In this document: piece after piece, positions 1 to 55,494 of the stretch
Layout of the letters: every line of letters starts with the position of its first letter
Numbering within the stretch: the first letter of the stretch is position 1
Virus record (IMG/VR): IMGVR_UViG_3300002042_000005
Location: 1-55,494 of that record
DNA length: 55,494 nt
Origin: a virus
Strand: one strand, 5' to 3'
Program-made: the position numbers and the translations under genes
The notes under the pieces: model-generated
What the model was told of the DNA's origin: nothing
Seen by the model: only the letters and a program-made list of their open reading frames with translations
Database searches by the model: none

Positions 1-49
1 AGTGATTGATTTGCTGATGTTTGGTTGGCGGAGCGGACGGGACTCGAAC
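1..49. repeat. Left copy of the 49-bp terminal direct repeat (candidate att core)
   Basis: Bases 1-49 are identical to 55446-55494, compared base by base. Confidence 0.9.
26..49 (-). other. tRNA-Asp-like 3' fragment (T-loop, 3' T-stem, 3' acceptor strand, G73, CCA) with no 5' half
   Basis: The minus strand reads GTTCGAGTCCCGTCCGCTCCGCCA. This differs at one base from the E. coli tRNA-Asp 3' end as I recall it. Sequence 50-75 is only degenerately tRNA-like and no GGAGCGG 5' acceptor strand is present. Confidence 0.7.
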
Positions 50-198
50 GCGCTACCCCAGTGTAAGTTATTGTTTCTTGGTGCCAGGCAATCTACGCAC
101 CACCCCGCAAACCCGCATTCTATCGCACCTATCACCATCGGCCTGCACCCGGGTAGCCAATCGGTAGCACATCGCACTGCCGATATGTCTAGTCAGAT

Positions 199-507
199 AT
201 GAGTGGAGTCAACGGCCCCAAACCTTGGGCTGAACAAGACCCTGATGGGTGGGCCTGGGCGCTCCGGGGTCAAGATGACACTTGGTTCACTCCGGTATTC
301 AGCTGCTCGCTATGTAAGCGCTGGTTCACTGCCGGGGGCGTGCGCCACAAGTATTTTGTCACTAGATGGCTTGGAAGGAATCTATTTTTCGCTCGGCTCT
401 GTAAAAACTGCACCTCGATCATGGACCAGATAGAGGCACTAAAGGAACTGAAGCGACTCAAAAACCGTTTGCTAAAGGTGATACGTGAAACTAAAAACAA
501 CAGCTGA
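199..507 (+). CDS. Hypothetical protein with two CxxC pairs (possible zinc ribbon)
   Basis: 102-aa ORF with CSLC and CKNC motifs. It is the first gene inside the left repeat. No family recognised. Confidence 0.45.
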   Translation: MSGVNGPKPWAEQDPDGWAWALRGQDDTWFTPVFSCSLCKRWFTAGGVRHKYFVTRWLGRNLFFARLCKNCTSIMDQIEALKELKRLKNRLLKVIRETKNNS

Positions 508-706
508 TCTGCGCACCGCGCTCCTTGAATCCATCGAGCAAGTGCGCAGCCGGGAAATGGAACCCAAGCAAGCCCAGGCCATTTGCAACCTAACCAAAGA
601 AGTGATCAAAACGGCAGAGATTGAGATAAAGGCAACTTTGATGGCGCATGAGGTTGGCATTAAAGGTGCCCAACCAGAGCCGCTTAGGCTGACCAGTGAT
701 GACTGA
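485..706 (+). CDS. Hypothetical protein
   Basis: 73-aa ORF with a GTG start preceded by AAGGTG. Short overlaps with both neighbours suggest an operon. Confidence 0.4.
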   Translation: MKLKTTADLRTALLESIEQVRSREMEPKQAQAICNLTKEVIKTAEIEIKATLMAHEVGIKGAQPEPLRLTSDD

Positions 707-1037
707 GCACACACCCCTAATCGCCGTGATCACCGGCACGCACAGAGAATGGCTTCGTTTCAAACGGGAATTTATGGACGCTGGCGGGATGGGGACGCGA
801 GTAGACGACCGGGAGTTTACCTTCCAGGGGCGCCGCTATCGATGGATGCCAAGGTGGGAAAAGATCGAAGGGAATTATATGCCGGACCAGGTGTGGCGGT
901 ACGGCAGCTGGCACGACCGGGTTGCCAAGGAACCCCAGGTGTATGGCCAGATGATTTTGTATTGTCGACGGAACCAGGCAAGGATCCGCGACGTTACGCC
1001 AGACTTACTGATTGCTGCGGTGTCAGCTGCTGCCTAA
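696..1037 (+). CDS. Hypothetical protein
   Basis: 113-aa ORF. Its stop (TAA 1035-1037) abuts the stop of the convergent gene at 1038. Confidence 0.45.
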   Translation: MMTEHTPLIAVITGTHREWLRFKREFMDAGGMGTRVDDREFTFQGRRYRWMPRWEKIEGNYMPDQVWRYGSWHDRVAKEPQVYGQMILYCRRNQARIRDVTPDLLIAAVSAAA

Positions 1038-1532
1038 TCAATGCCGCAGCAGCTCATCGGCAATCGACTGCTCGGTTTGCTGAATGGTTAGCGACAACCC
1101 GACAACGTGGCCTCTGCGCCAGTGCCAGTCCGGTACCATCCGCATGGCGTTCTTGCCAGGTATAACAATCGCCGCCTCGGATCCTAACTGAATCACGTCA
1201 TTGCGCTGACTCTCCGGAAAGGCGCGCTCGAGCGCGTAAGACACGGTGGGCAGTTGCTCCAGGCGTTTGCCTTTGGCCGTGTAGGCGTCCAACCCGAAGA
1301 GCTCCGCTGCGTCGGAGTTAATCGCCATAACCCGACTGCTCAGATACGCCTGGTAGAGCGCGCCGTTGGTGGTTTGCCGCCACAACGCGTGCTTAAACTT
1401 GACCTTGAGAAAAGGCGGCGAGTGCCTGTTAAAGATAACCCACAGCACCACCATTGCCACTAACCAAAGGACAACGACTATCGCCTGGCCCACCAAGGAG
1501 GGATCAATGAAATCGAGCACGGCGGGTACCAC
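1038..1532 (-). CDS. Membrane-anchored PAS-like domain protein
   Basis: 164 aa. N-terminal hydrophobic helix (IVVVLWLVAMVVLWVIF), then a PAS-like segment (VMAINSDAAELFGLDAYTAKGKRLEQL...). Last gene of the coupled module 1038-3801. Confidence 0.55.
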   Translation of the reverse strand: MVPAVLDFIDPSLVGQAIVVVLWLVAMVVLWVIFNRHSPPFLKVKFKHALWRQTTNGALYQAYLSSRVMAINSDAAELFGLDAYTAKGKRLEQLPTVSYALERAFPESQRNDVIQLGSEAAIVIPGKNAMRMVPDWHWRRGHVVGLSLTIQQTEQSIADELLRH

Positions 1533-1557
1533 TCATCAACCAAAGCCGCGGGGCGGG

Positions 1558-1800
1558 CTAGCGCGGCCCGCGAAACAACGAACGCAGGCCTGAGAGCCAT
1601 TGCTGGAACCGAGTCTTCGGTCCGGGCAGATCCTCCGGAGGTTCCCAGTCGCCCAGTTCTGGCAACGGGTCAACGGGATCAACATCGATGCGCGCGTGCT
1701 CTTCTCGCACATGCTCAATGGCTAAGGCGGCTCGATGCAACTGCTCTGCTGCCGCCTTCAGCTCATTGTCTAGGCAGGTATCAATCTGCCTGCGCCGCAT
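1558..1800 (-). CDS. Hypothetical small protein
   Basis: 80-aa ORF that overlaps the upstream gene by 20 nt. Helical N-terminus and Pro/Asp-rich centre. Confidence 0.4.
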   Translation of the reverse strand: MRRRQIDTCLDNELKAAAEQLHRAALAIEHVREEHARIDVDPVDPLPELGDWEPPEDLPGPKTRFQQWLSGLRSLFRGPR

Positions 1801-2215
1801 CTGCTATAACTTCAATGATGCCGCCCGCAGGCTGAGGCAGGAACTTGGCGAGCTTGCCGGCAAAGCCAGCCACCCGCGGCCCGTACTTTTCAACAATGCC
1901 CATCACGCCCTGAACAGACAGACTGCTTTCGTCGTCGCCTTCCTCCACCGCATCAACGCTCGCTTTCACTTCGGCGGCCGCTTCGTCTTCTAAGCCCCAT
2001 TGCCTGAGCGCTTCAAGTATCTCAAGCGTATCTTCGCCGGGGTTGATGTTGGTCTGGCTGATTTCCGCACCCGACTCCATATTGTCGACGTTGTTGACCT
2101 GCTTGCCCGTCGACTTGTCCTGGTCAATGGTCTGCGCCAGGTTCTCGATGTTACCGCCGCCGGTATCGATCGTTGGGTTAAACCCGCCACCACTGTTGTT
2201 GTCTTCGCCTGTCAT
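1781..2215 (-). CDS. Hypothetical acidic protein
   Basis: 144 aa, Asp/Glu/Gly/Asn-rich. ATGA start/stop overlap with the upstream gene. Confidence 0.5.
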   Translation of the reverse strand: MTGEDNNSGGGFNPTIDTGGGNIENLAQTIDQDKSTGKQVNNVDNMESGAEISQTNINPGEDTLEILEALRQWGLEDEAAAEVKASVDAVEEGDDESSLSVQGVMGIVEKYGPRVAGFAGKLAKFLPQPAGGIIEVIADAAQAD

Positions 2216-2694
2216 TCAGATTTCTCCTGGTTGATTGTATTGCCGACGTTTTCAACCGCGCCGCCATCGGTATGCACTGACATGTTTGTTTCACTTCGGC
2301 CAAGGTGCGCCTTCTGGGTATCCCAAATCATTTCCATTTTCGCTCGCGCGTTTGACACCATTGCTAAGGCTTCATTCAAGGCCGTTGTTAGCGACTCCTG
2401 CTTAGCCACAATCTTGTCCTGCATTTCTTTGCGATCGCCATCACGCGATAACAGCTCTTGCATAGACCGCTCAAAGTCGCCCTTCATATCTTTGAGATAC
2501 ACCGCGAGATCCCGAAGGTGGCCGGTGTTCGTCTCTTCCAACCGCTTTAGATCTTCCTGCAGCGTTTCGTTTAACCGCCGCAGTTGGTCTAGCTCACGTT
2601 TTAAGGAGGCAAGTTGTTGATCGTCTTGCTCGGTGAGCCTGGACAGAATGTCGTCATCCTGCTCGTCGTCATTGCCAAATATACTGCCAGCCAT
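2212..2694 (-). CDS. Hypothetical coiled-coil protein
   Basis: 160 aa with an acidic N-terminus and heptad-like LKRELDQLRRLNETLQEDLKRLEE. Its ATG lies immediately after the stop of the 368-aa gene. Confidence 0.55.
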   Translation of the reverse strand: MAGSIFGNDDEQDDDILSRLTEQDDQQLASLKRELDQLRRLNETLQEDLKRLEETNTGHLRDLAVYLKDMKGDFERSMQELLSRDGDRKEMQDKIVAKQESLTTALNEALAMVSNARAKMEMIWDTQKAHLGRSETNMSVHTDGGAVENVGNTINQEKSE

Positions 2695-3801
2695 TTATCG
2701 CGACCTTATAACAACGGCGGCGCCGTAGTGCTTTTCTTCACCGCCCTCATACTTGACAACGGGATAGCGCACTAACTCCCATAGCGTTAAATGCCCATCT
2801 TTGTGTTTGGCAGTCACCCACCCTACCTTTAACGGCTGGGTGACATCCGGCATTGAAGCCACAAACTTAGAAACAACGGCCGCGTGCGACGGACGCTCGC
2901 TATCGCCATCCTGGTACGCCTCTTCATCGATCAACAGATCAATGTGTTCGCCTTCCATTTCACTTTCGGAGTAACCGGACGCTTTTTCCATGCGCGGATT
3001 CGCTTCCGTGATAAGACCGTCACAGTCAATAAGCAGAGCTGGTGGCCCGTAGCGAAAGTACTGACCGTGCAAAGCATCGCTTGAACTGCCCGCACTGGAC
3101 AATAAATCACTGAGCGATGACGTTGACGCCGACGAGCTCTCTAATCGTTTCCGGGAAACCTCAAGCTCATATTGCAGCCCCGCAACGACGCTTTCCTGCT
3201 CATGCTTCGCGCGCTCAAGCCCGCTTATATGGCGCTGCCTTTCAACTTCCCTGCGCGCCACCTTGCCCTTACTCAGAAAGGCGTTGATAAGCGCAAAGAG
3301 CGCGATCAGCCCGGTGCCTATCTCGTCTAACCAATGCGTCCAATCTTGGGTAACACCAACCGCCTCCGAACGGTCCATGTGAATTTTTAGCGCCACCGTT
3401 TTGCCGTCTATCTCCATTGCCCGGCCAGCCAGAATGGTGTCCTTACCGGTGTAGCTTTTCGCCTCTGTAATCAAATCGCCTTTGGCCGCAAGCACGGCGT
3501 TGAGGTGATCACCACAACGAGCCACCTCCCAACGACCTTTTGGCAAGAACCTGGGCTTTGTCAGGAAACGGCCGCTCTCAGAGCAGAAATAAACATCGAG
3601 TGTTTCCCACATCCCACTCGTCGTTACCGCGTCGATACCAAGCTGCTGCGCAATGATGGTTTTGTCGTGCAGCATTTCTTCAAGGTCGCGCTTGTTCTCT
3701 TTGATCTGAGATTCCGCGCGATCGTTGCCGGCGTACATGTCAACGCCCACCACCCAGAGGAAGGCAAGTAATAGCAGTAGAAAGTTTCGGAAGGGGCTCA
3801 T
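2695..3801 (-). CDS. Sensor-like protein with no output domain: TM, extracytoplasmic Cache-like domain, TM, coiled coil, C-terminal PAS
   Basis: 368 aa. TM1 is FLLLLLAFLWVVGV and TM2 is GLIALFALINAFL. The C-terminal PAS signature is PALLIDCDGLITEANPRMEKASGYSESEMEGEHIDLL...KHKDGHL. No HisKA, HATPase, GGDEF or HTH follows. ATGA overlap with the 3798-4226 gene. Confidence 0.65.
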   Translation of the reverse strand: MSPFRNFLLLLLAFLWVVGVDMYAGNDRAESQIKENKRDLEEMLHDKTIIAQQLGIDAVTTSGMWETLDVYFCSESGRFLTKPRFLPKGRWEVARCGDHLNAVLAAKGDLITEAKSYTGKDTILAGRAMEIDGKTVALKIHMDRSEAVGVTQDWTHWLDEIGTGLIALFALINAFLSKGKVARREVERQRHISGLERAKHEQESVVAGLQYELEVSRKRLESSSASTSSLSDLLSSAGSSSDALHGQYFRYGPPALLIDCDGLITEANPRMEKASGYSESEMEGEHIDLLIDEEAYQDGDSERPSHAAVVSKFVASMPDVTQPLKVGWVTAKHKDGHLTLWELVRYPVVKYEGGEEKHYGAAVVIRSR

Positions 3802-4226
3802 GGATTTTCCTCAAACCATTTATCTATAGGTTGTCGTGGTGGGATAGGCTGGCCTGCCGTGGCGGTCGTGTAGTCGTGCCAGATATCCAACTGATCAAGA
3901 ATTACGTGCGGGGGCGCGTTGTCGTCAATCAAATCGCCAAACTCAGACCAGAAATCACGCGCAGACACTGCGAAATACCCAAGCGTTCCTAACGTGTCTC
4001 CGTTGCCGGGATCATCTAACTGAATCGCTTGCCAATACAAAATGCTTTCATCAACGTAAGCAAAGGTCGGCGCGAAGTTTCCGGTTGCTAGAAGGTCGTT
4101 TGTGAGCGTTGTTGTCTCTGCTGGCCCTTGCTCCGCGCGGATTAACGCATCCTGCGTAGCCTGAACGTAAGGCGTTGGTGGAACGACAAGAGACGGCGCT
4201 ACAGCGATGGCGTTGCGGACTAGCAT
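3798..4226 (-). CDS. Hypothetical protein in the tail-fibre-chaperone position
   Basis: 142-aa ORF directly downstream of the tail fibre gene. Assignment is by position only. Confidence 0.45.
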   Translation of the reverse strand: MLVRNAIAVAPSLVVPPTPYVQATQDALIRAEQGPAETTTLTNDLLATGNFAPTFAYVDESILYWQAIQLDDPGNGDTLGTLGYFAVSARDFWSEFGDLIDDNAPPHVILDQLDIWHDYTTATAGQPIPPRQPIDKWFEENP

Positions 4227-4230
4227 AAGA

Positions 4231-7200
4231 TTAGAGAACCCATGATTCCAGCTCTAGAAGGTTAATTGCCCACGAGTCATCCACCGACATTTTTAGGTGC
4301 CAGCTTCTACCGTTGAATTCAAAGTAGGCTTCTTCGACTGCGCCGCCTACTGAAAAGTCAATGTTTTGCCCTGCAAAGTTAGTAAACGCAGCGTTGGTGA
4401 ACGTCCGGCTTGGCGTGTCGCGCATATCCGTTACGTTTTGATCCCAATGGGAATAGCAGTTGGTTAGCGTCACGTTAGCGCCAGTAGCTGCCGCAATGAT
4501 CTGCCTGCCGGTAGCTCCAGCTCGAAATACCAGCTCTGGCAGGGCCGCAAATACCGCGTTGGCATTATTGCTCGGGCGTAATAGCTGGCGCGTGTAGTCC
4601 GGCAGAACGGCGGGAAACTCTACGAAAGTAACGGCGGGGTTTGGCCCTGTGCTCAGAATGTTGTAATAGCCCTCAGTCTCCGACACGATAAACACTATCG
4701 CGTCAGTTACGGTATCAAGTGATATGCGCGAGTTTGGCGCAACCTCTACCTTGTGCGCTGTAAAGAACTCATCGTAAATCGTGGGCGCTTGCTGCGCGGC
4801 GGTCGCGGAGGGGCTGGTGACTGCTGCCGTTTTTGGGGCTGCTACCACTGTGCCAGTTGGAACCACCGCCGCCGCATCGCCATCAACACGAAGCTCTGAC
4901 CAGTGATAATTGACAGCACGGTTAGGGTCATTGAATCGAAGAGCGCCGGTTGTGTAATCCACCACCGTGCAGAGAACATACCCATCAGCGTGACTGTCTA
5001 TATAAAACTGGTCAGCATCGCCCGCACTCTGGCTACGAATAACCGCTAGCGATATATCAGCTATTGGCCAAGGTCTGCGGGCTGTGCCGGTAGAATCAGC
5101 AATCTGTATGCGAATGTATGCCTCGTCGGGCGCACTAGCCAAATCGTGTCCGGTAACAATGGGCGTGTTATCTATGTCGGCCAGGTCTGAATGCCTGTTA
5201 CCAATCCGCATATCCGCTTGAAACGCTTCGATTGCATTATCCAGCCGACCATCCCACCAAACCTTCACAAAGTTAGGCCCGGTCTGTCGCCATCGGTAAA
5301 TGTAGCGGTTTCGCAGTGCGCGAATACTGTCTACCACATAGTTAAGCTGCCCGCCTTGATCATCGAGCATCACCTCAAAGCCAGAAGTATTGACAATGAT
5401 GCCTTCAAACTCGTTGTTGACGTCATGCGCAGACAGGTCGGGCAGCGTGCCTGTGGCCCCCGCTGAAACCCCTGCTGAGACCAGCCATGAGTGCTCGTCA
5501 GCACCCAACGTGTAGTTATTGTCAGTAGCGACCAGAGTTTCGCGTTGCAGCTTGCCCGGCGTCGCTTCGGGTACAGATTTGGTTTTTAGCCAATAAGGGT
5601 CGTCGAGAACACCAGGGACCCCGCGCCAGTGAGTAGTTATTACCTCCAGTAACTCAAAATCCGCAGCATCTAGCGCCAGTGCGTCTGCGCGGTTCGCTTG
5701 GATGATCGATAACGCAATCTCTTGCCCAAGCACCGCAACCGGCCTAACGCCTTCCGCATCATCCAGAAAGCGAACGTTGTCCTTGTTAATCTTCCATTCT
5801 TCGCCGCCAGCATCTAGGTAATAGATTGGGTTGCCTACCGCCGCGCGGGTAACGCTCCACTTGCCATCGACACCCCCAAACCCATCATAAAGCGGAGAGC
5901 CTTTAGCTCGAAACACCGTCGCACGCTGGTCTGGGGTAACCGTGTGAACATTATTGACTCTCGACACCCCATCATCGCCAACGTGCACAATTCTATGCTC
6001 GGGTCCGCCGCCCACTTGATTTACCCGTAGGTCGCCTTGCGCGTCCGTGTCCAAGCAGTAAGTAATCAACCCCGCGAATGTATCGGGTAAATTAACGTCT
6101 AATCCCGCCGCTGGCGTTACTATCACGTAGTTAACACCGGGGCGTAAGTCGTGACCGTCATCTGCCGATGTCAGGTCAATATTTACCGGTGGCATGGTGA
6201 CGGATACTGTCCACTCGACACCATCCGAGGCATACAGCACGGTCATGCCGGGGAAGATCGGCAAGGGGGGAAGTGGGACGCCATTCACAATGCGCCGCGT
6301 GTTCGCGCCGCTCACTATGGCTGGGGTGCCATCCTTAACCCCAGCACCGTGCACAACCTCAATGTCTTTGCCAGCAAAACCAGTAGCAGGCGGCAATTCA
6401 AACCCATTGCCAGTTGTAAGGTAACGTTTGCCCGGCACAAGAATCGGATTGCCTGCTGCAACTGCTATTCGGTCCGGCAACGTTTTATTATTAAGGTGGT
6501 ACTTAGAACTAGCGCCCCAAGTGGTTTGAGCGTCGATAACTATCCACAACTCAAACGAACCTTCCCCGTCATCTAGAACCAGAACCAAGCGACCAGCCGC
6601 CAGTGCGTCGTCACCGCTATTGGTTAACGCATCGCGCTCTGCAACATCAGCAACAACAATGGTTTCGGTAACCGTGGCAGTTGCTTGCGCGACTTTCGCT
6701 GATTCCAACAACTTGGAAGAAGACGCAACGCCACCATTCGCGCCATTGAGCGCTTGATCACCGCCAACCGTGACCGTGCCCAGAAACGAATGTCCCGTTG
6801 CGAACAATGGTGGAACGACCATGTTAGCCAAAGCGCGATCCACTCGAGTGGCTGCGCTGGCGTAGCTGCCGTACTTGATCTGGCCTAGAAGCACTTTAAG
6901 TTCGCCAGTGGCGTCTTCGATATAGACCAGGCTGGTAACTGCATCGTTGCCAGGGATGGGTGACAGAACACCGTTCAAATCGTAGCTTGGCTTCAGGACG
7001 CCATAATTGACCGGACCGTTGAGTACTTCGGTGCCGTCACTAAGGAAAACTTTATAAGTGTCGCCACCTGCGAAATCTAGAGCTTCATTCCAAACCTGCT
7101 CGGCTTCGTTAAAGGTGTAGATTTTACCGGGCGCTACCGTCAGCGTGTTGGTACCAGTGGCTCTCAGGTCAAGACCAACCTTGACTTTCTTTATGGCTTG

Positions 7201-7980
7201 GCTGAGCAGCTTTGCAAGTTCGGGGCGAGCCTCCAGCCCGGTGCCGTCACTTTTCTCGCGCAGAATATCGAACGGCGATCGCGCCGGTAGTTTTTGCTCG
7301 AACCGATCGTTGACCGCTCTTGTGGTGGGATAGGTGGTGTCGTTGATCGTGGCGAAGTCGTTGACTTTGTTGGCCAGCTTCTCGTCAAGCGCGTCCGCGT
7401 TCGCTCGGTCGGTCGCTTCTTGAGCGATCGCTGCAGCGTTTGCCTGCTCTGCGGCCGTCGCGCGCGCCGTTTCCGCCGCCACCTTGGCGTCACTGTCTGT
7501 GATGGTCTCAAGCGCCGATAGATCCGGCGCGGCCGGCTTGTTCTCCAGATCTGCGTAATCGCCTGACCGGGCAACTTCATGCAGGTTGGTTATGCGCTCG
7601 CGCTCCGTAGCGACTTCCGACTTGTCGGCTTTGTTGGCAAGGCTCGCTGTGTTGGCGCCGGTTGCCGCGTCTTGAGCATCCTGCTCTGCCTGCAGCGCTG
7701 CTTCCAACGCCGCCAGCTCGGCATCGGTTGCGTTGCCGGCGTTTAACGCATCAAGCGCGGCCTGCAGATCAGCATCGGTGGACGCTTGCGCGGAAAGCGC
7801 TGCGTTGGTCGCTGCGATCGCTGCATCAAGCTCGCCCTGGTCGGCGTTGGTCGTGCCCGCGATAATGCCGGCAACGTCTGTCAGGCTTACGCCACCACCG
7901 CCGCCACCACCGCCTAAACTGGGGCTAGTGAGAATGCGGCCGTTGGGGTAAACGGACACTTTGGGGTAGTAGTCAACCAT
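4231..7980 (-). CDS. Tail fibre protein
   Basis: 1249 aa, following the J-like gene. N-terminus has a Gly8 run and then Ala/Glu-rich coiled-coil repeats (AELAALEAALQAEQDAQDAA). The long C-terminal part looks beta-rich. Confidence 0.75.
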   Translation of the reverse strand: MVDYYPKVSVYPNGRILTSPSLGGGGGGGGVSLTDVAGIIAGTTNADQGELDAAIAATNAALSAQASTDADLQAALDALNAGNATDAELAALEAALQAEQDAQDAATGANTASLANKADKSEVATERERITNLHEVARSGDYADLENKPAAPDLSALETITDSDAKVAAETARATAAEQANAAAIAQEATDRANADALDEKLANKVNDFATINDTTYPTTRAVNDRFEQKLPARSPFDILREKSDGTGLEARPELAKLLSQAIKKVKVGLDLRATGTNTLTVAPGKIYTFNEAEQVWNEALDFAGGDTYKVFLSDGTEVLNGPVNYGVLKPSYDLNGVLSPIPGNDAVTSLVYIEDATGELKVLLGQIKYGSYASAATRVDRALANMVVPPLFATGHSFLGTVTVGGDQALNGANGGVASSSKLLESAKVAQATATVTETIVVADVAERDALTNSGDDALAAGRLVLVLDDGEGSFELWIVIDAQTTWGASSKYHLNNKTLPDRIAVAAGNPILVPGKRYLTTGNGFELPPATGFAGKDIEVVHGAGVKDGTPAIVSGANTRRIVNGVPLPPLPIFPGMTVLYASDGVEWTVSVTMPPVNIDLTSADDGHDLRPGVNYVIVTPAAGLDVNLPDTFAGLITYCLDTDAQGDLRVNQVGGGPEHRIVHVGDDGVSRVNNVHTVTPDQRATVFRAKGSPLYDGFGGVDGKWSVTRAAVGNPIYYLDAGGEEWKINKDNVRFLDDAEGVRPVAVLGQEIALSIIQANRADALALDAADFELLEVITTHWRGVPGVLDDPYWLKTKSVPEATPGKLQRETLVATDNNYTLGADEHSWLVSAGVSAGATGTLPDLSAHDVNNEFEGIIVNTSGFEVMLDDQGGQLNYVVDSIRALRNRYIYRWRQTGPNFVKVWWDGRLDNAIEAFQADMRIGNRHSDLADIDNTPIVTGHDLASAPDEAYIRIQIADSTGTARRPWPIADISLAVIRSQSAGDADQFYIDSHADGYVLCTVVDYTTGALRFNDPNRAVNYHWSELRVDGDAAAVVPTGTVVAAPKTAAVTSPSATAAQQAPTIYDEFFTAHKVEVAPNSRISLDTVTDAIVFIVSETEGYYNILSTGPNPAVTFVEFPAVLPDYTRQLLRPSNNANAVFAALPELVFRAGATGRQIIAAATGANVTLTNCYSHWDQNVTDMRDTPSRTFTNAAFTNFAGQNIDFSVGGAVEEAYFEFNGRSWHLKMSVDDSWAINLLELESWVL

Positions 7981-8038
7981 TTCTAACTCCTATAGATAAT
8001 GGGCAGCAAACGTTGGACGCCATCACGGCCGATCACTG

Positions 8039-11000
8039 CTATGCGATTTGTTCTGCGGTAAGCACAGGCTTGGCAAAATTGAACAGATAATTTCCGGCTT
8101 GTGACCAAACCACGCTGTAAACGTGGTTGCCGGCAGCCGGAGAATCAATAATTTCTATGTCGATCGGAGCGGACGCTGACCATTGCCCAACGTTTAGTTC
8201 GGGATCCACAACGCGCTGAATGTTTGAAACCAGCCCGGTGCCAATGTCGATCCCATCACGGCGCACAGTGAACGTGGCGGAGCTAGCTGAGCTCGCCTGC
8301 GTCCAGCCGCCCGTCGCGCCACCTTTCAAGGTAATCAGCACATCTTGGCCGGCGGCTGCAAAGTTGAGCGAGGCGCCACCATTGTTATTGAGATTCGCGG
8401 CCACGCGATCGATTTGAGAACCTGCTACCCCATCAGCGCCTGGCCGGCCTTGCAAAAGCACCGGTGCACTCCAAGCGGCAATGATGTTGTCGTTTTCATC
8501 GCGTCGCACTCTGCTCATGTAGAGCAGGTTGAATTTATCGGCGGTCGCTGCCGGCGGCGCATCACTCCAGCCGGCCGGATCATTGCCCGTTGGCGTGTCA
8601 GGGAATGACGTGGTGCGTCTGAAGCGCACGTCAAAGTAGTCGCCGTTGGATCCGTTCTCACCAACAATCCGATAGGGCGCTGAGTACGGGGCGGTGCCGC
8701 GGCGCTGGCGTTGGTAAACGTGCGTGGTGCCGTTGAAGGTATCCGACCAGGGCCCAGTCAAGTTCGCGCTAAATTGCACCTCAACCCCGACACCATCAGC
8801 CACGTTCGGAACGTGAACGCTTAGCGCATCGATTCGCAGACTGTCCGCCGCTTTGAACACGGTTGAGTAGATCTGGTGATCTTCCGTAAACATGAACGCG
8901 ATACGCTGCCCGTTGTTGTTAACGGCATACCACTGCCCATTCTCATGCTCAGCAGGATGGAAGCCGCTCACCCATGGGAACTGGTTGGGGTAGCTCATGG
9001 TCGGATGCGCCGTGAGTGAATTCACTGGCGACCAAACAATAAACCCGCGCTCATCCGGTGGCGTATACGCGCCTTCCCACGGTGTGTGTAACGCCGCATC
9101 CGCTGGGATATCGCGCGTGACCTCGGATCCGTCACCAAGCACTGCGGTGAAGCGCCCGGAAGAAAACATGATCTCGCCATCGTTGGCGGCACCAGAGGCC
9201 TGGCGGTTAGCCACCAGGTGGATTGTCGATCGACCCTGACCCCAACGTGAGTTTCTAGGCAGCGCGTCCAGCCCGTCTCTGCCCTCGCGCGAGCTGGTGA
9301 ATACGGCCGTGACCGTCACACCCTCGGAGACGTGCAACATATCCACCTCAACCGTGATGGATCCTTGCCCCCGGACGGCCGCTATATTGGTGTTCTCGCC
9401 CTGCTCAGAAGCTGGCAGGTCGGTTACGTTGATGGTGCCGTTGGTGGCGTTCAGGGTCGCGCGTATGGCGTGCTCTGCGATCGCAGCCGCCACACCGCCG
9501 CGGCGCGCCTTCAGCAGCAGATCCTTGACCAGCTGGTTATCGCCGTCTGGCGATTTCCAGGTGCCGTCCTGCTGCAGCATCCAAACATGCGGCCCGGGGG
9601 TATCCCAGGACACCGGCGAAGCCCCCGGGTCGCCCTTGGGCCCAGCACCAGGCGCTGGCGGCGTCACCGGCACGCCAGACGTTGGAAACAAAGCGCTTAA
9701 GTTGCCGCCGGCGCGGGATCTAGCGAAGTAGTAATAGGTCTGCTCACCCACCACGTTGCCGTCGACCTTCAGCGCAACGTATTCATCCGTTGCAGGGTTG
9801 TAAACGGCCGGAAGCGACGCGATCACGGCCGCAGATCCTGAGCTGTTCGTGACCCCGCGCCAGATCTCAATGGAATCCGGAATAGCTCCGGTACCAGGCA
9901 CACAGACCGTCAGTTCCACCCCTTCTCCCAGAGCGTTTACGTTCAGCTTGTTGGGCGCGGCCGGCGTGGTAGGCCCGCCCACAAGCCCGCTGGTGTCGAT
10001 TTCTACCTCAGTGAATGGACCAGGGAATACCGAGACGCCACCCACACGGTATTTGATGGGCCCAGGCGGATGGCTCGGATGGTCGACAAGAAACTCTTGT
10101 GGCCGATCGGCGCCCATGTCAATCCAGGTGGCGCCACCGTCTAGCGAGTACTCCACGTCGTATCGATCGGAGAATTCACCGCGCCAGGACAACAGCACCT
10201 GCAGCTGACCGTCGACGCGATCAAGTTCTGCCCGGAGGTTAAAGACTCTCGGTACCAGCTTCAGCGCATCCGCAAGCGTTGGCGGCGGCGGCGCTGTCAG
10301 TGGCGTGTAGACCTCTGGCGCGTCAATGAATCCGGACAGTTCAATCGTTTCGCCTTCCCGCGGCTCGAGGGCCAGCACGCGCACATTCTCATCAAAATCA
10401 GTACCTTGGCCAATCTGAAAGCGCGGGTTGTCATGGTCCGGATCAAAGACTAATCCAGAGGCATCAAAGGCGCCCTGGATCTGCACCTGGTCCGCGGCCG
10501 TGATCAGCACCGGGTAGGGCCCCAGGGGCTCGTTTCGGATATTGGGAATCACAATGTGTGGGTTGGTGAAGGCGCCAAGTAGATCTGACTCCGACAACGT
10601 AAGCACTGAGCCCGTGCGCGATAATATATCGCCGGATTTCTGAGGCGCACCGGCCTGATCAAACACCACATGAGAGACGCGAATCAATTCCCCCCAGCGC
10701 GGTATCTGCCCCTCGAGCGGAGCAATCAACGTCACCGGCTCGCGTCGATATCGATCCACGGCCGCAATTCGTAACCCCAGGGCGGTGGCTTGCGCTCGGT
10801 TGTCGACGCCCCAGAGTTTTACTTCCTGCGGGTCATCGCTCGTGCCGTCTGGCAGCGTGCAAGGAATGGTTACCGGGCGATAGTCCTGGTCCCGATCGAA
10901 GTACTCCACCAGCACATGGTCTTTGCTCTCACTGAGCGGCGCGATATGTTCAATGCTGAACGAAGCGTCGACAATGTTGCGCATGTTGAACATCTGGACC

Positions 11001-12484
11001 GCGACCGACTTTGGCTCGTCGCGCAGCATGGTATACACGCCACCTTCATCCACCGGCACACAGTGCGCGGCGTTGCCCATCCGCGTCACCATATCCCAGA
11101 GCGTTATGGTGGTGTCCTGGATCCCGTTGACTTCAAACCCGTCTGCGTCCAGCTGCTCGCCAAGCGTTACCAGTTCCGCCAGGTTAATGTGCAGGTCATC
11201 CCGGTTGCCGCCGTACTCTTCGTTATGAAGGGCATCCATCACCGCGTGTGAAAAACGCCGGGTAACGATTGGTGCGCCCCAGGTGTTGGTATCCGGATCG
11301 TACGTGCTCAAGCGGCGCTGGCCGACCAGGTTAAAGCGCGTCAGTGCACGCGTGCCGAGCTCTTCGGAGGCGCGGATCCGCACCGCTACCCGCGTGGTCG
11401 TGGTAACCGGTAGATTGTCGACAAAGAAACCGCGCAGCTGTGACCAGTTCATGAAGTTCACCAGCATTGACTCTTCGTCAAAGGGTGAGGTGCGGTTAAG
11501 TCGGACGCGGTAGCGACCAGGAGGCACGGTGACTTCGTGGCTATGCCGAATGGTGGCCACCCCATCACCGCTGACCGTCAACGGCAGAACGACAAACGCG
11601 CCCACGGCGTTATCCAGGTCATCAATCTCCTGGTATTCAATGGCGTAGTCGACGGTTAAGCGATCGCGCGCGCCACTCGATCGCTGGCGATACAGCCCGC
11701 GCGGAAACGCAACGTCGACGGCAAACCGGCTAATTCGAGTGGCTGGGGGGTTGGTGACATAAGCGGTGGTGGTTCCCTGCTCAATCTGCAGGTCGCTCAC
11801 TTCAGAACTTGTCGCTACGTCTTCCGGGTAAAGGCGACTGGTCGCACCCGGCGGAATGATTTCATACTCAACCGTCCGGAAACTGGAAAGCGGCGTATCT
11901 TCAAACGCCATCGTGGCAACATCGATGTCGACTTCGCCTTGCGAGACGGAGTACAACATCGTAACCATCTGATCATCTGGGAAGATGTAGGCAATGTGAG
12001 GCTGTGCCGCGAGATCTGGGAAAACTCGCATGCGGCCGTAAAGAACAGGAATCGCCTCACCCAATCGGGCGCGGTTAGATCTGACCTGCAGGTTTTGGTT
12101 AGGCGATTGGTTGGTAAGGGCTTCGGGCGTGCTGGGCAGCGTTGCCAGGCCGTAGATGGCCACCGCCACCGCCGCCACCTGAATAACGGTGTAGACCGCT
12201 TTCCAGAAGGCAGGGTTGAATACAAAGGCTTCCGGCAGCACCTGGAGGTGCAATAGATCGCCGCGGTTGATGGGTACGTCCCAGTCGGCCTCATACAACG
12301 GCCGGCCATTGAGAATCGTCATGGTGGGCTGTACAAGCAGCTCCGCCATTAGCCCGGAGCGCTCCAGGAACTCGCGCGGCGTTTCGCCAGGCTCCATCAC
12401 AAACGGCACCAGGCCTTCCGTGTTAAACGGATTAGGGAGGTAAGCCGCCAGGGTTTGTGACGGACGGTAAGCCGGTAGATTCAT
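8039..12484 (-). CDS. Central tail fibre / host specificity protein (lambda J-like) with a gpI-like N-terminal region
   Basis: 1481 aa in the position after the K-like gene. The N-terminus has a hydrophobic segment and a PVLYGRMRV motif resembling the lambda gpI C-terminus (PVLYGEMRV). The J-like body includes FN3-like segments. Confidence 0.85.
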   Translation of the reverse strand: MNLPAYRPSQTLAAYLPNPFNTEGLVPFVMEPGETPREFLERSGLMAELLVQPTMTILNGRPLYEADWDVPINRGDLLHLQVLPEAFVFNPAFWKAVYTVIQVAAVAVAIYGLATLPSTPEALTNQSPNQNLQVRSNRARLGEAIPVLYGRMRVFPDLAAQPHIAYIFPDDQMVTMLYSVSQGEVDIDVATMAFEDTPLSSFRTVEYEIIPPGATSRLYPEDVATSSEVSDLQIEQGTTTAYVTNPPATRISRFAVDVAFPRGLYRQRSSGARDRLTVDYAIEYQEIDDLDNAVGAFVVLPLTVSGDGVATIRHSHEVTVPPGRYRVRLNRTSPFDEESMLVNFMNWSQLRGFFVDNLPVTTTTRVAVRIRASEELGTRALTRFNLVGQRRLSTYDPDTNTWGAPIVTRRFSHAVMDALHNEEYGGNRDDLHINLAELVTLGEQLDADGFEVNGIQDTTITLWDMVTRMGNAAHCVPVDEGGVYTMLRDEPKSVAVQMFNMRNIVDASFSIEHIAPLSESKDHVLVEYFDRDQDYRPVTIPCTLPDGTSDDPQEVKLWGVDNRAQATALGLRIAAVDRYRREPVTLIAPLEGQIPRWGELIRVSHVVFDQAGAPQKSGDILSRTGSVLTLSESDLLGAFTNPHIVIPNIRNEPLGPYPVLITAADQVQIQGAFDASGLVFDPDHDNPRFQIGQGTDFDENVRVLALEPREGETIELSGFIDAPEVYTPLTAPPPPTLADALKLVPRVFNLRAELDRVDGQLQVLLSWRGEFSDRYDVEYSLDGGATWIDMGADRPQEFLVDHPSHPPGPIKYRVGGVSVFPGPFTEVEIDTSGLVGGPTTPAAPNKLNVNALGEGVELTVCVPGTGAIPDSIEIWRGVTNSSGSAAVIASLPAVYNPATDEYVALKVDGNVVGEQTYYYFARSRAGGNLSALFPTSGVPVTPPAPGAGPKGDPGASPVSWDTPGPHVWMLQQDGTWKSPDGDNQLVKDLLLKARRGGVAAAIAEHAIRATLNATNGTINVTDLPASEQGENTNIAAVRGQGSITVEVDMLHVSEGVTVTAVFTSSREGRDGLDALPRNSRWGQGRSTIHLVANRQASGAANDGEIMFSSGRFTAVLGDGSEVTRDIPADAALHTPWEGAYTPPDERGFIVWSPVNSLTAHPTMSYPNQFPWVSGFHPAEHENGQWYAVNNNGQRIAFMFTEDHQIYSTVFKAADSLRIDALSVHVPNVADGVGVEVQFSANLTGPWSDTFNGTTHVYQRQRRGTAPYSAPYRIVGENGSNGDYFDVRFRRTTSFPDTPTGNDPAGWSDAPPAATADKFNLLYMSRVRRDENDNIIAAWSAPVLLQGRPGADGVAGSQIDRVAANLNNNGGASLNFAAAGQDVLITLKGGATGGWTQASSASSATFTVRRDGIDIGTGLVSNIQRVVDPELNVGQWSASAPIDIEIIDSPAAGNHVYSVVWSQAGNYLFNFAKPVLTAEQIA

Positions 12485-12866
12485 TCAGGTAACGCCAGTA
12501 TTTCAATGGTGGGCAAACGTGAGGGCGAGTAAGCACCACACCTGAGCCTTGCTGGTTATGCATCACATAGAGGCCGTCCGGTGTGTCCAGAACAACTCCG
12601 ACATGAAAGACACGCCCCGCCCGCTCGAGCATAAATTCAGCTAAGGCCAGGTGCGCCGGTTCAAAAATTTGATGGAAAAGTGAATGCTCCGGTGCATCAC
12701 GAAAAGCGCGCAACACCGCAAGCGTGTTCTCTGGATCAACCCCGTACGCCGGCAACTCAACCGCTAGCTCATCCCGGTACACGTCGCGCACGAGATCCCA
12801 GCAATCGTAACTGCCTCTAACCCAGGGTTTCCCCAGGTACCTATGCCAAACCGGGGTAGGTTTCAA
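12432..12866 (-). CDS. NlpC/P60-type tail tip assembly protein (lambda K-like)
   Basis: 144 aa. Catalytic-Cys context is GSYDCWDLVRDVY, with downstream His residues (FHVGVV, MHNQ). Lies between the L-like and J-like genes. Confidence 0.8.
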   Translation of the reverse strand: MKPTPVWHRYLGKPWVRGSYDCWDLVRDVYRDELAVELPAYGVDPENTLAVLRAFRDAPEHSLFHQIFEPAHLALAEFMLERAGRVFHVGVVLDTPDGLYVMHNQQGSGVVLTRPHVCPPLKYWRYLNESTGLPSVTNPGGLPP

Positions 12867-13389
12867 TCGAGTACTTCTTACTTGGGAAAGGCTGGTTGGC
12901 AGGGTTAGTGAAACCCATGGTGCCGGTAATACTCGTCTTGTCGACTTTGGCCCGTCTCAGCTCGAGGTGAATCACGCGCAGCACACTAACGACAGTCTCA
13001 GTCTTTGACGAAAACAAGAGCGATCGAAGCGTGACCGCGATCGGCGCCCTGGTCCTAATCGCCAACCGCACAAACGGCTGCAATACACCTGGCACGCCAT
13101 CAATGGTGATCCGGGCGGTTGGGTCTGGCTGGGTCGCCTCGCCTGGTTCGTTAAACTCAAACGCCGTGCCCTGAAAACTAACGGTCTCACCAGGGTTCAC
13201 CGGTGCGCTCGCCTCGAGCGTCAAGTCTAGATCCTCGCGGTACTGCACCATCCGGAACGGCGCCGGGAATACAGGGTGCCGCATTTCGATTGACCACTTG
13301 CGGGTTGTGCTGTTGTCAGCCCGCGCGATCGCTTCTTTACGCGCGTCATCAAAACTCACGCCACCCGACTCCGGGTAGACACGCCACAC
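12841..13389 (-). CDS. Minor tail protein (L position, DUF1833-like)
   Basis: 182 aa. The C-terminal NQPFPSKKYSIETYPGLA and the overall pattern resemble the DUF1833 minor tail family as I recall it. Synteny supports the call. Confidence 0.65.
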   Translation of the reverse strand: MWRVYPESGGVSFDDARKEAIARADNSTTRKWSIEMRHPVFPAPFRMVQYREDLDLTLEASAPVNPGETVSFQGTAFEFNEPGEATQPDPTARITIDGVPGVLQPFVRLAIRTRAPIAVTLRSLLFSSKTETVVSVLRVIHLELRRAKVDKTSITGTMGFTNPANQPFPSKKYSIETYPGLA

Positions 13390-13715
13390 GACAAGCGAAA
13401 GTCACGGCCGAACTCTTCCAGCCGGACACTGCCTTCAAAGCGTGCTGAGTGAGTCGCGAGAGCCCCGCGGCTAAGCAACGGCATATCAAAATAGTTCGTG
13501 GTCGCGTTCGCAAACCCATCCCAGATTTCAAGCCAAAACTGATCAACCTGAGCAGCCGTCAGATACAGGCTGATCGTAAACCGGTTGTCATCCGCGCGCG
13601 TGATACGCCGGCGACGCTCCGGGCCTTGCTCCATTTGCGTTGCAAGCACTTCTGCCGTGGTCGACATCGAATAGCCTTCTCGCATAGGAATTGGAAAACC
13701 TGCAGGCCAACTCAT
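13356..13715 (-). CDS. Minor tail protein (M position)
   Basis: 119-aa ORF immediately after the tape measure gene, with a 4-nt overlap. Assignment is by position. Confidence 0.55.
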   Translation of the reverse strand: MSWPAGFPIPMREGYSMSTTAEVLATQMEQGPERRRRITRADDNRFTISLYLTAAQVDQFWLEIWDGFANATTNYFDMPLLSRGALATHSARFEGSVRLEEFGRDFRLSCGVSTRSRVA

Positions 13716-16510
13716 ACCGCATCCCTCAAATCAAACTGACTCTTAAGGTCCGAGTACACGCCGCGGCGCTGTTGAATGTCGTTACTCATCGTTGCGCGCG
13801 CGATCTCTGCGACTCGTACAAACAGCTCGCCGTCGCGCTCCTCTGTGGTCGCGGTGAATTCGCTGTTACCTTGTGATATCACCTGAACATTCACTGTCAT
13901 GCCACCGTTTAAGCCACCTTCCGCCAGCGCCCTGGTTAGATCTCGGTTTTGTTCCGGTTGGATAACCCGCTCGCCTTGACGCAAGAAAAAGGTTTGATCC
14001 CGCGGCACGTAATCTAAACCGCCGTGCGCCACTCCGCTGGCGCCACCACCGCCCCCACTGGCCAGACCAACCAGCGTTGCAATCACTTCGGCGCCAATCA
14101 AACCCACCTGGCCGAGTGCTGCGAGGTTCTTAGGGAACGGCCCGGCCGCTACCGCTTGTGCTCGCGCTTTCGCTAACTGGATCCGAGCTTCTTTCAAGGC
14201 AAGAATGGCCTTAAGCGCGAGTGCCGCGCGTTGCACTGCAGAGTCTTGCTTGGTTAACCCGATAATGGTTTGAAGCGCCGACTGTTGCACCTGGATCCGG
14301 GCGCGCTGCAGCTGCTCTTCTTTGGACTGCTGGGCTTCCGCTTCCTTGGCGCGAATGCTGGTGATTTCCTTTTCACTAAGCGCAATGATCTGAAGGCGCG
14401 CGGTTTCGAAGTCTTGCTGGATCTGCAGCTTCTGTTGATCGGTGAGTTGTTCGATCTGCAGAATCTGAATCTGTTCTTGGCGCAGCTGCTCTAGACGCGC
14501 TGCCAGGTCAATCTGTGCAACACCCACATCGTCGGTCTGCGACTCCGCCGCCAACCGGGCCAGGCGTCGAAACTTCTCCTGCTGCAGGTTGATGATGTTT
14601 GTCGCTTGTTCGGCTTCGGCTTGGAGCTCGTTTTGCCGGCGCTCGTTTGCACGCTGCAACCGTTCCTGCTCATCCAGCCGATCAAGCTCTGACGCCAAGC
14701 GTTGGGCTTCAGCAATCTGTGCATCAGTCCAGCCTCGTAAAGCGCCCTCTTCGATCTGGTACCGAATTCTGGCGGCGTTGGTGACTTCGCCGTACAGGGC
14801 CACCTCTTCGCGGAAACCCTGCAAAGCGCGCTCCGCCCCGGCGCGCTTACGGGTATCCAGCGCGTCTAATTCTTCGGCCAACTTAATGGCAGCGTCCAGC
14901 TGTTCTTGACTGGCACCTTCAAAGGCTTGCTGCTCTATCTGGTATCGCAATCGCGCCGCGTTTGACACATCGCCGTACAAATCAACCTGCTCGCGCAAGC
15001 GATCGCTGATCTTGCCGAGCTCTGCGTTAGGGCCGCTGTTGCCGCGTTGGTCAGAGATACCGCCGAGCGTTTGTGAAGCCAACCGTTCAGTTAGGTCATC
15101 AAAGTGACTCTGAGCCGCATCGAACTCTTCAGTTAGCTTAACGACCTCTTTTCGAGCTGCCACCAGCGCCGGCGGAGCCGCTGCTATACCCCCGAAACCA
15201 GACCCGGATCGCGCTTGGGCGGCGGCCTGTTCATCATAAGCAGCCTCCAACTCCTCTACTTTGGCGCGTGTCTCGTCCAGCGCCCCTCGAGCCTTTGCGA
15301 GATCCCGGTCTGCTTGGCGCAACCCAACCTGAACCCCTCCTAGCGTCCGGAATGACTCAATGGCGTCGTTAGCAGCACGTACTGACTTTTCAATTCGGTT
15401 GAGGCGTTCCTCTGCAGTTTCGACATCCCGCGAGAAAAGCAGTAACGCGGAAGCGGCAGCGATAGCCAGCCCTGCCGGGCCGCCCAAAAACGCAAGCGAG
15501 ACAGTAAACCGTTGCATCGCTAACGTGGCCAATGCTTGTGTCCGGCTCACCCCACCCAGCACGGCTCCATATGCGCCCAGAGTTCGCGTGGCTGCAGCAG
15601 TAGCCGGCACCTGAGCAAGAAACTGCGCGGTAGAAGCCAGCAAAGGTCCAGCCAAACGGCTGCCGTACACTACTGCGACACCGGTCAACACATCTCCAAC
15701 CACATCCATGTTGTTGGCAAGCAAGATGGCTGCCTCGCTGGACGTGGTTAATACCGCATTCAGCCCCTGGGATTCACCGGCAAATCGTTTCGCGGCCGTG
15801 GCGGCAACTTCTAGGTTACTGCGCACCGTCGCGCTGGTTTCTGCAAACGCATCCGCAAAGATCTGCTCAGAATTGAGAATCGCAGCAACGATTAATTCCG
15901 CCGAGATCTCGCCACGAGCGCCCATGTCCTTGAGCGCGCCTTCCGCAACACCAGCCTCGCGTGCGATCGCGGCCATGATTGGCGGAGCAGCTTCGGCGAT
16001 GGTCCGAAATTCGTCTCCGTTTAGCGCCCCTTTTGCAAGCGATTGGCTTAGCTGGAGCGTTGCAGAGCTAGCTTCCGACGCTGTTGAGCCATAAGCTTGA
16101 AAGCTCTGGTTTACAATGCGAGTAAATGTCGCGACTTGTTGCTGGGAGATTCCCAACCTATCGGCGACCCGAGAGGTCCGAGCGTACAGTGTCGCCACCG
16201 CCTCGAGGTTAGATCTAGTCTCGGTTGCGATCTGGAAGACTTGCGCGTTTGCGGCACCCAACTCCCTGGTTGTACCCGTCACCTGGCGCAATTTGTTTTG
16301 CACCTCAGTGTACGCATCGGCGTACTCTATAACCTGACGGGTACCCAGCGTGCTCCCGAGCGCGGCGCCTAACTGCAGTTGCACCGATCGAACCGCCCTG
16401 GAGGTTGTCCGGGCAAAGTTCTTTGCTGCAACTTCAGATTCTCTGAACCCGCGGACAAGGCCAGTGTTATTGGCTGTCAGCTGGGTATCATAGCGGCCGA
16501 TCGTTCGCAT
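13712..16510 (-). CDS. Tail tape measure protein
   Basis: 932 aa. Conserved N-terminal tape-measure motif LAKGALNGDEFRTIAEAAPPIMAAIA, long coiled-coil Gln/Glu/Ala-rich centre and a hydrophobic Gly-rich segment. Confidence 0.9.
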   Translation of the reverse strand: MRTIGRYDTQLTANNTGLVRGFRESEVAAKNFARTTSRAVRSVQLQLGAALGSTLGTRQVIEYADAYTEVQNKLRQVTGTTRELGAANAQVFQIATETRSNLEAVATLYARTSRVADRLGISQQQVATFTRIVNQSFQAYGSTASEASSATLQLSQSLAKGALNGDEFRTIAEAAPPIMAAIAREAGVAEGALKDMGARGEISAELIVAAILNSEQIFADAFAETSATVRSNLEVAATAAKRFAGESQGLNAVLTTSSEAAILLANNMDVVGDVLTGVAVVYGSRLAGPLLASTAQFLAQVPATAAATRTLGAYGAVLGGVSRTQALATLAMQRFTVSLAFLGGPAGLAIAAASALLLFSRDVETAEERLNRIEKSVRAANDAIESFRTLGGVQVGLRQADRDLAKARGALDETRAKVEELEAAYDEQAAAQARSGSGFGGIAAAPPALVAARKEVVKLTEEFDAAQSHFDDLTERLASQTLGGISDQRGNSGPNAELGKISDRLREQVDLYGDVSNAARLRYQIEQQAFEGASQEQLDAAIKLAEELDALDTRKRAGAERALQGFREEVALYGEVTNAARIRYQIEEGALRGWTDAQIAEAQRLASELDRLDEQERLQRANERRQNELQAEAEQATNIINLQQEKFRRLARLAAESQTDDVGVAQIDLAARLEQLRQEQIQILQIEQLTDQQKLQIQQDFETARLQIIALSEKEITSIRAKEAEAQQSKEEQLQRARIQVQQSALQTIIGLTKQDSAVQRAALALKAILALKEARIQLAKARAQAVAAGPFPKNLAALGQVGLIGAEVIATLVGLASGGGGGASGVAHGGLDYVPRDQTFFLRQGERVIQPEQNRDLTRALAEGGLNGGMTVNVQVISQGNSEFTATTEERDGELFVRVAEIARATMSNDIQQRRGVYSDLKSQFDLRDAV

Positions 16511-17269
16511 AAGCGTTTAGTTCCTGCTCGCGCTTTCGTTTGTCTTCTTGCGCTTTGCGGTAGGTGGGGTCTAAGCGCATGCGTTCCCGATGGGTGAGCG
16601 CTTCTTCTAACTGTTCGTCGCTTAGCCAGTCGTCATCCGACATTGCCGCCATGCGGTAATGCAATTCGTACTCGGTCGGTGTGATCTGGCGCGCGAGCTG
16701 CTGGAGTGAGCCCCCAGCGCATTCTTTAGCGAGCTTTAGGCGAAAGCCTAGCTCTCCGCCGTTGCGCCGGAGGCGTTCGGCAAAGGGTCTTTGTCCGCCC
16801 TGGGGGCGTCATCGTCGGGAAGCGCAACACGTCCCGACAACCGCATGATGATTGGCTTCATGTTCGCAAGCGAGCCAGAGCCAAACTTCTTGGCCACCAT
16901 GACTCGTTGCTCTTCGGTCGGCTCGCCGCGAAGCAGACTGGCAGCCACCAGCAAACTGTCGTGCGCGAGCAACCCAGATTCAAAGGAATCCGCCAGGTCT
17001 TCTATGTCACCGTCAGAAAGGGTTTCATTTGCATCCTGGTTAGGGTTTTCTTTCGCCGCGTTGCGCGCTTTTTCTTTTTCAAGTAACTCATTCATCATGT
17101 CGCGCGCCTTCCACCAGATGGCAGTCGGCACTTCATGCAGCGTTACTCGGTGGCCACCAACGGTAACCTTTTCACAATCCAAAACCATGACACCACCCGC
17201 CCAAAAGGCGTCAAGGTCAAGGTCTTGGGGCTCATCTGCGGCAGGCGCCGCGTGCGGATCATCGGACAT
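16488..17269 (-). CDS. Predicted GT-like fusion chaperone produced by a -1 frameshift
   Basis: The -1 frame is open from the slippery heptamer (16781-16787, in-frame C CCT TTG) through the whole apparent gap to a TGA at 16488-16490, just inside the tape measure gene. Confidence 0.55.
16748..17269 (-). CDS. Tail assembly chaperone (lambda G-like)
   Basis: 173-aa acidic ORF between the tail tube and tape measure genes. A slippery CCCTTTG lies 11 codons before its stop. Confidence 0.7.
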   Translation of the reverse strand: MSDDPHAAPAADEPQDLDLDAFWAGGVMVLDCEKVTVGGHRVTLHEVPTAIWWKARDMMNELLEKEKARNAAKENPNQDANETLSDGDIEDLADSFESGLLAHDSLLVAASLLRGEPTEEQRVMVAKKFGSGSLANMKPIIMRLSGRVALPDDDAPRADKDPLPNASGATAES

Positions 17270-17295
17270 CGGTTTTTACTCGCTTATGGGCTACG

Positions 17296-17727
17296 TTATG
17301 CAGCCTCAGTGAACACAGGATCTGACGACTGGGTGAAGTCGACTTCCATCTGGCCTTGGGTCTGGGCTTCCGGGTTCGGCACGCGCAAACCACCCAAACC
17401 GCGCTCAGCCGTTGCAATACGGCCCCAACGGTAAGTAATTCGCATGTTGACCACCGCCTTAGCCACCGCTAACGCAAAAAACTGCGATTGTGCGGCGTCG
17501 GCCACGTCGTTAAAGATCAACGTGCCGTCTACCGCGTCCGATCGACCAGGTACGGTGATCTGAGTCAGGGACGCGATCGGAGAAACGTCGATCGAATTGA
17601 CACCGGTACCGCCCACTGGACCAATCTCAAGCGTGTTGAGTAGGTCTATGAAGACACCGGCGTTGTTGGGATCCTCAAACGCCATGACTGTGCCGGCGCC
17701 GAGGGTGGGGGTATCTGATAGTGGCAT
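17296..17727 (-). CDS. Major tail tube protein (V position)
   Basis: 143-aa ORF directly upstream of the chaperone pair. Assigned by lambda synteny. Confidence 0.65.
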   Translation of the reverse strand: MPLSDTPTLGAGTVMAFEDPNNAGVFIDLLNTLEIGPVGGTGVNSIDVSPIASLTQITVPGRSDAVDGTLIFNDVADAAQSQFFALAVAKAVVNMRITYRWGRIATAERGLGGLRVPNPEAQTQGQMEVDFTQSSDPVFTEAA

Positions 17728-17765
17728 GGTGCCTCCTTTGGTTTAATTCAGCGTTCTAATGAAAC

Positions 17766-18017
17766 TTATTGGCCGTCTGACTCGCCGGCAGGTTCGCCCG
17801 CATCGCCATTGCCAACAATTTGGCTATCGCGAACGGCCACCTTGGTGCCGTCCTCGAGCTCAACTTGCGTTAAAGACTCGCCGGCGCTGTTGTTGCTCTT
17901 CTTGGCCGCGGGCATGTGCCCGACCACCGTTGCGGATACAGGATCCTGGGCAACAATCTCGCCATCAATGCGCTTATTCAGTTTTACCTGGACCTGCGCG
18001 CCTACTTCTAAAGCCAT
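17766..18017 (-). CDS. Hypothetical small protein
   Basis: 83-aa ORF between the U-position and V-position genes. Confidence 0.45.
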   Translation of the reverse strand: MALEVGAQVQVKLNKRIDGEIVAQDPVSATVVGHMPAAKKSNNSAGESLTQVELEDGTKVAVRDSQIVGNGDAGEPAGESDGQ

Positions 18018-18022
18018 GGGAA

Positions 18023-18481
18023 TTACTCCGTCGTTCGTGGGTTGAAAATAATTGCGTACAGCAGATTCAAGGTGCTGGTTGCTGAGTTCTCGTCTGGTGG
18101 GTATTCAAAACCGGCAAACGATAAGCCAGAGACCAAACCTTGCAGCGTGTCGTTTGAAAGGGCGGGAGTTGCGTTGGTGATTTCCAACGCCTCTTCGATA
18201 ATGTCGCCTACTGCGTCCAGCTCATCGTCCGTCTGGATGCCTTTCTTGTTAATCCCGACTACCAAGCGCGCCTCTGTGATTGTGGCAATGCCCTGGCCTT
18301 CCTGGTCGCCGTTGGCCATATAGACTTCTATGTAGTACTTGTCGTTCCGGGCGTCCTTCGATCGTGTGGTGTAGACCTTCCAATCTGGCACCACATCAAG
18401 AATGATCTGCCCAATCGTGTCCCGAATCGCTTTGCGTTCACCGCGTGCCATATTTATTGATCCTGAATCTAAGGTCTGCAA
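18023..18481 (-). CDS. Tail terminator / completion protein (U position)
   Basis: 152-aa ORF. Assigned by synteny only. Confidence 0.5.
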   Translation of the reverse strand: MQTLDSGSINMARGERKAIRDTIGQIILDVVPDWKVYTTRSKDARNDKYYIEVYMANGDQEGQGIATITEARLVVGINKKGIQTDDELDAVGDIIEEALEITNATPALSNDTLQGLVSGLSFAGFEYPPDENSATSTLNLLYAIIFNPRTTE

Positions 18482-19028
18482 CCAACAATCTGGAAAACTC
18501 GTTTTTCATCACGCGTGGCGCCACCCGCGAGGCGACATCAACCGTTGCGTCATGAATATCGAATTCAATTTTTTCCAATGGCAGCCGGCCGCGCCCTTTC
18601 CGGCGAAAAACCTGCTTTTTACCCGTCGCGCGACTGTTCTTTACTTTGTTGTCGTTACCTCGAGCAATAAACGCGCTCTTAAAGGTGGGGTGACCGCGCA
18701 CTTTGACGCCAGATCGGTTGGTACCAAACCCAACGCGCAATCGCGCGCGAGCGGCCGGGGTGAATTGTGAAATGGCGCTCACAGGCCTAACGTAGTGCCG
18801 GACTGTCGCGGTTAACTTGCGAGCAGTGGCGCGTCTGGTGAAGGTCCGCTCTCGAATGGTTTTTTGCTTAAGCTTCAGCTGCTTTGCGACACCACGAACT
18901 ACGCGCGTGCGCGTTAAACGAGCAGCCTTCGTTAACGCCGACGCTTCCGCTCTGGGAACCTCAATACTGCGGATAGCCCGCAGTGTCCTGATATGGCGCT
19001 CAGCTTGTTGTTCTAAGCTGAGAGGCAT
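18438..19028 (-). CDS. Minor tail / tail completion protein (lambda Z-like)
   Basis: 196 aa and strongly basic. Size and position match lambda gpZ. Confidence 0.55.
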   Translation of the reverse strand: MPLSLEQQAERHIRTLRAIRSIEVPRAEASALTKAARLTRTRVVRGVAKQLKLKQKTIRERTFTRRATARKLTATVRHYVRPVSAISQFTPAARARLRVGFGTNRSGVKVRGHPTFKSAFIARGNDNKVKNSRATGKKQVFRRKGRGRLPLEKIEFDIHDATVDVASRVAPRVMKNEFSRLLVADLRFRINKYGTR

Positions 19029-19392
19029 CTGCCGGGGTTACCAGAACAGTGATTATCGTGCCATCGTCGACGAGCGATCGAAGCACCTCAAAGGAGCCAT
19101 GGGCTGAGTCTTCAATGACATCGCCTTGGAGGGCTTCTCCAATTTCTGATTTCATTAAGTCGTACACCAAATCGTGCGTAATCGAAAAACCCGATTCGGT
19201 TTCTAAATCTTCAACATCTTCCCGCCGTAACGCGGTGATGTTCAGGGAGCGTGTGTTATCGCGATGCGTGACCCGGACGTACTCGCCCGCGCGCCGTTTA
19301 TATCGTTTAGGGAACCGCTCCCGGCCCCCCAAACGAGACAAGACATGAGACGCGGCTTTTTCTGCCGCCGCGTCAAAGTCTTCCGCTCTCAC
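19000..19392 (-). CDS. Head-tail adaptor (FII position)
   Basis: 130-aa ORF with a GTG start, immediately downstream of the capsid gene. Confidence 0.5.
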   Translation of the reverse strand: MRAEDFDAAAEKAASHVLSRLGGRERFPKRYKRRAGEYVRVTHRDNTRSLNITALRREDVEDLETESGFSITHDLVYDLMKSEIGEALQGDVIEDSAHGSFEVLRSLVDDGTIITVLVTPADASQLRTTS

Positions 19393-19394
19393 GC

Positions 19395-20405
19395 TTACGC
19401 CAACTTGAACGTGCGCAGTGACTCAGGTCGCTGGCAGTAGTTGATGGCGTTGAACTGGCTTTCCATGTCCCAGCCTTTCTTGTTTTGCTTTTCAACAATC
19501 TGCGAGTAGCGGGGACGACCACGGGTGTTAACCGTCTCGTTGTAATCCGCTGGCGCGTAGATTGTTCGCCACAAACCAGGAACGCCGGTTTGGAACATCC
19601 GGGCTTCATCCGCTGCAATGAACGGCGTGCCGTCTTCCTTGTCCCCTTGATAGTTCTCGAAGGTGATGCCGGCAAAATCGAACTGCTCATACAGCGAATT
19701 GCCGCGCAATTGCGACGCTTCTGCTTGAGCAAGGTACGATTCACGCACTTCCTTGTTTTCAATCAGAGCGTCCCAGTAGTCGTCACCCGCAAGCACACGA
19801 CTCTTACCGTACACCGCACCGCCAACCGCTTTGCGCGAGGCGCGCCGCGTTTTGGTGAAGCTGGTACGCAGCTTGCCGTCTACCAAGGTGGTCATGTTCT
19901 GGTTCACAACGGCCGGTTTGTTTACTTCAAAGAAGTCAAACAAATCCAGACGAGTGTCCCCGGAAGCATCCAGGATAACGCCGGTCAATGCGCCGATGCG
20001 CTGGTATTCCAACGTAGGATCTAGTTTCCACTGGGCGTGTTGACGCTGACGCATCTCCACCAGCTCCATTGCGCGCATAAGCTGATTTTCACTGCCTAGC
20101 GCCCGCTCATTCTGCACTTCGTCCGCCATGATGGTGTCATCATGCTGATAGTGTGGAATGTTCAAGGGCTTGGCTCGCGCCAGGTCTTCTTCGGTGGTCT
20201 CACCGTTGCCGCCTCGAGGCGTCGGGTTCAACAGCTTCAGACTACCTTCAACCCACTCGACCTGTGCAACCGTGGTGATGATCCCGTCAACGGACCAATC
20301 AATGAGTTGCCCAGCGCGACCAGGAATGTGCGGTTGCCGCTCAAAGCTTTCAATGAGCGAAATCGTTGTGAACGGTTCGCCCGCAAAAATGTTAGGCATT
20401 GGCAT
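19395..20405 (-). CDS. Major capsid protein, lambda E family
   Basis: 336 aa (lambda E is 341 aa). The C-terminal ...PESLRTFKLA resembles lambda ...DEFVSVQLA. It is preceded by a D-like gene. Confidence 0.88.
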   Translation of the reverse strand: MPMPNIFAGEPFTTISLIESFERQPHIPGRAGQLIDWSVDGIITTVAQVEWVEGSLKLLNPTPRGGNGETTEEDLARAKPLNIPHYQHDDTIMADEVQNERALGSENQLMRAMELVEMRQRQHAQWKLDPTLEYQRIGALTGVILDASGDTRLDLFDFFEVNKPAVVNQNMTTLVDGKLRTSFTKTRRASRKAVGGAVYGKSRVLAGDDYWDALIENKEVRESYLAQAEASQLRGNSLYEQFDFAGITFENYQGDKEDGTPFIAADEARMFQTGVPGLWRTIYAPADYNETVNTRGRPRYSQIVEKQNKKGWDMESQFNAINYCQRPESLRTFKLA

Positions 20406-20440
20406 AACTTATTTCTCCTTTGTATTTGGTAACCGAACGC

Positions 20441-20809
20441 TTAGCGTTCGATCATGCCTAGTGCGGCCAGTTGTGCTTTCATCGCCGTGACCTGTGCAGG
20501 CGTGGCGGTGTCCGGATAAACCAGGTTCTTACCGAAGTAAGTCAGGTCGCGTGCACCGATCGCTACCGGCATGGTTTCACCCGCCACCGTTGACGCACCG
20601 ATACCCAGAAGGCCAGCAGCGTTTTCCGAGCCATCGGCGGCTGCCGGATCCCAAGCACCAAAGTTGCCGGTTGCCGTAACGATTCCGAGCACCTGGCCTG
20701 CTTTGCACGTCTGGCTTTCACCAAGCGTTACGTTTTCGATTGACCGGTTACCGTTGGCTGGACTCTGAAGCCAGTTCCAGCTGCGCGGTTCTTGAGCAAT
20801 TGAGCTCAT
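20441..20809 (-). CDS. Head decoration protein (lambda D-like)
   Basis: 122 aa. The GAWDPAAADGSENAAGLLG...YFGKNLVYPD pattern parallels lambda gpD VAWDGTTDGAAVGILA...FRYEDVLWPE. Confidence 0.75.
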   Translation of the reverse strand: MSSIAQEPRSWNWLQSPANGNRSIENVTLGESQTCKAGQVLGIVTATGNFGAWDPAAADGSENAAGLLGIGASTVAGETMPVAIGARDLTYFGKNLVYPDTATPAQVTAMKAQLAALGMIER

Positions 20810-20843
20810 AAGATTCTCCTACTTGATTGAATTACCCGCGCGC

Positions 20844-21251
20844 TTAAGCGTGGCCCGATGCTTTCCGCATCTCTTCGTGCACTTGGCTCAAAGGTTTGAG
20901 CTTCCGCGCTGTACCCTCCGGGCTAGGGGTTTCATCCCCGCCTTCTGGAGAAATTCCGTGATCGTAATCACCCATCAAGGAGGCAAGCGAACCCGCGCCC
21001 CCTGCAGTTTCTTCCGCCGCCGCCTCGAGCACTTTGGTTGCCGCTTCCGGGTCCAATTCGGTATCCATGGCAAGCGATTGCGCAAGATTCGGCCGTTTCT
21101 TCGCAGCGTCTAGCGATATGATCGCTTTGATGCGCGCGCGCTCATCACTCGCGCTGGCTATCGCTGGTGCTGGGTCTGAGGCTCCTTCGCCTTTCGGCTC
21201 TGGTGTGGTTGCTGCTGCAGCTGCGCCTTTCTTTTCCGCGTCCGCAAGCAT
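20844..21251 (-). CDS. Scaffolding protein (Nu3 position)
   Basis: 135 aa, Ala/Glu-rich, with an ERARIKAIISLDAAKKRPNLAQSLA motif typical of scaffold domains downstream of S49 head proteases. It overlaps the protease 3' end by 107 nt in another frame. Confidence 0.6.
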   Translation of the reverse strand: MLADAEKKGAAAAATTPEPKGEGASDPAPAIASASDERARIKAIISLDAAKKRPNLAQSLAMDTELDPEAATKVLEAAAEETAGGAGSLASLMGDYDHGISPEGGDETPSPEGTARKLKPLSQVHEEMRKASGHA

Positions 21252-22161
21252 CGAGTTCGGCCTTGGAGGCCGGTAGCCCTTCTGGAGTTGGCATAATTGC
21301 CTCCATTCTAGTGGTGGATGGAACTAAGGTTCCGGATCGAACGCCATCCTGCATTTCTGCAAGTAGGGCGTGTGGGTTTGCGATGCTGTCGGCAAGCCCA
21401 AGCTTTACCGCCTCTTCCGGAAGAAATAATCCGGCTTGAGTGTCGCGAATTTGGTCAGCAGTCATTGGGCGGCCGCGGGCCACCTTGTCAACAAAACCGC
21501 TGTAGAGCGCGTCGACTTCCGCTTGCAACGCGGCCTTGTCGTCGTCGCTGAGTTCTTGATAGGGAGAGCCAAGTACTTTGTCGTCGCCGGCGTAGATGTA
21601 AGTCACACCCACACCCATGGCTTCCATTCGTTTTGAATAATCGAAGTGCGTCATGACCACACCGATAGAACCGGCCATAGCGCTCTGCGTCATCACAATG
21701 TTGTCGGCGGAGCTTGCGAGCGCGTAAGCGGCTGACGCGGCGTAATCAGACACAACGGCTGTCACCGGCATGTCCAGGCCATAAATGTAGTCGGCGCAAT
21801 CAAAGCAACCGCTGACCAAACCGCCGGGACTGTGCACATTCAAAAGCAGTGCGTCTGCGTTCGGCTTTACGCGCGTCTCGATGACTTCGTGTAACTCATC
21901 GTAACCAACAGACCAATAGCTGAGTTTGAAACCCAGAGGGCCTGTGACCTCCAACACCGCAACGCCTTTGTCGATCGACACGCCCATACCTTTGTAGGTT
22001 TGCCACGGCGCGTCGAACGCTTCCGGCTGCGTGCCTGGATCCCTAAATGCCGGCAACCCAAAGCGCCCCATCAGCTGAGGTGAAAACATTGCCGGGCCAC
22101 CCGCTAAGGCGGCGTACATGCTCGCGACATCACCGCGCATTTTTTCTTTTTTCTCTGCCAT
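21145..22161 (-). CDS. Head maturation protease, S49 (SppA/ClpP-like) family, lambda C-like
   Basis: Motifs LLLNVHSPGGLVSG and SDYAASAAYALASSADNIVMTQSAMAGSIGV. The start is set at MAEKKEK (ATG 22161), 3 nt after the portal stop. The longer ORF to 22239 overlaps the portal gene. Confidence 0.85.
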   Translation of the reverse strand: MAEKKEKMRGDVASMYAALAGGPAMFSPQLMGRFGLPAFRDPGTQPEAFDAPWQTYKGMGVSIDKGVAVLEVTGPLGFKLSYWSVGYDELHEVIETRVKPNADALLLNVHSPGGLVSGCFDCADYIYGLDMPVTAVVSDYAASAAYALASSADNIVMTQSAMAGSIGVVMTHFDYSKRMEAMGVGVTYIYAGDDKVLGSPYQELSDDDKAALQAEVDALYSGFVDKVARGRPMTADQIRDTQAGLFLPEEAVKLGLADSIANPHALLAEMQDGVRSGTLVPSTTRMEAIMPTPEGLPASKAELDACGRGKERRSCSSNHTRAERRRSLRPSTSDSQRE

Positions 22162-22163
22162 CG

Positions 22164-23798
22164 TTAATCGTCCGCCAGTTCTACTTGTTGGGGCACTTCC
22201 GCCGCTTCCTTGGCAGCGCCTGGTACCAGATCTCGCCACTCCACACCGTCGCCGGCGGCAGCCGCTAGCTCCTGCGCGTATTTGATGGTGCTCAAACGCT
22301 GATCCATGTTGTCGCGCCAGTCTGTCCCTTCTTCGGCCGCTTCTTTCTCCAGGTTGGTCACACCCAACGCCAGGCGCCGCTCCATGGCGTTGACGCCCTT
22401 CACCGGATCAATATGGCCTCGAGCTGGGCCGCGGAACTCGCACTTTGTGTAAGCCGTTTTGGCTTCCCAAAAGCTTGGGGCCCCCGCCGGCGTCGGCACG
22501 GTGCCTTTGTCCATCGCTTCTTCTAACCACAGTGAATAGATCCACCGCGCGTAAGGCGTCAGCAAAATTTTGCGTCGGCCGGTGTACATCAAGAACGAAT
22601 CCAGTTGCGATGCCCGCATGCTGGAGTAATTGGTTTTGGTGAAGTCGCGCGAGTACTGCGAATAGCTCATGTTGAAGGCTGCCGCGAGCTCGCGGTCGTA
22701 CACTTCTTTGAAGTCGGCAAAGTTAGCCGATGGGTGCTCAGATGATTTTAGCTCCAGCTCTTCGCCCGGATACAAGTGCGTCACGTTGGCGCCGTTGTAT
22801 TTCATGTTCCCTCGTTCGTACCACTCCAGCACGCCACCCAGGTAATTGTTCACCGGATCATTTGCCGCGCGCTGTTCCGCGGTTGCATCCGGAGGCAGAC
22901 TGCCAAGCGCTTCACTGACGGCCTTCCAGTCGTAACTGGAATGAATAACTGCAGACAGCGCCGCGTTTAAGACAGAGGCCTGCAAGTGAGCGTCTGACAG
23001 CTTCTCAGTTGATTTGACGTTCTTGAGAATCGACACCATGCCGCCACGGCCGCGGGACGCTCCCACCTTGTCGGGCTCGAAGGTATGAAACACCAGGCGT
23101 CGACCCCAACGCGTGTACTTAGGCACTGAGCGCCACCGCTTTGATCCACCAAAGCGTAACGGGTCGCCGGCAAGGTTTGATGCAAACCAGTAACGCCGCG
23201 GCGCGCCTCGAGCATCTTTCTGCACACCCATGCGCAACCGTTCGTCATCGGTCCTGTCGTCGGGCGTGCTTAAGCGTGCGGGGTCCATGTTCTGGATGGC
23301 TGTTGCGTACTTACCGCCGCGATTCGGCAGCCAGTCCGCCAACGCCACAATCTCATAACTAACCAGGTTGCTCAGAAACGCCTGAGTAACCAGGCCTGGC
23401 AATTGGAAATGCATTGTGGTGTCTATGTGCGAATCAATGTCGTAGGCGTAGCACCCCCACTCGCTTTGAACTTCGCGCGCCCACTCCTGAGCTGCTTCCG
23501 ACGTGATGCCCAAAGCCTTGTGGTCTGGCTTTGCGGCCAACAAGAAGTCAGCGCCAATGATGTTGTCAGCCAGTAACTGCTTGACGCCTGTCAGGTGGCC
23601 ACTGTTTCGGAACGCATCTTCTGACCTGGCCTGCAGGATCTCCCGCTCTTCTTTCCAGGCGCCGTCCGCTGACATGAGGCTGGGCCACCAGCCAGACAAT
23701 TCCTTGCTGACTAGATCAGCACCGGCGTGCTGCGCGTACGAACTCGCCCGCGGTCGCATGGGGTTGCCATTGACATCCACTATTGCGCTCATAGCCAA
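22164..23798 (-). CDS. Portal protein, lambda B family
   Basis: 544 aa between the W-like gene and the protease. The N-terminal pattern ...SKELSGWWPSLMSADG...LQARSEDAFRNSGH...IIG is typical of lambda-family portals. Confidence 0.88.
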   Translation of the reverse strand: MAMSAIVDVNGNPMRPRASSYAQHAGADLVSKELSGWWPSLMSADGAWKEEREILQARSEDAFRNSGHLTGVKQLLADNIIGADFLLAAKPDHKALGITSEAAQEWAREVQSEWGCYAYDIDSHIDTTMHFQLPGLVTQAFLSNLVSYEIVALADWLPNRGGKYATAIQNMDPARLSTPDDRTDDERLRMGVQKDARGAPRRYWFASNLAGDPLRFGGSKRWRSVPKYTRWGRRLVFHTFEPDKVGASRGRGGMVSILKNVKSTEKLSDAHLQASVLNAALSAVIHSSYDWKAVSEALGSLPPDATAEQRAANDPVNNYLGGVLEWYERGNMKYNGANVTHLYPGEELELKSSEHPSANFADFKEVYDRELAAAFNMSYSQYSRDFTKTNYSSMRASQLDSFLMYTGRRKILLTPYARWIYSLWLEEAMDKGTVPTPAGAPSFWEAKTAYTKCEFRGPARGHIDPVKGVNAMERRLALGVTNLEKEAAEEGTDWRDNMDQRLSTIKYAQELAAAAGDGVEWRDLVPGAAKEAAEVPQQVELADD

Positions 23799-24013
23799 AA
23801 CCTAATCGGTGCGCGCCGGCGTTCAGTACTGCCCGCTTCTGCCGCAGCCTCTGCCGTCAGTTGCTGTATGTAGGCCTCAAGCTCTTCGCGATCCATCTGC
23901 TGGTACGTCGCGCCAAAATCAGTCTTGCGCACCGATGTCATGTTCTCGCCCGTAATGAGGGCGTGACGCGCGGCAATTGCCTCAGCCAACATTTCTGCTT
24001 TTGTTAACGCCAT
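23789..24013 (-). CDS. Head-tail joining protein (lambda W-like)
   Basis: 74 aa. The C-terminal RRRAPIRFWL parallels lambda gpW RRRGPAGFYV. Lies between TerL and the portal gene. Confidence 0.8.
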   Translation of the reverse strand: MALTKAEMLAEAIAARHALITGENMTSVRKTDFGATYQQMDREELEAYIQQLTAEAAAEAGSTERRRAPIRFWL

Positions 24014-24016
24014 GGG

Positions 24017-26107
24017 TTACCTGTTTAGTCGGCTGGCGATATCGCCAAGCCGTTTTGCTTTCACTTTCGGTTTTTTAGTGGCGGGGGAATCTGCCGACTC
24101 CGGCCGTGCCGCTGGTTCGCTTTTCTGTTGCGGCGTTGCGTCGCCTGTTCCTGTGCCTGGTCGATGGATTTTCTTGCGCTCCGGTTGATGACTCAGTGGT
24201 GCTGACAGATCGATACGAAAACGGGACTGCGCGATTTTCACGGCCGCTAAGGCACCCACCATGCAATCCAACGCCTCGACCTGCGGGTACGCCTGCTGAA
24301 AGGCTAAGATCTTCCGGCCTCTATGAATGACCGGCCGTTTCTCTTCACCCGTCAGCTGGTTGAAGTACTCCATATCAAACACGCCGTCGATCTCAGGGAA
24401 GTGAATCGATGCCGGCGTAGGATTTCCCTGCTTATCAAATAGCGGCAACATCAGCCGCTGATAGATGGCTTCCTTGGCAGTGTCCGTTCCGATCTGTGAC
24501 AGGAACACATGGTGCTCCTTATGCGGCTTGCGCGGCATGGTCACGATCGGCGCGCCGTAGGTTGAAAGCCCTTTAGTTGGAATCACAAACTTGACTCCAG
24601 CGCGCCGCGATAACCCGTACACCTGGTTGGCTTGATAACCAGAGTCAAAGCAGCACAGCAACGGCCGTAACTCCCGACCGTCCGCTAACTTAATGGGCTT
24701 ACGCAATTCCTCAATGATGGCGGTGTAGTGATCTGGATCCTGCGAATCGCCATGCAACACCAGGTGATACAGGGCAGCAGAAACTTCGTTAGGCCCATAG
24801 CCAACAAAGGTAAGCTCCGCGCGGTCTGGCTGAAGGTCAGCACCGACCGCAATCATGCGGATCCATTCCGGGCCCAGGATCCAAGGTTGCCTCGCCTTGT
24901 ACAACGGCTCCGCATCCACCTCTACTAGCGTGTCCTTGTAGAACTCGCCAAGCGTGGTGTTTATAAAACTCTGCAGTGACTCCGGATCTTTCTGCGCCTT
25001 GAACCACTCAGTGACCAGTTTCGACCAGGGCACCAACAGGTTGTACGCCGCCCACACCACAAACCCAACGTGCGACGGCCAGGGGATCTTCTCCCCGTCT
25101 TCGTTGGCTAGGTAGTACTGATCCTCGCCTTCAACAATGTACTCGCCGGTCTCCGCTTCCCAACGCCCGCGTGACTGGATTTCTTTGGCGTCCTTGAACT
25201 CCCAACGCGCACCGCACTCACCGTTACAACAAACGTAGTGCGCTGTATTTGCGTCCCTGTCTTCCCATTTGATGCCGTGAGCAACATCCTTGCCGCCCCA
25301 CTCATAGTGCTGCCGGACGCCACACGTTGGGCATGGCATCTTGAAGCGAAACACCAGGTCGGCTTCTTCTTCAGATTTTTGAATCTGACATACCCCGTCA
25401 CGCGTTGGTGATGAGCCCCGAATACTTTTCGAGTGCGGCGATTCAAACGTACGCTTGTCACCGAGAAACGTAGGCGAGCCTTCGTGACCAATGTTTAATT
25501 CAAACGCGGCCAGCTCGTCGTACGTCACTTCATCCATAGTGTCAGCGCGGTAGCTGTCCGGTGAGTGGCCGCCCCTGACATCCAATGAACATCCGATGAA
25601 AAACTTAGTCTCTAACGTGTTCTCTTTACTGTTGCGCCCGGAGCCTCGCAAGGCCTCCCTGAAACTTGGCGCGTCCCGCAGTAACGGGTCGATGGTTTTT
25701 TTCGTGTACTTCTTTGCCTGGCCATCAGTCGGGCAAAAGATCAAACAGTTACGCCGCTTGACTGTGAGCTTGTAGGCCGTATTCAAACTGTGCAATTTCG
25801 AATACCCAACCCGCGATGACTTGCGGACTGTCACTTTCTCGATGTCGTCGCAGCTCATCGCGTCGACAATGCCGGTTTGAAACGGCCAGGGTTTGAAGCC
25901 TCCCTCGATAGCCGAGCTTTCCGGCGACATGTAAAAGTTGTCGTTGTCCAAACCCCATTGCGATGCGCGCAAACCTTCGTGGGTGTGGAGCGGTCTAAGC
26001 CCTCGCTCGAGGTGGCGGTTAATCCGTTTTTGCAGCGACTCCGTTAGGCCCAAGTCGGACGCCGGCGATGGCGTTTCTTGCTGAGTAGATCTCGCTGTTG
26101 ATGGCAC
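24017..26107 (-). CDS. terL: Terminase large subunit, lambda gpA family
   Basis: 696 aa. The N-terminal QKRINRHLERGLRPL and ...PFQTGIVDAMSCDDIEKVTVRKSSRVGYSK parallel lambda A (VNRLRHFVRAGLRSL; PFQRAIMNAMGSDYIREVNVVKSARVGYSK). The start is uncertain: GTG at 26107 overlaps terS by 89 nt, and a TTG at 26053 is an alternative. Confidence 0.9.
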   Translation of the reverse strand: MPSTARSTQQETPSPASDLGLTESLQKRINRHLERGLRPLHTHEGLRASQWGLDNDNFYMSPESSAIEGGFKPWPFQTGIVDAMSCDDIEKVTVRKSSRVGYSKLHSLNTAYKLTVKRRNCLIFCPTDGQAKKYTKKTIDPLLRDAPSFREALRGSGRNSKENTLETKFFIGCSLDVRGGHSPDSYRADTMDEVTYDELAAFELNIGHEGSPTFLGDKRTFESPHSKSIRGSSPTRDGVCQIQKSEEEADLVFRFKMPCPTCGVRQHYEWGGKDVAHGIKWEDRDANTAHYVCCNGECGARWEFKDAKEIQSRGRWEAETGEYIVEGEDQYYLANEDGEKIPWPSHVGFVVWAAYNLLVPWSKLVTEWFKAQKDPESLQSFINTTLGEFYKDTLVEVDAEPLYKARQPWILGPEWIRMIAVGADLQPDRAELTFVGYGPNEVSAALYHLVLHGDSQDPDHYTAIIEELRKPIKLADGRELRPLLCCFDSGYQANQVYGLSRRAGVKFVIPTKGLSTYGAPIVTMPRKPHKEHHVFLSQIGTDTAKEAIYQRLMLPLFDKQGNPTPASIHFPEIDGVFDMEYFNQLTGEEKRPVIHRGRKILAFQQAYPQVEALDCMVGALAAVKIAQSRFRIDLSAPLSHQPERKKIHRPGTGTGDATPQQKSEPAARPESADSPATKKPKVKAKRLGDIASRLNR

Positions 26108-26603
26108 TCGCTGTCTCGGTGTCTAAGCCGAACTTCCGCTTAACCGCGGTGGAAAGTCCGTCCAGTGTCGATGCTGCCGCCGCCGCGACTTCTCCTAAAA
26201 TCGTTTCGAATAAATCAATGCGCAGGTACTGGCGCTGGCTGACCGCCATTTCAAATTCCATTTTGTCGGCCGCTGCCTTCTCGCGTCGGGCCCGTTGTGC
26301 GTTTAGATCTGCCGCCGGCGCTGCTCCGTCTGCCGCACCCCGCTGGTACTCCGACCAGGCCTGCAAGGTCTCAATCAATTTGTACTGCCCTCGCTTGTAG
26401 CGAGGAATCACGCCCTGGGAGGTCAGTTGCTGCAACCGCCGCGGATCCTTGAGGCCAACAAGACCCGCGATGGTTGCCGCGTCTACCGCTACATCCTCCA
26501 GATCCACCATGCGCAGTTGGCGAAGTACCGGTAAGTCCTTGTTTTTCTTAGCCCTTGGCGCCTTTTTTCGTACGGGCGCCTTTTTGGCCTTCGCTTTAGC
26601 CAC
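26019..26603 (-). CDS. terS: Terminase small subunit
   Basis: 194 aa with a GTG start. Lys-rich N-terminus, then an HTH-like IAGLVGLKDPRRLQQLTSQGVIP. Sits directly upstream of TerL and downstream of a repeat-rich non-coding region. Confidence 0.65.
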   Translation of the reverse strand: MAKAKAKKAPVRKKAPRAKKNKDLPVLRQLRMVDLEDVAVDAATIAGLVGLKDPRRLQQLTSQGVIPRYKRGQYKLIETLQAWSEYQRGAADGAAPAADLNAQRARREKAAADKMEFEMAVSQRQYLRIDLFETILGEVAAAAASTLDGLSTAVKRKFGLDTETASAINSEIYSARNAIAGVRLGPNGVAAKTD

Positions 26604-26707
26604 TGATGCGAAACCTAGTAGACAAAATCAAAACCGGCGAAATTTCGCGCGTCGCCAACCCGCAAGTGGCCCAGATTCGCGACACAGTACCTTTTTTGAT
26701 CAAGACT

Positions 26708-26759
26708 GGCGAATTTGACCATGAATGGCGAATTTGACCATGATCGGCGAATTTGACCA
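26708..26759. repeat. Three tandem copies of GGCGAATTTGACCA at 19-bp spacing (candidate terminase-binding / cosB-like sites)
   Basis: Exact 14-mers at 26708-26721, 26727-26740 and 26746-26759. A related 12-bp palindrome GCGAAATTTCGC lies at 26637-26648. All sit in the 189-bp gap upstream of terS. Confidence 0.6.
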
Positions 26760-26792
26760 AGTCTGGCTGAAATCGCCAACACGGGGCAAGAG

Positions 26793-27224
26793 TTAGTCAG
26801 ACTCACCACTCTCACTGTCATTGGTTGAATCTGTGGTGCCTGTGCTGTCTGTGCCGCTGTCAGTGCTGCCACTGTCTGCAGCTGGTGCGGCCGCCTGTGC
26901 TTCGTACTCTGCTAGGCGCCCCTGCGCTAGCTCTAGCTCTGCCTCATGCTCTGCCACGGCTGTGGTCAGCTCATCTATTTTCAACTGCTCTTGTGCTATG
27001 CGGAGCTCTAAGGCCTCGCGCTCGAGGTCACGCACCACCACGGCTACTTCGCCAACATGGCGCTCAATGCGGCCGTGCTCGCCAATGGCATCCGCCCAGC
27101 CCTCTGTCATGCTGTAGGCGACACAGCCCGCTATACCCTCGCCCTCTACAGAGACGGCTATCTCAGAGAATAGATGGGGGCTACCTTTTGCGCTTGCGCT
27201 TCTTGGTATTTCGTTGGTTTCCAT
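26793..27224 (-). CDS. Hypothetical coiled-coil protein with a Ser/Thr/Asp-rich tail
   Basis: 143-aa ORF. The centre is LEREALELRIAQEQLKIDELTTAVAEHEAELELAQ and the C-terminus is low complexity. Confidence 0.5.
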   Translation of the reverse strand: METNEIPRSASAKGSPHLFSEIAVSVEGEGIAGCVAYSMTEGWADAIGEHGRIERHVGEVAVVVRDLEREALELRIAQEQLKIDELTTAVAEHEAELELAQGRLAEYEAQAAAPAADSGSTDSGTDSTGTTDSTNDSESGESD

Positions 27225-27339
27225 ATCTGTGTCCAGTTAATTTAGTGAGCAGACCGAGGCTCACAACGCATGTGCATGCGAAGACAATCCCCAGCTGGTC
27301 TGCAAGAGAGGGGTTAATCAAACGTGGGTTGGGCTCTTG

Positions 27340-27831
27340 TTAAGAGTCGAGAAAGGAGATAACAAGGCGAACGTCTTCACGGCGCTCATGCAAAACGGTG
27401 GTTGGGCTGAGATCGCCCCCTCGTTCCCAAGCCACTAAGCGAACGTCATAGTCACCAACATCGGGCTGTGTCGTTGCAAGGCCTAGGCGTAGCGCTATCG
27501 CGCCGTCTTCAACCTGGCTGGTCTCAATATTGAAAACCCCGCCTGACAGATTGGTCGACTCGTGCAAAACAGAGAATGCAGGCTCTGCAGGCGGTGTGTA
27601 GCCATCAGTTCCGGTATTCGCCGTGACATCACTCAGCCAATCTAAATACTCGGCGTAGCTCCGAATAGCAACCCTGGCCTTATCGACCAATGACCATTTG
27701 AGCGGGCCGACACTCTTGTGAGAATCGTATCGAAGACGATCCGCTCGGATAGTAATCACGTTGTCGTGCCCACGATAAACATTGCGACGAACAATGCGTT
27801 GCGCGGTATCGTTTAGAGAACTAGCCAACAT
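27340..27831 (-). CDS. Hypothetical protein
   Basis: 163-aa ORF in the late-operon cargo block. No family recognised. Confidence 0.5.
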   Translation of the reverse strand: MLASSLNDTAQRIVRRNVYRGHDNVITIRADRLRYDSHKSVGPLKWSLVDKARVAIRSYAEYLDWLSDVTANTGTDGYTPPAEPAFSVLHESTNLSGGVFNIETSQVEDGAIALRLGLATTQPDVGDYDVRLVAWERGGDLSPTTVLHERREDVRLVISFLDS

Positions 27832-27874
27832 AGCGAACTTCCAGAATTGCAGAGTGAAACAGAACTAACGGTGG

Positions 27875-28264
27875 CTACGGATCCCTATACTCGATCTGCG
27901 CCGCGCCAACATTGAACTTAGACGCTGCAGCCAACCCAGTGAGCTTGGTTCGACCAGCCAACGCCATATCGAAGCCCGCCAGGATCTTTGTTGCAGAGCA
28001 GTAGCAAAACCAATCGGTATCACCGCCGCCGGTACCAACATCTAGGTCTGCCTTGGCGTTGAGTATCAGCTTTCGTCCGCTGACATCACCGTTAGCCAGC
28101 GAGGTATCGGCAGACACAAAGGCAATACTTGATAGCTCGTTAGCTGTTGCTGCAGCAAGGTCAGCTGGTTGACCCAAGCCCTTGACGGCCTTCAGCGTAG
28201 CAACCTGCGCCTGAAAGAAATCCGGTCCTTTGTCCAGTACTTCCGGATCTATAAAATCACCCAT
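27875..28264 (-). CDS. Hypothetical protein
   Basis: 129-aa ORF directly downstream of the 1088-aa gene. Confidence 0.5.
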   Translation of the reverse strand: MGDFIDPEVLDKGPDFFQAQVATLKAVKGLGQPADLAAATANELSSIAFVSADTSLANGDVSGRKLILNAKADLDVGTGGGDTDWFCYCSATKILAGFDMALAGRTKLTGLAAASKFNVGAAQIEYRDP

Positions 28265-28274
28265 GAAATTGCTC

Positions 28275-31200
28275 CTAGTAAATCTGTATCGCCAGACGTT
28301 CGCCGGCGCTAATTAGCTTCTCGTCTGCCGCCACCGCCGGCGTTGGCGGTGTCATCGTGACAACCACGGCCATTCCGCCAATGGGTATGACTGGTCGCTC
28401 TTCTGGTACCGGCGCGGTCATCGCCGTGACAACCGCCATGCCGCCAATAGCAACCTCAGGCCTAGCGGACGGATCCGCCATCGTTGTGACAGCCGCTATC
28501 ACCATCGAACCAGGATCAGCCATCGGCAATACGGACGGATCCGCAATCTGCGTTTCTACCTCAATCGCCAGCGTGCCCAATTCCGCGTCAATCACCTGCA
28601 TGTTGATCTGCAGCGTTGTGGGTAGTGTACGGCCGTCTGGCAACGTGATTTCTAGATCTACCTCGGTGAGCCCATCTGGCAATGCGCCAGTCAGCATGTC
28701 ACCAGCCAGCGTCAGGCCTGCAGGTAATCCGCCAGGCGTTGCAATACTCCAGCCGGCGCCCGAACTACCTTGCTCCGACTCCGGCACTCCCAGCACTGGG
28801 TAGAGCGTACTCAGATCTATGTTCACTGCGTTGCCGGCAAACAACTGTACGGGTATAGCCGCTTCAATCTCGCGCGGGTAAAACCATTCTCTGACTGCGG
28901 CGCCGTAGCCTGTGCCATCGTTGAAGGCAATCATCACGCTTTGCGGCATCGCCCCGCCGTCAATTTCGACGTGGCCATTTTCAAGCACCGTGATCGGGTT
29001 GCCCTCTATCGTGTGCGTTGGCACCGTGACCTGGCCGTTAGCGCCCCAATTTGCGGTTCCCATTGGCGTAGAGACAACAGCGCCGAACTTGGTCACCTTG
29101 AACCCGGTAGGTGCGCCGTAGTTTGCGTTTCGCTCGAGCCCGTTGGGTGTCGACACCACAACCGGCCCTTTGTACAGCTCCGTCATGTCGGGCGTAAACG
29201 TGACTGTACTGGCGTTGGTCTGCGAAGCGGGAACTTCGGTAAATATCCCGAACACATCCGCGACTCGAACCGTTGGTGGCGCGTAGTCGCCAGAAAACTG
29301 CAGGGTGTTTACCCCTGGAATGATAGACGCTATACCCACGTTGCCGTTGAGCATGCTAATGCGGAGCGGTTCAAAACCACTGGATCCGATCGCGCTAACG
29401 CAACCAACGCCCATGTCATTGCTCTGCGCAATCATGCCATCAGCGAAGTACATGGCGTTTCTGTGTACAGATGACGGTATCACCGCGATCACCGCACCGT
29501 TGACGCGAATGCGGATCAGCCCGGTAACCTTGTTGTACTCTAAAGCAACCTTGGTGCCTGTCGCGAGCGGTACCGACGCAAGCGCGTAGGTCACGTTTCG
29601 ATCGACGCCGTTAACGCGCTCTTTGAACTCGATGCGTCGCGGGTTGCCATCGGTATCTGCAGCCAGTGTCAGAAACAACGCGTTATTGACGTCGCCATTA
29701 AAAAACAGTGCCGGCAACGTATTGTCGTTCGGCCGCGGGTTCGAAATAATCACCGCCGCCAACACCGTGTCAGCCGTCAGCTGATCACGCGTGTTCATCA
29801 CAATGGATTCTTGGCCAAGGTTCACTTGTTTAACGCAAGTGCCCATACCTTCCCAGGCCTGACCCGACATTTCCTGGTAGGGCGATTCCCAAACAAAGGC
29901 GCCCACGGGCTTAATCAACGACACCGCTTGCTCTGTGCCGATGTTGTCGACAATAGTTAACGCAAACGTCTCTTGCGCAGTGTTGGTGCCATCGCTGACA
30001 GAACGCACAATCGAATACACGCCAGAATCCTGCGTGCCATCCAATTGGATCGCGCCCGTTGCTGGGTTGATGGCGTAGCCCTCTGGCAACGCGGCGCCGT
30101 CCAGGGTGGCACTCCAGGTACCCATCTGGTTGCCGGCGTCGGTGTACGCCCCGGCCGCTATCTCATGCGGGCCACCACGCACGGCCATTTCTGCGCCTTG
30201 CGTCGACGTGATTACCGGTGTGGTTGAATCAATAAGCACAGACGGCGCGCCGAACAGAGCATCCGCCGCCGCTGGGTCCAGCCTGGGGTCATAGGCCGCA
30301 TCGGTTGTCAGAATGATGCCGTCGATGATCGTGCCATCTTCGCGCATACCAACTTTGAGCTCGTTGTCACCCTCAATGGCACTCAAGGGCCCAACCATAT
30401 CCCACAGCCAGGCGCTTTGCGGCGGGCCATAGTTTGCGTTTAGGTACGGCTCTTCGAAGCCCATCCACGCGCTGTTTTCTGAGTTATCAGACGCCCACAT
30501 TTTCACCCAGGCATATACCGTTTGCGCAGTTGCGGAATAGATCCGGTAAACCATGAGGGGATGCAAAGACAAACCTATGTCTGTGCCCTGGCTTTGAAGC
30601 GTGCCGTTGATCGGCAGAGCACGCATGTAGCTCCCGCCGATGGACCCGGCTACTGCGGATTCCTCCACCCACGCGTGCGATCCAACACTACCCGTCGTGA
30701 TTCCAGTGTGCGCGTTACTGTCGATTACCCACTTTGTGTCATCGGCCGCGGTAACGTCGTACGCAAACAGCTCCGCAAATACGGGAATCGTGGCGCTTAA
30801 CGTCTGCCAAGAGCCGTTGTAGTACACGTCATAGAACTGGATATCAGGACCAGTGCCGGTGTTGATCGCCACTCCATTGACGTACTCAACCGTCCCGCCG
30901 TTGGTGTCGTGCTGTTCGATTTGCTCAACAAGCTGGCCGTTAACGCTGACGCCCGGTAACTGACCGCCGAGTAGCTCAGAAGGCTGGCCATGCAACACGC
31001 CGCCAGGTCGAACCGTCAAGTCCCCGGTACCGGCGGCAATCGATGATCCACCCGTTATCTCTAGTGAGATAGACACGCCTGTTTCTATCCGAAGCCCGGC
31101 TTTATCGAGGGGGAACGGCACAGTAACAATGCCGGGGTTGACCTGCGTAATGGTTGCGGCAAGCAACTGCCCGTTGATGTTCAAACTAACGTCGGGTGTT

Positions 31201-31541
31201 GCTGCGAGATTCACGTCCGTTGTGACAGTGATTAGTTTGCCAGCGTAGATATCGCCATCGACGGTCAGTGCGCCTGTGCCGCCCCCTGCACCCGCCACCG
31301 TGGCCGAAATAATGAGGTATTGGCTTGTGGCTTCGTCGAACTGATACAGCGTCACCGTGGCCGCGTTCGGCCCGGTATTCGTTAGGACACCATCCGTCCC
31401 CAGACTAATCGTACCTGACGCGGTGGTACTGAGAATGACATAGCTACCCGCCACCAATTGCGGCACAGCACCGCCCGCGAGCGTGCCCGCGAGTGTTACG
31501 TCGGTACCGCCCGAAGGCGGGGTGCTGGTGTAATTAACCAT
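28275..31541 (-). CDS. Large multidomain beta-rich protein with putative Ig-like (He_PIG-type), ConA/LamG-like and CBM-like segments
   Basis: 1088 aa with no signal peptide. Segments include GVYSIVRSVSDGTNTAQETFALTIVD, LPAGLTLAGDMLTGALPDG, an ALFLTLAADTDG...VALEYNKVTGLIRIRVNG region and SAWMGFEE...REDGTIIDGIILTTD. The C-terminus has three repeats of IGGMAVVTAMT type. Confidence 0.6.
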   Translation of the reverse strand: MVNYTSTPPSGGTDVTLAGTLAGGAVPQLVAGSYVILSTTASGTISLGTDGVLTNTGPNAATVTLYQFDEATSQYLIISATVAGAGGGTGALTVDGDIYAGKLITVTTDVNLAATPDVSLNINGQLLAATITQVNPGIVTVPFPLDKAGLRIETGVSISLEITGGSSIAAGTGDLTVRPGGVLHGQPSELLGGQLPGVSVNGQLVEQIEQHDTNGGTVEYVNGVAINTGTGPDIQFYDVYYNGSWQTLSATIPVFAELFAYDVTAADDTKWVIDSNAHTGITTGSVGSHAWVEESAVAGSIGGSYMRALPINGTLQSQGTDIGLSLHPLMVYRIYSATAQTVYAWVKMWASDNSENSAWMGFEEPYLNANYGPPQSAWLWDMVGPLSAIEGDNELKVGMREDGTIIDGIILTTDAAYDPRLDPAAADALFGAPSVLIDSTTPVITSTQGAEMAVRGGPHEIAAGAYTDAGNQMGTWSATLDGAALPEGYAINPATGAIQLDGTQDSGVYSIVRSVSDGTNTAQETFALTIVDNIGTEQAVSLIKPVGAFVWESPYQEMSGQAWEGMGTCVKQVNLGQESIVMNTRDQLTADTVLAAVIISNPRPNDNTLPALFFNGDVNNALFLTLAADTDGNPRRIEFKERVNGVDRNVTYALASVPLATGTKVALEYNKVTGLIRIRVNGAVIAVIPSSVHRNAMYFADGMIAQSNDMGVGCVSAIGSSGFEPLRISMLNGNVGIASIIPGVNTLQFSGDYAPPTVRVADVFGIFTEVPASQTNASTVTFTPDMTELYKGPVVVSTPNGLERNANYGAPTGFKVTKFGAVVSTPMGTANWGANGQVTVPTHTIEGNPITVLENGHVEIDGGAMPQSVMIAFNDGTGYGAAVREWFYPREIEAAIPVQLFAGNAVNIDLSTLYPVLGVPESEQGSSGAGWSIATPGGLPAGLTLAGDMLTGALPDGLTEVDLEITLPDGRTLPTTLQINMQVIDAELGTLAIEVETQIADPSVLPMADPGSMVIAAVTTMADPSARPEVAIGGMAVVTAMTAPVPEERPVIPIGGMAVVVTMTPPTPAVAADEKLISAGERLAIQIY

Positions 31542-33204
31542 TTATGATGCGCTGAGGGAACGGGCCGAACATGTCAGCGTATTGCCCGCCCTGCCCCCAA
31601 TCCCTGTACGTTTCGATGATTGAAGGCATATCCCACGTACCGTTTGTTACCGAGCTAAAGCCGATATTCGTGCAGAAGCTGGACACTGGAACAATGGTGT
31701 TGAAGTACCACACCATGTCGCGAACGTTCCAAGGCCGACGATCACCCGCAGCCAATCCGTAAGGATTAGGAATGATCGCGGGGTCCGGCTGCCCTCTTTG
31801 ATTAACACCCTTCTCCGCGTTCTTGGAATCAATCGACACATCAACCGGCAAGCCTGCGTTTAGGTGGCGCTCCATTCGTGCGCTGAAGTTTCGCGCGTTG
31901 GGCTCGACCAAACACGATTGGTCGGCAGGGTTACTGTCGCCACACGTACCTTCAAACGTTTCGATATCAGGCCAGCATTGACCGGCGCCAACGTCTTCCC
32001 ACTCTTGAATCGACACACCGTTATCGAAGGGCGAGGTTTTACCAATGTTCACCCGGCGACCGTTGGCATCGCGGGGCGCGGCGTTAACCATCGCTTGCAA
32101 AGCGTTCAACTGGCCGCGCATGTGTTGCTGCACGCTGAAACCTGGAGGCAGAACGCTGCCAGTGAACGACTCCGACGCAATGATTTGACAGATACCTGGT
32201 TCATTACCGAACCGCTTAACAAACGCCGTCATAAACGCGGTGTTCAACGCCTCAGACTCCGCCAAATCCATGCGATACACCCACGCGCCACCGGATGTTG
32301 CTCCATCGAAACGGAAACCAAAATCGTACGTGTTCGGATCACCACTAGAGTTTCGTGCTATGCGCGGCAGACAGTCGGTTGTTGCAGTAAACGACCACGC
32401 TACCTCGACGCGTATCTTAAGCCGCCCTTGAGTTACCAACGGATCGTTAAGCATGTCGCTGAATCCGTCTAACTGAGGGTGGTTCCAACGGTAGTTGCTG
32501 TGCGTATGGTCAGCCATTTCCGCGACACTCATTGGAATTCGAGAGTCAACAAGACAATCTTTCCATTTGATCAACAACGCTTGGATTGGATACACGTAGT
32601 CATCAAACGCATTAGGCGCACCTTGAATTACCGGCTCCACGTCTTGGTGGTAGCGCTGTTGCATCGCGCCCGGCTCGGGGTAGTTCTTAAGGTTGCCGTT
32701 GATTAAGTGACGGATGCCCAACCCTTGGTAGTGTCGAATACCAGGGAAGTTGCCAACGTGTTCTGTAGGCACGGTAAAACTCGCGTTTTGCGGGTTGCCT
32801 GCACCGGTCGGCTTAATCTTTGTGGGTGTGTGATCGATCTTCCCTGAGAAGTTGCCGCCACCTTCGTCAACCACGTCTTTGATGGGGAAATCTTCCGAGC
32901 GACCACCTGGGGATTCTTCCAGGTTGACGCCTGGTTGCGCGCTCGGATCTTCGTCGGCGGTGAACGGTACATCGGTTGCGCCGAACGGGATAGGCTGGCC
33001 ATTGTTGATGCTGGTGATAGGCACGTTGCCGCCCTCCATTTTGTGAATCATGTCAGCGAACACTTCGAACGCATCACCCAAGCGTTTTGCTCTAAGTCTG
33101 CCTTCGTCGTCGTCGTCTGCTAGCGAGTTGTGTACGTCACTACGGTAGTAAACAACTTTCTCCGTCAGCTCGCGGTGCGCTTCGATGTAGTGGTTTTCAA
33201 TCAT
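31534..33204 (-). CDS. Large hypothetical protein (possible enzyme)
   Basis: 556-aa ORF with no signal peptide. It overlaps both neighbours by 4-8 nt. No family recognised. Confidence 0.55.
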   Translation of the reverse strand: MIENHYIEAHRELTEKVVYYRSDVHNSLADDDDEGRLRAKRLGDAFEVFADMIHKMEGGNVPITSINNGQPIPFGATDVPFTADEDPSAQPGVNLEESPGGRSEDFPIKDVVDEGGGNFSGKIDHTPTKIKPTGAGNPQNASFTVPTEHVGNFPGIRHYQGLGIRHLINGNLKNYPEPGAMQQRYHQDVEPVIQGAPNAFDDYVYPIQALLIKWKDCLVDSRIPMSVAEMADHTHSNYRWNHPQLDGFSDMLNDPLVTQGRLKIRVEVAWSFTATTDCLPRIARNSSGDPNTYDFGFRFDGATSGGAWVYRMDLAESEALNTAFMTAFVKRFGNEPGICQIIASESFTGSVLPPGFSVQQHMRGQLNALQAMVNAAPRDANGRRVNIGKTSPFDNGVSIQEWEDVGAGQCWPDIETFEGTCGDSNPADQSCLVEPNARNFSARMERHLNAGLPVDVSIDSKNAEKGVNQRGQPDPAIIPNPYGLAAGDRRPWNVRDMVWYFNTIVPVSSFCTNIGFSSVTNGTWDMPSIIETYRDWGQGGQYADMFGPFPQRIING

Positions 33205-35654
33205 TGAGCGATCCCTATTAAGGTTTCGAATCCAGTGTGTGCGGTATGGCGGTCGATCGTGTTAAGTGGTCGAAGGCCTGCGTTGTGCGAGTACTCCTGG
33301 TTAGGAGACTCATCGGGGTACATGTCGCCTTTGGTACCCAACTCATAGCCAAAGTAGTCGTCTGGTACCACGGTTTTGATGGCCGCGTCGGTAGCGGGCG
33401 CGTCTTTCACGCGTGCAAGTTCCGCCACTTCGATAATCGCCTGGCGCATGCCAATGCCAAAGCAGGCCTCACCAATGCGCAAGGTATCTGTTTGCGGGTA
33501 ACCGCTATCGGCTTCGGTGTGATAAACGTTTCGACCTGGCTTGAACAGGTAGCCGTCCAGCTGGCTGTGCAGGTGGCCGGACTGTCCGAGTATCGGTGTC
33601 CATGGCCAGTCAACCTCATTGGTGCCAATCGTTTGCGGCGTCTTGTTGACGTTCATCCGCGGGAAGCCATCGGCTGGAGTGGTTACACCTGGCACCGTGC
33701 CATCGTTGATTTTAAAGTGGCTTGGATCCGCACCGTCCATTCGAACGGCCAGGTCATCGTAATCCGGCGGCAGTGCGCGGCGTGACTCTTCCATGATTCC
33801 GTAGAACACGGTCCAGATAAACGACATGTCTTGCACGCCGGCAGGGCGTTGCTTCGCGGTACCAAAACCAGAGAGGATCTGACCGCCGGCCAAATCGTCA
33901 TCGAACATAACGGAAAAGTCCGGTGTCGCGTGTCCGTTGTACGGGCCATATAGCGCGCCTGGTGCTCTTGTCTTCCAGTCCGCCACCATGTCACGCAACC
34001 GTTTTGGCAACGCGTTCGCGGCAACCAGTATCAGATTGAAGTTTGGGTAGGGGTTAGGATCTTCGGGCATCCATTTCCAGATGGGTGTGAGCTGCGGATC
34101 ATCGCTTGAGCTCAAGGTCGTGAGCATCTTCAGCCAGTTGGCCGGGTACATACCCGCCACCGCGTTCTGCTTCACCAGATCTTCTTCCCTGGACACTTCA
34201 TCGCGTAGCGCAACGATCAACGGGCCAGTGAAGTTGTTCGCCGCGGCCCAGGCGTCAACCGCGTCAGTGTGCGCAACCAGTGCCGCCGGCGGCGTAGCTG
34301 GTGGGTTGTCCCAATCGCTTGCGTCAACGCCCGTCCAGAATCGCGAGGTGTAGTACGGCGCCATCATGTGTGCTTCGAGCGGCGCGTTAATGCCGCGGCC
34401 TAAGTACTCCGGGCCTGAATACAAACCACCCAACACACGCGGCTCATGATCAGCGCTAGGTACTGGGTTGTTGTTCTCATCAAACCCGGTTGGCGTCATG
34501 CCAAACATTTTCTTCTTGCGCCAGAACCGATCTTTCCAGGCTTTGCGGATCGCCGGCGAGGTTGGCAACGCGTCGAACGCATCGCCCGCCACCGAATCAA
34601 TAATCATGTTGTCGTGCGAGAACGCGATACGCGCGTGACTGTACTGGTCCGGCATATCAAGCGCCGGCACGGTGTGCGCCACCGGCACGGTTGTGATTCC
34701 GCCGTCAACGTCGCGGACCGATACCAGGCCTTCGTAAACGCCAGGCGTTAAACCTTTCGCGGCAAAGATCGATAGACGTAGCTGAAAATTCTCGTTTGGC
34801 TGAACGGTGTCCGCGGCGTTTTCGGCGGAGTCGCGCCAGAACGCGGGCCAATGCGTGCCCAGCCCAGGCCTAGAATCAGCCAAGCCGTCAGGACCGTCCG
34901 GCGACTGCATGTCTTCGCGCTTTTCCCCGTCTTCATCTCGGTTCCCATGGAAGTGACTGTGCGCGCAGAGCTGCGGCAAGTAATCCGCCAACCAGATCCG
35001 AATCGGCCGGCCGGCTTCGTTGTCGTAATCCGACACGCCACCGTTGCTGATGGTCTCGGCGCCACCGTTGCGCGTAAGCGTTATGTTTTCAGGTTCATGA
35101 ATCGTGAACGCTTCCGCCACGCCAGTGGCTGACTCAAGGATGATCCGAGCTGAATGACTCCAATCGCCTCGAGGGTGAATTGTCTTGATGGTGGTGCCAT
35201 CCCACACCGGTGAGGTTTCGGCGCCGTCGACGTACGTTTGTTCGCGCTTAATGCCTTTGAACGCAGACATGCCGCACGCTTTGAGTCGGGTTGAGGTGGC
35301 CGATACAGGCAGGGTGGAGTGCTTGCCGTCCGGGCGCTGGGTTGTGTCGTGAGCAGGCAAGTCAGCCTCCTGTGATGAAGTTTCGCACGCTAGAATTTGC
35401 CGGGCGACGGTTGCAAACAAATCAGAGGCGGCTTGGAAACTGGTAACACCAGGCAGCCTGTCGACAACCGCCTGCAGGTGCGCCGCGGCCGCGTGCTGCT
35501 TGCCTTGTTTGAGGACTTCCACCCAGCCTTCAGCAAAACGTCCTTGCTCGGTTTTGTGGGCCTCGAGCTGGGGTGATTCAACTTCAGCATCAAGCAAGTA
35601 CAGCGCTGACTCGCGGCAATTGCGTGCTACTTCAGTGAGATACGCGTTAGGCAT
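33201..35654 (-). CDS. Large hypothetical protein, possibly glycan-active (beta-sandwich plus barrel-like layout)
   Basis: 817-aa ORF with no signal peptide. The segment FQLRLSIFAAKGLTPGVYEGLVSVRDVDGGITTVPVAHTVPALDMP resembles N-terminal sandwich domains of DUF4091/GH123-like proteins. This is from memory and low certainty. Confidence 0.5.
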   Translation of the reverse strand: MPNAYLTEVARNCRESALYLLDAEVESPQLEAHKTEQGRFAEGWVEVLKQGKQHAAAAHLQAVVDRLPGVTSFQAASDLFATVARQILACETSSQEADLPAHDTTQRPDGKHSTLPVSATSTRLKACGMSAFKGIKREQTYVDGAETSPVWDGTTIKTIHPRGDWSHSARIILESATGVAEAFTIHEPENITLTRNGGAETISNGGVSDYDNEAGRPIRIWLADYLPQLCAHSHFHGNRDEDGEKREDMQSPDGPDGLADSRPGLGTHWPAFWRDSAENAADTVQPNENFQLRLSIFAAKGLTPGVYEGLVSVRDVDGGITTVPVAHTVPALDMPDQYSHARIAFSHDNMIIDSVAGDAFDALPTSPAIRKAWKDRFWRKKKMFGMTPTGFDENNNPVPSADHEPRVLGGLYSGPEYLGRGINAPLEAHMMAPYYTSRFWTGVDASDWDNPPATPPAALVAHTDAVDAWAAANNFTGPLIVALRDEVSREEDLVKQNAVAGMYPANWLKMLTTLSSSDDPQLTPIWKWMPEDPNPYPNFNLILVAANALPKRLRDMVADWKTRAPGALYGPYNGHATPDFSVMFDDDLAGGQILSGFGTAKQRPAGVQDMSFIWTVFYGIMEESRRALPPDYDDLAVRMDGADPSHFKINDGTVPGVTTPADGFPRMNVNKTPQTIGTNEVDWPWTPILGQSGHLHSQLDGYLFKPGRNVYHTEADSGYPQTDTLRIGEACFGIGMRQAIIEVAELARVKDAPATDAAIKTVVPDDYFGYELGTKGDMYPDESPNQEYSHNAGLRPLNTIDRHTAHTGFETLIGIAQ

Positions 35655-35660
35655 CGCCGC

Positions 35661-36089
35661 TTAACTCTCAAACCCAATCGACTGACGGAAGCGCCGGTAC
35701 GCGTGCGGATCCCAGGTGTCTAGGGTGTCGTTGGTTGCTTTCACGAACTCGTGAAAATCACTGGGCTGGCAGGGTCGATCTTCAGCGCGGCAGACATCCA
35801 GAATGGCTTCGATTTGCTCGCCGGCCAGGCCATGGGATTCCATCGTGCCAACGGCCGTGGCTGCCGCTTTCACAATGCCGGCAATCTTTGGCGGTAACAC
35901 GCCGTCCACACCTTCGCGCACGCTTTGCACCGCCTCTAAAAATCCGGCGCTGTCGCCGTTGTTGTGCGCTTCCCACGCAGACATACCGCTCAATACGGTA
36001 TCCATCGCCACGCCAGCAATCGGCACATACGCTTTAACAAACGGGGTTAAGACTCTCGCCGCCCCAGAGATCGCAGTTAGGATGCTCAT
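35661..36089 (-). CDS. Hypothetical protein with weakly hydrophobic helices (weak holin candidate)
   Basis: 142 aa with segments ILTAISGAARVLTPFVKAYVPIAGVAM and IAGIVKAAATAVGTM. ATGA overlap with the upstream lipoprotein gene. Confidence 0.4.
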   Translation of the reverse strand: MSILTAISGAARVLTPFVKAYVPIAGVAMDTVLSGMSAWEAHNNGDSAGFLEAVQSVREGVDGVLPPKIAGIVKAAATAVGTMESHGLAGEQIEAILDVCRAEDRPCQPSDFHEFVKATNDTLDTWDPHAYRRFRQSIGFES

Positions 36090-36715
36090 TGTTGGTCTCC
36101 AACGTAGGTGGCGCGCCAGTGGTACATTTCGTGCCGCAGTTCTTTTGCGCTCACGGTGTTGAAGTGCTCAAGCGCTCGCCGGGTTTCTCGTGCCATGCCA
36201 TGCGCGCCTGCAGAATCCGGGAACGTTTCATCCAGGCCAACCGGCTGCACGCCAATCTTTGTGCCACATCGGTTGACGAACTCTTTGGGTAACAGGTGCC
36301 AATTCTCTCGGACCTTCGCAATGTCCACCGGCGCAAGCGTTCCGATATCGGCATTGTCCAGCAGTTCGTTTGCGTCTTCGCGCTCAGCCACAAAGGAATC
36401 CATCAGATCCGTTTCAAGCTGAGGCTTCTGCAGCCCGCGGCCGTTGGCAGTGATCGCTTCCAGGAAGGTGCCCATCGATCGGAGATACTGCTGGAGCTTG
36501 TCCGCTTCTTCGGTGCGCAGCTGTCCGTTCAAGGTTAGTGCACACCAACTGTAGGTCAGTGAGTCATGGGCGCGTACCGCCTCAAGAAACACTTGCATGG
36601 GCCTGGATTGATCTTGGGCAACCGGCTTGTAGCCCAGCCTGCCACAGCTCGAGGTCAGCAGCAGTCCGGAAACGAGCACCAAAATATGCACGGTTTTATG
36701 CGTTAGAAATTTCAT
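36086..36715 (-). CDS. Putative lipoprotein
   Basis: Start set at MKFLTHKTVHILVLVSGLLLTSSC (ATG 36715), which has a signal peptide and a lipobox-like LTSSC. It begins 8 nt after the endolysin stop. Confidence 0.55.
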   Translation of the reverse strand: MKFLTHKTVHILVLVSGLLLTSSCGRLGYKPVAQDQSRPMQVFLEAVRAHDSLTYSWCALTLNGQLRTEEADKLQQYLRSMGTFLEAITANGRGLQKPQLETDLMDSFVAEREDANELLDNADIGTLAPVDIAKVRENWHLLPKEFVNRCGTKIGVQPVGLDETFPDSAGAHGMARETRRALEHFNTVSAKELRHEMYHWRATYVGDQQ

Positions 36716-36723
36716 CGGTTTTC

Positions 36724-37230
36724 TCAGTAAGACCACATCCGACGTTGCCCACCCCGCAGGTAGTCGCATAGATCGGTGTGGAAGAATCGCCCAGGGGCTG
36801 CCCCGGACTGGTTGATGCCTACCCCAAGGAACGGGCCAGGCAAGTTTTCGAAGATCTCCCAGGCGCGGTTGAAGCTCGCGCCCTGGTCGGAGGCTTCCCC
36901 GGTAGTGTGGGGACCGTTGGGCCCAGTGGAGCTAACTTTCTGGTTGTACTCCGGGCAACGCCAGCCGCTGTTGATGTTGAGCGGGAAGCCGCAGTGATCG
37001 CGGAAGGCGTTTAAACAATAGATGTATCGGTAGGTCATCTGCTCTTTGCCGCAGCACGAGCAGAAAAATTCTTCACGACTGAAGTACTCGAAGTCACCCC
37101 ACTCGGCCGGCGCAATCAGCCGACGCTCAAGCATCACGCTGGCAGGGATCTCTAGGCCTGAGCTAAACGCCTGGATTTCGCCAGGCACAGTTGATTCGCC
37201 CGATCTTAGGGGGGCTGATGCGGTTGTCAT
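36724..37230 (-). CDS. Endolysin, peptidase M15 (zinc D-Ala-D-Ala carboxypeptidase-like) family
   Basis: 168 aa. Motifs SGWRCPEYN, HTTGEASD (H-x6-D) and FFHTD. It is the first gene after the late regulator and tRNA. Confidence 0.75.
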   Translation of the reverse strand: MTTASAPLRSGESTVPGEIQAFSSGLEIPASVMLERRLIAPAEWGDFEYFSREEFFCSCCGKEQMTYRYIYCLNAFRDHCGFPLNINSGWRCPEYNQKVSSTGPNGPHTTGEASDQGASFNRAWEIFENLPGPFLGVGINQSGAAPGRFFHTDLCDYLRGGQRRMWSY

Positions 37231-37342
37231 GGGTGCACTCGAGTAGATGGCCAGGAGCGGGGATCTTCACCCCTACATGGGTCCGATAAACCAATAAGCC
37301 TTGCGCCGGGGGATCCCCCAAACGTGGGCACTCCCGTCTGAC

Positions 37343-37418
37343 TGGTAGCGCTGAACGGACTCGAACCGCCGACCTTCGGGTTATGAACCCGACGAGCTAC
37401 CAACTGCTCTACAGCGCA
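37343..37418 (-). tRNA. tRNA-Met (anticodon CAT), initiator-type
   Basis: 76-nt cloverleaf folded by hand: TGCGCTG TA GAGC AGTTGGTA GCTC G TCGGG TTCATAA CCCGA AGGTC GGCGG TTCGAGT CCGTT CAGCGCT A CCA. It has three G:C pairs closing the anticodon stem, A11:T24 and a 1:72 mismatch. The D-arm through variable region is close to E. coli tRNA-fMet. Confidence 0.9.
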
Positions 37419-37437
37419 CTAGGGAAATTTTGGGCAC

Positions 37438-37458
37438 AAAAAAACCCGCCGGAGCGGG
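37438..37458 (-). terminator. Rho-independent terminator between the late regulator and the tRNA
   Basis: The minus strand reads CCCGC TCCG GCGGG followed by TTTTTTT. Confidence 0.65.
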
Positions 37459-37568
37459 CTCTTAAGCAGAAGCGTTGTCTAAGCGCTTCGGTTTCTCAGG
37501 ATTTAACAAGTCGCTACTTGTCGGATGGGGAAGTTACAGGGGTCTCATCTAAGATGGCAAGTCTTTTT

Positions 37569-38126
37569 TCACCACCGGTTTTTATCTTTGGTGTTCAGCT
37601 GAAGCTTGCCCGCCTCCCAGAACGTCAAGCAGCTTTGGATATAAACCAGCGCCGCTTCCCATTTTTTCTCTACCGTTGGCACGCTGCAGCCCATCCGCTT
37701 CGCCACGTCAGCCAGCGTCATGGGTGTGGCCCACAGCTCCGCCACCAGGTACGGATCTGGACCAAACTCGTGCTCTTTGAGCTCTAGCATGATGCGCTTC
37801 ATCACCGCCTGGACTTCCGTCAGTTGAACATAGGTGGCCGGCTCACTGCCGGCCGTCTGGCGGGTTTCGTTACCGCCTACCGTTTTCTCAACAGGCAAGC
37901 CTGTGTCGTACTGCAGCTCCTGGTCGTAATAGGTCCGACCTACCTCGCTGCGCTCCAGGAACTTTTCCTTGGCAGCCATCATCGGCGGCAGATTGGTTTC
38001 GGCCGCGCCTTTCTTCCAGTCCAGCAGCAACCACTTCACCGTCTGCCGGTAATCGCTTTGCCGTTGCGCCTTCGCTTTGATGCGCGCGTCACGTTCTTCC
38101 GCTGGGCTCGAATCCGAATTACTCAC
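37569..38126 (-). CDS. Putative late-gene transcription regulator (Q position) with a sigma-70 region-4-like HTH
   Basis: 185 aa. The C-terminus MTLADVAKRMGCSVPTVEKKWEAALVYI is HTH-like. It is the last gene before the terminator, tRNA and lysis genes. Confidence 0.45.
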   Translation of the reverse strand: MSNSDSSPAEERDARIKAKAQRQSDYRQTVKWLLLDWKKGAAETNLPPMMAAKEKFLERSEVGRTYYDQELQYDTGLPVEKTVGGNETRQTAGSEPATYVQLTEVQAVMKRIMLELKEHEFGPDPYLVAELWATPMTLADVAKRMGCSVPTVEKKWEAALVYIQSCLTFWEAGKLQLNTKDKNRW

Positions 38127-38128
38127 GC

Positions 38129-38716
38129 CTAACCCTCACTGAAAAAATCAAAACCCAGTCGTTTGCATTGCGCGATCACCCACGCATCGAACGCCTGGCC
38201 ATCACCCGACATATACAAACTGATGCCTTCCAGCGCTTCGTCGGCGCCGTAGCCAAAAAAATACGCGTTGCCTTCCGCCAGCAACTTGAGGCGCCAGGCC
38301 TTTTGCTCCGCGCTAATCTCCGATCGACCTGGCGGGCGGCGTTTCATTTCGATGTACAGCGCGTGATACCCACACCGGGCCATCGGTAGCGCGAGATCCG
38401 CAACACCTGCATCGGCACCTTCCGCCTTGAGTTTTGACGCCACCGACCAATGACGGTGCCCGCCGTTGGGTACCGCGTAGATCATCTCGCGCACCCTGGG
38501 AAATTTGTACGTCAGCAATCCGAGCAGCGTTACTTGCTCTTCGTGCTCCGTTGCAACGTTGGGTTGTGGTTTTTTTTTCCTGGCTTTCGGCTGTGCCTCG
38601 ATCGGCTGGCCTTTCAGGTGCGCCCGGTATTGTTCAAGCGTCGCGGTACCAAAGGCATTGTGTTTCGGCTGATTGGTTAGCCGGCGCAACTCCGCCTGCG
38701 TGATCGTGTTGCCCAA
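38129..38716 (-). CDS. VRR-NUC family nuclease
   Basis: 195 aa with PD-(D/E)xK elements EHEEQVTLLGLL, GVADLAL and YIEMK. Confidence 0.7.
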   Translation of the reverse strand: MGNTITQAELRRLTNQPKHNAFGTATLEQYRAHLKGQPIEAQPKARKKKPQPNVATEHEEQVTLLGLLTYKFPRVREMIYAVPNGGHRHWSVASKLKAEGADAGVADLALPMARCGYHALYIEMKRRPPGRSEISAEQKAWRLKLLAEGNAYFFGYGADEALEGISLYMSGDGQAFDAWVIAQCKRLGFDFFSEG

Positions 38717-38719
38717 GGG

Positions 38720-39004
38720 TTACGGATCCTCAATGCTTACAGGTTCCACCTGGTCAGTCAGCGTCGGCACTTTGCCATCAATCAAACCCGCCACCGCACC
38801 GCGGCCGGCTTCCGTCGCATCCTTAATCATTTCAGTGATTGAGCCATCCGGATCTGTGCGCAACAAGTGCAGCAACGTCATGGTGTACACCCGATCGAAG
38901 CGTTTCTCGCAATCGCGTCTAAGTGTATCTTCGCGAACACGCTGCAGTTTTGCGCGCATGTATCGACCCGCTAACCCCTCCGGCCCGTTGGCGACACTAA
39001 CCAT
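38720..39004 (-). CDS. Hypothetical protein
   Basis: 94-aa ORF in the nin-like region. Confidence 0.45.
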   Translation of the reverse strand: MVSVANGPEGLAGRYMRAKLQRVREDTLRRDCEKRFDRVYTMTLLHLLRTDPDGSITEMIKDATEAGRGAVAGLIDGKVPTLTDQVEPVSIEDP

Positions 39005-39007
39005 GAC

Positions 39008-39340
39008 TTACTTCGTCCGCCAGCAGCGCACTTCGCCGTTTTGCACCACGCACAAATGTTTTTGTTCTCGCAGATCGTTTCGGTTGCGGTACCCGTTCGC
39101 GGCGTTTCGAACTTTGATGCGAGTGTCTTCTAGCGCCGCCGCTCTTAACGCATCGATCTCTCGCGCGTCTGCTTCGTTCTCTTCGTCAAGGTGCCCTGGG
39201 TATTCAAAAACCACATCCACTTTGAACGACTGGCCCACCTCCATGGTGTCAAACGGCATGGCGGCAAACACTCGATTCGACGCGCCCCCGGACGGTAGCG
39301 GCACGTCACTTTCCAGCTCGCCAATTTGTATAGAGTTCAT
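39008..39340 (-). CDS. Hypothetical protein
   Basis: 110-aa ORF in the nin-like region. Confidence 0.45.
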   Translation of the reverse strand: MNSIQIGELESDVPLPSGGASNRVFAAMPFDTMEVGQSFKVDVVFEYPGHLDEENEADAREIDALRAAALEDTRIKVRNAANGYRNRNDLREQKHLCVVQNGEVRCWRTK

Positions 39341-39357
39341 AGTTTCCCTCCGGAAAG

Positions 39358-39681
39358 TTATCGGTTTTTACGGCGCGCATGTCGTGCCGCTTTATTTCGG
39401 CGGCGATTCGCTTGCCGTGTATTTGCATCGAGTCGATGTCCAAAGCCGAGCAGCTGGCTAATCCACTGCCGTCCTGTCGTTGACAAGGGGTGCTTGTTTG
39501 CCAGCGCCTCGCTTCGCACTTTCGGACCATCACCCCAGCTCGCAATCACAGTGCCGGCATTCAATCCAGACTGATGGTTACGTGCGACGCGCCGCGCTTC
39601 ACTGGCAGTAACATCAACCAGGCGCTCGAGCAGTTTTCGTTTGCCATCGTCGGTGTGCAGTTCAATGCGGTACACGCTCAT
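39358..39681 (-). CDS. Hypothetical protein with a basic C-terminus
   Basis: 107-aa ORF with an RQANRRRNKAARHARRKNR tail. Confidence 0.45.
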   Translation of the reverse strand: MSVYRIELHTDDGKRKLLERLVDVTASEARRVARNHQSGLNAGTVIASWGDGPKVRSEALANKHPLSTTGRQWISQLLGFGHRLDANTRQANRRRNKAARHARRKNR

Positions 39682-40208
39682 AGCGCCAGCCCTTCTGTCA
39701 TTGTGGTTTGATTTTCATCCATTCGTCTTGCGTACTCCGCCAGGCACAACGCGTTAACCAGGCCGGCTTGCGGTGTCGTGCATTTCCCAGGGCGGGTATC
39801 CGCCCAATCAAACCAACGCTTGGCTATGGTTTCTGCTTCGTGCAACGTTTTGTCGCTACCCAGCAGTACGGTTTTCTTCCAGGTGGAGGCGATGACGGTG
39901 TGAATTGTCAGCCCGCGCGATTCCACCATGCCTTCCAGCTGACCAAAGCTGCGCATGACTTTAGATACAGTGGAGACGGGTACCGGGTTGTCCCGCTGGC
40001 CGCAGTGGTCGCAGATCTCGCCCCGCCCTGCGCCAACCATTGACTTTTCGAGCGCCACCACCGGTTTGTATTCATCCAGCAACCGGCCAAGCTCGCGCAA
40101 ATTTAACGTGCCGTCGAAGCGAGGCAAGAACACACACCGATCGCTATTTGTTCCGACCAACGCGTAACCGCCACGGCTGCCTGGGCTAATGCCTAGCGCC
40201 GGCCTCAC
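39678..40208 (-). CDS. RuvC-like protein (Holliday junction resolvase fold) with non-canonical active-site positions
   Basis: GTG start at 40208 overlaps the upstream TGA. The N-terminus ALGISPGSRGGYALV resembles RuvC LGIDPGSRxTGY with Ser where Asp is expected. VVALEK follows, and the C-terminal GLVNALCLAEYA sits where the D-A-x-A-x-A motif is expected. Confidence 0.5.
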   Translation of the reverse strand: MRPALGISPGSRGGYALVGTNSDRCVFLPRFDGTLNLRELGRLLDEYKPVVALEKSMVGAGRGEICDHCGQRDNPVPVSTVSKVMRSFGQLEGMVESRGLTIHTVIASTWKKTVLLGSDKTLHEAETIAKRWFDWADTRPGKCTTPQAGLVNALCLAEYARRMDENQTTMTEGLAL

Positions 40209-40438
40209 AAGAAGCGACCCGCTGCAAGAATGACCACCGTTAACGCAATCAGAACTAACTGTGCGATCGCCGCGACTTGCCAAAGCATCGCTCGCCGTGC
40301 ATACATTTTTGCTCGCGAAACGACGGCATAGTGCATCGCCTCTGTGATGCACATTGTCTCTGGCGGTTTTTTGTCATCAGGAAGAATAAGCACGATCACC
40401 CCCTGAGCCATCGGCCCACACACCCCAACGGCGCTCAA
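40205..40438 (-). CDS. Small tail-anchored membrane protein
   Basis: C-terminal TM WQVAAIAQLVLIALTVVILAAG. The start is ambiguous (40438, 40411 or 40354). Confidence 0.45.
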   Translation of the reverse strand: MSAVGVCGPMAQGVIVLILPDDKKPPETMCITEAMHYAVVSRAKMYARRAMLWQVAAIAQLVLIALTVVILAAGRFL

Positions 40439-40652
40439 ACTCAGCGAGCACCATCTGGCGAAAGTTCTCTACCGCCACCAGGTTTGTTGCGTCTGGCCAT
40501 TGCTCTAGCTTGATCGTGTTGAATAACCCGGCAACATCGAACTCTGTGTGCAGCCCGTCTTCGGAATCGATCAGACTCAAATCACCGTTGTACAGTAGCC
40601 CCTTGCTTATCGTCAGCTGAACCACCGCTTTGGCTTTGTCATAAGCTGACAT
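40377..40652 (-). CDS. Hypothetical protein
   Basis: 91 aa from MSAYDKAK (ATG 40652). The longer ORF to 40793 overlaps the upstream gene. Confidence 0.45.
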   Translation of the reverse strand: MSAYDKAKAVVQLTISKGLLYNGDLSLIDSEDGLHTEFDVAGLFNTIKLEQWPDATNLVAVENFRQMVLAEFERRWGVWADGSGGDRAYSS

Positions 40653-40680
40653 GGGTGGCCGTCTTCGCTGTCTGTGAAAT

Positions 40681-40968
40681 CTACGCATGGGGTTTTTCAG
40701 GGGAGCTAATCGCATCAGGGCGACCAGTGCCGTACTTACGACCAGCACGCTGCGGCCGGTGCCGCGGTCGGGCATCACCTTGAACTGTGTCAATTACGCG
40801 TTGGCAAACCACACACATGTGATGCGTAACATTGTCCAGTGAGTCTAGGTGTCGGTAATTTTCAAGTTTGAGATTGCCTGCGCTGATCGCACCACACGCG
40901 GTATCACCGTGATCCATCAGCAAGTGCGCCCGATTCTTTGTTCTGTTGTTTCGTATTAAGTAACCCAT
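40681..40968 (-). CDS. Hypothetical protein
   Basis: 95-aa ORF with a good SD (AGGAAAAAA before the ATG). It contains HHMCVVC. Confidence 0.5.
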   Translation of the reverse strand: MGYLIRNNRTKNRAHLLMDHGDTACGAISAGNLKLENYRHLDSLDNVTHHMCVVCQRVIDTVQGDARPRHRPQRAGRKYGTGRPDAISSPEKPHA

Positions 40969-41032
40969 TTTTTTCCTGTATTACGTTGTCGCTGTTGTCT
41001 TCCGTTGGACGGGATATCCAGAGCAAAGGCAC

Positions 41033-41073
41033 CACCCCTTACCCCTCCACGTATTTCAGGAAGGTAAGGGGTG
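41033..41073. other. Perfect 11-bp-stem hairpin (CACCCCTTACC / GGTAAGGGGTG, 19-nt loop) in non-coding DNA
   Basis: Arms at 41033-41043 and 41063-41073 are exact reverse complements. No U-tract follows on either strand. Confidence 0.6.
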
Positions 41074-41174
41074 CTTGAGCCTTGAAATCGCGGTATTACC
41101 CGTCGCATTCGGCTTTCATCCCGGAAACCAGATTTACGTGCACTCCAGGTCACACCCCGCACGTCGCAATTCCT

Positions 41175-41203
41175 TTGCGACTTCAAGGGCTTACAGGTAT
41201 AAT
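41175..41203 (+). promoter_or_regulatory. Sigma-70-type promoter (TTGCGA, 17-nt spacer, TATAAT)
   Basis: -35 at 41175-41180, exact 17-nt spacer and a perfect -10 at 41198-41203. Confidence 0.6.
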
Positions 41204-41209
41204 CACAGG

Positions 41210-41277
41210 CCTGCTAGGGAGGTGATTTCCAAGTTGTAACGCCCCTGAACAAAGGCCCCTAACCGGGCCTTTTTTTT
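41210..41277 (+). ncRNA. Candidate ~68-nt small RNA or terminated leader, antisense to the cro-side early transcript (oop-like)
   Basis: Bounded by the strong promoter and an intrinsic terminator (AGGCCC CTAACC GGGCCT plus T8 at 41253-41277). No plausible ORF lies inside it. Confidence 0.5.
41253..41277 (+). terminator. Rho-independent terminator
   Basis: 6-bp GC-rich stem, 6-nt loop and a run of 8 T. The reverse strand has a weaker TTTGTT tail. Confidence 0.7.
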
Positions 41278-41375
41278 GCCTACGTTTTGTGAACCCTCCT
41301 GTCGGTCGTGGGTGTTGGCATCAGGCGCCCAACCGTTCAGGCTGAGACGGACTCAACCCACCAAAGGAACTGGTC

Positions 41376-41600
41376 ATGGCCTTCTTCGATCTAACGGACA
41401 CCGCGTTCGACGTCACGTATGTTGAAAACCACACCCTCACGCGCATAACCCTCGAGCGAGACGCGGATTACCACGAAGCACTAGAGATCCAGATAAAATC
41501 GATAACAAAGATGGACACCACGAAAACGCTAGAAGACGTGCGTAGTGAGGCGATCGCGCGAGCGCTGGAGTTTCTACAGAAGAACAGCGAGGCGGATTAG
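41376..41600 (+). CDS. Hypothetical acidic protein
   Basis: 74-aa ORF with a good SD (AAGGAA 7 nt upstream), convergent with the cro-like gene. Confidence 0.55.
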   Translation: MAFFDLTDTAFDVTYVENHTLTRITLERDADYHEALEIQIKSITKMDTTKTLEDVRSEAIARALEFLQKNSEAD

Positions 41601-41618
41601 TGGCTGGGAATAACCAGG

Positions 41619-41891
41619 TCATCTAGCCTTCGAATCCCGCCCGATCTGGCGAACCTCTACCACGAAGCATTCGCCATCTTCTGGTGTGATGACGTAGCAA
41701 TCGCGCTTCTTCATGAACGACACTGCGCTTTGCGTCCGATCGATATGATCGGCCAATTTCGCCTGCCCTTCGGCTTCGACGTGTTCGGCCAAGGTGGTTA
41801 CACAGCTGTTTGGAAGGCCCAGGAACCGGGCAAGGGCCCGGCATCGCACTTTGGTGCTGGGGGGCTGATCAAGTGGTTGAATCGCATTCAT
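41619..41891 (-). CDS. cro: Cro-like repressor (lambda Cro family)
   Basis: GQAKLADHIDRTQSAVSFMKKRDCYVITPEDGECFVVEVRQI parallels lambda Cro [44 protein letters not shown]. It is divergent from the cI-like gene and carries a 40-aa N-terminal extension. Confidence 0.75.
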   Translation of the reverse strand: MNAIQPLDQPPSTKVRCRALARFLGLPNSCVTTLAEHVEAEGQAKLADHIDRTQSAVSFMKKRDCYVITPEDGECFVVEVRQIGRDSKAR

Positions 41892-42018
41892 GGTGCCGAA
41901 ACATAAATATCATTGTTATTTATATCAAGTATTTTTTCCGATTCGGCCCAATAACGGGATACATGAAGCAGCGCTCTTGATATTTTCTGCATTCAGTTTT
42001 ATTAATAAAACTGTTGGA
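41892..42018. promoter_or_regulatory. Divergent immunity promoter / operator region
   Basis: AT-rich 127 bp. It holds the inverted repeat ATAAATA-N7-TATTTAT (41903-41923) and a perfect 20-bp palindrome CAGTTTTATTAATAAAACTG (41994-42013). TTGATA-N17-TATGTT (minus strand) and TTGATA-N17-TATTAA (plus strand) promoter-like elements overlap them. Confidence 0.6.
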
Positions 42019-42474
42019 ATGGCACTTAATCAGGAAGACATAAGCGTGGGGATGACAGCAGGAAGCGACGAGACTTTTGACGGCAAAGCCGAAGTATCTG
42101 TTGGGCGAGGGCAAACCAAACTCAAGATAATTTGGCAGGCAAAGCGCAAGAAATTGCGCCTTACCCAGGACGCCATCAAAGAGAAATTTGGCTATTCGTC
42201 ACAGGCCGCAGTGAGCCAGGCACTCAATGGCATCACCCCTCTCACGCCTGAAACCGCGCTGCTCTGGGCGGAGATCCTTGAAGTGCCGGTGAGTGATATC
42301 TGGGAGGGAGATCTAGAAGCAATCGCCGGGCTGCTAGACGAAAAGGAACTCTTGCAGCGTATCCTTAAGCTTGATCCGAAGGACCGCTGGAACTTATACA
42401 TGCAGGTTGGGGAATCGTTTCAGTTTTTTGACGAGACTCAACCTCATCCAGAAAACGACACATCTGTTTCTTAG
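42019..42474 (+). CDS. CI-like repressor, XRE-family HTH, with no S24 peptidase domain
   Basis: The HTH is LTQDAIKEKFGYSSQAAVSQALNG. About 152 aa from ATG 42019; the ORF-track N-terminal extension runs through the operator region and is unlikely to be translated. Confidence 0.7.
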   Translation: MALNQEDISVGMTAGSDETFDGKAEVSVGRGQTKLKIIWQAKRKKLRLTQDAIKEKFGYSSQAAVSQALNGITPLTPETALLWAEILEVPVSDIWEGDLEAIAGLLDEKELLQRILKLDPKDRWNLYMQVGESFQFFDETQPHPENDTSVS

Positions 42475-42524
42475 CCAATAACTGATCATTTGGGTTGAGG
42501 CTTTTCAACCAGCGATCAACCCTT

Positions 42525-42983
42525 CTAATCCAAAAATTTACCGTCAACATTTCCACTTTTCCTTGTGTTCGCGCTGACTAGCGCTGCTATCAATACTACA
42601 ACCAATTTGCCAAAAAATAGCCAGTTCATGTTTGCCTTGTAGTTAAACACAGAGAGTAATTCCCAGCTCTGAACAAGGTGAAACCCTAGGCCAGCCAACC
42701 CAAACGCCATCAATGGCATAAAGATCCAGTGCCGCGTCCAGACAAACGAGGCATACGCCATGAACAACAAACCTACACTTGAAAAGGTGTTGTGCATCGG
42801 CGCGAATTGTAAAAATACTGCGACGTAGTTCTTTAGAAACCACTCAACAATAAGTAACCAAGCGGCCCACTCCAAAGCGCGGCTGCGAGCAAGCCATGCG
42901 GCAAACAAGACTCCCAAACAGGCGCACCCAAACGCTTCGGTCATGTACTGACCCCACCACGGATGCCCGGCCGCTGTAGACAT
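42525..42983 (-). CDS. Polytopic inner-membrane protein (4-5 TM)
   Basis: 152 aa with hydrophobic segments FGCACLGVLFAAWLA, WAAWLLIVEWFL, VGLLFMAYASFVW, IFMPLMAFGLAGLGFHLV and LFFGKLVVVLIAALV. Sits in the rex-equivalent locus. Confidence 0.65.
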   Translation of the reverse strand: MSTAAGHPWWGQYMTEAFGCACLGVLFAAWLARSRALEWAAWLLIVEWFLKNYVAVFLQFAPMHNTFSSVGLLFMAYASFVWTRHWIFMPLMAFGLAGLGFHLVQSWELLSVFNYKANMNWLFFGKLVVVLIAALVSANTRKSGNVDGKFLD

Positions 42984-43363
42984 TATGGTTTGTCCGTTTC
43001 GTTCCCAGTTGGTTCTAATGCTGCCGGCGCACCGGCAAATATCGCACCTAACAACTTAAGCATCCAATTAGCTGCCCGCTGCATGCCCGCCTTTGAACCC
43101 GCCTCCGCGTAACGGGAGAATCTTCGATCTGCCGCAGCACCGCGCTCCCGGATCTTGGCCACTTCATCGGCCGTTAGGTCGAACTCAACCCCTGAGGAAT
43201 CGTTTTCAGCCTCAGCCATCGCCGCCATGATGGCTTGGAGCCATCCACCCAGCCGCGCGACTTCCGCCTTATTTCTCGGCTCCGCAAGATCATCCTTTGC
43301 AATCAGATAGTGGCACCACCAGAGAGTTACTTGCTCTTCCGTCATTGAGACAAACACAGACAT
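42983..43363 (-). CDS. Hypothetical soluble protein co-transcribed with the membrane protein
   Basis: Start set at MSVFVSMTEEQ (ATG 43363, GGAG 7 nt upstream). Its stop overlaps the start of the next gene. Confidence 0.5.
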   Translation of the reverse strand: MSVFVSMTEEQVTLWWCHYLIAKDDLAEPRNKAEVARLGGWLQAIMAAMAEAENDSSGVEFDLTADEVAKIRERGAAADRRFSRYAEAGSKAGMQRAANWMLKLLGAIFAGAPAALEPTGNETDKP

Positions 43364-43423
43364 AACCAACTCCATTCCTTGTTTTGAGCCCACATCGTAA
43401 CCGGCAACGACGGCCCTGCACAC

Positions 43424-43499
43424 AGAATATAAATTTAACTGTTGACAAATATATCAATCAAATTTATTTTTCTGCGCACTCCAACACACAGACACGCTC
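43424..43499. promoter_or_regulatory. AT-rich back-to-back promoter region
   Basis: Plus strand: TTGACA (43442-43447), 17-nt spacer, TATTTT (43465-43470). Minus strand: TTGATT-N17-TTAAAT. Flanked by the inverted repeat ATAAATTT (43429-43436) / AAATTTAT (43460-43467). Confidence 0.55.
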
Positions 43500-44351
43500 A
43501 TGAACGACCTTGCTGAGAGCCCGAACACCGACCTGGCCACCACCCCGGCTCAACCTCCCGCCGGCCTGGTGGTGGATCCGAAAGCCATGGTGGAGCGCCT
43601 AAAAGCGGTCCAATACGCCATGCAGGAAGTCATGGTTGACGGCGTGCACTACGGGGTCATTCAAGGCACGCAAAAGCCAACGCTCTACAAGCCAGGCAGC
43701 GAGATCCTGTTAGTGATGTTCGGGCTCGCCGTCCGGCCAATCGTTGAGGATTTGTGCGTTATCGATAACGACACGCACCAAGTGCTAGAGGTGCACTACC
43801 GGGTCCGTGCTGAAGTCGTGAACCAGGCAACGCAATTGATCGTCGGTTACGGCATTGGCGAGTGCACCACCGCCGAAGAGAAGTACGCCTGGACCTACTG
43901 CAACAATGATGCGCAATGGGACGACACCGACCCGACCCGCCAACGAATCAAGTACGGGAAGAACAACAGCACCAGCAGACAGATCCGCGCCACCCCCCAA
44001 GACAAAGCCAACACCATCCTCAAGATGGCCAAGAAGCGCGCGCAGGTCGACGCCTGTCTCACCACCCTGGCCTGCAGCGATATGTTTGAGCAGGATCTAG
44101 AAGACTACATTGACGTCGACGCCGACACCGGCGAAGTCGTTAACCGCAGAAGCAACAAGAAACCCCGCGCGAAAGGCAAAGGCAAAGCGATATCGGAGAG
44201 CCAATGCCGGTTACTGCGCGCCCACCTCGAGCGCGTTGGTGTTGCTGAAAAAGCGCTGCTGGAATTTATGAGCGTCGACAAGCTCGAGGCCATTGCGGCC
44301 GCGGACTTCAATGCAGCGTCGGCCTGGATTGGCGAGCAGGTAAGCGAGTGA
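43500..44351 (+). CDS. Putative recombination / ssDNA-binding protein (bet position)
   Basis: 283 aa and the first gene of the early plus-strand operon. A PD-(D/E)xK exonuclease lies two genes downstream. The KMAKKRAQVDACL...SDMFEQDLED motif resembles annealing-protein families, but the family is uncertain. Confidence 0.35.
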   Translation: MNDLAESPNTDLATTPAQPPAGLVVDPKAMVERLKAVQYAMQEVMVDGVHYGVIQGTQKPTLYKPGSEILLVMFGLAVRPIVEDLCVIDNDTHQVLEVHYRVRAEVVNQATQLIVGYGIGECTTAEEKYAWTYCNNDAQWDDTDPTRQRIKYGKNNSTSRQIRATPQDKANTILKMAKKRAQVDACLTTLACSDMFEQDLEDYIDVDADTGEVVNRRSNKKPRAKGKGKAISESQCRLLRAHLERVGVAEKALLEFMSVDKLEAIAAADFNAASAWIGEQVSE

Positions 44352-44668
44352 GCGGCGACAAAGCAACACCGCTGTTTTCTCCAACCGAAGAGCACCTGGC
44401 TACGCTGCGCAGCAATGGCAACCAGTACCCAGATAGGTATCGGTTTGCGGAATGCTTGGAGTTTCTAGCGCGCGAGGCGCCGGAGGGAATCTACATAGAG
44501 GATCTATTAAAGGTCAGGCGAGACCGCGAGCTGCTGGCGTTGGGGTTACTGCTGGGTGTGGTGGGAGCCAATGAAAACGTAAAAGCCAGCGAAAGCAAAC
44601 AGGAGACCATCATCAAGAACGGCGCGTTGATCGCGGACGTGTACGACTGGGTGTTTGCAAATGACTGA
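44348..44668 (+). CDS. Hypothetical protein
   Basis: 106-aa ORF with 4-nt and 14-nt overlaps with its neighbours. Confidence 0.45.
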   Translation: MSGDKATPLFSPTEEHLATLRSNGNQYPDRYRFAECLEFLAREAPEGIYIEDLLKVRRDRELLALGLLLGVVGANENVKASESKQETIIKNGALIADVYDWVFAND

Positions 44669-45242
44669 GCTCCAATTTGACGAAGAGACACACACCTACA
44701 CCCTGGACGGCCGGCGGATCCCCTCAGTCACTCAGGTGCTGGATCCGATCAGCAGCATGCACATGGTGGATCCGCAGCTGCTGGAAGAGCGCGCGGCGTT
44801 TGGTACCGCTGTGCACCAAGCGGCTGAGTTGTATTTGCTAGGGCAGCTGGATACAGACGACATAGATACAGACGTTTGGAATTGCATCTTTGCACTTAAA
44901 AAATTCCTCATGGATACCCAGATCGAACCGCTGTTCGTTGAGAAGCGGGTTTACTCGCCGCGCCACCAGTACGCCGGCGGCGTTGATCTGGTCGCGCAAA
45001 AGCCACTCGGCGAGCAGGTCGCGATCGATTTCAAAACCGCGCTGGTTACCCCGCATACCGTCGGGCCGCAACTCGCCGGGTACACCCAGGCGCTGGAAGA
45101 AGAAGATATCCACATCGACGAGCGGTGGTGCGTGCAACTCAATGCCGATGGTAAGTACAAGCTGACGCCTCAACCCGACCTGCGCGATTTCGTTGTGTTC
45201 CTGTCGTGCCTGAATATCTGGCAGTTTAACCATGGCTGCTAA
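44655..45242 (+). CDS. PD-(D/E)xK recombination exonuclease (RecB/Cas4-like)
   Basis: 195 aa with THTYTLDGRRIPSVTQVL, GTAVHQAAE and GGVDLV...VAIDFKT motifs. Confidence 0.7.
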   Translation: MQMTELQFDEETHTYTLDGRRIPSVTQVLDPISSMHMVDPQLLEERAAFGTAVHQAAELYLLGQLDTDDIDTDVWNCIFALKKFLMDTQIEPLFVEKRVYSPRHQYAGGVDLVAQKPLGEQVAIDFKTALVTPHTVGPQLAGYTQALEEEDIHIDERWCVQLNADGKYKLTPQPDLRDFVVFLSCLNIWQFNHGC

Positions 45243-45924
45243 AGAGTTTCTAGCCAGCCACATCAAGGCGCTATCGCAGGTGGCGGTGCTCATCGATGCG
45301 GTGGACGAACTGCCGTTGCACAGCAAGGTGAAGCGACCCCGAACCGATGATGACGCCCTGGCGCTTAGCGCGTTACTGAAAGTGACCGTTGAATTAGGCC
45401 AGGTGGCGAGGGCCACCGATAAGCAGTTGTGCGACCCATTGGAAGAGCGGCGCCGCGTTTGCCAGGAATTCTTCCAGGATGAATTGATTCAACCGATCGA
45501 AGTACTCGAACGCAATCTACGCGACGTGCTGGCCAATTGGATTGAGAAGCAAGGCGAGAAAGCCCACACCCAACACCTCAAGGCGGTGCGACGGCTGGAA
45601 AACAAATACGACTCGCTGATGAATCAAGCCAACCAGGCAGAGAAGAAAGGGCGGCTGGTGCGAGCTACAGAACTCCGGGAACAAGCGGCCAATCTGATGC
45701 CGTCACTGTTTGAAGCCTCTGGCGGGATCCACACCAAGCTGCCAGGCCTACAGACCCGGCGTAGCTGGGTGTGGGAAGTAACTGATGAAGGCGAGTTACC
45801 GCCCGAGTACATGGCACCAAACTCCAAATTGATCGATGAAAAAGTAAAAGCTCTGGGGGCTGAGGCTGAACGCTTAATCCCTGGAATACAAGTCAAACGT
45901 GATACATCGGTGGCGGTCACATGA
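45232..45924 (+). CDS. Hypothetical coiled-coil protein (possibly Gp157-like)
   Basis: 230-aa helical ORF. The family guess is weak. Confidence 0.4.
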   Translation: MAAKEFLASHIKALSQVAVLIDAVDELPLHSKVKRPRTDDDALALSALLKVTVELGQVARATDKQLCDPLEERRRVCQEFFQDELIQPIEVLERNLRDVLANWIEKQGEKAHTQHLKAVRRLENKYDSLMNQANQAEKKGRLVRATELREQAANLMPSLFEASGGIHTKLPGLQTRRSWVWEVTDEGELPPEYMAPNSKLIDEKVKALGAEAERLIPGIQVKRDTSVAVT

Positions 45925-46032
45925 GTTTTCTTCGCAGTCGGCCGGCCGCTTCCACCCCCTCGCGCGGTTGTGTGTTGGACGCTTACGCGCGAGCCCGGCC
46001 GGCCGGCTGCAACTTCACTCAAGGAACAGCAT

Positions 46033-46191
46033 ATGACTAACGCTGACCGCGAACAACAAACCGCAGAGCAGCTGGACGCCAGCGTGCGCCAACTCGATCG
46101 ACTGCTCGCCATCCTTTCCGTGGGCACGCTGGCCTACATCGTGCTCAATTTCGCGCCCCTCACTTTTCTAACGGAGACATTATGCCCTTAA
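46033..46191 (+). CDS. Small membrane protein
   Basis: 52 aa from ATG 46033 (AAGGAA SD), with the TM LLAILSVGTLAYIVLNFAPLTFL. Confidence 0.4.
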   Translation: MTNADREQQTAEQLDASVRQLDRLLAILSVGTLAYIVLNFAPLTFLTETLCP

Positions 46192-46691
46192 GTATTCCTA
46201 GCCTGACCTGCATCCTGAAGCCCGGCAAATTCGATTCGCTTGTGGTGAGCGATCCTGACGAGCAAGAAGCGCGCCGCGAGCCGCGCGCCACCCTGGACTT
46301 TGAAGCGGTGCTCACCCGCGCCAAATGCTTGGGGCTGCTCGGCCGTCTCCGGAAAGAAACCAAGCAAGGTGAAACCAACAGCGTGCTCGAAATGCTGTTA
46401 GATCTGCGCCTGGTTAAGAAGCTACCGCTTGACGTGAGTTTCCCAAAGAACCACATCCGCGTATTCATTGGCGGACAGGAAGAGTGCGATCTAGGCGATG
46501 ACCTGCAGTTGTCTGGCTTTGTGCTCACGCGCCTGGCGGATGACAACGTAACCGTCAGCTTTACGATTCACGGCTCTGTCCTGCCGGACGGGTTTCTCTG
46601 GCTATACACCAACCCAGCCACCCCAATCGAACTAAAAATCAAAGGGCCAGGTCAGGACGACGAACCCGAACAAGATGAGATGGGCGACTGA
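46182..46691 (+). CDS. Hypothetical protein
   Basis: 169-aa ORF with an acidic C-terminus. Confidence 0.5.
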   Translation: MPLSIPSLTCILKPGKFDSLVVSDPDEQEARREPRATLDFEAVLTRAKCLGLLGRLRKETKQGETNSVLEMLLDLRLVKKLPLDVSFPKNHIRVFIGGQEECDLGDDLQLSGFVLTRLADDNVTVSFTIHGSVLPDGFLWLYTNPATPIELKIKGPGQDDEPEQDEMGD

Positions 46692-46987
46692 TGGATAAAG
46701 CAGCAAAGCGCCGCCAAACGGCTGCCCGCCAGGCATTGCTTGCAACGGAAGCTGACATGGTGGTGCTTGTGTGCCGCGAACCAACGTCCACGCATAGCGG
46801 CCAGTTCAGGCAAACCACCGTCACTACCGTACACGGGGAAGGGGTAACTCTTACCGAGTCTGACGCCCATACAGCGACGATTCTTGGCGAGGCGCTTTAC
46901 AGCGTAATGGAGGCGTCGGGTATGCCAATCGAGCGCGGCATTCAAATCATGAACAACCAACTGAGAGCAATGAAGGCAAACCGATGA
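46691..46987 (+). CDS. Hypothetical protein
   Basis: 98-aa ORF, coupled to both neighbours. Confidence 0.45.
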   Translation: MDKAAKRRQTAARQALLATEADMVVLVCREPTSTHSGQFRQTTVTTVHGEGVTLTESDAHTATILGEALYSVMEASGMPIERGIQIMNNQLRAMKANR

Positions 46988-48735
46988 ACACAACAACCCA
47001 AGACATTCCGCTAAACCAGCTCCACCCCTCAAAGCGTAACGTGCGCAAGTCGGCCACCACGCCCGCACAAGATGAGCAGCTGAAAGCAAGCCTTGCCGCG
47101 CACGGCGTTCTGCAGAACCTGGTCGTGCTGCCGATGGCGAAAAAGAATTGCTTTGAAGTGGTGGCCGGTGGTCGACGTCTGAAGTTGCTGAAAGCGCTGG
47201 TCAAAGAAAAACGAATGGCCAAGGACGCGCCAATACTTTGCGGGCTATTGCCGGCAGACGCCTCCGCCGAAGAGATCTCACAGGCGGAAAACATCAAAGC
47301 CGATATGGATCCGATCGACACCGCCATTGCGTTTTCTGAAATGGCCAATGCCGGCAAGACAACCGAAGAGATCCAGGCCGCGTTTGCGCTCACGCCTCGA
47401 GAAGTGAAGCGCGCCACCCGACTCGCCAGTATTCACCCGACTATACTCAAAGCCTACAAGGGCGAGAAGCTGGACTATGAATCGCTGACAGCGTTCACGG
47501 TTGAGCCTGACCAAAAGCAACAGCTGGCCGTCTTTAAATCGGAGGCGCCCCACTATCGGCCTTGGAAAATCCGCGAAGCGTTTGAGGAACACAACATCCC
47601 CGGCCGCGATCGTCGCGCTAAGTACGTTGGGCGCGAGGCGTACATCGAAGCCGGCGGACAGATTGACGAAGATCTATTCTCCGATAACGCCGAAGCCCGC
47701 TTTCTGGATGCCGAACTGCTGGACAGTCTGTTTGATGAAAAGCTTGCCAAGGCCGCGGCCGGTTTGCAGAAGCGGGAAGGCTGGGGGGATGTCTATGTCC
47801 ACACCGACCCGCTTAACTGGTACCAGATACCCAAAGGGTACAAACAGCGATCGCCCGGTAAAGGCAAAAAGAAGTTCACCAAGGAACAGGCCGGGAAAGG
47901 CAAAGCGGCTGTCTGGATCGACCACCAAGGCAAGCAACACATTGAACGCAATATGTTCAAGGTGAGCACCAAAGGCACCACCACCAAAAAGAAAGCGCCG
48001 GCGAGCGTCGAAGACGTGGCCACCGATGCCGGCAGTTTCTCGGCCGCACTGAAAGAAGAGCTTGGCGTTGAACGCCAGTTCGCGCTGATGAAAGCGGTTG
48101 GCACGGAAGAGCTGCTTTCGTTTATGGATTTCCAAATGGCAGTAGGCGTTCTGAGCGCCGTCAATGAACACACTGGCTCAGCGACCTTTGGCGATCCGCA
48201 GATCGCAATAGGCTATATGACCCGCCCACTCCACCGCCGCTGCGAGGATGGGCCTGCATCCGAAGGCGACTGGCTGCAAGCGCAGATGAATGGAATTGAT
48301 CTGACGTTTGTAAAGCACGGCTACTCGCGCGAGGGCTGGGATGCCTGGTTAGCTCTGGAGTCTAAAGAGTGGAAAAAGATCACGACGCTTTGCGCTCGGC
48401 TACAGCTACGCACGGCCTTGATTGATAGCGACGAGCTGGACGTTTTGGACTATGCCTTTAACGAGTGCGGCGGTGAGTTCTTACACAAGTTCTGGCGCCC
48501 CACTGCCGCCAACTACTTCAGCCGCTTAACCGCTGGCCAACTCAAAGCGCATCTGCATGAGTTTTACGATGACGGTCGGATGGACGAAGAGTTTGCGAAA
48601 GCCAAGAAACAAGCCTTGGTTGACGCGTGCGATACGTTTATCAACTCATCTTCAGATGCTGGCCTATCCCCGTCCGAGCTGAAGCGCAAGTTCGGCTGGC
48701 TACCCGCCGGCTTTGTGCTCGAGGCGAAGTCATGA
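46984..48735 (+). CDS. ParB-like nuclease-domain protein with a long C-terminal extension
   Basis: 583 aa. The N-terminal ParB/Srx motifs are IPLNQLHPSKRNVRK and FEVVAGGRRLKLLKAL. Confidence 0.75.
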   Translation: MNTTTQDIPLNQLHPSKRNVRKSATTPAQDEQLKASLAAHGVLQNLVVLPMAKKNCFEVVAGGRRLKLLKALVKEKRMAKDAPILCGLLPADASAEEISQAENIKADMDPIDTAIAFSEMANAGKTTEEIQAAFALTPREVKRATRLASIHPTILKAYKGEKLDYESLTAFTVEPDQKQQLAVFKSEAPHYRPWKIREAFEEHNIPGRDRRAKYVGREAYIEAGGQIDEDLFSDNAEARFLDAELLDSLFDEKLAKAAAGLQKREGWGDVYVHTDPLNWYQIPKGYKQRSPGKGKKKFTKEQAGKGKAAVWIDHQGKQHIERNMFKVSTKGTTTKKKAPASVEDVATDAGSFSAALKEELGVERQFALMKAVGTEELLSFMDFQMAVGVLSAVNEHTGSATFGDPQIAIGYMTRPLHRRCEDGPASEGDWLQAQMNGIDLTFVKHGYSREGWDAWLALESKEWKKITTLCARLQLRTALIDSDELDVLDYAFNECGGEFLHKFWRPTAANYFSRLTAGQLKAHLHEFYDDGRMDEEFAKAKKQALVDACDTFINSSSDAGLSPSELKRKFGWLPAGFVLEAKS

Positions 48736-48935
48736 GAGAAGCCGCCGAAGCCGCAAAAGTCGTACGCACTGCAAAAGCAAAACTCGCTACTGAAATCGAA
48801 GCGCGCATCTTAGCCTGGCAATCTGAGCACGGCCTGGTGGTGAGAAGCGTGCACGTCGAAACGGTTAACGTTGGCTCGGTGGATAATCCGGAAGCGCGAG
48901 TACTTGACCGCGTGAACGTAGAGCTGGCGTTATGA
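48732..48935 (+). CDS. Hypothetical protein
   Basis: 67 aa from ATG 48732, with an ATGA overlap with the ParB-like stop. Confidence 0.4.
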   Translation: MREAAEAAKVVRTAKAKLATEIEARILAWQSEHGLVVRSVHVETVNVGSVDNPEARVLDRVNVELAL

Positions 48936-49237
48936 TCACGCCACTGCTCGGCCAATGCCGCTCTGATCAATGCAAGGCATCAATCGTTATGACGCTTACC
49001 AAAAACGGTAAGTATCTGCCGGTTGATTTTGATCAGGCCTTTGCTGCGGCTGAACACCAAACCATCCCCGGCCCGCACGGCCGGCCGGTGTATTCCTTTC
49101 AACCAGCCTACACGCCGCACTGGTCGACCTGCACAGACCCGGAGGCCTTCCGCCGGCGTAAGCAAAAGCGACCCGCACCGAAGGTTGAACCCACACCCAC
49201 TAAGGAACCAGCGCCCGATCAAGGCGGGCTGTTTTAA
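48932..49237 (+). CDS. Hypothetical Cys/His-containing small protein
   Basis: 101 aa with CRSDQC ... HWSTC and a basic Pro-rich tail. Confidence 0.45.
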   Translation: MITPLLGQCRSDQCKASIVMTLTKNGKYLPVDFDQAFAAAEHQTIPGPHGRPVYSFQPAYTPHWSTCTDPEAFRRRKQKRPAPKVEPTPTKEPAPDQGGLF

Positions 49238-49261
49238 ACGAGAGATCTCAAGGAGGATCCC

Positions 49262-49507
49262 ATGAACAACACAGCAAACAACGTAGTCACCCTTTACCCA
49301 AAGGGTGTCGTGATTCCAGGCAAACCACCCGGCCCGCCACCCGCTCGCCCTCAAACCATGTTCTACCTGGTGCGCGGTGACTCAGGCGCGTATCGGATCA
49401 CGCCCTATCGCCCGATGTACGGCGACTTCATTGCGCGAGGCTCGCGCGTTGCTGTGGCGGCAAAACTGCAGATGATCTTAAACACCGCAGAGCACGACGC
49501 TCGATAA
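49262..49507 (+). CDS. Hypothetical protein
   Basis: 81-aa ORF with an SD (AAGGAGGA) upstream. Confidence 0.5.
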   Translation: MNNTANNVVTLYPKGVVIPGKPPGPPPARPQTMFYLVRGDSGAYRITPYRPMYGDFIARGSRVAVAAKLQMILNTAEHDAR

Positions 49508-50001
49508 TGGCTAGTCGCCCCTCAAAAGCTGGTCGCACAAAGAAAGGCGACACCCAACGGTTCATTGAACAGCTATTTGAGCACCCTGCGCCTGAAGGCT
49601 GCGTAATTTGGCCGTTCGCTGTAGACAAAGATGGTTACGGAAAGACGCATTTTCTTAACCGCTGCTGGCGGGCGCACCGCTTAGTTTTATCCATTTACAC
49701 AGGAATTTGGTGGTCGCCTAAAGCAAGAATGGAGGCGGCGCATGGTCCTTGCCACACGCCTAGCTGCGTCAACCCGGCGCACTTATCTTGGAAAACACTG
49801 ACCGAAAACCAGGCGGATCGCTTGCGTGATGACACACACATTCGCGGTGAGCGCCACGGCGGAGCAAAAACGAGAGCGGAAGTCGTTCAGCTCATAAGAC
49901 GGTCAAACCAAACCACCGCTTCGCTTGCTAGGCAACACAATTTGAGCGAAGCCCAAGTTTACAACATCAGAAAAAGGAAGACGTGGGCATGGTTAAGGTA
50001 G
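49507..50001 (+). CDS. HNH endonuclease (phage homing-type)
   Basis: 164 aa with DKDGYGKT...AHRLV...HGPCHTPSCVNPAHLSWKTLTENQ. The DNA looks lower in GC than its flanks by eye. Confidence 0.75.
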   Translation: MASRPSKAGRTKKGDTQRFIEQLFEHPAPEGCVIWPFAVDKDGYGKTHFLNRCWRAHRLVLSIYTGIWWSPKARMEAAHGPCHTPSCVNPAHLSWKTLTENQADRLRDDTHIRGERHGGAKTRAEVVQLIRRSNQTTASLARQHNLSEAQVYNIRKRKTWAWLR

Positions 50002-51662
50002 TTCTCACCGAAGAAGCGCTAAAGTCTCACATCGCCATTGTCGGCCGAACGGGTTCCGGCAAGAGCTATGCAGCGAAGGGCGTCATTGAAGCGATATTGA
50101 AAACCGGTAAATCCCCAGTTTGTGTGGTTGATCCTGGAGGGGATTTTTGGGGACTTAGATCTAGCGCTGATGGAAAGCGTGCTGGGTTTCCAGTAGCCGT
50201 GCTAGGTGGTGATCACGCCGATATAGAAATTGCAACAGACTCAGGCGCCAAAGTTGCTAGGTTTGTGGCTAACGAACGCGTGTCTTGCGTGATCGATGTA
50301 TCGGAGTGGTACAAGAGTGATCAGCTTAAATTCATGATTGGTTTCGCAGAAGAGATCTACAAAGCCAACCGATCACCTCTACATTTAATACTCGATGAGG
50401 CTGATCAATTCATACCGCAAAACCCCTTGGCAGAAGGCAAGAAGTTGCTTAATCGAATGGACCGGCTAGTACGGCTGGGTAGAAAGCGAGGCTTCAGAAT
50501 CGCAATGATCACCCAACGGCCAGCAATTCTTCACAAGAACGCGTTAACACAAGCCAACAGTCTCATTGTGCTGCAGATGACGGCGCCACAAGATCGGAAT
50601 GCTATCGAAGAGTGGATAAAAGGTAATGCGGATTCTAGCGCCGCCACCAAGGTTTTGAAGACGTTAGCCCGCATGCCTCGCGGCGAGGGTTGGGTATGGG
50701 AGCCTCAACAAGACCGCCTGGAACGCGTGCAATTCCCTCGCATTAAAACCTTTGATGCCGGCAGCACTCCAGAGGATGGCGAACGCCTGGTACCAAAGAA
50801 GCTGGCGGATGTAGATCTAACGAAACTGCAAGCCGCGTTCGCGCCACCATCTTCTGAGTCTGAGCCTTCAAATGAGGGCATGAAAACGGTATCCGCGCAA
50901 AGCAGACAGCAAGGTAAAAACCAAGAAGTTATAGAGCGATTATCGAGAGAGCTGTCTGCGGCAAAGGAATCTAACATAACGCTCGCGCGGAGCTGCGGCC
51001 GCTTAGACATGATTCATGTCGAGACACGCGCCGCGCTCGAAACAATGGTTCAAGCTGGGCTGAAGGCGCTGAAAAGCATTGACTCAATACCGGCCCAACC
51101 CGTGGTTCCAATCGACACCGGGGCGCTTACCGAAATCACCGAACTCACCAAAGTGCCAAGCGTGGTTACGCGGTCAAGGCCTGCTTCAAACGATGGCGAC
51201 CCGGACATAAGCGCAGGCGCCCTTACCCTTCTCACCGGTTACGCCGGCATGTACCCGCGCAGTTGCACCGCCAAACAAGCCGCGACGCGAGCGGGCCAGT
51301 CGGTGAAATCTTCCGCATTCCGGCCCAACCAGAAGCAGCTACTAGATAGCAGCTTGATCGAAGCAAACAACAGCGGCGGCTACCGGATCGTTGAAGCAGG
51401 GCTGGCTCTCACCGGTACCGACGTGCTAGACAGCGGCGCATCCCTTGCGCACTGGAAGAATCGATTACCGCCAACGCAAGCGAATCTTCTAACTGCTATC
51501 CAAAACCATGCACCACTAACAAAGCTCGAGGCGGCAGAGCACGCCAACATCAGCCCCACGAGTTCAGGGCTGGGCTCCGGATTGAAATCACTGGTAGATC
51601 TCGCGCTCATCGAACGCGACCAGGACAACCGCTATCACTTGTGCGAGGGCCTAACGGGGTAA
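49989..51662 (+). CDS. HerA/FtsK-like P-loop ATPase fused to two C-terminal winged-helix-like domains
   Basis: Walker A IVGRTGSGKS, Walker B LILDEADQF and ITQRP. The C-terminal segments (SCTAKQAATRAGQSVKSSAF...; LTKLEAAEHANISPTSSGLGSGLKSLVDLALIER) are wHTH-like. The ATG at 49989 has an AAGGAAG SD. Confidence 0.7.
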   Translation: MVKVVLTEEALKSHIAIVGRTGSGKSYAAKGVIEAILKTGKSPVCVVDPGGDFWGLRSSADGKRAGFPVAVLGGDHADIEIATDSGAKVARFVANERVSCVIDVSEWYKSDQLKFMIGFAEEIYKANRSPLHLILDEADQFIPQNPLAEGKKLLNRMDRLVRLGRKRGFRIAMITQRPAILHKNALTQANSLIVLQMTAPQDRNAIEEWIKGNADSSAATKVLKTLARMPRGEGWVWEPQQDRLERVQFPRIKTFDAGSTPEDGERLVPKKLADVDLTKLQAAFAPPSSESEPSNEGMKTVSAQSRQQGKNQEVIERLSRELSAAKESNITLARSCGRLDMIHVETRAALETMVQAGLKALKSIDSIPAQPVVPIDTGALTEITELTKVPSVVTRSRPASNDGDPDISAGALTLLTGYAGMYPRSCTAKQAATRAGQSVKSSAFRPNQKQLLDSSLIEANNSGGYRIVEAGLALTGTDVLDSGASLAHWKNRLPPTQANLLTAIQNHAPLTKLEAAEHANISPTSSGLGSGLKSLVDLALIERDQDNRYHLCEGLTG

Positions 51663-51668
51663 CTCACT

Positions 51669-52235
51669 ATGGATCTACCACAACGAATGGACAACAAAGA
51701 TCCAGCGTTTCATCAGTGGATGGGGAAGCTGCATGTTTACCTGGACGGTGAGTATCAAGAACACTGCTTCGCTTACGACGTTGCGCAGGGCTGGGTTAAA
51801 AACTACATCTACGCTGACGGCGCACCGCTTTTAAATGTCAAAACCCAATCGATCGCTAGCGAAGTACTCGGCGGTCATGTTCGCGTGCAACACGCCCTGC
51901 CTTGGCCGCACGTTGACTGGGGCGACATCGATCACGCGGTGTCTAAGGTTCTGCGCGAAGAAGTTCGTTACCTAGAACAAGGAATTAGAAACGACTTTGA
52001 CACTGCGCATCGGCGTATGAAAAAACACCGAGAAGAACGCCCCGCCATTGAGTGGGGCGCCAGGCCATCAAAGCCGTGGGGCGAAAGGATCACAAGCGCC
52101 GCCGAAGCATTTGGCTTTGCGCTTAGACATTTCGGAGCCTCGCTTGAGACAACAGCCAAAGCATTCAGATCAATGAAGGAGCAGATAGATGTTAATACTA
52201 GGACGAAGGGTAGGCGAAGTCCTCATGATCGGTAA
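51669..52235 (+). CDS. Hypothetical protein
   Basis: 188-aa ORF whose 3' end overlaps the csrA start by 47 nt. Confidence 0.5.
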
Positions 52236-52389
52236 CGACATCACGGTGACCGTGTTAGGCGTGAAAGGAAACCAGGTGCGCCTGGGCGTGCATGCGCCCA
52301 AGAATGTCGAAGTGCACCGGGAAGAGATCTACCAACGGATCCAAGCTGAGAGGGCGGCGCCTAAGGGCGCGGCTGGAGGTACGGCGTGA
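52189..52389 (+). CDS. csrA: Carbon storage regulator CsrA/RsmA homologue
   Basis: [54 protein letters not shown] is near-collinear with E. coli CsrA ([54 protein letters not shown]). A GAAGGAG SD lies 7 nt upstream. Confidence 0.92.
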
Positions 52390-52601
52390 AGATCTTTCAG
52401 ATAAGAGTGGATAGCGTCGATGACCTGGTGCTGGCTGAGAACATGCACGATGCGGTGGAAAAACACATGGCTTGGATAATAAAAGAAAATTCCGAACACT
52501 TAGACTGCGACGAGGATTGGTATCAAGACATCCTCGAGCAAGTGGTGTGCATTGGCGAACTGAAAGAGGGCCCCGAGCCGGCAGCCGGAGAAACAATCTA
52601 A
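52386..52601 (+). CDS. Hypothetical acidic protein
   Basis: 71-aa ORF coupled to csrA (4-nt overlap) and to xis (TAATG). Confidence 0.45.
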
Positions 52602-52924
52602 TGGCAGAAAATGGTACCGAGCTAAACCCCGATGAGCTGCTGGATGAGGCCGGCGCCATGGCGCTTCTGGGCTGCAAAACACCCGGCGCACTGAGGGGAT
52701 TGAGACAGCGACATATGACGTCTGGCTACCATTACGCGCAAGTTGCAGGTATGAAGGGCACCAGGTATGTCAAAGGGAGGTTGATAGAATGGCAGAACCA
52801 ACGGGCATCACGGGCGTTTTCAAAACCGACAACGGAAAGACCCTCATTGTTTTCCGACATGGATCGCGCCCCGGCAAACGATACCAGTGGGTCCTCGAGC
52901 TGGCGCCTACCCCGGCCGGCATAG
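52601..52924 (+). CDS. xis: Excisionase / AlpA-like DNA-binding protein
   Basis: From [38 protein letters not shown]...YVKGRLIEWQ, an Xis-type winged helix directly upstream of int. Confidence 0.55.
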   Translation: MAENGTELNPDELLDEAGAMALLGCKTPGALRGLRQRHMTSGYHYAQVAGMKGTRYVKGRLIEWQNQRASRAFSKPTTERPSLFSDMDRAPANDTSGSSSWRLPRPA

Positions 52925-53912
52925 CTCGTGCCGCTCAGATCCTTGAACAGCGCCGGGAACGCGTGCGCGCCGGGTTACCACCTATTCAGCCAGACGCTGA
53001 GGATCCATTGGTGGGTGACGCGGCCACACAATGGGCCAAGGAGATGATGCCCAGCTTGACCAACCAGACCCCGCCCTCTCCCGTCGAACGGTAAACGACT
53101 ACATCAGCGCCATGGAACGGATTTGGCTGCCCACCACCGGGCACTTAAAGATCCGGATGCTGAGGTTTTCCCACCTCCGGGCGATCGATAACGACCGCGA
53201 CTGGGGTAACAACAAGACACGCACCAACGCAAGACTTGCCGTGCGCCGCTTCCTGGGATGGGCGCTGCAAGGGGATCTGATCGACCACAACCCAGCGCTC
53301 AAGTTTGAAAAGCTCCGGATCCGCCGGCGTAAGGTGCTGGCATACGATCTGGACCAGGCACAGACGCTCGTGCAATGGATGATCGACAACGAATCAGCCG
53401 ATGCCGCGCTCTACTTCGGGCTGGGGTTTGACACCGGTATACGGCCGGGCGAACTCATCGCGCTGACCTGGGAAATGTTCGATGGTGATGGCTTTACAGT
53501 CAGCAAAGGCATGAGCCGTGGTGAGCTGGGTGATAACAAGAATCACACGGAGCGTTATGTACCGGTGTCGGAAGGCATGGTGACTTGGCTGGTAAAACAC
53601 CGCGCCACCCACATGGCCAAGGGTGAGCCCAACGGGCACGTTGTTCGAAACCAATACGGCCGGCCGTATCAGCGACCGTCCAAACTCAATGCTCGGTTTC
53701 ATCGCGCATGCAAGAAAACTGGGCTCCCCGATTACCTCGAGAAGCACAACCCGTACCCGTACCGCAAAACATTCGTCACCGGGCTGTATGAATCAGGAAT
53801 GGATCCGCGGGACGCGAGCCAAATTGCTGATCACAGTCAGCGCGTGGCGGAGCAACACTATGTCGCGCAGTCGAAGAAGCAACGACTAATCAAAGCCAGG
53901 AGGAAACTATGA
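52789..53912 (+). pseudogene. int: Tyrosine integrase split over two frames (arm-binding N-domain 52789-53094; core-binding and catalytic part from 53019/53031 to 53912)
   Basis: The N-terminal ORF GVFKTDNGKTLIVFRHGSRPGKRYQWVLEL...ILEQRRERVRAG is arm-domain-like. The C-terminal ORF carries the R..K..YRKTF..ADHS..HY catalytic pattern. The frames overlap at 53019-53094 with C-runs at 53069-53082. Confidence 0.75.
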
Positions 53913-54310
53913 CTCTTCCCGTCGAACCCGGATTACACATTAAGGTGGGTGAGCAATGGGAGCATTTTAAAGGGCTTGTAACGCACAGCCCGCAAGAACC
54001 TCACTACCCGCTGCACGAAGGCCCACCTGCCCCCACTCATATTCACGTGGTCGCGAAAGGGCTCGAGGAATGCAAGGCTCTTCCAGCCTTGAAGAATGCC
54101 CACGAACACAGAGAGGTTATCGAGCTAAGTTATGTCTTCCAGAGCGAAATGAGAGCAACGTACAAAGCAGTGACATTGAGCCAACCTCGCGAAATAGAAA
54201 AAGCTGCAAGCAGCGATCCTGAGTGCCTTGTTTACGAATTCATGCTCGAACAGTTCGAACCATTCTACTGGACGCACATTGAAGTAGGAGATCTGCTATC
54301 CAAGGTGTAA
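53909..54310 (+). CDS. Hypothetical protein
   Basis: 133-aa ORF with an ATGA overlap with the int stop. Confidence 0.5.
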   Translation: MTLPVEPGLHIKVGEQWEHFKGLVTHSPQEPHYPLHEGPPAPTHIHVVAKGLEECKALPALKNAHEHREVIELSYVFQSEMRATYKAVTLSQPREIEKAASSDPECLVYEFMLEQFEPFYWTHIEVGDLLSKV

Positions 54311-54411
54311 ACAATATTACTGAGGCGCAGATAACTAAAGAAGAGCTCGACCGACTGGCAAGAGCCGGTCTCGCGCTCGGCGACGTACTCACATTCAGGG
54401 GGGAGCGGTGT

Positions 54412-54798
54412 GTGGTTTTGAACTTAACGCCGCTCACGCTCTCACCTGAAAGTGATTGGCCCGACCAGAAATCCAGCGACGAAGATAAGCGAAACGAGAT
54501 TCTTCACCAGAGGGATGTCGGCTTGATACAGCGGGCGGCTGAAGATTGCGGGGTGCGATTCCCGGACACAAGCACTATTCAAGGCTACTTTCGAATTGCG
54601 CTGGCGCGAGGGTGGTTCAATTCAGAAGAGATACTATCTATCGCGGAGATCTGCCCAACCATTACCCAAGCCATCAAGCTCCACTGCAACCTGGGCAGGC
54701 TCAGCAACGAAGATTTGCGGAACCTAAACGTCGGGTATAGCGCAGTGGTCATTTCACTTCAGCGGGTCTACTTTAATCATTCTGGCGAGGGCAAATGA
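54412..54798 (+). CDS. Hypothetical protein
   Basis: 128-aa ORF with a GTG start preceded by GGGGGAG. The region is visibly AT-richer. Confidence 0.5.
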   Translation: MVLNLTPLTLSPESDWPDQKSSDEDKRNEILHQRDVGLIQRAAEDCGVRFPDTSTIQGYFRIALARGWFNSEEILSIAEICPTITQAIKLHCNLGRLSNEDLRNLNVGYSAVVISLQRVYFNHSGEGK

Positions 54799-55091
54799 TC
54801 AGTAAGAAAAAAGTGGCGCAAATTGAAACCTTTTATCGGATCAAAGCCCAATGCAGAACCGAGTTTCCAGAGCACTGGGTTGTGATACTTGAGACAGCGA
54901 CAAAGCTCTCAGAATCTCACCCGATCATTAAATTCGATACCGCTTACAGCTGGGTAACGCTCTACGTGCGATTAGTCGAAGACGGAGACAAAATGCCAAC
55001 CAAGGCGGTGTTCGATGCCATATACATGCGGAGCAAAACGCCTGAACTAGAAATGCTTGATCAAACGTTCCCTCCACCAGACAAGGAATAG
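54795..55091 (+). CDS. Hypothetical protein
   Basis: 98-aa ORF with a 4-nt overlap with the previous gene. Confidence 0.5.
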   Translation: MISKKKVAQIETFYRIKAQCRTEFPEHWVVILETATKLSESHPIIKFDTAYSWVTLYVRLVEDGDKMPTKAVFDAIYMRSKTPELEMLDQTFPPPDKE

Positions 55092-55095
55092 AACC

Positions 55096-55446
55096 GTGGC
55101 ACTAACACGACGCAATATGCTTAAAGGGTTGAGAGGCGCGCTATTGCCGGTTGCGACGGCGCTTGCCTGCAATTCAAGCAAGGCCCTTAAGCTGGAAGAC
55201 ACGGTAGCCAAACCAATCGGCAACTGGCATGGGATTGGGGTAAGGACTCTTCAATCCGGCGGTCTCGTTAAGTTGCAGAAAGGAGAAAAAATCCTCGGCG
55301 TCTCCCTGCCATACAGGTACAAGCACCCACAGATGCCAATTGAGTTGTTTATCGATCCGCGACTTGGAGAAGTGAGAGTTTCAGAAGGCGGTAAAAATAA
55401 CCGTATGCCATCGGTAAGTCATCGGACCGATTCGGAGGAAAGCTAA
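55096..55446 (+). CDS. Putative Tat-exported lipoprotein
   Basis: GTG 55096 (AAGGAA 8 nt upstream). The N-terminus VALTRRNMLKGLRGALLPVATALAC has a twin-arginine motif TRRNMLK plus a lipobox ALAC. The stop codon ends at the first base of the right att repeat. Confidence 0.55.
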   Translation: MALTRRNMLKGLRGALLPVATALACNSSKALKLEDTVAKPIGNWHGIGVRTLQSGGLVKLQKGEKILGVSLPYRYKHPQMPIELFIDPRLGEVRVSEGGKNNRMPSVSHRTDSEES

Positions 55447-55494
55447 GTGATTGATTTGCTGATGTTTGGTTGGCGGAGCGGACGGGACTCGAAC
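55446..55494. repeat. Right copy of the 49-bp terminal direct repeat (candidate att core; tRNA-Asp-like 3' end at 55471-55494, minus strand)
   Basis: Identical to 1-49. The window ends at the repeat boundary, so any continuation into the 5' part of a tRNA cannot be seen. Confidence 0.9.

Follow-up and report, generated by a model that had tools for sequence, protein, structure and literature searches.

What would a temperate phage gain from a membrane receptor that lacks any output domain and is encoded directly behind its tail fibre genes? The question is raised by a complete, circular phage genome (IMG/VR record IMGVR_UViG_3300002042_000005; the 55,494 nucleotides analysed are referred to here as the window), in which the tail fibre genes are followed by five chained open reading frames at positions 1038-3801 of the minus strand. 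An earlier note on this DNA described them as a five-gene module of sensor-like membrane proteins and small acidic proteins. Here we describe the gene layout, the domain architecture, the relatives and a pair of matching terminal peptides, and propose how the proteins might work together.

Gene layout and genomic context

The first gene of the chain encodes the membrane sensor g368 (2695-3801, minus strand, as are all features below), recognised from the ORF list, hydropathy, a PAS profile and an AlphaFold2 model. It is followed by g160, an acidic coiled-coil protein without transmembrane (TM) segment or signal peptide (2212-2694; "A" type), and by g144 (1781-2215; "B" type), an acidic protein with a motif at its N-terminus, an acidic middle part and an amphipathic C-terminus. 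The last two genes encode g80, a small helical, acidic protein (1558-1800), and g164, a single-pass membrane protein (1038-1532). Another acidic protein, g142 (3798-4226), is encoded between a 1249-aa fibre protein and g368. ATGA overlaps join g142 to g368 (3801/3798) and g160 to g144 (2215/2212), the start codon of g160 abuts the stop codon of g368 in a TAAATG junction (2695/2694), g144 and g80 overlap by 20 nt (1800/1781), and a gap of 25 nt lies upstream of g164. The coordinates and junctions reported in the earlier note were reproduced, and they agree with the coding-type composition across the five ORFs (GC3 0.58-0.73, GC2 0.33-0.44) and with the public JGI gene calls, which contain the same five proteins (g164 with 160 aa).

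The module is located between the tail fibre genes and a segment resembling the 3' end of tRNA-Asp (20-59), the probable attP core, from which it is separated by about 1 kb; its previously suggested position between tail fibres and att is thereby borne out. The integrase gene is found at 53031-53912. The lysis cassette occupies 35.6-37.2 kb, with an endolysin-like gene (36724-37230) beside a Q-like gene about 33 kb from the module. A search of positions 1-8200 revealed no promoter-like site on the minus strand.

Domain architecture of the sensor g368

The sequence of g368 can be divided into a first TM segment (aa ~5-24, nt 3730-3789), an extracytoplasmic Cache-related PAS-like domain (aa ~25-150, nt 3352-3729), a second TM segment (aa ~155-177, nt 3271-3339), a helical or coiled-coil linker (aa ~178-240, nt 3082-3270) and a cytoplasmic PAS domain (aa ~245-365, nt 2707-3069). 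Hydropathy analysis places hydrophobic segments at residues ~1-26 and ~158-176 and, together with the positive-inside rule, backs a two-TM topology. The PAS domain scores 29.0 bits against TIGR00229, above the curated cut-off of 22.9, and 21.2 bits against Pfam PAS, just below the cut-off of 22.6, whereas PAS domains in relatives of g368 (P0002 and others) are matched at up to E = 1.6e-8. In a HMMER search, more than 150 multi-PAS proteins matched residues 250-340.

An AlphaFold2 model based on an alignment with eight relatives had a pLDDT of 73.7. Its N-terminal part comprises a long helix (residues 3-54) and a sheet of four to five strands within residues 68-143, with local pLDDT mostly 85-93 and several 10-residue blocks at 66-79, and is followed by a TM-plus-linker helix (156-223). 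The C-terminal part adopts the canonical two-β/four-α/three-β PAS arrangement (strands 255-258, 263-267, 324-332, 338-348 and 358-365 with four helices between them), at a local pLDDT of only ~50-85. Foldseek aligned this domain to the PAS structures 3lyx and 2gj3 with TM-scores of 0.67-0.72, and the whole model was matched best in the PDB by the front half of WalK, a sensor kinase, with double-PAS proteins next.

Pfam Cache models gave no match to g368 or its seven relatives at E ≤ 1. The Cache-like pattern pointed out in the earlier note falls within profile positions ~100-183 of the N-domain family, the stretch with similarity to dCache_1 chemoreceptors, and an HMM of the N-domain family matches ~80 residues directly before the second TM segment in metagenomic proteins. 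In a sample of 28 such proteins, Pfam detected dCache_1 in 17 and MCPsignal in 19, figures with some circularity because the candidates had been pre-selected by motif. A reverse HMM recovered seven of eight family members, g368 itself being the one left out, and none of 2000 decoys. These matches suggest that the N-domain family is homologous to bona fide Cache receptors at the profile level, with the same reservation about sampling.

The chain ends three residues past the PAS domain, and neither HisKA nor HATPase_c was detected by Pfam or NCBIfam. Kinase and response-regulator domains were likewise absent from the scanned window proteins, which were those encoded outside the head-to-tail structural genes at 12432-26107. 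The earlier reading of g368 as TM, Cache-like domain, TM, coiled coil and PAS with no output therefore stands up to the TIGR00229 match, hydropathy and structure prediction by AlphaFold2 and Foldseek.

Such a protein might be a decoy, that is, the output-less front end of a host kinase or chemoreceptor that heterodimerises with a host receptor and silences or hijacks it while the phage infects the cell or resides in it as a prophage. The alignment of the whole model with the WalK front half and the relationship of the N-domain to dCache_1 chemoreceptors would suit this role, and phage peptides targeting a membrane diguanylate cyclase have been reported (PMC8085984). However, recent capture predicts a near-identical host receptor; none was found in our searches, and the nearest N-domain relatives, apparently all phage-borne, are only ~25-37% identical to one another. 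A decoy would also leave the conserved A/B pair and a sensor-peptide fusion (both described below) unexplained, so we regard it as very unlikely. Of the roles suggested in the earlier note, we give least weight to interference with host two-component signalling.

The small proteins

As the earlier note had it, the 160-, 144- and 80-aa proteins are acidic or coiled-coil proteins (pI 4.7 for g160, 4.1 for g144 and 5.5 for g80) with no family match in Pfam, PHROGs, NCBIfam or PADLOC. The C-terminus of g144 (aa ~110-140, nt 1796-1888) is Gly/Ala-rich and amphipathic with the conserved pattern G..VA......LP..GG.I, and no part of the protein exceeds the TM hydropathy threshold. In contrast, the B proteins of two related loci, L004 and L005, contain a clear TM segment. 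Since g144 has no segment passing this threshold, the label "membrane effector" for B rests on these two proteins and on amphipathicity. No detectable relative of g80 was found, which makes its membership in the module uncertain.

The TM segment of g164 (aa ~14-34, nt 1431-1493) was confirmed by hydropathy, with an N-out/C-in orientation according to the positive-inside rule. The PAS-like fold also claimed for this protein fared less well. Its cytoplasmic domain (~110 aa, nt ~1083-1370) may resemble PAS: it has no match in Pfam or NCBIfam, hhalign against the PAS domains of the g368 family gave P = 0.002-0.008 over 30 columns in the S1-box register (probability 5-13%), and the top three PDB profile matches were weak hits to the ThkA PAS domain (E = 0.15-0.77).

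Relatives and the conserved core

All five proteins are singletons among ~15 billion sequences, and an exhaustive HMMER search of 1.84 billion representatives revealed only seven relatives of the sensor N-domain. The gene neighbourhoods were readable for six of them; each relative lies directly 3' of a large upstream gene, and phage or fibre-type marker domains are present on four of these six contigs. All contigs on which the sensor family was seen either bear phage markers or are too short for classification.

The conserved core consists of three genes, encoding the sensor, a coiled-coil protein of the g160 type and an acidic protein of the g144 type with a hydrophobic or amphipathic C-terminus. 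The order sensor, A, B was found in the window and in loci L003, L004, L005 and L007. In L009, the peptide described in the next section is located on the cytoplasmic tail of the sensor itself and B follows directly. The sensors of L007 and L009 have no PAS domain, and the peptide pair is still there. Across most loci, no homology between A proteins or between B proteins was detected beyond motif and architecture. The supposed five-gene unit has to be narrowed accordingly: genes of the module do co-occur at other loci, but only as the three-gene core, with a g164 relative at one other locus (L003) and none of g80.

Wherever both genes are complete, in five other loci as in the window, the sensor gene overlaps the upstream gene or starts 0-3 nt after it (L003, L005, L007 and L009 are examples); in L004 the two are separated by 54 nt. 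In L007, the module lies within a long same-strand block reaching a portal-like gene and not beside an att site. The overlapping or abutting sensor gene and the lack of a minus-strand promoter-like site in the window point to late lytic expression rather than to cargo expressed in the lysogen, contrary to the cargo-gene interpretation in the earlier note. The module is absent from L001, a phage with a central fibre protein 42% identical to that of the window, and so behaves as variable cargo.

The placement directly 3' of fibre-like genes wherever the upstream genes are identifiable, and the tight chaining to them, would also be expected of tail-fibre accessory or virion-assembly proteins, such as chaperones or membrane-anchored assembly factors, that are ordinary parts of the structural operon. 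However, the module proteins gave no structural or chaperone match in Pfam or PHROGs, and no component matched any PHROG at E < 0.01, tail fibre assembly and accessory families included. A receptor with two TM segments and a PAS domain in the cytoplasm is ill-suited to a virion or chaperone role, conservation of g142-type and neighbouring fibre proteins with the module was not found in the compared loci, and L001 lacks the module. This explanation is highly improbable. The earlier suggestion of an undescribed system holds for all sources searched: no match was obtained in PHROGs, PADLOC, NCBIfam (PAS excepted) or 50,697 cultured phage records, and no description was found in the literature searched. 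In PADLOC-DB 2.0, nothing was significant for any component, the g160 coiled coil giving only noise (E ≥ 0.002).

A paired, co-varying terminal peptide

A G/N/Q/V/I-rich peptide of 17-23 residues lies close to the C-terminal end of the first small protein and is repeated in the next one, starting from residues 9-14. In the window, the first copy is the C-terminal peptide of g160 (aa 137-159, nt 2218-2286, NMSVHTDGGAVENVGNTINQEKS) and the second is the N-terminal peptide of g144 (aa 13-35, nt 2111-2179, NPTIDTGGGNIENLAQTIDQDKS). This co-varying peptide, the most informative feature of the module, was overlooked in the earlier note.

The comparison covers six informative loci (the window, L003, L004, L005, L007 and L009). 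Pairs within a locus scored 62, 61, 26, 42, 66 and 85, against a mean of 26.5 and a maximum of 43 for pairs across loci, and the true A/B pairing was the single best among 720 permutations. In a null set of 1420 random ORF pairs the maximum score was 37, which was exceeded by the real pairs in five of the six loci; the L004 pair (26) is within background. The peptide occurs exactly twice per locus, also when the whole 55-kb genome is considered (next-best score 25.5 versus ~90). Identical residues mostly differ in codon (same codon at 4 of 14 in L009 and 1 of 10 in L003), and therefore the match is kept by selection on the protein. The motif is enriched in Q, N, G, V and I (57% versus 30% in the rest, p = 3e-14) and depleted in K, P and L (9% versus 18%, p = 5e-4). 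In four loci, gene A runs 4-14 nt into gene B; in L009 a 31-nt spacer lies between them, and in L007 an intervening ORF. All copies are predicted to be cytoplasmic, and the peptide is more than a ligand of the PAS domain, since the pair is present in L007 and L009 without one.

Matching end-peptides on adjacent small proteins are an arrangement described so far only for amyloid-type cell-death signalling pairs. Bacterial amyloid signalling motifs are reported to be enriched in Q/N/G/V/I and depleted in K/P/L (10.1101/2020.01.06.895854). Such pairs have been sought as adjacent collinear, often overlapping genes with a common terminal motif of at least 15 aa, and the module shows both this length of common terminus and this composition. 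No Bell/HeLo, NLR, STAND or TGP domain was detected in it by Pfam or PADLOC, and B showed no pseudo-repeat of the motif. The motif polarity, reversed with respect to known pairs, and the lack of Bell/HeLo, NLR and TGP domains speak against an amyloid interpretation.

An alternative explanation is plain docking, in which the peptide keeps A and B stably bound to the sensor in a complex at the membrane and no templating or switch is involved. Co-variation within a genome is also expected if the peptides bind each other or a common pocket, and both the lack of pseudo-repeats in B and the opposite polarity would fit. On the other hand, a G/N/Q/V/I-rich, K/P/L-poor make-up with Gly-containing turns is unusual for simple docking peptides, and complementary partners normally differ in sequence. 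We consider plain docking rather unlikely, whether the peptides would associate by β-strand augmentation or would both occupy a single site of a third protein; the complex would have a late function such as positioning or timing. A common-pocket partner must be the sensor N-domain or TM region because the PAS domain is missing in L007 and L009.

Proposed function

Our tentative reading, which we hold at somewhat less than even confidence, is that the three core genes form an accessory signalling module that is specific to phages, transcribed together with the late tail genes and built around an amyloid-type switch between A and B. The mechanism we infer begins with the sensor, which would sit in the inner membrane with its Cache-related domain in the periplasm and, in the window, a PAS domain in the cytoplasm as well. 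The protein g160 would serve as adaptor A, a cytoplasmic coiled coil ending in the peptide of ~20 residues, and g144 as effector B, carrying the same peptide at its start and a hydrophobic or amphipathic, membrane-seeking segment at its end. A periplasmic or cytoplasmic cue would alter the oligomeric state of the sensor and A, and the clustered A peptides might then pair homotypically with their counterparts on B by β-strand or cross-β templating of the kind seen in amyloid signalling. The putative effector would thereby be concentrated at the membrane and perturb it, and the outcome could be control of lysis timing or a block to superinfecting phages late in infection. The proteins g164 and g80 would be lineage-specific add-ons. 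The superinfection sensor, lysis-timing sensor and exclusion module put forward in the earlier note are all compatible with this scheme. The phage's own lysis cassette, with the endolysin gene named above, lies elsewhere in the genome, which weighs against it.

A bolder version, which we find doubtful, is a phage-owned prion-like cascade in which the Cache/PAS receptor nucleates the adaptor motif and this converts the motif on the membrane effector, giving a signal-dependent switch with which the phage could breach or seal the host membrane.

The same sensor-adaptor-effector logic could also operate in the lysogen, as defence or superinfection exclusion by abortive infection (Abi) expressed from the prophage. 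The periplasmic domain would then detect the envelope attack of an incoming phage, with cell killing or depolarisation by the effector as the response. The module lies at a prophage end that commonly holds accessory genes, about 1 kb from the attP core, and is missing from L001 despite the similar central fibre. Furthermore, Bab/Agp of E. coli, the one bacterial amyloid-motif pair to have been characterised by experiment, acts by Abi and is encoded in prophage hotspots (10.1101/2024.11.07.622273). However, in most loci the sensor gene overlaps or abuts the upstream gene (in the window a late gene of the fibre region), the minus strand of 1-8200 has no promoter-like site, PADLOC gave no match, and the L007 module lies in a same-strand block toward a portal-like gene instead of at att. 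Prophage-expressed defence of this kind appears rather unlikely.

If the phage-owned prion-like cascade is correct, no earlier amyloid-signalling pathway would be known that is driven by a transmembrane receptor, has this reversed motif polarity or serves a virus instead of host immunity. Viruses too would then use a switch of this type, here wired to a periplasm-facing receptor through very small coupling tags (~20 residues) that co-evolve pairwise between sensor and effector. It would also offer a way into the question of how certain phages sense the condition of the envelope late in infection, for lysis timing or superinfection. Even with plain docking, the family would consist of output-less Cache/PAS receptors that are specific to phages and have fixed partners, of which none has been described.

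Comparison with known systems

Like WalK and the dCache_1 methyl-accepting chemotaxis proteins (MCPs), g368 has a TM segment, a Cache/PAS-like periplasmic domain, a second TM segment, a helical linker and a cytoplasmic PAS domain. In contrast to them, it ends after PAS, without HAMP, DHp, HATPase, MCP, GGDEF or cyclase domain, its matches to Pfam Cache models are not significant, and its family was found only on phage-marker or unclassifiable short contigs.

In T4 lysis inhibition, which involves RI, RIII and the holin T, a periplasmic-sensing membrane protein and cytoplasmic partners modulate a membrane-lesion protein late in infection. The likeness of the module to this system is conceptual: it is encoded apart from the endolysin and has no sequence or fold relationship to RI, RIII or T. 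Holins and antiholins are recognised as small TM proteins beside the endolysin gene, whereas g144, which has no TM window and is encoded ~33 kb from that gene, is not a demonstrable holin.

Stand-alone PAS proteins and sensor kinases annotated in uncultured Caudovirales and Agrobacterium phage Atu_ph07 (BFVD A0A6J5NY05, A0A6J5KZZ3, A0A6J5L941 and A0A2L0UZB1) share the PAS fold in a phage context, and some of them are also output-less. Their similarity to g368 is at the fold level only (9-13% identity), and none is known to have a Cache-like N-domain or A/B partners.

Known cases of prokaryotic amyloid-type signalling are the NLR/Bell pairs and a single defence pair that has been studied by experiment, all with cytoplasmic sensors that act for the host. 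Compared with the Bell/NLR pairs (BASS; Dyrka et al., 10.1101/2020.01.06.895854) and Bab/Agp (10.1101/2024.11.07.622273), the module has no Bell/HeLo, Babybell, NLR, NACHT/NB-ARC or TPR-GreAB-PIN domain, and its sensor is a transmembrane Cache/PAS receptor. Its motif is C-terminal on the presumed sensor side and N-terminal on the presumed effector, the reverse of the amyloid pairs. Its place is the late operon of phages rather than a host defence island. Both have adjacent, collinear, often overlapping genes and a motif of ~17-23 residues that ends one product and starts the next. In both, the motif is G/N/Q/V/I-rich and K/P/L-poor and more similar within than between pairs, and one partner is small and membrane-directed. 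A product whose C-terminus matches the N-terminus of the next, co-varying from genome to genome, is a simple detection signature for which viral metagenomes could be mined.

Genome context of the module

An exact 49-nt direct repeat at its two ends (1-49 and 55446-55494) identifies the window as a complete, circularly assembled element of ~55.4 kb (about 55,445 bp). A temperate, lambda-like tailed phage is indicated by the presence of an integrase (53031-53912), a Q-like antiterminator gene (37569-38126), an endolysin, a large terminase (24017-26107, ~37% identical to Pseudomonas siphovirus terminases), a late operon, and an attP-like core. The long minus-strand late operon ends with three genes, whose products are a central fibre protein (1481 aa), a fibre (1249 aa), and an acidic protein (g142, 142 aa, 3798-4226). 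The module follows on the same strand with g368 (2695-3801), g160 (2212-2694), g144 (1781-2215), g80 (1558-1800), and g164 (1038-1532). The coordinates and junctions of these five ORFs agree with the earlier note. The ORFs show the codon-position GC typical of coding sequence, and the same proteins are found in the public JGI gene calls. All five form singleton clusters among ~15 billion sequences, and the DNA of positions 1-8000 gave no match to 50,697 phage records.

The placement of the module between the fibre genes and att was also borne out, by the fibre genes upstream and by a tRNA-Asp-like fragment on the minus strand at 20-59. This fragment corresponds to the 3' part of tRNA-Asp (87.5% identity over 40 nt by blastn, with matches in all 5426 E. 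coli genomes) and probably represents the attP core. Counted across the circular junction, its distance downstream of the integrase is 1.5 kb; no complete tRNA was detected at 20-59 by ARAGORN or in positions 1-200 by an Rfam scan. Three small plus-strand ORFs (199-1037) converge on the module. The stop codons of orf113 (plus strand, ending at 1037) and g164 (minus strand, ending at 1038) abut with zero intergenic bases, leaving no space for a terminator common to both transcription units.

The module was rejected as the main lysis cassette of the phage, since the endolysin, an adjacent lipoprotein and a candidate holin sit at 35.6-37.2 kb. This minus-strand lysis region (35661-37230) encodes a 168-aa endolysin-like peptidase (PHROG 894, 36724-37230, minus strand), a 227-aa protein just downstream with a lipobox-like LTSSC signal, and a 142-aa Gly/Ala-rich hydrophobic protein, which may be the holin; none of the proteins in this region matched any spanin or holin family. 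A phage-encoded tRNA-Met (CAT) is located at 37343-37418 on the minus strand, between the Q-like antiterminator and endolysin genes.

Several other features of the genome were recorded. Between the lysis and packaging genes, the minus strand contains three consecutive large ORFs (28275-35654; 817, 556, and 1088 aa) with no PHROG match, whose single Pfam match is an Ig-like (He_PIG) domain carried by the largest product (1088 aa). This 7.4-kb block of unassigned function is unusual for a lambda-like layout. Upstream of the terminase genes, an intergenic 19-nt unit (TTTGACCATGAATGGCGAA-like) is present in four tandem copies (26695-26786), which could serve in terminase recognition (cos/pac) or as an array for binding of a regulator. 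The plus-strand early region encodes a 583-aa ParB-like protein (46984-48735) and a 559-aa protein with similarity to terminase-large/FtsK-like ATPases (49983-51662), both additional to the true terminase. Near its N-terminus, the 1249-aa fibre has an eight-glycine run (7890-7925) followed by an Ala/Asp/Glu-rich, probably coiled-coil region, which produced a weak and spurious match to EAD10.

The membrane sensor g368

Hydropathy analysis of g368 revealed two membrane segments, with basic residues after the second. Its PAS domain passes the curated NCBIfam threshold and narrowly misses that of Pfam. The protein stops three residues past this domain and, as noted earlier, has no kinase, cyclase, MCP, or HTH output. 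A word-indexed search of 5.8 billion proteins with g368 returned only the query itself, and searches with the family alignment added nothing useful. No match was obtained by tblastn of g368, P0027, and P0002 (a relative of the N-terminal domain) against 50,697 phage records, and a pattern search of IMG/VR with the family alignments gave no confirmed match. An exhaustive HMMER search of 1.84 billion representatives matched hundreds of multi-PAS proteins over residues ~250-340 of g368, and seven proteins over its N-terminal 170 residues (P0002 at 6.8e-34).

A structure model of g368 was built on an alignment of eight sequences (g368 and its seven relatives), the single-sequence AF2 model being unusable (pLDDT 46.8). 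The eight-sequence model has a pLDDT of 73.7, with values of mostly 85-93 across the N-terminal domain. In its first half, a TM helix runs on into a long periplasmic helix followed by a sheet of 4-5 strands; in its second half, the second TM helix extends into a ~50-residue linker and a canonical PAS domain. In Foldseek the kinase WalK took the top rank, ahead of double-PAS proteins, so both globular parts of g368 have PAS-like folds. Among viral proteins, fold-level relatives of g368 were seen in the sensor kinases of phages and in stand-alone PAS proteins of uncharacterised function.

The extracytoplasmic domain had been described as Cache-like, and this relationship was analyzed using reciprocal HMM searches. 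The N-domain profile matches the final ~80 residues before TM2 in metagenomic proteins, and in a sample of 28 such matches dCache_1 was present in 17 and an MCP signalling domain in 19. The reverse profile recovers seven of the eight family members and zero decoys. These reciprocal matches to dCache_1/MCP proteins indicate that the Cache-like description is right at the family level, but no family member matched the Pfam Cache models and g368 itself is the most diverged member. The searches also found metagenome proteins of ~345 aa that have a distinctive layout in common (L020-L022, L043, L045, L048, L055, L061, L062, L070, L073, L077, and L082), in which a Cache-like region (residues ~212-323) is followed by a short tail only, with no signalling domain. 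Their match to the phage N-domain profile is longer than that of chemoreceptors, and they may represent another output-less Cache protein family.

Conserved core of the module

The genomic neighbourhood could be read for six of the seven N-domain relatives, the contig of the seventh being too short, and each of these relatives is encoded directly downstream of a large gene. Pfam markers of phage or fibre type are present on four contigs (Gp53-like_C with Sipho_Gp157; Gp80; a Pel9A-like beta-helix with NUMOD4/HNH; a DUF4055 portal). The cytoplasmic part of the sensor is a PAS domain in the window and in loci L003, L004, and L005; L006 and L007 have a coiled coil instead, and L009 a short Gly/Asn-rich tail. 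Except in L009, the gene after the sensor encodes a short coiled-coil protein without a TM segment (A, the g160 type). The next gene product (B, the g144 type) is acidic in its middle and hydrophobic or amphipathic at its C-terminus, which is a clear TM segment in L004 and L005; g144 itself has no clear TM segment.

The small proteins g160, g144, and g80 are acidic and, in agreement with the earlier note, fall into no recognised family, being unmatched in four libraries including PADLOC, PHROGs, and NCBIfam; g160 produced only sub-threshold coiled-coil matches. Pfam searches with the A and B proteins of the other loci returned coiled-coil noise only, and the B family had no match in a profile search of the PDB. 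BLAST, phmmer, and jackhmmer comparisons of the small window proteins with ORFs of the other loci gave nothing significant. Across loci, BLAST detected, besides the sensor, only one downstream protein, common to L006, L007, and L008. Shuffle-calibrated alignment showed that g144 is related to the B protein of L003 (z = 6.9, 0/300 shuffles). By the same method g164 shares 26% identity (z = 2.9) and a TM-plus-domain layout with the last gene product of the L003 block (152 aa), and the two are probably related. For g142, g160, and g80, no sequence similarity to the positional counterparts was found. In g164, the proposed TM part was confirmed by hydropathy as one strong segment with an N-out/C-in charge pattern, whereas the PAS-like part is plausible from three signals that are weak but all fall within the correct S1-box register. 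A word-indexed protein search with the g164 alignment added nothing useful.

Thus, module genes do occur together outside this element, and of the five originally grouped, the sensor, A, and B are conserved, whereas g164 is found in the closest relative only and g80 is unsupported. The module is wholly absent from L001, a phage whose central fibre protein is 42% identical. Judged from these sequences, the conserved unit is the three genes for the sensor, A, and B, with g164 and g80 as lineage-specific additions.

Two loci contain further membrane or secreted proteins. In L004, two paralogous secreted proteins (2499-3241; 123 and 119 aa), both with the motif F..P.D....G[YF]KFYCGPT, are encoded downstream of the sensor homologue at a distance of a few genes. 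Upstream of its sensor homologue, L005 encodes three more membrane-related proteins (6098-8014): a DUF1559/SBP_bac_10 pseudopilin-like protein, a coiled-coil protein with a TM segment, and a helical protein with two. Pseudopilin-like proteins of this kind are common in Planctomycetes. The trio points to a larger cargo block of membrane proteins in the L005 phage, whose host may be a planctomycete.

A paired terminal peptide in A and B

The key feature of the module, absent from the earlier note, is a co-varying pair of terminal peptides. Side-by-side comparison of the translations showed that a ~20-residue peptide near the C-terminus of A recurs in B from residue 9-14. The A and B copies are NMSVHTDGGAVENVGNTINQEKS and NPTIDTGGGNIENLAQTIDQDKS in the window, VGSIEGGNQSIGGDQNV and IGEIQGGNQAIGAEQHV in L003, and QVNKDGGTGIQGKVDEID and QTNESGATGIQGKVDKIE in L007, while in L009 the copies are found in the sensor tail (GTAAGAVTNNGGNNTLTGDV) and in B (GLSIGSITNNGGNNTLTGDI). 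For the six informative loci, the within-locus alignment scores were 62, 61, 26, 42, 66, and 85, against a cross-locus mean of 26.5 and a maximum of 43, and the true pairing was the unique best among 720 permutations. The L004 pair is at background level. A null set of 1420 random ORF pairs from 80 metagenomic Cache-type loci reached a maximum score of 37. The paired motif was rejected as a general trait of Cache-adjacent genes, since no such pairs were found in the Cache gene neighbourhoods of these 80 loci, which are mostly of the chemoreceptor type (sample n = 28).

A six-frame scan found each peptide exactly twice per locus; across the full 55-kb genome, no other site scored above 25.5, versus ~90 for the peptide. 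Identical residues of the A and B copies are mostly encoded by different codons, which rules out a DNA repeat or (recent) gene conversion and argues that the match is maintained by selection at the protein level. The statistics support the pair as real and selected. Q/N/G/V/I residues account for 57% of the peptides compared to 30% of the remainder of the same proteins (p = 3e-14). The peptides are poor in K/P/L and contain zero Arg and zero aromatic residues, and by inspection Gly-containing turns appear to divide short hydrophobic-containing stretches. No second pseudo-repeat of the motif was found in B.

By prediction, all peptide copies are located in the cytoplasm. The sensor of L009 carries the peptide on its own chain, and this fusion links the sensor with the A/B pair. 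The peptide was also considered as a PAS ligand and rejected, since the pair is kept in loci without PAS, and PAS is thus not its obligatory partner.

Proposed mechanism and role

In the best-supported model, the sensor would signal through the adaptor to the effector. On a cue, received at either the periplasmic Cache-like domain or the cytoplasmic PAS domain, the sensor and the coiled-coil adaptor would change their state of assembly, and the clustered adaptor peptides would then join homotypically with the matching peptide of the effector. The membrane-seeking C-terminus of the effector would accumulate at the membrane and perturb it. A rival explanation for the peptide step is plain docking of the two copies without templating. 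Readings of g368 as a decoy of host receptors, or of the module as a structural accessory, explain the least.

No sigma-70-like site was found on the minus strand of 1-8200, and terminator-like sites in the region show no excess over shuffled sequence; co-transcription of the module with the tail genes is the simplest reading. In the window, and likewise in four of five other loci, the sensor gene either overlaps the gene before it or trails it closely. Because of this arrangement, and with no internal promoter-like site in the window, we favour a late lytic role, which might be lysis timing or the sensing and blocking of superinfection. The main rival is a defence function expressed in the lysogen, to which the att-proximal position of the module and the precedent of Bab/Agp lend weight.

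Comparison with amyloid-signalling pairs

Bacterial amyloid signalling motifs have been defined and found through adjacent, collinear, and often overlapping genes with composition bias, a terminal motif of at least 15 residues common to both proteins, and within-pair similarity (10.1101/2020.01.06.895854). One pair of this kind, Bab/Agp, which experiments showed to be an abortive-infection system of E. coli prophage hotspots, signals via a ~20-residue motif (10.1101/2024.11.07.622273). Collinear adjacency or overlap, the terminal motif, composition bias, and within-pair similarity are all present in the module. In contrast to the known pairs, it has no Bell/HeLo effector and no NLR or TGP sensor, and its motif polarity is reversed. 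We found no paper linking amyloid signalling motifs to Cache/PAS receptors or phage late operons. Since the signature is common to both but the proteins themselves do not fit the class, the module is like the amyloid class by inference at most and is not a member of it. The analysis supports both the structural reading and the earlier judgement that this is an undescribed system, and we rate the module as an amyloid-signalling-like gene pair, built from new protein families and placed in a new setting.

Follow-up and report, generated by a model that had tools for sequence, protein, structure and literature searches.

The gene block between the lysis and packaging genes

The window, a stretch of 55,494 nucleotides, holds the complete genome of a lambda-like phage in which about 9 kb of large genes separates the lysis genes from the DNA-packaging genes. 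This block consists of six minus-strand open reading frames (ORFs), coding for proteins of 142, 817, 556, 1088, 129, and 163 aa, and their coordinates, strand, and lengths were all as described in an earlier note on this DNA. The spacing between successive ORFs (6, -4, -8, 10, and 43 nt) is tight or overlapping. The block and its neighbors, in the order in which the minus strand is read, are as follows.

37569..38126, minus strand: candidate Q-like late antiterminator (context), with a weak match to phrog_79 "anti-termination protein Q-like" (E 2.9e-4)
37438..37458, minus strand: intrinsic-terminator-like hairpin (CCCGC-tccg-GCGGG, then T7) 5' of the tRNA, by direct reading of the sequence
37343..37418, minus strand: tRNA-Met (CAT), by ARAGORN and Rfam RF00005 (64.3 bits)
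36724..37230, minus strand: endolysin of the M15 peptidase type without a signal or transmembrane (TM) segment (PF08291, E 2.4e-6; phrog_894 endolysin, E 4e-17)
36086..36769, minus strand: lipoprotein-like protein, with a hydrophobic segment at aa 27-45 followed by Cys (MKFLTHKTVHILVLVSGLLLTSSC from Met19)
35661..36089, minus strand: 142-aa small partner, weakly hydrophobic at aa 13-29 (peak hydropathy 1.51), kept beside the module in contig L001
33201..35654, minus strand: 817-aa acidic protein in three parts: a helical domain at the N terminus (~95 aa), a unique central stretch (~330 aa), and a C-terminal portion that is conserved (~370 aa)
31534..33204, minus strand: 556-aa protein, with a phage-specific N-terminal region of ~150 aa (helical hairpin plus beta-rich stretch), then an unannotated enzyme-like domain of ~400 aa
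28275..31541, minus strand: 1088-aa acidic multidomain protein with He_PIG Ig-like domains (PF05345)
27875..28264, minus strand: 129-aa ORF with a good Shine-Dalgarno sequence (TAGGAG); homologues not found
27340..27831, minus strand: 163-aa ORF; homologues not found
27181..27321, minus strand: 46-aa candidate ORF with one TM segment (hydropathy 2.29 over aa 4-30; mechanical prediction only) and a strongly basic tail, in the gap that follows the 163-aa gene
26793..27224, minus strand: 143-aa very acidic, coiled-coil-like ORF before the packaging region; subthreshold matches only
26695..26759, no strand assigned: tandem repeat of a 19-bp unit (3.4 copies; TRF score 95; minus strand TGGTCAAATTCGCCNNTCA) in the gap that precedes TerS
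26019..26603, minus strand: small terminase subunit TerS (phrog_57, E 3.6e-20; Phage_Nu1, E 2e-5, under the Pfam cutoff)
24017..26107, minus strand: large terminase subunit TerL (in tblastn, ~37% identical to the TerL of lambda-like Pseudomonas phages, with 95% of the protein aligned)

The late regulator, terminator, and tRNA that had been reported ahead of the block were all recovered, as the Q-like gene, the hairpin with its T7 run, and the tRNA-Met, followed by the M15 endolysin and the lipoprotein-like gene. The hairpin was overlooked by a consensus scan and was seen on direct reading. The lipoprotein-like gene overlaps the following 142-aa gene by 4 nt, and searches of Pfam and PHROGs gave no match for its product. 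As no canonical holin or spanin pair was recognizable beside the endolysin, the lysis system appears atypical. The earlier comparison of this site with the position of Stx toxin genes was imprecise: Stx genes precede the lysis genes, as does the Stx flanking region that carries gp84, whereas the block follows the endolysin and corresponds to the bor to cos region of lambda. On the packaging side, the 19-bp repeat is a candidate terminase-binding (cosB-like) site by analogy with the R sites of lambda cosB.

The packaging and head genes lie between the block and the tail genes, so the block does not have the placement expected of a tail-module depolymerase. The tail module already contains a J-like protein (8039-12484) and a fibre-like 1249-aa protein (4231-7980). 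By hydropathy analysis, the N termini of all six block proteins are free of strongly hydrophobic segments, in agreement with the earlier statement that they lack N-terminal signal peptides. Since the large proteins have no export signal, they would reach the outside only upon cell lysis.

Origin and conservation of the block

Base composition and codon use of the block are the same as in the structural genes (GC, 0.566 versus 0.572; GC3, 0.632 versus 0.630; codon use, r = 0.92), which argues that the block is not a recent insertion. No promoter or terminator signals above shuffle expectation were found within it. A classical lambdoid moron of the bor/lom type was rejected on these grounds (no promoter or terminator of its own, native composition), together with the packed genes and an order kept in three divergent contigs. 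It is better described as a conserved accessory part of the late operon than as a random moron.

None of the six proteins had a match in PHROGs, NCBIfam, PADLOC, PDB sequences, or 50,697 GenBank phages. A prophage-borne antiphage defense was also discarded, as PADLOC returned no match at E<=0.1 for the six proteins and two flanking ones. The closest isolated relative by TerL (37% identity), LESphi3, has a single gene (~0.9 kb) between Rz and TerS. The block is thus unusual for this phage type, as had been proposed, being absent from the phage collections searched, with only 0.9 kb at the same site in the nearest relative. The outcomes named in the earlier note as refuting its proposal did not occur: no ordinary tail-fibre family was found among the block proteins, and only one relative (L001, below) showed the same placement.

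The order of the 817-, 556-, and 1088-aa genes was found again in two metagenomic contigs from uncultured phages, L001 and L004, at 23 to 32% protein identity. In L001 the order is 142-like, 817-like, 556-like, and 1088-like, and the module stands after a Peptidase_M15_4 endolysin and a lipoprotein (LLLQGC) and is followed by a TerL from another family; L004 keeps the order of the three large genes. The maintenance of gene order at such low protein identity argues for selection rather than decay, and the coconservation of the three large genes suggests an assembly.

Domains and relatives of the block proteins

The 556-aa protein was the most informative. Its domain at aa ~150 to 556 belongs to a family of 79 clusters at E<1e-3, 32 of them at E<1e-30, in an exhaustive HMMER search. 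The protein keeps the family-invariant residues E345 and P280, as well as all of R157, W214, D232, Y238, W240, N241, D379, R384, D459, N480, and W499, which are conserved in 83 to 98% of members. One relative, P0018, is a full-length homologue at 30% identity. The long members of the family mostly have hydrophobic or twin-arginine signal-peptide-like N termini, as judged by eye, and some members have Big_13, Bact_surface_Ig-like, fn3, TSP_3, or Y_Y_Y domains. Two members belong to other phages. P0019 combines two copies of the ~400-aa domain with gp25 within a T4-like baseplate cluster, and P0029 comes last among the large genes in the virion module of a podophage. The C-terminal part of P0029 matches proteins of Stenotrophomonas phages that carry whisker, capsid decoration, or virion structural annotations. 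As read from sequence, the surroundings of the family are extracellular or at the virion surface. Profile searches of Pfam and PDB gave no match of the family to a catalytic family or fold. The AF2 model of the 556-aa protein had a pLDDT of 36.8, and that of the 817-aa protein was unusable (pLDDT 32.6); Foldseek with these models (pLDDT 37 and 33) gave no match below E 0.09, so that the fold or catalytic family was not assignable. The conserved residues and the contexts of its relatives make the ~400-aa domain a probable carbohydrate-active catalytic domain.

The 1088-aa protein gave the sole Pfam match among the six proteins, a He_PIG domain (PF05345) at aa 443-530 that scored 25.4 bits against a cutoff of 24 (E 2e-5), in agreement with the earlier reading of He_PIG-type Ig-like sequence. 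A second stretch appeared at a lenient threshold. The LamG/ConA-like and carbohydrate-binding module (CBM) segments proposed at the same time found no such Pfam family at E<=10, in whole proteins of the block or in halves of them, and no support in a PDB search; a PDB profile search yielded nothing beyond a borderline Ig-like surface-protein repeat (E 0.2). A homologue of 966 aa, P0005 (32% identity), differs by inserted and lost domains; its He_PIG score of 23.9 bits lies just under the Pfam cutoff, and the N-terminal domain shared by P0005 and L004 was undetectable in the 1088-aa protein. The Ig-like modules may serve as binding parts.

For the 817-aa protein, the N terminus matched a 502-aa protein of L001 (E 4e-5) and the C terminus matched L004:3-1025 (23% identity over 352 aa, E 2e-9). 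Beyond L001 and L004, no homologues were found among 5.8 billion proteins, and Pfam, PHROG, and PDB searches gave no match. A segment of this protein had been likened to GH123/DUF4091 glycosidases; Pfam (PF13320) at E<=10, with the whole protein or its halves, gave no match, nor did PDB phmmer or a three-sequence profile recover any glycosidase. We keep the resemblance as a lead, and regard the protein as a putative second enzyme or binding subunit. The 142-aa protein is similar to L001:4662-5060 (28% identity over 116 aa, E 4e-12) and had no match in Pfam, PHROG, and other family searches.

The phage versions carry extra conserved N-terminal regions (~95 to 150 aa) that are lacking in the cellular homologues. 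The regions of the 817- and 556-aa proteins matched no known adaptors in Pfam or PHROGs. No similarity of these regions to virion proteins of this phage was found, which counts against virion docking. A motif suspected to be common to both regions was not significant and was dropped.

Possible roles of the module

Three kinds of known systems resemble parts of the block. Multi-tailspike clusters (CBA120 TSP1-4, G7C gp63.1/gp66, Klebsiella phiK64-1) consist of consecutive large genes with conserved N-terminal and exchangeable C-terminal parts; the 817-aa protein and its 502-aa counterpart in L001 show a similar pattern, as does the insertion and loss of domains in the 1088-aa family. However, such clusters belong to the tail module and rely on known adaptor domains of the T4 gp10-like type, whereas no T4 gp10-like adaptor was detected in this block, which belongs to a lambda-like siphophage that already has a J-like protein and a fibre. 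T4 Hoc and T5 pb10 are Ig-like accessory proteins of the virion surface. They bind glycans or mucus, particles assemble without them, and in some cases their genes lie apart from the core head genes. The 1088-aa protein shares the Ig-like domains, and by analogy may share the virion location. Hoc and pb10, however, are nonenzymatic proteins of ~40 kDa or less, whereas the 1088-aa protein greatly exceeds this size, occurs together with two further large proteins, and has no Hoc or pb10 family match in Pfam or PHROGs. Known depolymerases have recognizable fold families, and their genes usually lie within or next to the tail module. The depolymerase of phage TP-84 (TP84_26) occurs in both free and virion-bound forms (PMC10131341). 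Like depolymerases of that type, the block would code for large late proteins without export signals that are released by lysis, borne on particles, or both, with a predicted action on polysaccharide. It differs in having no recognizable family and in lying beside the lysis and packaging genes.

A further parallel is gp84 of phi24B, of the NanS-p family of Stx phages, a late-region gene long taken as a cargo or conversion gene. It is an esterase encoded outside the structural module that decorates the capsid through a small N-terminal domain, and it is a single gene of the Stx flanking region (bioRxiv 10.64898/2026.04.10.717836). Like gp84, with its small phage-specific N terminus ahead of a catalytic domain, the 556-aa protein would be a carbohydrate-active enzyme encoded in the late region beyond the head and tail modules. 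The block differs in comprising three large and several small genes downstream of the endolysin. An esterase of the NanS-p/gp84 type itself was rejected, as none of the six proteins had a DUF1737 or SASA Pfam match, and the likeness would be one of mode of action only.

Because the three genes occur in the same order in two other phages and the enzyme-like domain recurs in secreted bacterial and phage tail proteins, the block is probably an accessory of a new kind that targets sugar coats. Our preferred reading, which is tentative, is that of a late-expressed conserved module, predicted to act on surface or matrix glycans after lysis, either borne on virions in the manner of gp84 or released free, with virion carriage slightly favored. 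According to this model, Q-type read-through of the terminator 5' of the tRNA would cotranscribe the block with the lysis and morphogenesis genes, yielding three large acidic cytoplasmic proteins (817, 556, and 1088 aa) and their small partners. The phage-specific N termini of the 817- and 556-aa proteins would stand in for the signal peptide of the cellular homologues and dock the proteins on the virion (capsid or tail) or on one another. Progeny phage would then bear a glycan-binding or -degrading activity against capsule, exopolysaccharide (EPS), or matrix polysaccharide, and unassembled surplus would be freed at lysis. The glycan-related part of the earlier proposal has indirect support from the 556-aa family (signal-peptide-like starts; Ig-like, fn3, and TSP_3 domains), its two members in phage baseplate and tail modules, and He_PIG; the GH123/DUF4091, LamG, and CBM assignments were not reproduced. 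Against the preferred reading are the lack of any match to a fold or catalytic family, the number of contigs with the module (only three, this phage included), and the packaging and head genes that part the block from a tail module which already has a J-like and a fibre-like protein. Lying in or beside the lysis cassette, the block could just as well have a lysis-linked role.

Two such lysis-linked roles were weighed. The proteins could be free enzymes or binders, a "public good" or spread factor that never enters particles: freed by holin and endolysin lysis, they would strip capsule, EPS, or matrix from debris and neighboring cells, releasing progeny and preconditioning new hosts. The missing signal peptides, the distance from the tail genes, the site immediately behind the endolysin and lipoprotein genes in both contigs with context, and the mostly signal-peptide-like starts of the cellular homologues, as secreted proteins would have, all agree with this, and soluble depolymerase forms are on record for TP-84 (PMC10131341). 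Nevertheless, we find it slightly less probable than the preferred reading: a free enzyme has no obvious need of the phage-specific N-terminal regions, the 556-aa domain is part of structural proteins in two other phages, and coconservation of the three large genes points to an assembly. Alternatively, the proteins might extend the lysis cassette, crossing holin lesions with the endolysin and taking apart an extra envelope layer (capsule, sheath, S-layer glycan, or EPS) from inside, thereby completing lysis and release, much as LysB of mycobacteriophages. The packed or overlapping endolysin, lipoprotein, 142-aa, and large genes, with the same order after the endolysin in L001, and the atypical lysis system speak for such a role. 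Yet a lysis accessory of 9 kb would be very large, the Ig-like multidomain 1088-aa protein resembles a binder or adhesin more than a lysis factor, and the relatives of the 556-aa domain in other phages occupy virion modules, not lysis cassettes, which leaves this the least probable of the alternatives. A function unrelated to glycans, whether antidefense or host takeover, internal or ejected virion proteins, or the decaying remnant of a tail-fibre cluster from another phage, is also quite improbable. Informative homology is missing for two of the three large proteins, enzyme activity is predicted only, and domains were inserted and lost among homologues of the 1088-aa protein, all of which would suit it; on the other hand, PADLOC gave no match, the ORFs are intact with native codon use, the order kept across contigs at such divergence indicates selection instead of decay, and the 556-aa domain family occurs in extracellular or virion-surface settings.

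A broader and more doubtful proposal extends the preferred reading of a glycan-targeting module. The 817-556-1088 triad and its small partners might build a capsid- or tail-displayed multiprotein assembly of siphophages that both binds and degrades glycans, encoded beside the lysis genes, and the ~400-aa domain of the 556-aa protein might represent a new family of carbohydrate-active enzymes common to secreted bacterial proteins and to phage baseplate, tail, and decoration proteins. If this is true, the triad would be a conserved phage module that has not been recognized before.

Position and composition of the block

The block consists of six minus-strand ORFs at 27340-36089, which encode, in order of transcription, proteins of 142, 817, 556, 1088, 129, and 163 aa, exactly the coordinates and lengths listed in the earlier note. 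Consecutive ORFs are separated by 6, -4, -8, 10, and 43 nt, and no promoter or terminator signals above shuffle expectation were found inside the block. We compared its composition with that of the structural genes. GC content (0.566 vs 0.572) and GC3 (0.632 vs 0.630) were matched, and codon use was correlated (r = 0.92). This match rules out a recent insertion; the block is a resident part of the genome. The proposed lack of signal peptides also held, as a strong N-terminal hydrophobic segment was absent in 6/6 proteins. The 817-, 556-, and 1088-aa proteins are all acidic.

A 49-bp direct repeat occurs at both contig ends (1-49 and 55446-55494), so the assembly is circular and the phage genome, about 55.4 kb long, is probably complete. 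The late genes lie on the minus strand in lambda order, with the following features.

Late features of the window, in order of transcription (genes on the minus strand)
Start of the late gene run: Q-like gene (weak phrog_79 match)
37438-37458, between the Q-like gene and the tRNA: GC hairpin followed by T7, terminator-like (read directly by eye; the consensus scan missed the hairpin)
After the hairpin, ahead of the endolysin: tRNA-Met (tRNA prediction)
After tRNA-Met: M15-type endolysin (family match)
Directly after the endolysin, before the six ORFs: 227-aa lipoprotein-like gene (hydrophobicity)
After the six ORFs: 143-aa acidic ORF
26695-26759, within a 189-nt gap ahead of TerS: 19-bp tandem repeat, 3.4 copies (read on the minus strand as TGGTCAAATTCGCCNNTCA)
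After the repeat gap: TerS (phrog_57)
After TerS: TerL (sequence match)
Tail end of the late run: J-like central fiber
4231-7980, downstream of the J-like gene: 1249-aa fiber-like protein (Gly run; Ala/Asp/Gln-rich repetitive fiber-like N-terminus)

The 19-bp repeats upstream of TerS are candidate terminase-binding sites of a cosB-like type. Past TerL, the ORFs have the sizes expected of portal and head genes, judged by size alone, and a 932-aa ORF occupies the tape-measure position, judged by position alone. The 1249-aa protein had zero PHROG matches, and the 368-aa and 142-aa genes that follow it are likewise orphans. No canonical holin or Rz/Rz1 pair was recognizable beside the endolysin (36086-37230). 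Between the 163-aa and 143-aa genes, a 46-aa ORF (27181-27321, minus strand) combines a single strongly hydrophobic stretch with a KKRKRKR tail and may encode a small membrane protein, perhaps holin-like, unless it is spurious. Far upstream, a 77-aa ORF with two transmembrane segments (40205-40438, minus strand) overlaps other ORFs. A recognizable Shine-Dalgarno sequence is absent from most block and neighboring genes, with a clear TAGGAG in the 129-aa gene only, and this sparseness may be a clue to the host.

Among isolated phages, LESphi3 is the nearest by TerL (37% identity), and only one gene, of about 0.7 to 0.9 kb, lies between its Rz and TerS. Because LESphi3 has one short gene at the same position, the comparison indicates that the 9 kb in the window is genuinely extra. 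The block does not belong to the classical morons, and its position excludes a tail-module depolymerase.

Relatives of the block and a conserved module

We searched the six proteins against Pfam, PHROGs v4, and NCBIfam at strict and lenient thresholds. The sole match was He_PIG in the 1088-aa protein (25.4 bits vs a cut-off of 24), with a second stretch at the lenient threshold; the Ig-like He_PIG repeats suggested earlier were thus borne out at the Pfam cut-off. The other folds proposed from the sequence were not recovered, as no DUF4091/GH123, LamG, or CBM family of Pfam was matched at E<=10 by the whole proteins or by the halves of the 817-aa protein. The PDB returned nothing meaningful by sequence, whether queried with single proteins or with profiles A1 to A4. 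None of the block proteins matched PADLOC, which removes the known defense systems it covers as candidates, and membership in NanS-p/DUF1737 was excluded by family tests. The three large proteins had zero matches in 50,697 GenBank phages by tblastn, and likewise by megablast.

Structure prediction was uninformative. AlphaFold2 was applied to the 817-aa protein as a single sequence and to the 556-aa protein together with one homologue; because the alignments held only one or two sequences, neither model was usable (pLDDT 32.6 and 36.8, respectively). Foldseek with the 556-aa model against PDB gave nothing below E 0.09, which is noise. Several internal relationships were also rejected. The 817-aa and 556-aa proteins are not paralogues (hhalign probability, 0.1%), and an N-terminal docking motif common to both was not significant (22 columns; P 0.044). 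No block protein was found to be a paralogue of another protein of the same phage. The N-terminal domain of P0005 (the 966-aa homologue of the 1088-aa protein) and of contig L004 did not match the segment of the 1088-aa protein that had been described as CBM-like.

A word-indexed search of 5.8 billion proteins yielded no homologue of the 817-aa protein and one each for the 556-aa and 1088-aa proteins. The homologue of the latter is encoded on L001, a metagenomic contig of 13.7 kb, on which pairwise comparison identified further counterparts of the block.

Gene order of L001 and its matches to the window
L001 gene order: early genes, Peptidase_M15_4 endolysin, lipoprotein (LLLQGC), 132-, 502-, 106-, 483-, and 966-aa genes, three small genes, TerL
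L001 132 aa and window 142 aa: E 4e-12
L001 502 aa and window 817 aa, first ~110 residues only: E 4e-5
L001 483 aa and window 556 aa: E 2e-9
L001 966 aa and window 1088 aa: 32% identity

The TerL of L001 belongs to phrog_979 and phrog_2, PHROG families other than that of the window TerL, and BLAST similarity between the two is absent. Since the terminases differ in this way, the sequence comparison indicates that two distinct backbones carry the same module in the interval from lysis to packaging genes. On a third contig, L004 (3.3 kb), the C-terminal 350 residues of the 817-aa protein have a homologue, and the order 817-556-1088 recurs there. The gene order of the module is kept at 23 to 32% protein identity, a sign that the unit has long been under selection. 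The 817-aa family retains an N-terminal helical domain and the C-terminal region, with a ~330-aa insert unique to the window, and in the 1088-aa family whole domains have been gained and lost; the pattern of evolution is modular. Scans of IMG/VR and JGI metagenomes with five queries found no additional loci, and the module is rare in current data.

The ~400-aa domain of the 556-aa protein

The 556-aa protein and its homologue were combined into a profile, with which HMMER was run exhaustively over 1.84 billion representatives. This detected 79 clusters (32/79 at E<1e-30), all of which align to residues ~150-556. In an alignment of 41 long members, E345 and P280 were invariant. Strong conservation extended to D232, D379, D459, R157, R384, N241, and N480 and to the aromatic residues W214, Y238, W240, and W499. 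The window protein keeps every one of these residues. Pfam lacks this family, and sequence searches of the PDB found no relative. In the low-confidence model, strands and helices alternate and E345 lies at a strand end; compatibility with a sugar-active barrel is only an impression.

Most long members carry signal-peptide-like N-termini, hydrophobic or twin-arginine, as judged by eye, and one has a sub-threshold match to Pfam TAT_signal. Big_13, Bact_surface_Ig-like, fn3, TSP_3, or Y_Y_Y modules occur on some members. Two members are phage structural proteins. In P0019 (1779 aa; L005 660-5999), the domain occurs twice in tandem and is joined to a gp25 baseplate-wedge domain at the C-terminus; the neighboring genes are gp6-like, wedge, and Peptidase_S74 fiber genes of a T4-like baseplate cluster. 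The gene for P0029 comes last among the large genes of a podophage virion module, which also encodes an SU10-type adaptor and an ejection protein. The C-terminal part of P0029 has matches among Stenotrophomonas myophage proteins with whisker, capsid decoration, or virion structural annotations. From these N-termini, modules, and gene contexts, we infer that the domain is probably secreted by bacteria and mounted on particles by some phages, which is how polysaccharide depolymerase domains behave.

Among 185,579 species genomes, the only match with the patterns used was a homologue on a Chloroflexota MAG contig (L003 1699-3252) that shares 27% identity with the window protein. Its domain is preceded by a hydrophobic stretch (VAIVLGLCILFGAALVIGVL) with the look of a membrane anchor. 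A cellular family member had no match in plasmids. In the window protein and its L004 homologue, a ~150-aa phage-specific region replaces the signal peptide; it comprises a helical hairpin and then a beta-rich stretch with a conserved TG-x-GNP motif.

Proposed role and its alternatives

The block is placed in the late operon, its proteins lack export signals, the unit is conserved, and the family of the 556-aa domain occurs in extracellular or virion-surface contexts. In our model, the proteins would build up in the cytoplasm late in infection and, after lysis, would act outside the cell on surface or matrix glycans. The enzyme would be the 556-aa protein; the 1088-aa protein, with its He_PIG domains, would bind or serve as a scaffold, with the 817-aa protein as another subunit for catalysis or binding. 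The block probably acts like phage depolymerase and decoration systems.

We tentatively favor virion attachment, mediated by the phage-specific N-terminal regions, together with free release of surplus protein. In function, the nearest precedent is gp84 of phi24B, a NanS-p-type esterase encoded outside the structural modules and long treated as cargo, which decorates the capsid by means of a small N-terminal domain (bioRxiv 10.64898/2026.04.10.717836). The TP-84 depolymerase occurs both free and bound to the virion (PMC10131341). Purely free enzymes released by lysis are only somewhat less likely, and the results fit either of these two readings. A function unrelated to glycans appears improbable, given the extracellular or virion-surface contexts of the 556-aa domain family. 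Slightly more doubtful still is the idea that the block extends the lysis cassette and strips an outer envelope layer from the inside. In its favor, the block is tightly linked to the endolysin and lipoprotein in both contigs, a lipoprotein gene following the endolysin in the window as in L001.

The targeting of extracellular glycans by phage proteins is a familiar general function. New here are the protein families, the three-gene organization, and the placement beside lysis genes on two backbones. If the proposed role of the block is correct, the 79 clusters would represent a new enzyme-like domain family without a Pfam, PHROG, or PDB relative, which bacteria appear to secrete and phages to mount on particles, and the block would be a conserved multigene unit attached to lysis cassettes in two different phage backbones, which would bear on how phages get out of or through capsules and the biofilm matrix. 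It would also be a second case, after phi24B gp84, of glycan-active virion or extracellular proteins encoded outside structural modules. Annotation pipelines and depolymerase-mining tools restricted to the surroundings of tail genes would miss such proteins, which are of practical interest as putative new depolymerase-type enzymes. Together, these findings support the view that glycan-active virion or extracellular proteins can hide outside structural modules.
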